Of a stretch of DNA of 64,000 nt, positions 1 to 64,000 are shown in pieces; position 1 is the stretch's first letter, and every line of letters starts with the position of its first letter. The notes under the pieces were generated by a model that saw nothing but the letters and a program-made list of their open reading frames with translations, made no database searches and was not told the DNA's origin. Position numbers and translations under genes: made by a program. The DNA comes from an uncultured Acidobacteriota bacterium (GTDB lineage: Bacteria > Acidobacteriota > Thermoanaerobaculia > Multivoradales > UBA5704), in assembly GCA_963770895.1 (NCBI GenBank), contig CAVYRF010000002.1, forward strand, positions 5,568,001 to 5,632,000, written 5' to 3'.

Positions 1-1
1 G

Positions 2-1285
2 CTGGCGCTGTCCGAGATCATGGTGATCTCCGACCAGGCCTCGGGGGTGGACCCCACCGGCATGGCGCGCTACCTCGACGTGCTCGAGCAGGACGCCTTC
101 GGCAACTATCGCCAGCTGCTGGAGGACGCGACGCTCGACCCGACGATGGGCGTGTACCTGGACATGCTCGGCAACGACGCGGGCGATCCCGCGAACGGCA
201 TCAATCCCAACGAGAACTACGCCCGCGAGGTGATGCAGCTGTTTTCGATCGGGCTCTACCAGCTGAATCCGGACGGCACCCTGGTGCTCGATTCGACCGG
301 CCTGCCCATCCCCACCTACAACCAGGACGTGGTGATGGGCTTCGCCCAGGTGTTCACCGGCTGGACCTTCGCCGGCGGCGACCACAGCGACCCGGACAAC
401 TTCTATTGGGTCGATCCCAACTGGACGCAGCCGATGGAATCGTGGCCGGAGCACCATTCGCCGGGCACCAAGCTGCTGTTGGGCGGCACCGTGCTGCCCG
501 CCGGCCAGACGCCGCAGCAGGACCTGGAGGCGGCGCTGGACCTCATCTTCCAGCATCCCAACGTCGGTCCCTTTGTCTGCAAACAGCTGATCCAGCGGCT
601 GGTGACCAGCAATCCCAGCCCGGCCTACGTCTACCGCTGCGCCCAGGCCTTTGCCGCCGACGCGCAGGGGGTGCGCGGCGACATGCAGGCGGTGCTCACC
701 GCCATCCTGACGGATTACGAGGCGCGCTCGACAACCGTCCTGGCGCAGCCCGGCTTCGGCCACCTGCGCGAGCCCGTCGTTCGCCTGGGGAGCCTGCTGC
801 GCGCCGTCCAGGCGACGCCGCCGTCCGACGGCAAGTGGCGCATCTGGTACCTGGAGGACCCGACCTACGGCCTGGACCAGAACCCGCTGCGTTCGCCGAC
901 GGTGTTCAACTTCTTTTCGCCGACCTATTCGCTGCCCGGACCGGTGGCGCAGGCGGGGCTGGTGGCGCCCGAGTTCCAGATCACCGACGAAACGTCGGTC
1001 TTCGGCGCCGCCGACTACCTGCACGACATCATCTATTACGGCGCGGCGTTCGATCCCTACACGATCTTCCCCAACTATGCAGGCATGGTCGGTCTGGACG
1101 ATTCCGACCTGCTCGACTATCTCAACCTCACCATGATGGGCAACGGCATGTCGGCGGCGACGCGGTCGCTGCTCGCAACCGCCCTGGCAGATCCCAACTT
1201 CTCGGACCCGAACGACGCCACGACGCGGGTGCGCAACCTGATCTATCTGATCATCCTGTCGCCGGACTACGTGGTCCAGCGATGA
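2..1285 (+). CDS. DUF1800 family protein, 5' end truncated by the window edge
   Basis: Motifs P(T)MGVYLDML, PNENYAREVMQLFSIG, HPNVGPF..KQLIQRLVTSNPSPAYV, LREP and PLRSPTVFNFF are typical of DUF1800. The frame is open from position 2, and the gene is followed by its usual DUF1501 partner. Confidence 0.85.
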   Translation: MALSEIMVISDQASGVDPTGMARYLDVLEQDAFGNYRQLLEDATLDPTMGVYLDMLGNDAGDPANGINPNENYAREVMQLFSIGLYQLNPDGTLVLDSTGLPIPTYNQDVVMGFAQVFTGWTFAGGDHSDPDNFYWVDPNWTQPMESWPEHHSPGTKLLLGGTVLPAGQTPQQDLEAALDLIFQHPNVGPFVCKQLIQRLVTSNPSPAYVYRCAQAFAADAQGVRGDMQAVLTAILTDYEARSTTVLAQPGFGHLREPVVRLGSLLRAVQATPPSDGKWRIWYLEDPTYGLDQNPLRSPTVFNFFSPTYSLPGPVAQAGLVAPEFQITDETSVFGAADYLHDIIYYGAAFDPYTIFPNYAGMVGLDDSDLLDYLNLTMMGNGMSAATRSLLATALADPNFSDPNDATTRVRNLIYLIILSPDYVVQR

Positions 1286-1349
1286 GCACGCCGCTCGCGG
1301 CACGGCTCCCGGCAAGGCTCTCGGCACAGGGCATGAGGCGACCAAGACA

Positions 1350-2810
1350 ATGAAACAGCGGCGGCAGGCTCAAGGGCGGACGCAAGGGTTGCACAGCGCG
1401 CGGCGGCCGGCGCCGGCGGCGAGGGGGAAGGGGGGCGCACCGCAGCCGTCCGGTCCGACCCGCCGCCAGTTTCTGCGCTCGTCGCTGTGCGCCGCGGTCG
1501 GCACCACGGCGATGGCGTCGACGCTGTTCGACCTGCGCCGGCTGGCCGCGGCCACTCCCCCGACCGGCGGCTACAAGGCGCTGGTGTGCGTCTTTCTGTA
1601 CGGCGGCAACGACAGCAACAACATGCTGGTGCCGTTCGACGCCACCGACTACGCCGCCTACGCCGCGGTGCGCCAGGGGCTGGCGCTGCCGCAGAACACG
1701 CTGCTGCCGATCAACCTGGTATCGGGCGGCGACGGGCGCCTGTGGTCGCTCCATCCCAGCATGACCGCCCTGCAAAGCCTGTTCGCCCAGCAGAAGATGG
1801 CGATCCTGGCCAACGTCGGCCCGCTGGTGACGCCGGTGTCGCTGCAGGCCTACAACAACGGCACCGCCAACCTGCCGCCGCAGCTGTTTTCGCACAGCGA
1901 CCAGACGACGCACTGGCAGACCTCGATCCCCAACCAGCCGCCGCTCACCGGGTGGGGCGGCCGGGTGGCGGACCAGCTGGTGGCGCTCAACTCCAGCTCG
2001 CAGATCTCGCTCTGCATGTCGGTTTCCGGCGCCAACACCTTCGAGGTCGGCAACCTGGTGACGCAGCTGCAGGTCCCGCCCGGCAACCCGCCGTCGCTGG
2101 ACGACTACACCCCGGACCCCACCGACCCGGTGTCGAACGCCCTGCGCGGCATGTTGCAAATGAGCTACGGCAACCTGTTTCAGACCGCCTACAGCTCGAT
2201 CGTGCAGCGCGCCATCAACGACGACCAGCTGCTGCAGACGACGCTCGCCGCCCTGCCGGCGCTCAATACGCAGTTCCCCGCGACCGACCTGGGAGCCCAG
2301 CTGCAGGCCGTGGCGCAGCTCATCCAGGCGCGCCAACCGCTGTCGCAGCAGCGCCAGATCTTCTTTGTCGCCACCGACGGCTTCGATACCCACGGCTCGC
2401 AGCTCGAAACCCAGGGCCCCCTGCTGCAGGAGCTGAGCGACGCCCTGGCGGCCTTTTATGCCGCAACCGTCGAGATGCAGGTGCAGGGCAGCGTCACCGC
2501 CTTCACCGCCTCCGACTTCGGCCGCACCTACCTGAGCAACGGCGACGGCAGCGATCACGGCTGGGGCAGCCACCACCTGATCGTCGGCGGCGCCGTCAAC
2601 GGCGGCAGCCTCTACGGCCAGATGCCCAGCCTGGCGATCAACGGTCCCGACGACACCGGCGAAGGCCGCTGGATCCCCTCCACCTCGGTCGACGAATACT
2701 CGGCAACCCTGGCCAAGTGGTTCGGCGTCAGCGCCTCGGACATGCCGACCGTCTTTCCCAACCTGGGCCAATTCGGCCACCCCGACCTGGGCTTCCTGAG
2801 CGCCAGCTGA
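1350..2810 (+). CDS. DUF1501 family protein with Tat signal
   Basis: Twin-arginine motif TRRQFL; YKALVCVFLYGGNDSNN, QLFSHSDQ, GFDTH, SDFGRT and GSDHGWG motifs. Confidence 0.88.
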   Translation: MKQRRQAQGRTQGLHSARRPAPAARGKGGAPQPSGPTRRQFLRSSLCAAVGTTAMASTLFDLRRLAAATPPTGGYKALVCVFLYGGNDSNNMLVPFDATDYAAYAAVRQGLALPQNTLLPINLVSGGDGRLWSLHPSMTALQSLFAQQKMAILANVGPLVTPVSLQAYNNGTANLPPQLFSHSDQTTHWQTSIPNQPPLTGWGGRVADQLVALNSSSQISLCMSVSGANTFEVGNLVTQLQVPPGNPPSLDDYTPDPTDPVSNALRGMLQMSYGNLFQTAYSSIVQRAINDDQLLQTTLAALPALNTQFPATDLGAQLQAVAQLIQARQPLSQQRQIFFVATDGFDTHGSQLETQGPLLQELSDALAAFYAATVEMQVQGSVTAFTASDFGRTYLSNGDGSDHGWGSHHLIVGGAVNGGSLYGQMPSLAINGPDDTGEGRWIPSTSVDEYSATLAKWFGVSASDMPTVFPNLGQFGHPDLGFLSAS

Positions 2811-2864
2811 ACCAGCCGGAAAGCCGCCAAACCGAAGACGGTCGGTGCCCCGGAGCGACCGGTG

Positions 2865-2910
2865 TGCATCGATGCAGTGATGGTGCATTCTGGTGCACTT
2901 TGGTGTATCG
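2865..2910. promoter_or_regulatory. Putative operator of the RHH gene: palindrome plus three 10-bp-phased TGGTGYA boxes
   Basis: TGCATCGATGCA at 2865-2876, then TGGTGCATTC/TGGTGCACTT/TGGTGTATCG at 2881-2910, directly before the ATG at 2918. Confidence 0.4.
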
Positions 2911-2917
2911 TCGCTGC

Positions 2918-3175
2918 ATGGTGACTCCACAGAAGCCTGTCCGCCAGAGCCTGAGCCTACCCCCGGCCGTGGCTCGGCGCGTCAGGTCGCTCGCGAAGAT
3001 GAGCCGCACCAGCACAAACCGAGTGCTGGTGGATCTGATCGAGTCAGGGTTGGCGGCGAGGGAGCAGGAAAAAAAGCGTTTCTTCGAGTTGGCCGACCGG
3101 CTGGCGCTCTCCCAGGATCCGGAAGAGCAACGCCGGGTCAAGGAGGAGCTGGCGCTCATGACATTTGGTGAGTGA
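2918..3175 (+). CDS. Small ribbon-helix-helix (CopG-like) protein, putative antitoxin, 85 aa
   Basis: C-terminal part of ORF 1487..3175: MVTPQKPVRQSLSLPPAVARRVRSLAKMSRTSTNRVLVDLIESGL has the alternating beta-strand plus two-helix RHH pattern. Confidence 0.7.
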   Translation: MVTPQKPVRQSLSLPPAVARRVRSLAKMSRTSTNRVLVDLIESGLAAREQEKKRFFELADRLALSQDPEEQRRVKEELALMTFGE

Positions 3176-3186
3176 TGCCGGAGATC

Positions 3187-3468
3187 CGGTGGAGCAAGCG
3201 CTTGGCCCGATTGCGGTCGCGCCGTCAGGCGCGCCGCGGTCGGGCCAACCGCACGGGACCGGCCTCGCTACACCTGGAAAGCCGTGCACTGCGAATCAGG
3301 CACACCGCGCACACCGCGCCCTCCGCCGGTGCCCCCCTTTTCCCGATTCGAAAACAGCGCGGCGGGCTCTGCGCCGGGGGACACCGGCGCGGGGCTTACT
3401 CCCAAGGTCTGTGGCGGGCGCCGGCACCTTTGCGCGCGACCACGGGAATTGCCGGGCGCCCGGCGCAC
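3187..3468. repeat. ~280-bp structured repeat, copy 1
   Basis: Aligns along its length with 4651-4923. It has three GC-rich stem-loops: TTGGCCCGATTGCGG..CCGCGGTCGGGCCAA; CGCCGGTGCCCCC..GGGGGACACCGGCG; GGGCGCCGGCA..TGCCGGGCGCCC. Confidence 0.85.
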
Positions 3469-3514
3469 CGCCATGCCGCAGCCGCCTCGTCTTGCCATAT
3501 CGATCTATGGTTGG

Positions 3515-3528
3515 CCATATGGTATCTT
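3515..3528 (+). promoter_or_regulatory. Putative extended -10 promoter (leaderless vapB mRNA) overlapping a palindromic TA operator
   Basis: TG-G-TATCTT at 3520-3528, 8 nt before the ATG at 3537 with no RBS; CCATATGG palindrome at 3515-3522. Confidence 0.45.
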
Positions 3529-3536
3529 GAGCTGCT

Positions 3537-3743
3537 ATGGAGCAAAAAACGCGCAAAGTCACGGTCGGATTGCCACAGGAGCTTCTGCGGAAAGCACAGC
3601 GGACTACCGGCGCTGGCATCACCGCCACCATCCGGCGCGGATTGGAGCTGGTTGCTGCCGGCAGGGCTTACGAGGAACTGCTTCATCTCAGGGGCAAGGT
3701 GACGCTGTCGATCGACCTCAAGCAGCTGAGGGAGGATCGGTGA
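3537..3743 (+). CDS. vapB: VapB-like antitoxin
   Basis: 68 aa; RKVTVGLPQELLRKAQ..GITATIRRGLE (RHH-like). Its stop overlaps the PIN gene start (GTGA). Confidence 0.75.
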   Translation: MEQKTRKVTVGLPQELLRKAQRTTGAGITATIRRGLELVAAGRAYEELLHLRGKVTLSIDLKQLREDR

Positions 3744-4117
3744 TCGCAATCGATACCAGCGCCTGGGTCGCTTTCTTCGGCGGCTCCCTCGGCAAGGACG
3801 TCGAGCTGGTGGGCAAGGCGCTGGCAGACGGCCAAGTCTGTTTGGCGCCGGTGGTCCTTACGGAGTTGCTGAGCGATCCGCAGTTGCCGCGGCGGGTCGC
3901 CGCACTGCTTGAGGATCTCCCTCTCCTTGAGATCACAGAGGGTTACTGGGAGAGGGCGGGTAACCTGCGATCCGAGATTCTGTCCCAGAAGCTCAAGGCC
4001 AAGCTGGCCGATACCCTGATTGCTCAGAGCTGCTTGGACCACGGTGTAGCGCTCGTCACCAGGGATGGCGACTTTCGCCATTTCGCCGCGGCCCGGGGCC
4101 TGAAGCTACTCGGCTGA
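3740..4117 (+). CDS. vapC: VapC PIN-domain toxin, 125 aa
   Basis: IAIDTSAW, VVLTELL, ADTLIAQSC and LVTRDGDF supply the PIN acidic tetrad. GTG start with a GGAGG RBS. Confidence 0.9.
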   Translation: MIAIDTSAWVAFFGGSLGKDVELVGKALADGQVCLAPVVLTELLSDPQLPRRVAALLEDLPLLEITEGYWERAGNLRSEILSQKLKAKLADTLIAQSCLDHGVALVTRDGDFRHFAAARGLKLLG

Positions 4118-4147
4118 ACGGCTGGTGCCTTCCAGTCCGAAGTTGGG

Positions 4148-4309
4148 TCAATCCGGCCGCCGCGCGATCCCTGATGCCCGTTGTGCACAAGAAGACGGAG
4201 ATGGGTTTGGCTGGGCATTCCCAGGCGAAAATCCTCGCTAGCATCAAGACGGCGTTCCGCGGGAAGGAACTGCCCGACTTGGAGCCTGGAGCGATGAGCT
4301 ACATGATGG
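4148..4309 (+). pseudogene. Internal fragment paralogous to the secreted protein gene at 5270-6034
   Basis: NPAAARSLMPVVHKKTEMGLAGHS..ELPDLEPGAMSYMM matches ~5625-5786 at both DNA and protein level, but lacks both ends. Confidence 0.8.
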
Positions 4310-4330
4310 GCGGGGTATCATGCCCATGTC

Positions 4331-4545
4331 ATGGTTTCGACTCTTACGGACACGCCGCCGGAAGTTGAAGAGATCCTTGTCGAGGGTTATCGCCGGATGT
4401 CCCCTGCCGAGCGGCTGGCCCGCGCGCTCGACCTCGGCCGCGCCGTGCAGCAGCTGGCCCTTGCCCGCATCCTCGCCCGCTATGGCCCCAATCTCTCCGA
4501 GCGCGAAGCGCGCCTCCGCTTGGCCGCCCTCTGGCTGCCGCGCGA
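4331..4545 (+). pseudogene. Small uncharacterised TA-associated-type protein, apparently truncated at the 3' end
   Basis: DTPPEVEEILVEGYRRMSPAERLARALDL..RYGPNLSEREARLRLAALWL is protein-like. The frame then drifts into non-coding-looking sequence and repeat copy 2. The family assignment is from recollection only. Confidence 0.45.
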
Positions 4546-4650
4546 AAGAAGCTCGTCCGCCAGAGCCTTCGCGCCGTCAGGTCTGCTCCATGCCGGGCGC
4601 TCTCCTCGACTCCTGGTCAAAGCGCACTCAGCGCCAGCGCCCGTCACCAA

Positions 4651-4923
4651 CGGTGGGAGCAAGTGCCCGGCCCGATTGCGGTCGCGCCGCCAGGCGCGCC
4701 GCGATCGGGCCAACCGCACAGGACCGGCCTTGCTACACCTGGAAAGCCGTGGCACCGAGACCAGGCCGTATCGCGTCCTTCGCCGGTGTCCCCCTTTCCC
4801 GATTCGGAACAGCACGGCGGTCCCTGCCGCGGGGGACACCGGCGCGGGGCTTGCTCCCAAGGTCTGCGGCGGGCGCCGGCACCTTGCGCGCGACCATGGG
4901 GATTGCCGGGCGCCCGACGCACA
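4651..4923. repeat. ~270-bp structured repeat, copy 2
   Basis: Diverged direct copy of 3187-3468 with the same three stems. Confidence 0.85.
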
Positions 4924-4924
4924 G

Positions 4925-4974
4925 TGTCGACCGACCTCTATCAGCTGAGAGGATCGGTGATCGCGATCGATACC
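4925..4974 (+). pseudogene. Remnant of the vapB/vapC junction
   Basis: TGTCGACCGACCTCTATCAGCTGAGAGGATCGGTGATCGCGATCGATACC matches TGTCGATCGACCTCAAGCAGCTGAGGGAGGATCGGTGATCGCAATCGATACC at ~3706-3757. Confidence 0.75.
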
Positions 4975-5269
4975 GGGGACGGAAGAGTGCTGGCCGCGCT
5001 GCAGGCGCCTCGCGCGCTGCCGAAGTGGATCTTCGCCTTTTGCGTGGGTTGGTGCGAAGATTGTTTCGGCTAGGAGGGGTACCACGGCTTGGTCAGGCAG
5101 GCTGCGCGGCAGCCAGCGACCGATGTTCTTGTCGGAATCCCATGGGCAGATCGCCACCGGTTTGCAGGTCCGGTATGGTGCCGCCTCTCCGATACCGAGA
5201 GGTGGTGCGGCCGTGCGGTTTTGCTGTGATGCAGGTTGCGCTTGCGGGACCTCTGAGAAAGGAACGACC

Positions 5270-6034
5270 ATGAAGCGAGTACGGCAGAGCGGGCGGATCG
5301 CTGGCAGCGCGGTGATGAGCTTGATGGTTCTGGGCGGCGTTCTGGGTGCCGGGCAGCGTGCGGAGGCTGCCAGGGCAGAATACCCGCGGATGGCGCCGAT
5401 CGATCAGTACATGATGTCCGACCGGAATGCCGAGATCGCTTTGGCGCGCAGCGCGGCCCCGGAGGCCATATCTCGCGACGCCAGGATCCTGGTGCTGGGA
5501 AGGCATGGGTACGAAACGGCCGTCGAAGGCAAGAACGGGTTTGTGTGCATCGTGGAACGAGGGTGGACCAGCGCCTTCGATTTCCCGGACGTGTGGAACC
5601 CGAAGCTCCGCGGCCCGGTCTGCCTCAATCCGGCCGCCGCGCGATCGCTGATGCCGGTTGTGTACAGGAAGACGGAGATGGTGTTGGCTGGGCATTCCCC
5701 GGCGGAGATCCTCGCCAGTCTCAAGACGGCGTATCGCCAAAAGGAACTGCCCGGCCTGGAGCCCGGTGCGATGAGCTACATGATGTCGAAGGCGGCGTAC
5801 CTCACCGATGACGGCGGGCACAACATGGCGCACCTGATGTTCTACGTTTTGACCAAGGATCGCTCGACCTGGGGAGCGGACCTGCCCAAGTCGCCGATCG
5901 ACTCAGGGTCCTTCTGGTTCCCCGCCGACCTGGCAAATCCGCAAGAAGAAGGCCTTCCTCCCATCGTTGTGTTCATCGCCCCCGTCCCGACGTGGTCCGA
6001 TGGAACGGCTGCCACCCATCAAGCAATGCCCTGA
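5270..6034 (+). CDS. Secreted hypothetical protein
   Basis: GAAAGGAA RBS; signal peptide MKRVRQ..hydrophobic..AEAARA; conserved-looking core YPRMAPIDQY..EIALARSAAP..KNGFVCIVER. Confidence 0.75.
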   Translation: MKRVRQSGRIAGSAVMSLMVLGGVLGAGQRAEAARAEYPRMAPIDQYMMSDRNAEIALARSAAPEAISRDARILVLGRHGYETAVEGKNGFVCIVERGWTSAFDFPDVWNPKLRGPVCLNPAAARSLMPVVYRKTEMVLAGHSPAEILASLKTAYRQKELPGLEPGAMSYMMSKAAYLTDDGGHNMAHLMFYVLTKDRSTWGADLPKSPIDSGSFWFPADLANPQEEGLPPIVVFIAPVPTWSDGTAATHQAMP

Positions 6035-6189
6035 GTTGGAAGAAGGCCGCGCGCGGAGGCATCGGCGAGGGAGGGGACAACGGAAAAGGGCCACCCGGTC
6101 AGGGGTGGCCCATGGCAATCGATCACGATGCCGCGCGGGGTGGGGTGAGATCTCACCGCGATCCCGGCGCGGGTCGGGGATTTGCTCGA

Positions 6190-6399
6190 TCAGGAAATGC
6201 GGGTGACGTTCGCCGCAGCGGCGCCCTTGGCGCTCTGGACGACGTCGAATTCGACGCGCTCGCCCTCGGCCAGGCTCTTGAAGCCCTCGCCCTGAATTGC
6301 CGAGTGATGGACGAAGCAATCCTTGCCACCGTCCTCCGGCGTGATGAATCCAAAACCCTTCGCATCATTGAACCACTTCACTCTTCCGGTGTTACGCAT
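6190..6399 (-). CDS. cspA: Cold-shock protein (CspA family)
   Basis: [15 protein letters not shown] (RNP1) and CFVHHSAI (RNP2); 69 aa. Confidence 0.95.
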
Positions 6400-6434
6400 T
6401 GTCTTTCTTCTCTCTTTCTAGGGCTTTTCCCGCC

Positions 6435-6472
6435 AAAAACACAAAAGGCCCGGTAGTAACCAGGCCTTTGTC
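6435..6472 (-). terminator. Intrinsic terminator-like hairpin in the cspA leader
   Basis: On the minus strand: ACAAAGGCC-TGGTTACTACCG-GGCCTTTTGT followed by GTTTTT. Confidence 0.5.
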
Positions 6473-6525
6473 ATAGTCTCTGGCGTACAGCGCAGGGCCA
6501 ACCGTTGACCCAACGCTAGAGGCAC

Positions 6526-6554
6526 GTTTTACTCCAAGTCTTGGCCTTTGTCAA
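6526..6554 (-). promoter_or_regulatory. Sigma70-type promoter of cspA
   Basis: Minus strand TTGACA (6554-6549), 17-bp spacer, TAAAAC (6531-6526). Confidence 0.6.
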
Positions 6555-6622
6555 GAGCTGAATCGCAGATTGTGGCGCGGCAAGCTTGGGCACCGCCGAT
6601 TTGGCGGGTACAGGGCGGGGCG

Positions 6623-8053
6623 CTAGAGGGGCACTCGTCGGACCTGGGATGGGGTTGGGTGCGCGTCGGGCTTCTGGGTGCCGTCGTCGGCCAGCCGGTC
6701 CCAGCCGCTGTTGGCGATGAAGAAGAAGTCCCGGCCCACGACGACGCCATGGGTGGGCACACCCAGGCCGGGGGAGCTGCTGTCGAGGGGCTCCCAGCGG
6801 AGGATGCGGGTCTGCGTGGGGTCGAGGCGAAAGCGCACCACGCGGTTGGGCTCGGTGCCGTTCTGCACCGCGATCAGCGAGTCGCCGGCAAGGTACATCC
6901 CGTCGATGCCGCTGACCGCCACCTCCGGTGGATGCGACATCCAGGTGACCTGGCGGGTGGTCAGGTCCACGACGCCGATGCCGCGCAGGTAGTCGGCGAC
7001 GAACAGGCGGCGGGCGTCGGCGGCGACCGCCGGGTTTTGCGGCGAAACGAAGGTGCCAGGCGGCACCAGGACCTCCAGCTGCGCGCCGCCTGGCCGGATG
7101 GTGTAGACGGCGCCGGTCACGGCCTCCGACACGAAGACGTCGCCGCCGGGCGCCACGGTCATGTCGCCCAGGACCCGCGAGCGGTCTTCGGCCGGTTCCG
7201 CTGGCGCCGCCGGCGCCACGGTGGCTGCCGCGCCCGTTGCCGCCGCCGGCGCGGGCGGCGTGGGGGGTGGAGGGGCGACCGGCAAGTCGTAGCGGCGCAC
7301 CAGCTTGCCGGTGGCCAGGTCGTAGCGCAGCACGGCGGTGTGCCCAAGGTCGGCCGGCCGGTAGGTCAGCGTCTGCGGCATCGCGGCGGTGGTGGCCCAG
7401 AGGATGCCGCGGGGTGCGTCGACCGCCAGCGCCAAGATGCCCCAGATGGCGTCGCGCCCGGCGGGCACGAAGTCCGTCGCGGCGCCGCTATTGGCATCCA
7501 CCGCCAGAATCCTGGCCTGGCGAACGCTGCTGACAAAATAGCGCCGGGTGGCCGGATCGTAGGCCAGGTCTTCGGCCAGCAGGCCCGGATCGCGCAGGGT
7601 GAACGCCACGGCCGCGTGCGTCGCCGGCTGCCGGTTGGCGTCCAGCCTGGCCTGGACGGCGGCATAGCCTGGCTGCTGCCGCAGGCTCGCCAGCTCGGGC
7701 TCGGCGGCGAGGTCCCGCACCAGGCCCATCGCGGCATAGACGTGCAGCCAATCGAGCGCCGCGGCGGGATGGCCGAGCAGGGCCTCAGCCTTGGCCGCCG
7801 CCATTACGATTTCGGGGTTTCCCGACAGCAGCTGGTCGAGCTGGCCGACTTCGCTGCGATACAGCGCATAGTCCCTGGCGTCGTGCGCCACCTTGGCGGC
7901 GTGGTTCACCTCTTGCCAGGAGCGCGGCGGCGGCGCCGACGCAGCCGCCGGCGCGGCGGACGCGTCGTGGCAACCGGCCGCATCCTGCGCGGCAAGCGAG
8001 GCGCCAGCTGTGCCAACCAGGACCAGGATGGCGATACCGGGAAGGAGTTTCAT
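6623..8053 (-). CDS. Secreted SMP-30/gluconolactonase-like beta-propeller protein with an N-terminal helical domain
   Basis: Signal peptide MKLLPGIAILVLVG. Propeller blades LAEDLAYDP..YFVSS, LGDMTVAPGGDVFVSE, SPQNPAV..LFVADY and GIDGMY..LIAVQNG. Confidence 0.7.
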   Translation of the reverse strand: MKLLPGIAILVLVGTAGASLAAQDAAGCHDASAAPAAASAPPPRSWQEVNHAAKVAHDARDYALYRSEVGQLDQLLSGNPEIVMAAAKAEALLGHPAAALDWLHVYAAMGLVRDLAAEPELASLRQQPGYAAVQARLDANRQPATHAAVAFTLRDPGLLAEDLAYDPATRRYFVSSVRQARILAVDANSGAATDFVPAGRDAIWGILALAVDAPRGILWATTAAMPQTLTYRPADLGHTAVLRYDLATGKLVRRYDLPVAPPPPTPPAPAAATGAAATVAPAAPAEPAEDRSRVLGDMTVAPGGDVFVSEAVTGAVYTIRPGGAQLEVLVPPGTFVSPQNPAVAADARRLFVADYLRGIGVVDLTTRQVTWMSHPPEVAVSGIDGMYLAGDSLIAVQNGTEPNRVVRFRLDPTQTRILRWEPLDSSSPGLGVPTHGVVVGRDFFFIANSGWDRLADDGTQKPDAHPTPSQVRRVPL

Positions 8054-8214
8054 GGTGCGACATCGTAGCTCACGCGATGCCACACCGCGCTCGCCGCCGG
8101 CGATCGGTTCCTCCCCAACCCGGTCCTCCCCCAACCGATAGAAGGAGCGCTCGCGTGCAAGCAAAACGGTGTCAGGGGTTGGGGGAGGGGGACGGAGGGC
8201 CGGCTGAGGTCAGG

Positions 8215-8379
8215 CTATGCGCAGCCGACGCAGGATTTGCACTCGGTGTGCGGGTTGGTCGGACAAAGGCTGGTGCAGGTCGTCGGCGTGTTGCCGCCGG
8301 CGGCGTCGCGCAGACTCCCCTCGCGCAGCAGGTGCAGGGTTTCACGGCGGAGGGTGAGCTTGTTGAGCGTACGCTTCAT
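8215..8379 (-). CDS. RiPP (lanthipeptide-like) precursor peptide, 54 aa
   Basis: GAAAGGA RBS. Leader MKRTLNKLTLRRETLHLLREGSLRDAAGG ends in double-Gly; core NTPTTCTSLCPTNPHTECKSCVGCA has 5 Cys and 8 Ser/Thr. Confidence 0.7.
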   Translation of the reverse strand: MKRTLNKLTLRRETLHLLREGSLRDAAGGNTPTTCTSLCPTNPHTECKSCVGCA

Positions 8380-8634
8380 GTTCCCATCCTTTCGCATGAG
8401 CTCCACGGTCCACGATGGACCGCGAAGAGAGGAGCCGTCCAACTTGAAAATGCTCCTTCACCATAGCGAGTGTAGGCAACGCCGCAAAGCGTGCCTGCCG
8501 TGGCCATCGCGAGCGGACTTGCGGAGCAGGCGGTTGGGGAGGGGCAACCTCGCTCGAGATTGCGCAGACGGGGGCGGGGGTGGGCCTGTACGATTGGCAT
8601 TGGACACGCTACTGGTGGCGCGGAGGAGACGCGG

Positions 8635-9009
8635 ATGAACGCACAAGCTGCAGACGACCGGCGCCTGGCGAAGCTCACGCGGATCTGTCTGGCGCTGCCC
8701 GAAGCGGGGCGTGAGCCTTACGGGCAGACCCATTCCCGGTTTCGGGTACGCGACAAGACGTTCGCGTATTTTTTCGACAACTACCACGGCGACGGCAAGG
8801 TGGCGCTGGCGTGCAAGGTGGCGACCGGCGACAACGCCGACATGGCGGCCGCCGACCCCGCCCGCTTTTACATCCCGGCCTACCTGGGGGCCAACGGTTG
8901 GGTGGCGCTGCGGCTGGACGTGGGCGCCATCGACTGGGAGCTGGTGGCGGAGCTGGTTGCCGACAGCTACCGCCTGATCGCTCCCAAGCGCCTGACCGCC
9001 CAGCTATAG
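8635..9009 (+). CDS. MmcQ/YjbR family protein
   Basis: ICLALPEA..FRVRDKTFAY..HGDGKVAL..RFYIPAYLGANGWVALRLD..DWELVAELVADSYRLIAPKRL; GGAGGAG RBS. Confidence 0.88.
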   Translation: MNAQAADDRRLAKLTRICLALPEAGREPYGQTHSRFRVRDKTFAYFFDNYHGDGKVALACKVATGDNADMAAADPARFYIPAYLGANGWVALRLDVGAIDWELVAELVADSYRLIAPKRLTAQL

Positions 9010-9101
9010 TGCCCCGCACTAGGAGCGGTAAGCCGGCGGGAATAACCGCGGCGCCGGCGGCGGTTGTGAGCGGTCGCAGGCAACGCGATCGGAGGCGACC
9101 A

Positions 9102-10001
9102 ATGTCAATTCGTGCGGTCAAGCAGATTTCGCAGGCGGTTCCCACGCTCGAGGGCGCGGGGGTGCACTTGCAGCGGGCTTTCGGGTTCGATCATACGGAT
9201 GAGTTCGATCCCTTTCTGTTGCTGGACGACTTTCGCAACGACCGGCCCCAGGACTATTTGAAAGGTTTTCCCTGGCATCCGCACCGCGGCATCGAAACCA
9301 TCACCTACGTGCTGTCGGGCACCGTCGAGCACGGCGACAGCCTGGGCAACCGCGGGGCGCTGGGTGCCGGCGACGTGCAGTGGATGACCGCCGGCAGCGG
9401 CATCATCCACCAGGAGATGCCCAAGGGGGACCGCGACGGCCGCATGCACGGCTTTCAGCTGTGGGCCAACCTCCCTTCGACGCTCAAGATGACCGCGCCG
9501 CGCTACCAGGACGTGCGCGGCGCCGACATTCCCGAGGTCACCGACGACGACGGCACCACGGCGCGCGTCATCTGCGGCAGCTTCTGGGGCGTCTCGGGAC
9601 CGGTCGACGGCATCGCCGCCGAGCCCAGCTACCTGGACGTGTGGGTACCGCCGAACACGCGCAAGAGCCTGCCGGTCGAAACGTCGCGCCATGCCTTCGC
9701 CTACGTGTTTGCCGGCTCGGGCACCTTCGCCAACGCCTCGGCGCCCCGCACGGTGCGCACCGACACCGTGGCAGATGCCGCTCCGGTCGCGGCCGACCTG
9801 GCGCAAAACCGCACGCTGGTGGTCTTCGACCGCGGCGACGAGGTGACGGTCGACGCGGGCGAACAGGGCATCCGCTTCCTGCTGGTTTCGGGCAAGCCCT
9901 TGCAGGAGCCGGTCGCCTGGCAGGGCCCCATCGTCATGAACACCGAAGCCCAGCTGCGGCAGGCCTACGCCGAGCTGCGCTCCGGCACCTTTCTGCGCTG
10001 A
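9102..10001 (+). CDS. Pirin family protein
   Basis: EGAGV, DPFLLLD, GFPWHPHRGIETITY, QWMTAGSGIIHQEMP and GPIVMNT motifs. Confidence 0.93.
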   Translation: MSIRAVKQISQAVPTLEGAGVHLQRAFGFDHTDEFDPFLLLDDFRNDRPQDYLKGFPWHPHRGIETITYVLSGTVEHGDSLGNRGALGAGDVQWMTAGSGIIHQEMPKGDRDGRMHGFQLWANLPSTLKMTAPRYQDVRGADIPEVTDDDGTTARVICGSFWGVSGPVDGIAAEPSYLDVWVPPNTRKSLPVETSRHAFAYVFAGSGTFANASAPRTVRTDTVADAAPVAADLAQNRTLVVFDRGDEVTVDAGEQGIRFLLVSGKPLQEPVAWQGPIVMNTEAQLRQAYAELRSGTFLR

Positions 10002-10082
10002 CGATCCCCAGGACCCTGGGCGCTGGCGATCCGCCTGCCGCCCGCCCGGCCGCGCCCTCCGCGGCGGCCGGGCGCGCCCGCC

Positions 10083-12554
10083 TCAGGTGCCGCGCAAGGT
10101 GATGGCGGGGTCGATGGAGGCGGCGCGCCGGGCGGGTACGAAAGCGGCCAGCAGCGAGACGGCAAAGAGGGCGCCCGCACCCACTGCGTAGACCAGGGGA
10201 TCGTGGCTGGCGACGCCAAACAGCAGCGCCTGGATGGCGCGGCCCAGGACGAGAGAGATGACGATGCCGGCGCCGATACCCAGGCTGGTCAGGCCCAGGG
10301 CCCCGGCAAAGATGAGGCCCAGCACCTGGCCGCGGCGGGCCCCCAGCGCCATGCGGACGCCGATCTCGCCGGTGCGCTGTTCGACGGCGTAGGACACGAC
10401 GCCGTAGATGCCCAGGCTGGCCAGGATCAGCGCCAACAGGGCCAGGCCGCCGATCAGCAGCATCTGGAAGCGGCGGGCTGCGAGCGATTCGTCGACCATG
10501 TTGGCCAGCAGGTCCAGGCCGGCGATCGGCTGGCGCGGGTCGATCGTCAGCACCTGGCGGCGCAGGGCGGACGCCAGGCCGAGCGGGTCGCCGGCGGTGC
10601 GCACCACCAGCGTATAGGCGGCCAGGGTGGACTGGCGGTAGGGGACGTAGGTGTCGTTGGTCGGCTTTTCGTCGAGCGACATCAGGTGGACGTTGCCGAC
10701 CACGCCGACGACGGTCAGCCAGGGCCCGTTGTCGTTCCAGCGCAGGCGCTTGCCGATCGGGTCCTGGTGCGGCCAGACGGCGTCGACCAGGATTTGATTG
10801 ACGATCACCACGCGGGCGCTGGTGCGGTTGTCGTGCTCGTCAAAGGGACGCCCGCGCAGCACCGGGATGCGCAGGGTGCGGAAGTAGTCGGGGCTCGCGA
10901 CGCGCTTTTCGGCGACCACGTCGTGCCCCGGCTCCGGCTTGGGCTGGCCCTCGATGTAGATGGAGCCGTTGGTGCTGCTGAGACCGAACGGCACCGCGTC
11001 GATGGTGGCGGCGGCGGCCACGCCGGGGAGCGCCCTCACCCTTTGCAGCAGCTGGTCGGTGAAGCCGGTGATCGCCGCGTCGGAGGCATAGCGATTGCCG
11101 GGCAGCAGGATGTCGCCGCTGAGGACGCCCGCCGGCAGGAAGCCCGGATCGGTCGCCAGCAGGTTGGCAAAGCTGCGGATCATCAGACCGGCGCCGATCA
11201 GCAGGCTGAGCGCCAGGGCCGTCTCGGCGACCACCAGGGCACGCCGCAGCGGCTGGCCGCCGGCGTCGCCGCCGCGGCCGCCCCGCTGCAGCACCGCGCC
11301 GGGGTCGACGCGCGTCGAGCGCCACGCCGGCCCGATGCCCGCCAGCAGGCCTGCCACGAGCGCGGTGCCGAGCGTGAACAGCAGCACTCCCGCGTCGATC
11401 CTCACCTCGGTGATGCGCGGCAGGTCCTGCGGCGCGCCGACCCTCAGCAGGTGGACCCCGACGGCGGCGAGCAGCAACCCCAGGGCGCCGCCCAGCACGC
11501 CCAGCAGCAACGTTTCGGTGAGCGCCTGGCGGATCAGCCGCCCCCGCCCGGCGCCGAGCGAAACCCGCGTCGCCATCTCCCGCTGGCGCCCGGCGCCGCG
11601 GGCCAGCAGCAGGTTTGCCAGGTTGGCGCAGGCGATCAACAGGATCAGCCCGACGGCGCCGAGCAGCATCCACAGCGCCGCTCCGGTGTCGCGCACCACC
11701 CAGGCGCGCAGCGGCTGGAGATTCGCCTTGGTGTCCTTGGCGTCCTGCGGGTACGCCTCGGACAGGCGGCGCGACAGGGTGCGCATCTCGGCGTTGGCCT
11801 GCTCGAGCGAGACTCCCTGACGCACCCGCGCGTAGCCGCGGACGTAGTGGAGGCCGCGGTCGGCCAGCGCGGCACCCGTCAGGTCGCCGCGCGGCATGGG
11901 GGCGGCAAAGGCCGAGCCGACCCAGATGTCGCCGCGCGCCACCAGGCTGAAAGTCGCGGCCATGACGCCGACGATGGTGCAGGGATGGTCGTCCAGGTCG
12001 ACGACGCTGCCGACGACGCCCGGGTCGGCGCCGAACTGCTCCCGCCAGGCGTGGTAGCTGAGCACCGCGGCGGCCGGCGCGCCGGGCCGGTCGATGGCCG
12101 GGTCGAGCGTGCGCCCCACCATCGCCGGCAGGCCGAAGACGGCGAAGAAGTTGGGGGTCACCTGCATGCCGCGCAGCCAGGTCGGATCGACGCCGCGCCG
12201 GGTCAGCACGAAGGTGCTGCCGGAGGTCCCGGCGAGGTTTTCCAGCGTCTGGCTCTGGCGCCGGTAGTCGACCAGGTTGGGCGCCGAGAGCGGGCAGAAG
12301 TGGCAGCTCGGCGGCCGCTCTTCGCCCATCACCACCACCTCGCCGCCGGGCCGGTAGGGGAGCTGGCGCAGCACCACCGCGTCCACGACGCTGAAGATGG
12401 CGGTGTTGGCGCCGATTCCCAGCCCCAGCGTGGCGACGGCGATGGCGGTGAAGCCCGGGTTCTTGCGCACCAGCCGCCAGGCGAGGCGCAAATCGGCGCG
12501 GGTGCTTTCCAGCCAGGCCGGCAGACCGGCCGCGGATCGATCCTGGATGCTCAT
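10083..12554 (-). CDS. ADOP-type duplicated MacB/FtsX ABC permease
   Basis: [61 protein letters not shown] and [22 protein letters not shown]. There is no ATPase domain. Confidence 0.9.
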
Positions 12555-12672
12555 CGGTCGCCTCTCCTTGCGCTCGCTTCCCGCCGGACCATTACGGTGT
12601 GCACCACGCGCGGGTTGCATCTATAGTTTGTGCCTTGCCGTGGCGACATTGAGGATTTGCCCTGGGGGAGCG

Positions 12673-14013
12673 ATGGTGATCGGCGACGGCGGTGAGCAGC
12701 CGGCGGCCGGCGGCGAGCGGCCGCGCGTGCTGCTCTACTCCCATGACGGGTTCGGATTGGGCCATGTGCAGCGCAATTTCAACATCGCCTGCGCGCTGGA
12801 GCAAGCGGTCGAGGGCACGACGGCGCTGCTGGTTGGCGGCTCGCCGCACGGCTTCGATTGCCGCCTGCCGCCAGGGATCGATTGGATCAAGCTGCCGTCG
12901 GTGGTCAAGCACGGCGCCGGCGATTGGCGGGCGCGCACCCTGCGCCTGGGGCAGAGCCAGCTGGGCCGCCTGCGCGCGGCCAGCATCGCCGCGGCGGTGG
13001 AGCAGTTCCAGCCGCACCTGATCGTCGTCGATCACCTGCCGACCGGCGTCTGGGGCGAGCTGCTGCCGACGCTCGCCCGATGCCGGCGCCAGCCGCGGCC
13101 GCCGGCGGTGGTGCTGGGGCTGCGCGACATCCTGGATCGGCCGGAGGCGACGCGCGCCCTGTGGTTGCAGGGCGGCGCCTATCCTGCCATCGAGACCCTG
13201 TACGACCGTGTGCTGGTCTACGGCGACCCGGCGATCTTCGCCACTGCCGAGGCGTATGGGCTCGCGCATTGCGTGCCGGACAAGCTGGTTTATTGCGGCT
13301 ACGTCGGGCCCGCGGCGGGCTCCGCGGCGGGTCGCACTGCGCAGCGCCGCATGCGCGCCGAGCTGGCGCTGCGGCCGCACGAAAAGCTGGTCATCGCGAG
13401 CGGCGGCGGCGGCGCCGACGCCTATCCGCTGCTGGCGGCCTGCGCCGGCGCCGTGCAGCGGCTGGCCCACCAGCTGCCCCTGCGGTGCATCCTGCTCAGC
13501 GGTCCGTTGATGCCCGAGCGCCAGCGCCGGCAGCTGCGTCGCCAGGTGGCGGGCCTGCCGCTGGAGGTCTGGTGGCAGGTCGACAACCTGGCGGGGCTGC
13601 TCGGCGCCGCCGACCTGGTGGTGGCGATGGCCGGCTACAACACGCTGGTCGAAGCGCTGCTGGCCCGCCGGCCGTTGGTGGTCGTGCCGCGTTCCGGCCC
13701 CAGCGCCGAGCAGTCGCTGCGCGCCCAGGCCTTTGCCCGCCGCGGCCTGCTCGACGTCGTGCCCCCCGAGCAGCTGTCGCCGGTGCACCTGGCGGCGGCG
13801 ATCGAGCGCGGCCTGGGGGCGCCGGCCGCGCTGCCGCCGCGCACGGAGGTGCCGCGCCTGGGCGGCATGCGGCGGGTGGTGGAGGAGCTGGCGGCGCTTC
13901 TGGAGGAGCGGGTGCCGGGAGGCATCCGGCGCCGCCGCACCGCCGCGGCGCAGCGGCGCGACCGCGATCGCGACCGCAGCCACGCTCAGGGCGAAAAGCC
14001 CAGGCTGGCGTAG
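12673..14013 (+). CDS. GT-B fold glycosyltransferase (COG4671-like)
   Basis: LLYSHDGFGLGH, LGLRDILD, SGGGGAD and VAMAGYNT..VVPR..EQ motifs. Confidence 0.85.
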   Translation: MVIGDGGEQPAAGGERPRVLLYSHDGFGLGHVQRNFNIACALEQAVEGTTALLVGGSPHGFDCRLPPGIDWIKLPSVVKHGAGDWRARTLRLGQSQLGRLRAASIAAAVEQFQPHLIVVDHLPTGVWGELLPTLARCRRQPRPPAVVLGLRDILDRPEATRALWLQGGAYPAIETLYDRVLVYGDPAIFATAEAYGLAHCVPDKLVYCGYVGPAAGSAAGRTAQRRMRAELALRPHEKLVIASGGGGADAYPLLAACAGAVQRLAHQLPLRCILLSGPLMPERQRRQLRRQVAGLPLEVWWQVDNLAGLLGAADLVVAMAGYNTLVEALLARRPLVVVPRSGPSAEQSLRAQAFARRGLLDVVPPEQLSPVHLAAAIERGLGAPAALPPRTEVPRLGGMRRVVEELAALLEERVPGGIRRRRTAAAQRRDRDRDRSHAQGEKPRLA

Positions 14014-15248
14014 GTCTCGGCCAGCGCCGCGATCAGTCCGGCGCGCGAAAACCGCGCTTCATAGATGGCCCGCGCCCGCGCCGCCAGCCGCCGGCGCAGC
14101 GCCGCGTCGCCGAGCAGCAAGGTCAGCGCCCGCCCCAGCGCCGCGGCGTCGCCGGGCGGCACCAGCAGCGCATCCTCGCCGTGCACCAGGTCTTCAGGGA
14201 TGCCGTCGCAGGCGGAGGCGATGACCGCGCAGCCCGCCTGCAGCGCTTCGAGCAGCGCCACCGACCCGCTCCCTTCCTCATGCGACGGCAGCACGAAAAT
14301 GTCCGCCTGGCACAGGTAGGCGAGCGGATCGTCCACCCGGCCGGCGAGCACCGTCGAAGCCCCCAGCCCGAGCTGCGCCGCGAGGTCGCGATGCCGTTCG
14401 AGCAGCGTCCCTGGACCGACAAGGCAGGCGCGAAACGGCACGCCGGCGCCCTGCAGTTGGCCCAGACAGCGCAGCAGCCCGTCGAGCCCCTTGCGCGGGT
14501 CGTGGCGCGCGACCGTCATCACCAGCGGCGCCGCGGCCGGTGCAAGCGCGGCCAATGCCGCGGGCGGCGGGCTTTCCGCGTCGGGCCGGAAGGCCGCGAC
14601 CGAGGCGTAGGGCAGCCGCCGGATCTCGACCGAGAGCCCTTCGGCTTCCATCAGCAGCCGCCGCACCGACTCGTAGTTGACCAGCACCAGGCGCGACCCG
14701 GCATAGCCGCGCCGTTCGCAGCGCCCGGCCAGGCCGCGGATCCATAGATACTCCGCCCGGTAGCGCAGGTGCTTCCAGAGACGCTCCGTCCGGGCCCGTC
14801 CGTGCGTGCCGGCGCCGCCGCTTCCCGCCGCCAGGCCGGCCAGCTTCCCCCGCCAGTCGTGCGCCAGCGTCGCATAGGCGCTCGCCACCGGCACCGCCGC
14901 CATGCCGCGCCGGCCGAGCGCCCGGCATGCCTTGACGCCGACGTAGCTCCACGGCCCGAAGCCGTGCACCAGGTGGCGGCCGCTCGCGCCGCGCAGCAGA
15001 CGCAGGACCGCCGCCACCAGAAACGGGCTATGCGCCACCATGGTCGGATGACGCCGCGACGGCACCGGCGACGCGACCCGATGCACCACCCCATACTCCG
15101 TCTCCACCCGCCCCGCCCGCGGCGCGACACAAAAGATCTGCGGCGCATACCCGGCCGCCACCGCCGCCAACCCATGCGCCACCACGTACGACGAATGCCC
15201 ACCCACCGCCGTCGAAGGGTCGCGCCCCGCCATGAAGATCAAGGCCAT
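13986..15248 (-). CDS. Glycosyltransferase family 4
   Basis: VARHDPRKG and ADIFVLPSHEEGSGSVALLEALQAG..GIPEDL motifs. It converges on and overlaps the previous gene. Confidence 0.88.
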   Translation of the reverse strand: MALIFMAGRDPSTAVGGHSSYVVAHGLAAVAAGYAPQIFCVAPRAGRVETEYGVVHRVASPVPSRRHPTMVAHSPFLVAAVLRLLRGASGRHLVHGFGPWSYVGVKACRALGRRGMAAVPVASAYATLAHDWRGKLAGLAAGSGGAGTHGRARTERLWKHLRYRAEYLWIRGLAGRCERRGYAGSRLVLVNYESVRRLLMEAEGLSVEIRRLPYASVAAFRPDAESPPPAALAALAPAAAPLVMTVARHDPRKGLDGLLRCLGQLQGAGVPFRACLVGPGTLLERHRDLAAQLGLGASTVLAGRVDDPLAYLCQADIFVLPSHEEGSGSVALLEALQAGCAVIASACDGIPEDLVHGEDALLVPPGDAAALGRALTLLLGDAALRRRLAARARAIYEARFSRAGLIAALAETYASLGFSP

Positions 15249-15297
15249 GCCGGCTCTGCTCTGGACGCACCTGTCGGCTGCCGCGCGGCGGCGGGCG

Positions 15298-17823
15298 CTA
15301 CTTGAGGTGGAGGGCGGCGCGGCGGGCGCCTGGGGCGGCGGCGGCCGGCAGGGCCATGCGTATGGCGGGCGGCGGGGCCGGGGTGGCGTCGGATGGGGAT
15401 GCTGGGGATGCTGGCGCCGCCGGCGCCATCGGCGCGGACTGGGTGGGGATGGACGGTGGCGGCGACGCCTGCGGTCCTTGTTGGGGGGGTGCGGCGGGTT
15501 CGCCGGCTCCGCCGCCGGCGGCTGGCGGTGCGTGGGCGGCGACGATCTCGCGCACGGCCGCCAGAAGCTCCGCGGGCTCGACGGGCTTGGTGACGTAGCG
15601 CTCGAAGCCGGCGGCCAGGGCGCGCTGCTGATCGCCGCCGCGGACGTGGGCGCTGACCGCGATGGCCGGCACGGCGCCGCCGCGATCGCGGCCCCGCCGC
15701 CGCAGCTGGCGCAGCAGGGCGTAGCCGTCGCCGCCGGGCATGGCGATGTCGCTGAGCAGGACGTCGGGCTGGAAGCCGTCGAACTGCGCCAGGGCGTCGG
15801 TGAGCGAGGCTGCCCTGGCGGTGGTGGCGCCGGCGGTGGTCAGGATCTCGCTGAGGATCTCGCGGGCGTCCGGCTCGTCGTCCACCACCAGGACCTTGAC
15901 CCCGGCCAGCAGGTCGGGGCGCGGCAGCGCGGCCGGCTCCGGCGATCCTGCCGCCGCCGGCGCAGCTCCCGCCGGCCCCGCCGCAGCCGCCCGCGCCGGC
16001 TGGGCGGGCGACCCTGCCGCGGCGGGCGCGGCGGACGCATCGGTGGGGCGCGCCAGGGGCTCGGAAGGCTCGACGAACGCCGGCAGGGTGACGGTGAAGG
16101 TGGCGCCCAGGCCGGGGCCGGGGCTGCTGGCTTCGACGCGGCCGCCGTGCAGCTCGACGATGTGCTGGACGATGGCGAGGCCCACCCCCAGGCCGCCCTG
16201 GTCGCGGATGTCGCTGCTGTCGTCCTGGCGGAAGCGGTCGAAGACGTGGCGCAGGAACTGCGGGCTGATCCCCTTGCCGTCGTCGCGGACGGTGACATGG
16301 AAGGACTGCTCCCGGCGGCTCACCGACACTTCGATGTGGCCGCCGGTGGGGGTGAACTTGATGGCGTTCGAGAGCAGGTTGAGAGCCACCTGCTGCAGGC
16401 GGTCGGTGTCGCCGGCGATGGCCGACTGCGCGTCGACGCCGGGGTCGATGCGCACGCCGAGCGCCAGGCGCTTGGCGTCGGCCGACGGGCGCATGCCTTC
16501 GATGGCGGCTTCCACGGTGGCGAGCAGCGGGATCGGCAGCAGGTTGACGCGCAGCTTGCCGGCGTAGATGCGCGACACGTCGAGCAGGTCTTCGATCAGC
16601 TTGGTCTGGGCCAGCACGTTGCGCTCGATGACCGTCAGTCCGTGCTCCAGGCGCGCCGCGTCGGGCGGCGCGGCGCGCAGGATGCGCGTCCAGCCGACGA
16701 TGGCGGTCAGCGGCGTGCGCAGCTCGTGCGACAGGGTGGTGAGGAATTCGTCCTTCAGCCGGTTTGCCTCGCGCGCTTCGAGCGACAGCAGGTTTTCGAT
16801 GGCGATCGAGCCGATCTGCGCGACCTGCGTCAGGATGGCGCTGTCGTCGTCGCCGAACTCGCCTTCGGTGCGCCCCGCCAGGTGGACCCAGCCGACGTTG
16901 CGCCCATCGCGGCTGGTCAGCGGCGTCGCCAGCCAGCCCGACGTCTCCGCTCCGCAGCCGTCCATCAGCAGCCGCCAGCGCGGGTCGCCGGCGATCTCGC
17001 GCGGGGTGAGCAGCACCGGCCGCGACGTGTCGCCGATGCCGGCGGTGACCGCGCTGCCCTGCGCCGTCAGCACGGCGTATGCGTCGTCCTCGGGTGCCGC
17101 CAGCCCCAGCCCCGGCCCCGCCCCATCGGTGCCGGCCGCCGCCGTCGCGGTCGCGGCGGCGGTCACCGCGGCGCCGGGCGGCGCGGCGTACGGCGCCGGC
17201 GCGGTGGCCAGCGGCCGGTGCACCACCGTGTCGCCGCGCCCGAGGGTGGTGATGGTCGTGGCGCAGCGCGCGCCGACCAGGTCGCGCGCCGTTTCGGTGA
17301 CCACCTCCAGAATCGTTTCCAGGGTGTTGGCCGAGTTGATCGCCAGGGAGGCCGCCGCCAGCTTCGCCAGCTGGTCGGCGCGGCGGCGCAGCGATTCGGC
17401 CTGGCGGCGGATCTGCTGCGCCTTGCGGAACAGGTCGACGAACACCGCCACCTTGGAGCGCAGCACTTCCGGCACGACCGGCGATACGATGTAGTCCACC
17501 GCGCCCAGCGAATAGCCGCGCGAGATGTGGACTTCGTCGCTGAACGCGGTGATGAAGATGATCGGCGTGCGCTCGGAGCTCTTGCGCTGCCGCACCAGCG
17601 AGGCGGTTTCGAACCCGTCCATGATCGGCATGTTGACGTCGAGCAGGATGACGGCGAACTCCTGCGCCAGCAGGCAGCGCAGGGCCTCCCGCCCGGAGCC
17701 GGCGGTGACCACCCCCTGTCCCGGCTCGGTCAGGATCGACTGGAGGGTGAGGCGGTTCTCGGCGCTGTCATCGACGACCAGGATGTCCACCGGGTCGCCA
17801 TGCGGCATGACCAGCTCTGTCAT
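15298..17823 (-). CDS. Hybrid sensor kinase: REC-GAF-like-HisKA-HATPase-REC
   Basis: ILVVDD..ILLDVNMP; EFLTTLSHELRTPL; NLLSNAIKFT; DDGKGI; VLVVDD..LLSDIAMP. The start is 17823 (good RBS) or the GTG at 17913. Confidence 0.9.
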   Translation of the reverse strand: MTELVMPHGDPVDILVVDDSAENRLTLQSILTEPGQGVVTAGSGREALRCLLAQEFAVILLDVNMPIMDGFETASLVRQRKSSERTPIIFITAFSDEVHISRGYSLGAVDYIVSPVVPEVLRSKVAVFVDLFRKAQQIRRQAESLRRRADQLAKLAAASLAINSANTLETILEVVTETARDLVGARCATTITTLGRGDTVVHRPLATAPAPYAAPPGAAVTAAATATAAAGTDGAGPGLGLAAPEDDAYAVLTAQGSAVTAGIGDTSRPVLLTPREIAGDPRWRLLMDGCGAETSGWLATPLTSRDGRNVGWVHLAGRTEGEFGDDDSAILTQVAQIGSIAIENLLSLEAREANRLKDEFLTTLSHELRTPLTAIVGWTRILRAAPPDAARLEHGLTVIERNVLAQTKLIEDLLDVSRIYAGKLRVNLLPIPLLATVEAAIEGMRPSADAKRLALGVRIDPGVDAQSAIAGDTDRLQQVALNLLSNAIKFTPTGGHIEVSVSRREQSFHVTVRDDGKGISPQFLRHVFDRFRQDDSSDIRDQGGLGVGLAIVQHIVELHGGRVEASSPGPGLGATFTVTLPAFVEPSEPLARPTDASAAPAAAGSPAQPARAAAAGPAGAAPAAAGSPEPAALPRPDLLAGVKVLVVDDEPDAREILSEILTTAGATTARAASLTDALAQFDGFQPDVLLSDIAMPGGDGYALLRQLRRRGRDRGGAVPAIAVSAHVRGGDQQRALAAGFERYVTKPVEPAELLAAVREIVAAHAPPAAGGGAGEPAAPPQQGPQASPPPSIPTQSAPMAPAAPASPASPSDATPAPPPAIRMALPAAAAPGARRAALHLK

Positions 17824-17916
17824 CTCCCGTCTTCCTCCCGCACCGGTCCCGGCCGCGTGGCCGGCGCCTCCGCCCGCGGGCGGAGGCCCTTCCTTCACTG
17901 CCGTGGTTGCCACAGA

Positions 17917-23766
<5,850 letters not shown>

Positions 23767-24008
23767 TCAGCTCCTCTTCGGCGAACCTGGTAAGAAATGC
23801 CAAATGTGCCTGCCCGCCTTGGCAGTTTCGCCAAGGCGGGGATGTCCGTCGGCCAGACTCAAGGGGTGCGCGCACCGGCGCGCGCCACGGTGACGATCCT
23901 ACGCTGCCCTGAGGGCCTGATCTCCTGGTTCAAGCATGAGAAACGACCGTGGGCAACTGCAAAAACTTTGCCTGGAGAGGTGTGGTTCCCGCCCGCGGGC
24001 TTCCGGCC

Positions 24009-24157
24009 GGGAAGGAGGGGGAGGAAGCGGTTGAAGAAGGGGGAAGGGGAGGGGGGGAGGGAAGGAGGAAGTGAGGGCGGGAGGGGAGAGGTGGAAGGGG
24101 GGCAGGTGGGGACCGGGAGGGGAGGGGACGGGGGAGGCGGGAGGGAGGCGAGAAGGG
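24009..24157. other. Polypurine/G-run tract in the intergenic region
   Basis: About 150 nt almost entirely G/A on the plus strand, with many GGG+ runs. Confidence 0.7.
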
Positions 24158-24177
24158 CGCCGCGGCGGATAGGGACC

Positions 24178-24954
24178 TTACTTGGTCAGGCGCGCCACCA
24201 GCGCGCGCAGGGCTGCCTGCGCTTCGGGATGGAACCAGGCGTCCACCACCTGGTCGATCTCGTCGCTCCCCTTGGTTTCAGCATTGGCGCCGGCCACGGT
24301 GGGAGCGATCAGCGCGATCAGGTCGGCGCGGGCGTCGCGCCGCGTGCTGCTCATGGCGAAGGGCGGCAGGGCCAGCTGTTCTTCGCACCAGGCGACGGCG
24401 CGGTCCACCACCTGGTCGGCCGGCACCACCTGGTCCACCAGGCCGGCGGCGAGCGCTTCGGCGGGCGCGAGCAGCAGGCCGCCCACCGCCAGCCGCGACG
24501 CCTGCGCGGGCCCCACCAGGTGGCGCAGCACGCGATGCACCGTCGGCGGCAGGTGCAGGCCGATGCGCACCTCGTTGAGGCCGATCTTGAACGGCCCGTC
24601 CGCCGCGAAACGCCGGTCCGCACACAGCGCGATGACGGTGCCGCCGGCCGGCGCGTGGCCGGTGATCGCCGCCGCGATGGGGATGGGCGACGCGGCCAGG
24701 GTGTAAAGCAGGCCGAAGAGCCCGCGCCAGGCGTCGGCGATCGCCGCGCGGTCCAGAGGCAGCAGCTCCGGCACGTCCAGGCCGCCCGAAAACATCCCCG
24801 GCGCGCCGGCGATGACCACCGCCCGCGCTCCCGCCTCCGGCGCCGCCGCCACCGCCTGGTCCAGCGCCGCCACCAGCCCGCGGCTGAGCGCGTTGGCCGG
24901 CGGCCGCGCCAGCCGCAGCTGGCGCACGGCGCCGTGATCGACAATTTCGATCAT
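24178..24954 (-). CDS. Enoyl-CoA hydratase/isomerase family protein (delta3-delta2 isomerase-like)
   Basis: RPPANAL, FSGGLD, AAITGHAPAGG, IGLNEVRIG and EALAAGLVD motifs. Confidence 0.9.
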   Translation of the reverse strand: MIEIVDHGAVRQLRLARPPANALSRGLVAALDQAVAAAPEAGARAVVIAGAPGMFSGGLDVPELLPLDRAAIADAWRGLFGLLYTLAASPIPIAAAITGHAPAGGTVIALCADRRFAADGPFKIGLNEVRIGLHLPPTVHRVLRHLVGPAQASRLAVGGLLLAPAEALAAGLVDQVVPADQVVDRAVAWCEEQLALPPFAMSSTRRDARADLIALIAPTVAGANAETKGSDEIDQVVDAWFHPEAQAALRALVARLTK

Positions 24955-25063
24955 CGGCCTGGGCGCTCAGCCGTGCGGCGCGCAGTGGGCGGTCGCAAAG
25001 TTCATCGTCAGAGTATAGAGGAATCGATTCTGGTGGGCGGGGCCGCGCACCGGCGCCGCGGCT

Positions 25064-27625
25064 CTATTCGGTGCGCAGCGCCACCATCGGGTCGACCGAG
25101 GCGGCGCGGCGGGCGGGCAGGAAGGCTGCGAAGAGGCCGCATCCGAGCAGGGTCAGCGAGGCGATGGTGAGAATCGCCGGATCGAACGAGCGCACGCCGA
25201 ACAGCTGGCTGGCCAGGGCGTGGCCGGCGGCCAGGGCGGCCGGCACGCCGATCGCCAGACCGAAGGCGATCGGCACCATGGCGCCGCGCAGAACCAGCAG
25301 GATGACGCCGCCGCGGTCCGCTCCCAGGGCGATGCGCAAGCCCATCTCGCGCGTGCGGCGCACCACGGTGTAGGAGGCGACGCCGTACAGGCCGGTGCAG
25401 GCGAGCACCAGCGCCAGCACGCTGTAGAGCATGGTCAGCCGCGCGATCAGGCGCTCGTTGTTGAAGTAGCTGCTGACTTCTTCGTCGAGGCTGCGCATCT
25501 GGATGACCGTCGAGCCGGGGTCGAGGTCGGACAGGATGCGCCGCACCGTGGCCTGCAGGTTGCGCGGCTGGCCGGCGAGGCGCAGCTGCAGGCTGTGCAC
25601 GTCGTTGGAGCGTCGCTGGGTGCTGCTCTCGAACGAGTCGGGGTAGGTGACGTCCTGCAGCAGCGGCAGGAAGAGGGTGGGGAAGGCGGGGCCGCGGGCG
25701 TCGACGTACTTGGCGTCTTCGACCACGCCGACGATCTCGTAGTCGAGGCCGTGGCCGGGGCTGCCGAAGCCGAGGTGCCTGCCGAGCGGGTCCTGGTGCG
25801 GGAAGTAGCGGTTGACGAAGGTCTGGTTGACCACCGCCACGCGGCGCGCCGTGGGCGTGTCCTGCTCGCCCAGGGCGCGGCCGCGCAGGATGCGCGAACC
25901 GACGGTCTCGAAGAAGTGCGGGCTCACCCGGTCGAGCGACGGCGAGCGCAGCTCCCCCACGGGCTGCCCGTCGACGCTGGTGGGGATGGCCCAGTTGAGG
26001 TGCTCCATCGGGCCGTACAGCGACAGGCTGGCGCTGGCCACGCCGGGGATCTGCGCCAGCCGGCGCATCAGCTCGGGATAGAAGGCGGCCAGCTGGCTGG
26101 GGGTGGCGCCGGCCATCGCCAGGTCCACCTGTGCCATCACCCGTCCCTGGGTCTGGAAGCCGAACCGCTGCTCCTCCAGGCGCCGCAGGCTCTCGCTGAG
26201 CAGCCCGGCGCCGGCGAGCAGCACCAGCGACAGGGCGGCCTGGACGATGACCAGCACGCGCTGCGGCCGCGCCTCCCGCCCGCGGGTGCCGCGCCCGGCG
26301 CCGCGCAGCGGCTCCGCCGGGTGGGTGCGCGAGGCGATGAGCGCCGGCGCGACGCTGAACAGCACGCCGGTGACCAGGCAGAGGAGGGCGGTGAACGCCA
26401 ACGCCGGCGCCGACGGATTGGGGTCGATCGGCACGAAGCTGGCGTCGCGGAAGGCCAGCGCCAGGATGGCCCGCGCGCCGCCGAAGGCGAGCGCCAGTCC
26501 GGCGATGCCGCCGAACGCCGCCAGCAGCACGCCTTCGGTGACGGTCTGCCGGATCAGGCGCCCGCGCGCCGCGCCCAGCGCCATGCGCACGGCGATCTGC
26601 AGGCGGCCGGCGGTGCCGCGCGCCAGCAGCAGGTTGGCGATGTTGGCGCAGGCGATGACCAGCAGCAGGCCCGAGATCACCATCAGCAGGCGCAGCCCGT
26701 TCTGATAGTCCGCGAGCCCGCTCTTCAGGCCGCCGCCGGCGGGGAGGATCGTCAGGTGCATCTTGGCGAGCCGGGTGCGGTCGCGATCGCTGAGCCACGG
26801 CTGCGCCGTCAGGTAGTGGCGCACCTCCGCGTTCACCCGCGCCTCGAGCGCCGCGGCATGCGCGCCGTGGCGCAGGCGGCCGACGGCGTAGAGCCAGAAC
26901 GTGTCGTCGCGCGCCCAGAGCGGCGCTCCCGGATGCAGCAGCGGCTCCGCCGCCAGCGGCAGCCAGAAGTCGGGCGGGTCGGAGCGCACCGTCTCGCCGA
27001 AAAACCCTGGCGGCGCGATGCCGACGACGGTCACCGGCACGCCGGCGAACACCAGGGTGGTGCCCAGGACCGCCGGGTCGAGGGCGTAGAGGTCGTGCCA
27101 GGTGTGGTAGCTCATCACCGCCGCCGGGGCGGCGCCCGGACGGTCGTCGGCGGCGGTGAGCGCGCGCCCGGCAAGGGCGCCGACGCCGAGCAGGTGAAAG
27201 TAGTTGTCCGACACCAGCTCGACACGCCTGGGGTCGGCGGCGGCGGCCGAGCCGGCGCGCCGCACGCTCACCGTTTCGACGGTGGCCTGGAAGGCCGCAA
27301 GGTCGGCCAGCTCCGGCGTGTTGTCGCGGATCTGCCGGAAGAGCGGCAGGGTGTACTCGGTGAAGTCTTCGAAGACGCCGGACAGCACGCAGCAGGCCAT
27401 GCCGTCGCCCAGGCTGACCAGGCTGCCGGGGTCGGCAACCGGCAGGTTGCGCAGCATGACCGCGTTGATCAGGGTGAAGATCGCGGTGTTGGCACCGATG
27501 CCGAGCGCCAGGGTCAAGATCGCCGCCACGGTGAAGCCGCGCCCCTGGCGCAGCTGCCTCATGCCATACCGCAGGTCCTGCCCCAGCCCATCGAGCCAGG
27601 CCGCTGCTGGACTCTTCGCGCTCAT
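25064..27625 (-). CDS. ADOP-type duplicated MacB/FtsX ABC permease
   Basis: [47 protein letters not shown] and GVASYTVVRRTREMGLRIALGA motifs; AGGAGG RBS. Confidence 0.9.
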   Translation of the reverse strand: MSAKSPAAAWLDGLGQDLRYGMRQLRQGRGFTVAAILTLALGIGANTAIFTLINAVMLRNLPVADPGSLVSLGDGMACCVLSGVFEDFTEYTLPLFRQIRDNTPELADLAAFQATVETVSVRRAGSAAAADPRRVELVSDNYFHLLGVGALAGRALTAADDRPGAAPAAVMSYHTWHDLYALDPAVLGTTLVFAGVPVTVVGIAPPGFFGETVRSDPPDFWLPLAAEPLLHPGAPLWARDDTFWLYAVGRLRHGAHAAALEARVNAEVRHYLTAQPWLSDRDRTRLAKMHLTILPAGGGLKSGLADYQNGLRLLMVISGLLLVIACANIANLLLARGTAGRLQIAVRMALGAARGRLIRQTVTEGVLLAAFGGIAGLALAFGGARAILALAFRDASFVPIDPNPSAPALAFTALLCLVTGVLFSVAPALIASRTHPAEPLRGAGRGTRGREARPQRVLVIVQAALSLVLLAGAGLLSESLRRLEEQRFGFQTQGRVMAQVDLAMAGATPSQLAAFYPELMRRLAQIPGVASASLSLYGPMEHLNWAIPTSVDGQPVGELRSPSLDRVSPHFFETVGSRILRGRALGEQDTPTARRVAVVNQTFVNRYFPHQDPLGRHLGFGSPGHGLDYEIVGVVEDAKYVDARGPAFPTLFLPLLQDVTYPDSFESSTQRRSNDVHSLQLRLAGQPRNLQATVRRILSDLDPGSTVIQMRSLDEEVSSYFNNERLIARLTMLYSVLALVLACTGLYGVASYTVVRRTREMGLRIALGADRGGVILLVLRGAMVPIAFGLAIGVPAALAAGHALASQLFGVRSFDPAILTIASLTLLGCGLFAAFLPARRAASVDPMVALRTE

Positions 27626-27852
27626 CGCCATCCTCCTGGCGCGCCCCGCGCCGCGCCGCCGCCGCCGCCGCCGCACAGCTGTCTGCCATCACCAGTACCG
27701 GTCGCAGGCAGCGCAGGTTTCAGTACCGCGCCACGGCGGGTCAGTTTACCCGGCCACCGGCGCGAAATACCTCTCTCGCCACACTTAGAGCAGGAGACCG
27801 CCGGGAGGTCCCACGCCGGGCCTGATGCGCGAGCGGTGGCGGGGGACGGCAC

Positions 27853-28872
27853 ATGGGCGGTGGGGACATCCTGGTTCTGACGGGCGACGAAGTGCGGGAT
27901 CTGCTGGCCGGGCGGGAAGGCGACGTGCTGGCGGCGGTGCGCGCCGCCTACCTGGCGCATGCCGCCGGAGCGAGCGCGCTGCCGCATTCGCTGTTCCTGC
28001 GGTTTCCGGGCCGCAGCGCCGAGCGGATCATCGCCTTGCCGGCCTTTCTGGGCGGCGGCTTCGACGTGGCCGGCATCAAGTGGATCTCCTCGTTCCCCGG
28101 CAACCTCGAGCTCGGCCTGCCCCGGGCGTCGGCGATCCTGGTGCTCAACTCGTCGGCGACCGGGCGCCCGGAGGCGATCCTGGAAGGTTCGCTGATCAGT
28201 GCGGCGCGCACCGCGGCGAGCGCCGCGGTGGCGGCGCGCGAGCTGACCGGCGGCGTGGCGCCGGAGAGCGCCGGCCTGATCGGCACCGGCCCGATCAACC
28301 TGGAGGTCGCCCGCTACCTGCGGGCGGCGCTGCCCGGCTTGGGCAGGTTCGTGCTCTACGACCTGGACGCCGCCCGCGCCGCCAAGGCTGCGGCGACGCT
28401 CGCCAGGACCCTGGGCGTCGAGGCGAGCGTCGCCGGCAGCCTGGAGGCGGTGCTGGCCGGTTGCTCGCTGGTGTCGTTCGCCACCACGGCAGGCACGCCG
28501 CACGTCGACGACCTGTCCCGCTGTCCGCCCGGCGCCGCCATCCTGCACGTCTCGCTGCGGGACCTGGCGCCGCAGGCCATCCTGCGCTGCGACAACGTGG
28601 TCGACGACGTGGATCACGTGTGCCGCGCGCAGACCTCGGTGCACCTGGCGGAGATCCAGTCGGGCTCGCGCTCGTTCATCCGCTGCACCCTGGCCGACGT
28701 CCTGTCCGGTGCGGCGCCGCCGCGGCGCGACGGCAGCTCCATCGCGGTGTTCAGCCCGTTCGGCCTGGGAGTGCTGGACCTGGCGGTCGGTGGGCAGGTG
28801 CGCGACCAGGCGCTGGCAGCCGGCCGGGGGCGCACGATCCCCTCCTTCCAGCCGACCGCCGATCCGGACTGA
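27853..28872 (+). CDS. sbnB: SbnB-type ornithine cyclodeaminase family enzyme (L-Dap biosynthesis)
   Basis: LPHSLFLRFP..ERIIALPA..GIKWISSFPGN..RASA, ISAARTAASAA, LHVSLRDL and VFSPFGLGVLDLA motifs; adjacent to sbnA. Confidence 0.9.
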   Translation: MGGGDILVLTGDEVRDLLAGREGDVLAAVRAAYLAHAAGASALPHSLFLRFPGRSAERIIALPAFLGGGFDVAGIKWISSFPGNLELGLPRASAILVLNSSATGRPEAILEGSLISAARTAASAAVAARELTGGVAPESAGLIGTGPINLEVARYLRAALPGLGRFVLYDLDAARAAKAAATLARTLGVEASVAGSLEAVLAGCSLVSFATTAGTPHVDDLSRCPPGAAILHVSLRDLAPQAILRCDNVVDDVDHVCRAQTSVHLAEIQSGSRSFIRCTLADVLSGAAPPRRDGSSIAVFSPFGLGVLDLAVGGQVRDQALAAGRGRTIPSFQPTADPD

Positions 28873-29067
28873 GAGCGGGCGGGCAGCAGCGTTGCCGCCA
28901 GACGAGCGTCCAATTTTGTTGGTAGTATTTAGATACTCGAACAAACGGAAAGCGCACATGCGCTATCGTGTCTCTATCGTTGCACAATTGCGCACTTCTA
29001 TGGGCGAAGGCATGTTGTACCCGCCGGGGCCCGCAGGCCCATGGCCTACCGGGTCGAGGAAGATGCC

Positions 29068-30168
29068 ATGAGTCGACAGAAGGGCGCCGCGGGCGTCCAA
29101 CATACGGGAGTGTTGTCAGCCATCGGCGGCACTCCGCTGGTGCGGCTCGATCGGCTCTTCCCGGATGCAGGCTTCGACCTGTACGCCAAGCTAGAGGCGC
29201 TCAACCCCGGCGGCAGCTCCAAGGACCGGCCGGCGCTGGCCATTCTGGACGGCGGCCTGCGCTCGGGCGCCATCGACGGCGCGAGCGTCATCGTCGAATC
29301 GAGCTCAGGCAACATGGGCATCGGCCTGGCGCAGACGTGTCGCTATCACGGCTTGCGCTTCATCTGCGTGGTCGACATCAAGGCGTCGCCGCTCAATCTC
29401 AAGATCATGGAGGCGTACGGTGCCGAGCTGGTGCAGGTCACCGAGCCGGACCCGGTGTCGGGCGAGTGGCTGCAGGCGCGCATCAACCGTGTCCAGCAGC
29501 TGGTGCGCGAGATCCCCAATGCCTTCTGGCCCAACCAGTACGCCAACCGCGACAATTCCGCATCGCACTACCGCACGACCATCGAAGAGCTGGTCTGGGC
29601 GTTGGAGGGCAAGCTCGACGTGCTGTTCGTGGCGACCAGCACCTGCGGCACCATCCGCGGCTGCTGCGAATATGTGCGCGAGCACAGGTTGCCGACGCGG
29701 GTGGTCGCGGTGGACGCGGCGGGCAGCCTGATTTTTGGCGGCGTACCCCGCCCGCGCATGATCCCCGGCCTGGGCGCCGGCATCCGGCCGCCGCTCTGCG
29801 ACCCGGCGCTGATCGACCAGGTGGTGCACGTCACCGACGGCGAGTGTGTCGCCGGCTGCCGCCTGCTGGTGGCGCGCGAGGCGATCCTGGCCGGCGGCTC
29901 CTCGGGTGGAGTGGTGGCGGCGGTGGCGCGGCTGCGCGACTCGGTGCCGCCTGGCGCCAACTGCGCGGTGATCCTGCCGGACCGCGGCGAGCGCTATCTG
30001 GACACGGTGTACGACGACGATTGGGTGACGCTGCACGTCGGCGCTCTGGATCAGCTGCCGGATCTGGGCGCCACCGATGCCTCCGCCCCCTCCGACCCTC
30101 CCGGATTGGCGGGTGCGGCGGCGCCGGATCGCGCCGTGGCAATGCCGGTTCGCGCCGGCAGTATCTAG
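29068..30168 (+). CDS. sbnA: SbnA-type PLP-dependent enzyme (L-Dap biosynthesis)
   Basis: YAKLEALNPGGSSKDRPA, ESSSGNMGIG, FICVVD, WPNQYAN, ATSTCGT and RMIPGLGA motifs; GAGGA RBS. Confidence 0.9.
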   Translation: MSRQKGAAGVQHTGVLSAIGGTPLVRLDRLFPDAGFDLYAKLEALNPGGSSKDRPALAILDGGLRSGAIDGASVIVESSSGNMGIGLAQTCRYHGLRFICVVDIKASPLNLKIMEAYGAELVQVTEPDPVSGEWLQARINRVQQLVREIPNAFWPNQYANRDNSASHYRTTIEELVWALEGKLDVLFVATSTCGTIRGCCEYVREHRLPTRVVAVDAAGSLIFGGVPRPRMIPGLGAGIRPPLCDPALIDQVVHVTDGECVAGCRLLVAREAILAGGSSGGVVAAVARLRDSVPPGANCAVILPDRGERYLDTVYDDDWVTLHVGALDQLPDLGATDASAPSDPPGLAGAAAPDRAVAMPVRAGSI

Positions 30169-30450
30169 ACGGCCGGCTGCTCGGCTCCGGCCTGGCTGCA
30201 GACGGCGCGCGCGCCGCCCTGGTTCATCTCCGTTCCAGACATTTCATTTCAGTTAGGTCACCTGCCCTGGGTATGACGGGCTGGCGCCGCTGAAGCGGCG
30301 GCGGCAGGTACGCCGCCGGGTCGATCGGCCGTCACGGCCAAATCGCGGGCGGGCGCGACGTCGGGCAGGCTGCAGACCCGTGCCGGTGGTCTCCGGTTAC
30401 GCATCGCCGTAACGTCACCGTGCTGCCACAGGGTGTCCCGCCTTGGGATA

Positions 30451-30495
30451 TGTGTGACACTACACAATCAGAGCGACTTTGATACGAAAATATCA
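30451..30495. promoter_or_regulatory. Two palindromic candidate regulator sites upstream of the PKS-NRPS operon
   Basis: TGTGT-N6-ACACA (30451-30466, CRP-like geometry) and TGATA-N6-TATCA (30480-30495) inside an AT-rich island. Confidence 0.4.
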
Positions 30496-30600
30496 CCAGA
30501 TGGAATCATAAATGTCATTCGATTCCACAGGAAGTTGGTACACCTTTAACCAATTGCCTGAAATTGTGGCGCAAAATGCGCCGGGTACTGGCGGCCTGGG

Positions 30601-48018
<17,418 letters not shown>

Positions 48019-48022
<4 letters not shown>

Positions 48023-51000
48023 CCGTCGCGGCGCCGCGGCAGCGGGCGCCCGACCGCGACGACGACCTGCGGCCGGTCTGGGAGCTGGCGGAGCGGGTCG
48101 TCGGCGACTGGCAGCTGGAGCGGCCGGTGGTCAAGCTCCTGGAGCACAAGAAAAACGTCACCTTCAAGGTCGAGGAGACGGCCGGCGCGCGAAACCGCTA
48201 CGTCCTGCGCGTCTGCGACCCCGACGGCTACGGCGAGGCGGAGATCCGCTCCGAGCTGCGCTACCTGCTGGCCCTGCACCAGGCGACCGGCCTGGTGGTG
48301 CCCGAGCCGGTGCGCACGCGCGACGGAGCGCTGCTCGGGCGCGGCGAGCACGCCGGTCTGGCGCGGCCGCGCTGGTGCGCGCTCTTCCGCTGGGTGCCGG
48401 GGCGGATGGTCGAAGACACGCCGGCGCCGGCGCTGCTCGAACGGGTGGGGGAGATCTCGGCGCGGCTGCACGCCTTCTCCGGCGAATGGCTGCCGCCGGC
48501 CGATTTCCGCCGGCCGCGCTGGGACGCGGCGGGCCTTTTCGGCAGCGGCGATGCTGGCGGCGGCGCGGTGCTACCCGCCGGCCAGGGGGCGCCGCTGGTG
48601 GGCGATCGCGCGCGCGAGCTGGTGGAAGAGGGCGCCGCGGTGGTGCGGGCGGCGATGCGCGACCTGGGCGAAGGGCGGGACGTCTTCGGCCTGATCCATA
48701 AGGACCTGGAGCCCGACAACACGCTGGTCGACGGCGACCGCGTGCACGCCATCGACTTTGCCGACCTGGGCTGGGGGCACTTTCTGTACGACATCGCGGC
48801 GTCGCTTCTGCCGCTGCGCGAAAAGGCCGGCTTTGCCGCCATGCGCCAGGCGTTCCTGCGCGGCTACCGGCGCGTGCGCCCGCTCGCCGCCGAGCACGAA
48901 GCGCTTTTGGAAACCTTTCTGATCGCGCGCGGCATCTTTTCGCTGCGCCTGATGACCGGCCGGCTGTGGGACCTGCCGCAGATCCGCCTCTACGCCGAGA
49001 CGGCCGTGCCGCAGATCCTGGGCGGCATCCGCGTGTTCCTGGCGCGGCGCCGCGCCGAGGCGGCGGGGCGGCCGGCGACGGCGGCGGGCAGCACGCAGAC
49101 CACGGTGCAGTACCTTGCCGTGCTGCGCAGCCGCGGCGTCAAGCTGTGGGTCGAAGGCGACAGGCTGCGCTACAGCGCACCGCGTCAGGTGGCGACCGCC
49201 GAGCTGCTGGCCGAGCTCAAGGAACGCAAGCAGGAGCTGCTGGGCTTTCTGGCGCAAGGCCAGGCGGCCCGCCGCCTGGGGGCGCCGGTAGCGCTGGCGG
49301 CGGCGGGGCTGGAGCGCCCGCCGCTGTCGTTCGCCCAGCAGCGGCTCTGGTTCATCCACCAGCTGCTGCCGGCGAGCACGGAATACAACATCGCGCGCGC
49401 CGTGCGCCTGCGCGGCGCGGTGCGCGTCGGCGTGCTGGCGGCGAGCCTGCGGGAGATCGTGCGCCGCCACGCGGTGCTGCGCACCACCTTCGCCCTCCAC
49501 GATGGGCAGCCGGTGCAGGTGATCGCTGCCGCCGGGCGCGTGCCGCTGCCGCTGGTCGATCTGGGCGCCCTGCCGCTTGAGCGGCGCGAGCCCGCGGCGT
49601 GGGGGCTGGCGTTGGCCGACGCGGCGCGCCCCTTCGACCTGGCGCGCGGGCCGCTGCTGCGCGTCTGCCTGCTGCGCCTGTCGGCGACGGATTTCATCGC
49701 GCCCAGCACGATGCATCACGTGATCGGCGACGGCTGGTCGAGCGCCGTGCTGTTTCGCGAGCTGGGGGCGGTGTACGCGGCGGTGGCGCGCGGCGCGCCG
49801 TCGCCGCTGCCGGAGCTGCCGCTGCAGTACGCGGACTTCGCGGTGTGGCAGCGGCAGTGGCTGGCCGGCGACGTGCTTGCCGAACAGCTCGATTTCTGGC
49901 GGGGGCAGCTGGCAGGCGCGCCGCCGGTGCTCGCCCTGCCGGCGGACCGGCCGCACCCGCCGGTCGCCGCGGCCGCCGGCGCGCCCGGCGATCGCCGGGC
50001 GCTGCTCATCCCGCAGCCGCTGGCCGCGGCGCTCAAGACGTTCAGCCAGGCGCAGGGCGCGACGCTGTTCATGATCCTGCTGGCGGGATTCAAGACCCTG
50101 CTGTGCCGGATCTGCGGCCAGGACGACGTGGTGGTCGGCTCGCCGATCGCCAACCGCAATCGCACCGAGATCGAAGGGTTGATCGGTTTTTTTGCCAACA
50201 CCCTGGTGCTGCGCACCGTTTTTACAGGCGATCCCACCTTCCGTGAAGTGCTGGGCAGCGTGCGCCAGACGACGCTGGGTGCCTATGCCCACCAGGATCT
50301 GCCGTTCGAAAAGATCGTCGAAGAGCTGCGCCCCGAGCGCGACCTGACGCAGACGCCGCTGTTCCAGGTGATCTTCACCTTCCAGAACGTCCCGTATCCC
50401 GACATGGACGTGGCGGATTTCCACATGACGCTGATGCCGCCCACCGGCCGCGCCGCGATGTTCGATCTCACCTGCAACATGAAGGAGATGCCCGAGGGGG
50501 TGCGGACCTCCTTCATGTACCGGCAGGACCGTTTCGACGGCGCCACCGTCGAGCGCTTCGCCGGCTGGTATCTGCGGCTGCTCGAAACCGTCGCGGCCGA
50601 CCCCCACCAGCGCATCCGCGAGCTGCCCCTGCTGTCGGCGGCGGAGACCCACCAGCTGCTGCGGGAGTGGAACGACACCGCGGCCGAGCGCGGCGGGGCG
50701 GCAGATTGCTACGCGTGGATCGCGGCGCAGGCCGCCCGCACCCCCGACGCCGTGGCCGTGGCGGCGGAGCGCCGGCAGGTGACCTACGGCGAGCTGCTGG
50801 CGCAGGCCGAGCGCCTGGCGGCGCGCCTGCGCCGGCTGGGCGTCGGACCCGAGGTCCGGGTCGGCATCGTGGCCGAGCGCTCCGCCGCCATGGTGATCGG
50901 CATCGTCGGCGTCCTGGCGGCGGGAGGCGCCTACGTGCCGCTCGATCCCGATCAGCCGCGGCAGCGCCTGGCCTTCATGCTGGCCGACGCCGCGGCGCCG

Positions 51001-54000
51001 GTGCTGCTGATCGAGGAGCGGCTGCACGGCGTGCTGGCGCCGCCGGCGGGCATGGCGGTGGTAGAGCTGCAGGACGAAGGGGCGGACGCGCCGGCGGCCG
51101 GGTCCGCGCCGGCAGTTGGGGAGGCGGCGGCGGGGACGGCGGGGACGAAGGGGGCGGTCGACGCGGCGGGCGCCGCCTACGTGATCTATACCTCGGGCTC
51201 GACCGGCCGGCCGAAAGGGGCGGTCAATTCCGCCGGCGCCCTGGCCAACCGCATCCAATGGATGCAGGATCAGTACGGCCTCACCGCCGCCGACGCGGTG
51301 CTGCAGAAGACGCCGTTCGGCTTCGACGTCTCGGTGTGGGAATTCCTCTGGCCGCTCGCCACCGGCGCCCGCCTGGTGATGGCGCGGCCCGGCGGCCACC
51401 TGGACCCCGCCTACCTGCGCCGGCTGATCGTCGAGGAAGGGATCACCACCCTGCACTTCGTGCCGTCGATGCTGCAGGTCTTCCTGGCCCAGGACGGCCT
51501 CCTGGAGTGCCGCTCGCTGCGGCGGGTGATGGCGAGCGGCGAGGCCCTGCCCGCGGACCTGGCGTTGCGCTGCACCCGCTGGCTGCAACAGCTGGCAGCC
51601 GGCGAGCCCGCCGCGGCGCTGCACAACCTGTATGGCCCGACCGAGGCGGCGATCGACGTCACCAGCTGGCGGTGCGACGCCGACGCGGTGAGCGAGCCGG
51701 TGCCCATCGGCCGGCCGATCGCCAACCTGCGCCTGCGCGTGCTGGATCGCGAGCTGCGCCCGGTGGGCGTGGGCGTGGCGGGCGAGCTCTGCATCGGCGG
51801 CCAGGGCGTGGCGCGCGGCTATTGGGGCCGTCCCGAGCTGACGGCCGAGCGCTTCGTCCCCGATCCGCTGGCCGAAGACGCCCCCGGCGAGCGCCTGTAC
51901 CGCACCGGCGACCTCGCCCGCTGGCGCCACGGCGGCCAGGTCGAATACCTGGGGCGCATCGACTTCCAGGTCAAGGTGCGCGGCGTGCGCATCGAGCCGG
52001 GCGAGATCGAAGCCGCGCTCGCCGCGCACCCCGCCGTGCGGCAGGCGGCGGTGCTCGCCCGTCCGGCGGCAAGGGACGCGCCGCCGGGGCCGGCGTCTCC
52101 GGGGGCCGGTGAGGGGGCAGCCGCCGGTCCGCGGCTGGTTGCATACCTTGTGACCGGCGAGCCGGCGCCGGGTGCGGCGGAGCTGCGAGCGTTTCTGCGC
52201 CGCACGCTCCCCGAAGCCATGGTGCCGCAGGCGTTCGTCGCGCTGGCGGTCCTGCCGGTGGGGCCGAACGGCAAGCTGGACCGCAAGGCGCTGGCCGCGC
52301 TGCCGCTGGGTGAGGTGGACGGCGCGGTGGCGGCTCGAGGGCCGCGAAGCGCCGTGGAAGAGATTGTCGCCGATCTCTTCCGCGAGGTGCTGGGCCGCGA
52401 CCAGGTGGGCGTCGACGCCGGTTTCTTTGAAATGGGCGGCCACTCCCTCCTGGCGGTCCGCCTGGTGGCGCAGGTGCGCCGGGTCTTCGCCGTCGAGCTG
52501 CCGGTGCGAGCCGTGTTCGACGCGCCCACCGTCGCCACCCTGGCGGCGCGGATCGAGGCGGCGCTGCGCCAGGGCGCCCCGCCGTTGCCGCCGCTCGTGC
52601 CGCGCCGCCTGGCGGCGGCAGGCGCATCGCGGCCGCCGCAGCCTGCCGATACGTCGTGGCCATCGCAGCCCGCCGACTTGTCACTGCCGCGTCCGCCCAC
52701 CACGGCGCCGCTCTCGTTCGCCCAGGAGCGCCTGTGGTTCCTCGACCAGCTGGAGCCCGGCACCGCCCTGTACAACATGCCGGCGGCGCTGCGCCTGCGC
52801 GGCCCATGGCAGCCGGCGATTCTGCGTCGGGCGTTCGCGGAAGTGGTGCGCCGCCACGAGACCCTGCGCACCCGCTTCGTGCCTGGACCCCCTCCGGCGG
52901 CGGAGCTGATCGCGGGCGGCGTGATGCCGCTGCCGTGGATCGACCTGTCCGGCGTTCCGGCGGCATCCGCGACAGCCCGCGCCTGGCGCGAGCTGGAACG
53001 GCTGGCCGGTGAGGAGGCGCGGCAGCCGTTCGACCTGGCGCGCGGGCCGCGAGATCCGGCGAGTGCCGGCGGGCCACCGCGGCCGGCCGGCCTGTTGCGG
53101 GTACGGCTGGTGCGGCTGGCAGCCGACGACCAGGCGCTGCTTGTCACGGTGCATCACACTGTCGCGGACGGCCTGTCGCTGGGCGTGCTGGTGCGCGAAC
53201 TGGCTGCTCTGTACCAGGCCTTCGCGGCGGGGGCTCCGTCGCCGCTGCCCGAGCTGCCGATTCAGTACGGCGACTACGCGGCGTGGCAGCGGTCGTGGCT
53301 GGCCGGCGAAAGGCTGGAACGCGAGGTGGAGCAGTGGCGGGAGCGGCTGGCGGGAGCCCCGCCGCTGCTGGCGTTGCCGCTCGACCGGCAGCGGCCGGCG
53401 GTCGCCAGCCACAGGGGAGGGAGCGTGCCGGTGCGGCTGCGCCCTGCACTGCGCGCGGCGCTGGCGGCGCTGGCGAGCCGCCACGGCGCCACTGTTTTCA
53501 TGACCCTGCTTGCCGGCTTGCGCACGCTCCTGGCGCGGGCCGCCGGCGAGCGCGACGTCGTGGTCGGCACCGCCGTCGGCGGCCGCTCGCACGTCGAAAC
53601 CGAAGGCTTGATCGGCCTCTTCGTCAACACCCTGGTGTTGCGCACGGATTGCGGCGGCAACCCGGACGTCGCCGGCCTGTTGGCGCGGGAGCGGGAAACG
53701 ACCCTGTGGGCCTACGGCCATGCCGACCTGCCCTTCGAGAAGCTGGTCGAAGCCCTGGCGCCGCGGCGCAGCCTGGCCCATTCGCCGATCTTCCAGGTCA
53801 TGCTGGTCTTCCAACAAGACCCCTTGGGTGCCGGCGCCGTGGCCGTCGAGCCGCTGGGCGCAGGAACCCGGGCCGCCGGGTCGGTGGTCCCCGTTACCCG
53901 AGCCACAGGGTTCCCGACCGCCGAACCCGCGGCGGTTGCGTCGCTGACGGCCGAGGCCATGAGCGTTGGCGCGTCGCAGGGTGGCCTGGAGCACCTGGCG

Positions 54001-57000
54001 ATGCGGAGCGATTCCGCCAAGTTCGATCTCAGCCTGGCGCTGTCGCACGACCTGACGGGCACGCTGACGTTCGCGAGCGACCTGTTCGATCGCGCCACGG
54101 TGCTGCGGTGGAGCGAGAGCCTGGCGCTGCTGTTGGAAGGCATGGCGGCGGACCCCGGCGCCCCGGTGATGCAGCTGCCGGTCCTGGCCGCCGGGGAGCG
54201 CGCCCAGCTTATCCACCAGTGGAACGACACCGCCGTCGCCCTGCCGCCCTTGCTGTTGCACGACTTGGTCGCGGCCCAGGTGGCGCGCACCCCGGATGCG
54301 ATCGCCGCGGAGTTTGACGACCGCTGCATGAGCTACGCGGAGCTGGGCTTCCAGGCCGCCGGCCGAGCCCGGAGCCTGCGCGAGCTTGGAGTGGGCATCG
54401 ACACCCCGGTGGCGGTCGCCGCCGAGCGCGACCCTGACGTTGTGGTAGCCCTCTTGGCCGTGCTGACGGTTGGCGGCGTCTGCCTGCCCCTCGATCCAGC
54501 GCTGCCGGACCATCGCCTGCGCGAAATGACCACTGCCGCCGGCACCACTCTCCTCCTGGCGCAAGAGAGCCTTCGCGACCGATGCGAGCCTTTCTGTCCT
54601 CAGGTGCTTGCGCTCGACGGTCCGGTGAGAACGGAGAGAACCTCGGCCCGCGGCGACTGGGTTGCGAAGCCGGGTGGCGTCGATGGAGCGGCCCGCCAAA
54701 CGAACCGTGGAACCGCCGGCGTAGTGGCCGTGGACACGGGCCAGGTGGCCGCCGACGCAGGGGCTCGCGAAACGAGCCAGATGGCCGGCGATGCCGCGGC
54801 AAGCAAAACGGGTCAGGACGCCGCCGATGCAGCGGCTGGCAAAACGGCCCAGGTGGCCGCCGATGGGGCGACCGGCGAGACGGGCCAGGGCGCCGCTGAT
54901 ATGGGCGATACGGCGGCGCAGCGGACGCGCGTCACGGCCGACGGCGATGCGCTCGCTTACATCCTGTATACCTCGGGGTCGACCGGGCGGCCGAAGGGGG
55001 TGGGGCTTTCGCACCGCGCTTTGGTCAATCGGCTACTTTGGGCACAGGCGGAGTATCCGCTGCGCCCGGATGACCGGGTGCTGCAGATCGCCGGGTGCGG
55101 ATTTGACTTCGCGGTGTGGGAGACGTTTGCGCCGCTGATCGCCGGCGCCCGGCTGGTGTTGGCGCGGCCGGGCGGGCAGCAGGACCCCGCCTACCTGGTG
55201 GCGACCTTGCGCGAGCGCGGGATCACCATCGCCCACTTCATCCCGTCGATGCTGCAGCTGGTCCTGGACGAACCGGGGCTTTCCGCGTGCACTGGGTTGC
55301 GCCACCTGTTTTCGGGTGGCGAGGCGCTGCCGGCGGCGCTGCGGGACCGCACGCTGGCGGTGGTGCCTGGTGCCATCCTGTGGAACCAGTACGGCCCCAC
55401 CGAGGCGACGGTGGACGCCACCTTCCACCGCTGCGGCGGCGGTGGGCGAGTGGACGACCAGGGGGCGGGGCTGCCGGCGACCGCCGCGGCGGAATGCTGC
55501 GGCGTTGCATCGGACGCCTGGACGGTGCCGATCGGCGGGCCGGTTGCCAACACCCAGGTCCACCTGTTGGATGGCGGCCTGCGACCGGTGCCGATCGGCT
55601 GGCCGGGCGAGATCCATATCGGCGGCACGGCGTTGGCGCGAGGCTACCTGGGCCAGGCCGATTGGACCGCCGAGCGCTTTGTGCCCGATCCGTTTGCCGG
55701 CGAGCCCGGCGGCCGGCTCTATCGCAGCGGCGACCAGGCGCGGCGGCGCGCGGACGGCGCGATCGAATTTGTCGGCCGCGCCGATCGCCAGGTCAAGGTG
55801 CGCGGCTTCCGCGTGGAATTGGGCGAGGTGGAGGCAGCGCTGGCGGCGCTCGCCGGCGTGTGCGAGGCGGCGGTGGTGGCGCCGGGCGGCGAACGGCTGG
55901 TGGCGTGCGTGGTGGCGGAGGGGGCCACGGTGGGCGAACTGCGGCGGGCGCTGGCCCAACGGCTGCCGGCGGCGATGGTCCCGGCCGCTTTCGTGTTGCT
56001 GCCGTCGCTGCCCAGGACGCCCAACGGCAAGGTGGACCGCCGGGCGCTGGCGGCGCTGCTGGCCGATGCCCCGCCAACGCCGGGAGAGCCGGGGGCGCCG
56101 GCGGTGCCAGGGGACATCGCGCCGCGGTCGCCGGCGGAAGAGCTGCTGGCCGGTCTGTTCGGCCAGCTCCTGGGGCGCGCGGACGTCGGCGTCCAGGACG
56201 ACTTCTTCGAGCTGGGCGGCCACTCCCTGCTGGCGGTGCGCCTGGTGGCGCAGGTGCGCCACGTGTTCGGCGTGGAGCTGGGGGTGCGGTCGGTCTTCGA
56301 GGCGCCGACGGTCGCGGCGCTGGCCGTGCGCGTCGAGCAGGCGGCGCGGCTTGATCGTCCGGCACCGCCGCCGCTGGTCCGCGTGCCGCGCCCGGCGCCG
56401 CCGCCGCACGCCGGCGGGGCGCCGGCGCCCGCCGCCGCGACGGTCGTGCCGCTGTCGTTTGCGCAGGAGCGCCTCTGGTTTCTCGAGCAGCTGGAGCCCG
56501 GCACGGCGCAATACAACATCCCGGCGGCGCTGCGCCTGCGCGGCAGCGTGTCGCCGGCGGTCCTGGCGCGGGCCTTCACCGAGGTGGTGCGCCGGCACGA
56601 GGTGCTGCGGTCGCGCTTCGTGGCCACCGACCCGCCCGCGGCGGAGGTCGCCCCCGCCGCGGCGCTGCCGCTGCCGCTGATCGACCTGGGCGGGCTCGCC
56701 GCGGCGCCTTCCGCGGCCGGGCGCGAGCTGGCGCGGCTGGCGCGGGAAGAGGCGCGGCGGCCGTTCGACCTGGCGCGCGGCCCGCGAGCTGAGGCGAGTG
56801 CCGGCCGGCCACCGCGGCCGGCCGGCCGAGCTGAGGCGAGTGCCGGCGGGCCACCGCGGTCCGCCGGCCGAGCTGAGGCGAGTGCCGGCTGGCCACCGCG
56901 GCCGGAAGGCCTGCTGCGGGCGCGGCTGGTGCAGCTGGGGCCCGCCGACCGGGTGCTGCTGTGCACCTTGCACCACGCGGTGGCGGACGGCGCCTCGCTG

Positions 57001-60000
57001 GGTGTCCTGGTGCGCGAGGTGTCGGCGCTGTATGCCACGTTCGCCGCGGGGCTGCCGCCGGCGCTGGCCGAGCTGCCGGTCCAGTACGGCGACTACGCGG
57101 CGTGGCAGCGGTCGTGGCTGGCGGGGGAGCGGCTGGAGCGGGAGGTGGAGGGGTGGCGCGAGCGGCTCGCGGGGGCGCCGCCGGTCGTGGCGCTGCCGCT
57201 GGACCGCCAGCGGCCGGCGGTTGCGAGCCACCGCGGTGCGAGCCTGGCGGTGCGGCTGCGGCCCGAGCTGCGGCAGGCGCTGGCGGCGGCGGGGCGCCGC
57301 CACGGCGCGACCCTTTTCATGACGGTGCTGGCGGGCTTCCAGGCCTTGCTGGCGCGCTGCGGCGGCGAGCGCGACGTGGTTGTCGGGACGCCGGTCGCGG
57401 GGCGCTCGCACCTGGAGCTGGAGGGCCTCATCGGCCTGTTCGTCAATACGCTGGCGCTGCGCACCGACCTGACCGGCCAGCCCGGCGTGGGCCAGACGCT
57501 GGCGCGGGCGCGGGAGGCGGCGCTGTGGGCGTACGGACACGCCGAGCTGCCGTTCGAACGGCTGGTGGAGGCGCTGGCGCCGCAACGCAGCCTGGCGCAC
57601 GCGCCGCTGGTCCAGGCGATGCTGTCGCTGGAGGAGGAGCCGCCGGGCACGCTGCGGCTGGGGGACGTCCAGGCTACCGCCCTGCAGGTCCACTCGGCCA
57701 CGGCGAAGCTCGACCTGCTGCTGGCGCTGGGCGGCGACCTGACGGGCTCGATCGAATATGCCACCGACCTTTTCGACCGCGCCACCATCGAACGCTTCGT
57801 GCGCCACCTGGAGCGCCTGCTGGGCGGCGTCGCCGCGGATGCGCCCGGCCCCCTGGCGGAGCTGCCGCTGCTGGAGGAGGCCGAGCAGGCGCAGCTGCTG
57901 CGGGAGTGGAACGACACCGCGGCGCCGGCCGGCGAAGGCTGCCTGCATGAGATGTTCGCCGCGCAGGCGGCGCGCACTCCCGCGGCCGTTGCGGTGGCGG
58001 TGGCGGGCGGCGAGCGGCTGACCTATGCCGGGCTGGCGGCGCGGGTCGCGGCCCTGGCGGAGGTGCTGCGCGGCCACGGCGTCGGCCCCGAGGTGCGGGT
58101 GGGGGTCCTGCTGCCGCGCGACGCCGACCTGCTGGTGACCCTGCTGGCCGTGCTGCAGGCGGGGGGCGCCTACGTGGGGCTCGACCCGGCCTATCCGCGC
58201 CCGCGGCTGGCCTGGATGGTCCAGGACTCGGCGGCGGCGCTGGTGGTGACGCGCGGCGGCCTGGCCGCGTTGGTCGCAGGGAGCGGCGCTCCGGTGGTGC
58301 GGCTCGAAGCGCTGGCGGCGCTCGCAGGAGGCACAGGGAGCGCAGGGGTGGCGGCGCCGGCAGCGGCTGGAGCGGACGCCGCGGCGGTCGCCGGCGCGCC
58401 GCGCGCCGCCGTGCCGCAGAACCTGGCGTACCTGATCTATACCTCGGGCTCGACCGGCCGCCCCAAGGCGGTGGGGATCGAGCATCGCAGCGCGGTGGCG
58501 CTGGTGGCCTGGGCGCAGCGCACCTACGCCGCCGCGGAGCTGGCGAGCGTGGCTGCGACGACGTCGGTGTGCTTCGACCTGTCGGTGTTCGAGCTGTTCG
58601 TGCCGCTCGCGACCGGCGGCCGGGTGGTGCTGCTGGCCGACGCCCTGGCGTTGGCCGGGCTGCCGGCCGACGACGCGGTGACGGGGGTGACGCTGCTCAA
58701 CACCGTGCCTTCGGCGGTGGCGGCGCTGGTGCAGGCCGGGTCGCTGCCGCCGTCGGTGCGCACCGTCAACCTGGCGGGCGAGGCACTGTCGGGGAGCCTG
58801 GCGGATCGGCTGTACGGCGCGGCAGCGGTGGCGCGGGTGGTGAATCTTTACGGTCCGTCCGAGGACACCACGTATTCGACCTGCAAGGAGGTGGCGCGGC
58901 AGCGGCCGGGCGAGCCGACGATCGGCCGCCCGCTGGACAACCGGCACGCCCGCGTGCTGGATGCGGCGGGCCTGGCGGTGGCGCCGGGGATCGCCGGCGA
59001 GCTGTGCCTGGGCGGCCGCGGCCTGGCCCGCGGCTACCTGGGGCGCCCCGACCTGACGGCGGACCGCTTCGTCCCCGACGCCTGGGGCGGCGAGCCGGGG
59101 GCGCGCCTCTATCGCACCGGCGACCTGGCCCGCCACCGGCCGGACGGCGAGCTGGAATTCCTCGGCCGCCGCGATCACCAGGTGAAGGTGCGCGGCTTCC
59201 GCATCGAGCTGGGCGAGGTCGAGGCCGCCCTGGCCGCGCTGCCCGGCGTGCGCGAGGCGGCGGTGGTGGCGGCGCCGGAGAGCGATCGGCTGGTCGCCTA
59301 CGTGGTCACCGACCACACCGCCGGCGCGACGCCCACGGCGGCGGCCGCTGCCGGCGACCTGCGCCGGGCGCTGGCCGCCCGGTTGCCCGCGGCGCTGGTC
59401 CCGGCAGCCATCGCGTTTTCCGCGGCGCTGCCGCGCACGCCCAACGGCAAGGTCGACCGCAAAGCGCTGGCCGCCGCGGCGCCCGGTGCCGCAGCCGGCG
59501 GCGGCGGCCTGCCGCTGGCGCCGGCCGCGCCGCGCGACGAGCTGGAGCTGGCTCTGCACGGCGTCTGGGAAGAGGTGCTGGGCGCGCGCGGCGCGATCGG
59601 CATTCGCGACCACTTCTTCGACCTGGGCGGTCATTCGCTGCTGGCGGTGCGCCTGGTGGCGCGCGTGCGCCAGCGCCTGGGCGCCCAGATCAGCCTGGCC
59701 AGCCTGTTTGTCGACGGCACCGTCGAGCGCCAGGCGGCGCTGCTGCGGCAGGGCGGCGGCATGCCGGCGGGCGCCGCGGCGGCTGGGGCGCCGGCGCGCT
59801 CGCTGGTCCAGGTGCGGGCCGGCGGCGGGACGCCCCCCTTCGTCTGCGTCCACCCGGTCGGCGGGAGCGTGCTGTGCTACTTCGAGCTGGCGCGGCGGCT
59901 GGACGCGGCGACCCCATCCGGCCGCCCGTTCTGGGGCTTGCAGGCGCCGCCGGCGCCGCCCGCGTTGCAGCCGGCAGCGATATCGGTGGAGGAGATGGCG

Positions 60001-60714
60001 GACCGCTACCTGGCCGAGCTGCGCGCCGCGCAGCCGGACGGCCCCTACCTGCTCGGCGGCTGGTCGATGGGGGCGCTGGTCGCCTTCGAGATGGCGCGCC
60101 GCCTGCGCCAGGCCGGCCGGCCGGTGGCGGCGCTGGTGCTGCTCGACCCGCCGCCGGCGGCTCGCCCAAGCGGCGCGGCGGCGCCGGCGGAGCTGGAGCC
60201 GGCGCAGGCATCCATCGCGCTGCTTGCCAGCTTTGCGCGCGACCTGGCGGCGCTCGGCGGCCTGGAGGCGCCGGGTGTTGCGGCGGACCTGGAGCGGCCG
60301 GAGCAGCTCGCAGAGACGCTGCGCGCGGCGACCGATGCGGACGATGCCGTCCGGCGCCTGTGCGCCTGGGCGCGGCGCACCGGCGCCCTGCCCTCCTACG
60401 TCGGCGACGGCCTGGTGCGCGAGCTGTCGCAGGTGTTCCTGGCCAACCTGGCCGCCGCCCGCGCATACAGGCCCGCGGTCTACGACGGCGCCTGCGACCT
60501 GCTGCTCGCCGCCGGCACCGCCGATGCCAGCAGTGCCGGCAGTGCCAGCGGTGGCACCGGCGCCGCCGCCGATCTCTCGCGCGGCTGGGCGCGCTACGCC
60601 ACCGGCGGCGTGCGCATCACGGCGGTGCCGGGCGGTCACTACGGCCTGCTGCGCCAGCCGGATGCCGCCTGCTGGGCGGCGGCCCTGGCCCAGGCGCTTT
60701 CCACCAGCCTATGA
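48019..60714 (+). CDS. Phosphotransferase-fused NRPS: APH-like kinase-TubC_N dock-C-A(Ser)-T-C-A(X)-T-C-A(Ala)-T-TE, about 4231 aa
   Basis: GTG overlaps the upstream TGA. Kinase HKDLEPDN and IDFAD; docking LRSRGVKLWVEGDRLRYSAP; manual codes DVWHMSLIDK (Ser-like), DFWHFGQVDK and DLFNNALTYK (Ala); TE GWSMG. Confidence 0.9.
54736..54909 (+). repeat. About five degenerate 36-bp tandem repeats inside A domain 4
   Basis: TGQVAADAGARE/TSQMAGDAAASK/TGQDAADAAAGK/TAQVAADGATGE/TGQGAADMGD. Confidence 0.75.
56785..56910 (+). repeat. Three 42-bp tandem repeats inside C domain 5
   Basis: CGAGCTGAGGCGAGTGCCGGC.. starts at 56785, 56827 and 56869 (RAEASAGxPPRxxG). A single related copy lies at 53050-53091 in C4. 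Confidence 0.85.
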
Positions 60715-62450
60715 AGGCCATCGGCACTCTGCTCGGCTTCCTCTACCGGCAGGCGCGCGGCCTGGCCAGCCTGGCGATCGCGGCCGGCCTGGTGAGCGGC
60801 GCCGCCGGCGCGGCGCAGCTCGCCATCCTCAACGCCGCGATCGACCAGGACGACGCGCACCGCCGGCTGGCGCTGTTCGCCGGCTTCGCGGCGCTGCTGC
60901 TGGTCGCTCCCGCCTCCCGGCTGGTCTGCCAATACCTGATGGTGAAGCTCGGCCAGGACGTGGTGTACGACCTGCGGCTGCGCCTGGCCGGCCTCATCGT
61001 GTCGGCGCCGCTGGCGCACCTGGAGCGGCTCGGCCCGAGCAAGCTGCTGGCGGCGCTCACCGACGACACCAGCGCCATCACCGAGGCGCTCATCGTGGTG
61101 CCGGAGGTGGCCAGCAACGGCGCCCTCTTCCTGGCCGGGCTGGTCTACCTGGGCTGGCTGTCGCCGCTGCTGCTGACGGCCTTCCTGACACTCTTCGTGC
61201 CGGTCCTGGTGCTCTACCGGTTCCCCGTCGCCAGCGCGTTCGAGCGCTACCGGCTGGCGCGGGAAGAGCAGGACGTCCTGTACGGCGCCTTCACCGGCGT
61301 CACTGCCGGCGCCAAGGAGCTGAAGCTGAACGCCGAGCGGCGCGCCGCCTTCTTCGGCCGGCTGGCGGCCACTGCCGGCGGCCTGCGCCGCCTGTTCGTG
61401 CGCGCCAACGTCACGCTCGCCGCGGCCGTCGCGGGCGCCTGGACGTTCTTCATGGCCGCGGTCGGATTGATCCTGTTCGGCGCGCCGCTGGTGCGCCCGG
61501 TGCCGCGGCAGACCCTGGTGGGGTACGCGCTGGTGCTGCTGTTCCTGCGCGGGCCGCTGCAGCTGGTGGTGGGGTCGTTTACGGCTCTCGGCCGCGGCGG
61601 CGTCGGGCTGCGCAAGCTCGAACGCCTGGGCTTCGAGATGCGGCAGTCCGCCGAGGCGGCCGAGCCCGCGGCGCCGGCCGCCGCCGGCCGTGCCGTCGCG
61701 GCTGCCGGTGCTGCCGGAGCCGCCGCCGGGTGGCGCCGGCTGGACCTGGAAGGCGTGACGTTCAGCTTCCATCGCGAGGACGGCGAAGCGGACTTCCTGC
61801 TGGGACCGGTCGACCTGACGCTGCGGCCGGGCGAGCTGGTCTTCCTGATCGGCGCCAACGGCAGCGGCAAGACCAGCTTCGCCAAGCTCCTGGCCGGCCT
61901 GTACGAGCCTGCCACCGGCGAGATCCGCTGGGACGGCGAGCGCGTCGACCGCGCCGGCCTGGACCGCTACCGGCAGAACTTTTCCGCCGTGTTCCACGAT
62001 TTCTATCTCTTCGCCGAGCTGCCCGGCGCGGCGCGGCCGGACCTGGCCGAGGTGTCGCGGCGCTACCTGCGCGACCTGCACCTGACGGGCAAGGTCGAGA
62101 TCGCCGACGGCCGGCTGTCGACGACCGACCTGTCGCAGGGGCAGCGCAAGCGCCTCGCCCTGCTCGCCGCGTACCTGGAGGACCGGCCGATCTACCTGTT
62201 CGACGAGTGGGCGGCGGACCAGGACCCCTACTTCAAGGAGGTGTTCTATCGCCGCATCGTGCCGCGGCTGCGGGAGGCCGGCAAGACGGTCGTGGTGATC
62301 AGCCACGACGACCGCTATTTCGACGTCGCCGACCGCATCGTCCGCTTCGACGAAGGGCGTGTCTCCTTCGGCGGTCCGGCGACACCTGCAAAGATAGGGA
62401 GCTCAATCGACGCTTCATCAACTACAATGCACGAACGAGAGTGCGTATGA
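60711..62450 (+). CDS. Cyclic peptide export ABC transporter (SyrD/PvdE/YojI family)
   Basis: ATGA overlap; GAKELKLN; Walker A GANGSGKT; FSAVFHDFYLF; LSQGQRKRLALL..LFDEWAADQDP. Confidence 0.92.
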   Translation: MKAIGTLLGFLYRQARGLASLAIAAGLVSGAAGAAQLAILNAAIDQDDAHRRLALFAGFAALLLVAPASRLVCQYLMVKLGQDVVYDLRLRLAGLIVSAPLAHLERLGPSKLLAALTDDTSAITEALIVVPEVASNGALFLAGLVYLGWLSPLLLTAFLTLFVPVLVLYRFPVASAFERYRLAREEQDVLYGAFTGVTAGAKELKLNAERRAAFFGRLAATAGGLRRLFVRANVTLAAAVAGAWTFFMAAVGLILFGAPLVRPVPRQTLVGYALVLLFLRGPLQLVVGSFTALGRGGVGLRKLERLGFEMRQSAEAAEPAAPAAAGRAVAAAGAAGAAAGWRRLDLEGVTFSFHREDGEADFLLGPVDLTLRPGELVFLIGANGSGKTSFAKLLAGLYEPATGEIRWDGERVDRAGLDRYRQNFSAVFHDFYLFAELPGAARPDLAEVSRRYLRDLHLTGKVEIADGRLSTTDLSQGQRKRLALLAAYLEDRPIYLFDEWAADQDPYFKEVFYRRIVPRLREAGKTVVVISHDDRYFDVADRIVRFDEGRVSFGGPATPAKIGSSIDASSTTMHERECV

Positions 62451-63733
62451 ATGCTTCAGGCCGCATGCAAATGGCGCTGTTCCGAGCCCGCGACGTCTGG
62501 CGGCAGGCGGTCGGCGCCGTCGTCGAACGGCAGGACCGGCGGGAGTTCGCGGCGTTCCACCGCGGCCTGGTGCGGCGCCAGGACATTCTCTACATGTTCT
62601 TCACCAGCGACCTGCTGCACTGGCTGGACCGGGCGCTCGCCTGCGTGCCGCCGGCGGTCAACCTGGTGCTGATCGGCTCGGACCTGTCGGCGGATGAACT
62701 GGCGTGGATCCGTTCGCGCTACCGCCGGCCGTTCCACCACATCCGCTCGCGGGTGGACGACAACACCGTGCTGGACCTCGCCTTCCGGGCGGCGGCGGGC
62801 AACTTCGGCTGGCTGCACGTCGACTGCTTCGTGCTCAACCCGCGGCTCTTCCAGGAGATGGCCGACCTGCCCGACGACGTGGTAGCCAACTGCATCTGGT
62901 CGCACCCGGCGGCGCCGAGCGCAACCGGTGCGCACGATGGCCCCGGTGCGTCGAGCGCGGACGGCGCCCAGGCCCTGCACTCGGCCTTCGTCTTCATCAA
63001 CTACGGCGTGATCCGGGCGCTGCGCCGGCGCGGCCTGCTGCCGTCGCCGTGCAGCCACCACTACCAGGGCGCCGCGACGGGGCGCACGGTCACCCGCCGC
63101 AAGCTCTACAGCCGGGTGCCGCGGCGGCGCCACGTCGCCCAGCTGGCGCGGGTGCTGCCGCCCGGCGCCGACGGGCTGCCGCAGTATCCGCAGCGGGGCA
63201 ACTATTTCCAGGTTCTTGTCGTATTTCAGCTGGTAGCGAACGCGCTCGGCTACCGCCTCCGCCAGGTGCGCGATCTGCGGCGCGACGGCACCGGCTCGGC
63301 GGCCAACTTCTCGAACGAGATCGTGCATGTCAACGGCGTCGCCACCTACAAGTCGTACCGCGACGATGCGACGACCATCGGCGGGCGTTTCTACCCGCTG
63401 TTGCTGCAGGCGGACTACGTGATGCTGGCGGCGCTGGGAGACGACGTGCCGCCGCGCTACCGCCAGCTGCGCGGTGAGCTGGAAACCGAGCTGACCCGCC
63501 TGCGCATCCCGGTGCGGGCGGCACGGCGCAACCTCGGCGCCTTTCTGGCTGAGCGCGGCATCGCCCCCGATCGCGCGGCACTCATCCTCGGCAAGCCCGA
63601 AGCATCCGAAGCGCCGGTAGCGCCCGCAACACCCCTGGCGCCCCTTGCAGTCACCGCGCCCGAAGCGAGCCCCGAAGCACACCGGGAACCTGCCCTGGCC
63701 GGCAGGACTTCCGTACAGGAGACACATCGATGA
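62447..63733 (+). CDS. Hypothetical protein, possibly GT-A glycosyltransferase-like, 428 aa
   Basis: ATGA overlaps at both ends. NFGWLHVDCFVLNP resembles a GT-A DxD strand, followed by HSAFVFIN and a late IVHVNG. Confidence 0.6.
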   Translation: MNASGRMQMALFRARDVWRQAVGAVVERQDRREFAAFHRGLVRRQDILYMFFTSDLLHWLDRALACVPPAVNLVLIGSDLSADELAWIRSRYRRPFHHIRSRVDDNTVLDLAFRAAAGNFGWLHVDCFVLNPRLFQEMADLPDDVVANCIWSHPAAPSATGAHDGPGASSADGAQALHSAFVFINYGVIRALRRRGLLPSPCSHHYQGAATGRTVTRRKLYSRVPRRRHVAQLARVLPPGADGLPQYPQRGNYFQVLVVFQLVANALGYRLRQVRDLRRDGTGSAANFSNEIVHVNGVATYKSYRDDATTIGGRFYPLLLQADYVMLAALGDDVPPRYRQLRGELETELTRLRIPVRAARRNLGAFLAERGIAPDRAALILGKPEASEAPVAPATPLAPLAVTAPEASPEAHREPALAGRTSVQETHR

Positions 63734-64000
63734 GCCTCACCGCTTCGTTCCGCCAGGATCTGCGCTGGAGTCAGCACATGATGCGCCGCAACCTCGCTCT
63801 GACCGCGGCGGTCGTGCTCTCGCTCGGCATGACGATCGGCGCCAACACGGCTACTTTCAGCGTGCTCAATGCGTTCCTGCTGCGGCCGCTGTCGATCCAG
63901 GACGCCGACCGCGTGGTGCGCGTGCGTGAAAACCTGGCGGCGCCCGACAAGGCGCCGTCCCTGCGCAGCCTGACGGCGGCAAACTACGGCGCCTGGCGGG
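63730..64000 (+). CDS. ADOP-type ABC permease, 3' end truncated by the window edge
   Basis: MSLTASFRQDLRWSQHMMRRNLALTAAVVLSLGMTIGANTATFSVLNAFLLRPL; ATGA overlap with the upstream gene. Confidence 0.82.
   Translation, partial: MSLTASFRQDLRWSQHMMRRNLALTAAVVLSLGMTIGANTATFSVLNAFLLRPLSIQDADRVVRVRENLAAPDKAPSLRSLTAANYGAWR

Follow-up and report, generated by a model that had tools for sequence, protein, structure and literature searches.

Among the closest described systems are kinases that modify the product of their own biosynthetic gene cluster. AmiN, the cluster-encoded kinase of the PKS/NRPS product amicoumacin, phosphorylates a hydroxyl of this product within a cluster that runs a kinase–phosphatase cycle, and the AmiN-like subfamily is delimited in the same account by 32–98% internal identity and an additional substrate-binding loop (PMC7314540). 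ComG, a stand-alone APH kinase from a myxobacterial PKS/NRPS cluster, phosphorylates a PKS-derived hydroxyl of corramycin in self-resistance, and the same paper cites Cph as a peptide-antibiotic kinase related to APH (PMC10996006). In the literature surveyed product-modifying cluster kinases are known only as separate proteins: all characterised examples that were found are stand-alone, and searches on NRPS-embedded kinases returned no description of an NRPS-fused APH domain.

Here, we describe a kinase domain that opens an NRPS subunit, NRPS3, at its docking junction. It was found in the window, i.e. the whole stretch of 64,000 nucleotides from an uncultured soil member of the Acidobacteriota that was analysed. 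The relevant features are the following.

25064–27676, minus strand, ADOP-family duplicated permease (TIGR03434)
27853–28872, plus strand, SbnB equivalog (TIGR03944, 394.7 bits, cut-off 326.9)
29041–30168, plus strand, SbnA equivalog (TIGR03945, 421.6 bits, cut-off 349.95)
30601–41103, plus strand, polyketide synthase, KS-AT-KR-ACP-KS-AT-(about 740 aa)-ACP, no loading module
41096–48022, plus strand, NRPS2, C-A-T-C-A-T, inferred start ATG 41096
47702–48019, plus strand, last T domain of the upstream NRPS and its C-terminal docking tail, which ends in LQEGEL
48019–60714, plus strand, NRPS3, 4231 aa
48019–49062, plus strand, APH-fold kinase domain, aa 1–348 (Pfam, AF2 model, Foldseek)
48697–48720, plus strand, Brenner motif HKDLEPDN (H227, D229, N234), (nearly) invariant in the fused clade
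48751–48765, plus strand, metal-binding IDFAD (D246, DFG-equivalent), (nearly) invariant in the fused clade
49063–49101, plus strand, kinase–docking linker, aa 349–361, about 12 residues (AF2 model)
49108–49257, plus strand, TubC_N-type beta-hairpin docking domain, aa 364–413 (Pfam, AF2 model)
49321–50661, plus strand, first condensation domain (Pfam)
60711–62450, plus strand, cyclic-peptide export ABC transporter (TIGR01194)
62465–63733, plus strand, accessory protein without Pfam or NCBIfam family, weakly GT-A-like fold

According to translation and Pfam NRPS3 has the order APH–linker–TubC_N–(C-A-T) x3–TE, with three domains each of Condensation, AMP-binding and PP-binding and a single Thioesterase 3' of TubC_N. 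Its A-domain codes are, in order, DVWHMSLIDK, which we take to be Ser-like, DFWHFGQVDK and DLFNNALTYK. The in-frame fusion of an APH kinase ahead of TubC_N and a module, as claimed in the original prediction, is borne out: a single open frame spans 47263–60714 and contains no stop between kinase and docking domain. The start, GTG 48019, agrees with the database protein and with homologues, is preceded by GGAAGG and forms a GTGA overlap with the TGA (48020–48022) that ends the upstream NRPS. TubC_N (PF18563) matches aa 364–413 with 65.5 bits (cut-off 26) and is not N-terminal, since kinase and linker take up about 360 aa ahead of it.

The kinase domain itself matches APH (PF01636) over aa 46–288 (48154–48882), scoring 88.5 bits where the cut-off is 23.2. 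Its motifs had been reported as intact, and HKDLEPDN, IDFAD, NVTFKV and YVLRV are all in place, the first two exactly at the predicted positions 48697 and 48751. Among 50 aligned sequences H227, D229 and F247 never vary, and conservation is at least 90% for R64, N234 and D246. Of 47 locus copies, 46 retain the patterns HxDxxxxN and [IVL]DFx[DEH], at a divergence down to 31% identity. The AF2 model (pLDDT 91.4) has 6EF6, 6SUI and 2PPQ as best Foldseek matches. The aminopropanol kinase 6EF6 ranks first (phmmer 1e-25; Foldseek 5.7e-18, TM 0.81, 27% identity) and amicoumacin kinase AmiN second (sequence 1.4e-10, Foldseek 4.3e-16), the latter with an identity of 18–20% in the Foldseek alignments as against the 32–98% within the AmiN-like subfamily. 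Type II homoserine kinase is also among the matches, but the corresponding equivalog models TIGR00938 (52.0 vs. 255.9 bits) and NF003558 (57.1 vs. 271) stay far below their cut-offs and cover the C-lobe only. ComG is absent from the 17 PDB sequence matches at E<=1. Judged by these conserved residues, the N-terminal 348 aa of NRPS3 should form an active kinase for small molecules that belongs to the APH / homoserine-kinase-II-like group.

The linker is short and appears flexible (mean pLDDT 63 for the ten residues 351–360), and the model of the docking region (aa 362–419) shows a helix, two strands and further helices. The matching acidic tail that was predicted for the upstream NRPS is indeed present: LQEGEL conforms to an E-x-E-[L/I] terminus, which was seen in 21 of 23 upstream partners inspected, and this tail is putatively captured by TubC_N. 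Complex prediction for APH–TubC_N with the upstream T domain and its tail gave scores of 0.21 and 0.13, with the mark at 0.32. A check of the kinase–docking junction with reads had been proposed. Public soil-metagenome contigs match exactly at 48113–48285, 48624–49022, 48781–48993 and 49105–49314, but none of these contigs spans 49023–49104. Seven soil-metagenome runs share words with the sequence, at a fraction of <=0.23, and no RNA run occurs among the sequencing runs matched. Because APH–TubC_N–C recurs in other NRPSs, representatives and loci, the fusion is not considered an assembly artefact; the junction is supported by its conservation rather than by reads.

This recurrence is considerable. 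The first 430 aa are common to 14 other NRPSs (2592–6692 aa) with 46–71% identity, APH–TubC_N occurs in 22 of the best 150 library representatives, and the fusion is found in six of 401 genomes of the class, including the genome under study. The search for APH + TubC_N + Condensation that had been recommended retrieved the architecture in about 38 loci, for which flanks of at most 10 kb were available and many contigs were short. All named records with the fusion are Thermoanaerobaculia or Acidobacteriota MAGs. In a quick tree all 38 fused kinases form one clade separate from 14 stand-alone relatives (SH-aLRT 99), which points to a single origin. In every fused copy inspected the kinase directly adjoins the docking domain, and the same assembly lines mix subunits opening with TubC_N alone and with APH–TubC_N. 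Some lines have two consecutive kinase subunits that are anciently distinct, with the subclades HGDLQVTN and HGDLTPKN retained in at least three records; two kinases per line are odd for simple self-resistance. The first C domain of NRPS3 shares 71% identity with its counterpart in genome G357 and 43–53% with the other C domains there, and was evidently inherited together with APH–TubC_N. An A domain of G357 carries an insertion.

The surrounding cluster is flanked by two exporter genes, and the start of the ABC transporter overlaps the stop of NRPS3 as ATGA. Both A domains of NRPS2 have the code DIWE[V/I]TADDK with an acidic pocket and probably load Dap. SbnA and SbnB, to which the original prediction referred, are true equivalogs encoded by adjacent genes. 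In the PKS the region of about 740 aa between AT and ACP of module 2 has no Pfam match and contains a Rossmann motif; KR1 retains its Ser/Tyr/Asn motif and therefore a ketide hydroxyl is expected. The accessory protein lies in the cluster neighbourhood of all nine close relatives where it was found. As an obligate partner of the kinase it was rejected, having turned up in the closest cluster family alone and not in G313, G317 or G020. ADOP permeases are abundant in Acidobacteria, and a MacB-like gene seen at every locus was dropped as meaningful after NCBIfam had assigned it to this family.

We give about an even chance to the reading that the tethered kinase O-phosphorylates the polyketide–peptide chain as this passes between subunits, or afterwards. 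Through its flexible linker (about 12 residues) the kinase would be connected with the docking domain that catches the upstream tail. It would then transfer phosphate from ATP to a chain hydroxyl, either while the intermediate sits on the upstream carrier domain during hand-over or in the product right after release, and the phosphate would stay at least until export, so that the product is either phosphorylated as such or masked for self-protection. In favour of this reading are the recurrence of the fusion, its single clade, the retained catalytic residues, the relation to 6EF6 and AmiN, the ComG precedent, the position-specific use of the kinase and the two flanking exporter genes. We infer the chain as acceptor, a hydroxyl as acceptor group and a persisting phosphate. 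A chain hydroxyl is proposed because the KR-made ketide hydroxyl is the sole acceptor traceable in this cluster and polyketide synthase domains occur in six of seven cluster contexts with enough sequence. Against phosphorylation of the chain speak that no phosphatase family was seen among the scanned ORFs of the window, some of which have no family assignment at all, and that an acceptor is conserved at no fixed position; a housekeeping phosphatase could, however, take over the unmasking of a phospho-prodrug. The stand-alone nature of all characterised product kinases found, the occurrence of two kinases in one line, the distant relation to AmiN, the lack of ComG among the PDB matches and the free amino alcohol used by 6EF6 also count against it.

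A narrower proposal is less probable. Here the domain would be an on-line tailoring "K domain" that phosphorylates the carrier-tethered chain exactly at hand-over, each copy being position-specific. The phosphate could act as a built-in protecting group or as a leaving group; alternatively, the GT-A-like accessory protein could use it as a handle and extend it to a phosphodiester-linked group. Phosphoramidon TalE/TalC would be an analogue by logic only.

The original prediction had left four options: on-line phosphorylation as built-in self-protection, phosphorylation–elimination or cyclisation of Ser, phosphoserine supply for Dap, and a phosphorylated final product. The first and the last remain and are preferred, while the other two were weakened by comparison of the loci. 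The module after the kinase is of Ser/Thr type in 6 of 22 proteins and in 6 of 20 readable loci, and the residues upstream of the kinase vary among Dap-type, His-type, Asx, Ser, Thr, Val or a PKS carrier. Lines such as Dap-Dap-Val-x-Leu and Dap-His-Gln-Val-Gln lack a Ser/Thr module in their visible parts. Among the codes concerned DSALIAEVWK was located in the literature as a His code; a search for DIWE[L/I/V]TADDK and DFWHFGQVDK gave no match. SbnAB tracks the DIWExTADDK modules and not the kinase. From the small share of Ser/Thr modules, this SbnAB pattern and the two-kinase lines it follows that Ser-specific chemistry and phosphoserine supply are disfavoured; across the loci compared the kinase appears independent of both the adjacent amino acid and SbnAB.

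In a wider form, a transient phosphate is unlikely in our view. It would turn a hydroxyl (the ketide OH, or Ser/Thr where present) into a leaving group, which a neighbouring C domain or thioester chemistry eliminates or displaces by a Dap amine or Cys thiol; the outcome would be an alkene, a dehydro residue or ring closure. The tether beside the hand-over point suits carrier-bound chains, the C domain following TubC_N was co-inherited with the kinase, paired kinases match two position-specific steps, and Cys-type codes (DLFNNALTYK and variants) recur in kinase-bearing subunits (7 of 22 proteins and several loci). For class V lanthipeptides, pairs of APH kinase and HopA1-like protein have moreover been put forward as the system that dehydrates Ser/Thr, but there the kinase co-occurs with its HopA1-like partner in 99.49% (PMC7794033). 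HopA1 (PF17914) has no match in the genome under study (94.95% complete), C1 and C2 have ordinary HHxxxDG motifs in the translation, and the several lines without visible Ser/Thr modules also argue against elimination.

Supply of a precursor seems highly improbable. The kinase would act on a free amino alcohol and in this cluster deliver O-phospho-L-serine, which SbnA requires, for the synthesis of Dap for the two DIWExTADDK modules. This would fit with the best solved match being a free amino-alcohol kinase, with the type II homoserine kinase match and with the SbnA and SbnB equivalogs, which adjoin the cluster in all three members of the closest family whose contigs reach far enough (the window, G209 and G401). 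A look at the co-occurrence of fusion and sbnAB had been suggested originally, and several genomes speak against a link: in G313 (99% complete) there are three fusions but SbnB has no match at E<=1e-10, SbnB and the fusion are on different contigs in G357, G020, G402 and G403, and in the flanks retrieved no NRPS domain lies near SbnB of G357 or G020 or near the unlinked second SbnAB pair of G209. Furthermore, the seemingly complete cluster L053 contains the fusion without a Dap-type module, the homoserine-kinase models remain at 52–57 bits against cut-offs of 256–271, two anciently distinct kinases occur within one line, and the kinase is fused to an NRPS docking domain 19 kb from sbnAB and not to sbnAB. 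Scarcely probable, finally, is a domain that does not modify the product, i.e. a structural, dimerising or ATP-sensing docking element or a protection against another compound. No acceptor can be assigned and the domain is always located directly at the docking domain, as this explanation would have it, but catalytic and metal-binding residues persist in nearly all copies even at the lowest identity, and kinase-free docking is seen at further junctions of these lines.

If phosphorylation of the chain holds true, the in-line tailoring of NRPS/PKS systems would be extended by this reaction, carried out by a kinase that is part of a megasynthase and sits at a docking junction, and the NRPS-tethered kinase would be a new engineering part. 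The fusion flags an uncharacterised family of probably phosphorylated lipopeptide-like products in uncultured Acidobacteriota. With about 350 aa the domain is compact, confidently modelled and readily excised and so directly testable.

Among known systems AmiN (6SUI/6SUM) shares the APH fold, the homoserine-kinase-II-like group, Brenner's motif, the K/R in beta-3 and the metal site with the NRPS3 kinase, but it is stand-alone, only about 20% identical and partnered with a cluster phosphatase. ComG has the APH family and the PKS/NRPS cluster setting in common and differs by being stand-alone and by its substrate-binding C-terminal region, which is described as ComG-specific. With SprPT/SprH3 of class V lanthipeptides the common element is a PF01636 kinase proposed for dehydration of peptide Ser/Thr (PMC7794033), yet these act on ribosomal peptides with an obligate HopA1-like partner. 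The microcompartment-associated aminopropanol kinase 6EF6 is a catabolic enzyme whose substrate is a small free amino alcohol, and it is not connected with assembly lines. The tuberactinomycin phosphotransferases Vph/Cph and SbnI are stand-alone, in contrast with the NRPS3 kinase; tuberactinomycins contain Dap and Ser, and SbnI is a serine kinase of different fold that feeds SbnA. The sulfotransferase of CurM, which activates a beta-hydroxyl, is likewise a group-transfer domain within a megasynthase and may serve as an analogue of the NRPS3 kinase, from which it differs in fold, cofactor and position in the line.

The kinase-bearing subunit NRPS3 (48019-60714, plus strand; 4231 aa) lies in an open frame extending from 47263 to 60714. 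The GTG at 48019 is the start that agrees with the database protein and with all homologues; it forms a GTGA overlap with the upstream stop and has GGAAGG ahead of it. The G+C content of the cluster region in the window is about 72-78%, and the plus-strand gene run from 27.8 to 63.7 kb stands out by its codon-position G+C. Pfam locates two domains at the N-terminus:

NRPS3 residues 46-288: kinase domain, APH (PF01636)
NRPS3 residues 364-413: docking domain, TubC_N (PF18563)

Behind TubC_N, Pfam finds three C-A-T modules and then a thioesterase (TE). The kinase motifs of the original prediction were borne out at their positions (HKDLEPDN from 48697, IDFAD from 48751). An AlphaFold2 model of residues 1-420, with a 50-sequence alignment as input, has a mean pLDDT of 91.4 and presents residues 18-348 as a bilobed kinase and the docking domain as helix/beta-hairpin/helix, joined by a linker of residues 349-361 (mean pLDDT 63 in the block 351-360). 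Two in-frame tandem repeats occur further downstream, in the second A domain (54736-54900, 36 nt x 4.6 copies) and in the third C domain (56778-56905, 42 nt x 3.1 copies), encoding low-complexity inserts rich in Ala/Gly/Asp and Arg/Pro/Ala, respectively.

The in-frame fusion of kinase and NRPS is real, which is settled by conservation and not by reads: public contigs are identical on both sides of the junction and none spans 49023-49104. The architecture of APH, TubC_N and condensation domain, for which a search had been proposed, recurs in other NRPSs (14 long proteins; about 38 loci). In the long-protein search these 14 further NRPSs of 2592-6692 aa match NRPS3 residues 1-430 with 46-71% identity over 88-98% of the region. 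When the kinase alone was searched for exhaustively and without a profile, 4301 matches resulted at E<=1e-3; among the best 150 of them, 22 have TubC_N, usually with C-A-T too, directly behind the kinase, ten are proteins of 580-710 aa with APH adjoining another domain, and the rest are mostly ~330-aa proteins of 32-46% identity. APH-TubC_N occurs in six of the 401 genomes of the class (handles G; contigs C), the source genome counted. Contig scans yielded about 38 fused loci (handles L), with L042 and L119 both equal to G357:C58, L049 to L056, L125 to G209:C5 and L129 to G313:C78; all named records are Thermoanaerobaculia or Acidobacteriota MAGs. Full-text searches of the main literature texts yielded no description of an NRPS-fused APH domain; they did yield stand-alone natural-product kinases and, in PMC12639078, a kinase domain within a cyanobactin macrocyclase.

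In a quick maximum-likelihood tree, from which three L133 fragments were excluded, 38 of 38 fused kinases form one clade (SH-aLRT 99) with 14 stand-alone relatives outside. H227, D229 and F247 are invariant across 50 sequences, R64, N234 and D246 are conserved at at least 90%, and HxDxxxxN is kept in 46 of 47 locus copies. The single deviating copy is a long branch from G313:C36 (L019:8779-9951, minus strand) with one residue extra in this Brenner motif, which reads HADFTFTEN; a C domain, a TE-like stretch and then more modules follow, and the copy may be decaying or repurposed. The best sequence matches in the PDB are 6EF6 (1e-25), the amicoumacin kinase AmiN (1.4e-10) and the Agrobacterium type II homoserine kinase (2.6e-5), and Foldseek ranks the three alike (6EF6, an aminopropanol kinase, E 5.7e-18, TM 0.81; AmiN 4.3e-16; 2PPQ 8.5e-13). 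Because of these matches, and because the domain scores far under the cut-off of the NCBIfam homoserine-kinase equivalogs, it is placed within the APH family on the branch of amino-alcohol and antibiotic kinases, outside all characterised subfamilies.

Upstream of NRPS3 the following genes are found:

25064-27676, minus strand: ADOP-family permease
27853-28872: SbnB equivalog, above the NCBIfam cut-off
29041-30168: SbnA equivalog, above the NCBIfam cut-off

A second duplicated permease of the ADOP family is located at 10083-12620 (minus strand), and ADOP-like genes are present at almost every related locus; since this family is abundant in Acidobacteria, such a neighbour is weak evidence of linkage. 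The minus strand also carries a 1949-aa hybrid histidine kinase (17917-23766; about ten HAMP/HAMP_2 repeats, GAF, HisKA, HATPase and two receiver domains), adjoined by a second hybrid kinase (15298-17913). The PKS shows the layout KS-AT-KR-ACP-KS-AT-x-ACP without loading module; both KS domains have the active-site Cys, and the Ser/Tyr/Asn motif of KR1 is intact. In its module 2, ~740 aa between AT and ACP (38542-40770) have no match in Pfam. A GGLGxxG Rossmann motif is present in them but no KR catalytic motif is recognisable, so that this reductive region has probably decayed or diverged strongly. NRPS2 (C-A-T-C-A-T) lies between PKS and NRPS3. All A domains were aligned to module 1 of NRPS3 and ten specificity columns taken, with position numbering and code assignments that we take to be the standard ones:

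NRPS2 A1: DIWEVTADDK, putatively Dap (2,3-diaminopropionate)
NRPS2 A2: DIWEITADDK, putatively Dap
NRPS3 A1: DVWHMSLIDK, Ser-like
NRPS3 A2: DFWHFGQVDK, unassigned
NRPS3 A3: DLFNNALTYK, Cys-like

We infer Dap for DIWExTADDK because of its acidic pocket, its similarity to one published Dab code with DDK at its end (PMC12283262), and because SbnAB tracks it.

Downstream of NRPS3 follow a cyclic-peptide export ABC transporter, whose start overlaps the NRPS3 stop, and a 422-aa accessory protein (62465-63733) without family in Pfam or NCBIfam. Its 70 homologues are all nameless, and it lies in the cluster neighbourhood in 9 of 9 group-1 relatives where present: directly behind the TE in G209 and G357 and ~4 kb past it in G401, whereas in L038, L040, L045, L117 and L118 it precedes the kinase subunit, next to the ABC exporter and/or the ADOP permease. 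It was not found in more distant kinase-bearing clusters. DD and D-C-F are invariant motifs; the model (pLDDT 87) gives weak matches to GT-A glycosyltransferases (E ~1e-5, TM ~0.3), and the ESM Atlas a minor Glycos_transf_2 lead.

Three types of context recur upstream of the kinase subunit (its start marked by //):

context 1: C-A(DIWExTADDK)-T-C-A(X)-T // APH, where X repeats the Dap-type code (window, L037, L042/L119, L043) or is either the His code DSALIAEVWK (8 loci) or a code of Asx type (L048)
context 2: Thr-Ser // APH (L053, L122) or Thr // APH (L130)
context 3: PKS carrier, then as a separate subunit a TubC_N-fused OYE/pyridine-nucleotide reductase // APH-C-A(Val)-T // APH-C-A(Val/Ile)-T... 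(G313:C78 = L129, L127, L128, G317:C31, L054)

The two kinases of context 3 are no recent duplicates: they belong to separate subclades (HGDLQVTN and HGDLTPKN), each in several records. In the closest relative the second Dap-type A domain has a ~1.4 kb insertion ahead of the T domain (L042:6882-9678, L119:3781-6577). Related clusters have a stand-alone enzyme of ~715-735 aa between PKS and kinase subunit (L017:9188-11329, plus; L023:67-2274, minus) that combines TubC_N, Oxidored_FMN (OYE) and Pyr_redox_2, similar to 2,4-dienoyl-CoA reductase; this suggests that these lines recruit trans-acting tailoring enzymes via docking domains. TubC_N alone opens other subunits of the same kinase-bearing lines; the kinase is no part of docking as such. 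E-x-E-[L/I] ends 21 of 23 upstream partner subunits, which fits the predicted docking to the domain directly behind the kinase.

Among the roles originally proposed, one that depends on the module-1 Ser is argued against, as the following amino acid varies: the first module after the kinase is Ser-/Thr-type in 6 of 22 proteins with complete first A domain (6 of 20 readable loci, an overlapping set), with Val-, Leu-, Gln-, Tyr-, Orn- and Cys-type codes among the remainder. Phosphoserine supply as the general function is likewise argued against, since SbnAB tracks the predicted Dap-type modules rather than the kinase and SbnB was not found in G313 (99% complete, three fusions). SbnAB adjoins the cluster in the window, G209 (2022846-2024842) and G401 (3910-5879, TE strand); SbnB and fusion are on different contigs in G357, G020, G402 and G403. 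Where SbnAB lies apart from the fusion, its flanks in G357 and G020, and those of a second, unlinked pair in G209, contain no NRPS domain. A merely structural role of the kinase is argued against by the comparisons.

The comparisons leave a kinase that, in polyketide-peptide assembly lines, a short linker would keep at the site of chain delivery by the upstream carrier domain. This hand-over position and the analogues AmiN and ComG make putative O-phosphorylation of the chain or product the favoured reading, to which we give an even chance. That the phosphate is transient and serves as leaving group ranks second and is rather unlikely; the class V lanthipeptide pair (PMC7794033) sets a precedent for such chemistry with APH kinases, and the HopA1-type lyase (PF17914) had no match in the source genome. 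AmiN (PMC7314540) is the nearest characterised cluster-encoded analogue of the domain, and ComG, which according to PMC10996006 phosphorylates a PKS-derived hydroxyl of corramycin, is an analogue by function.
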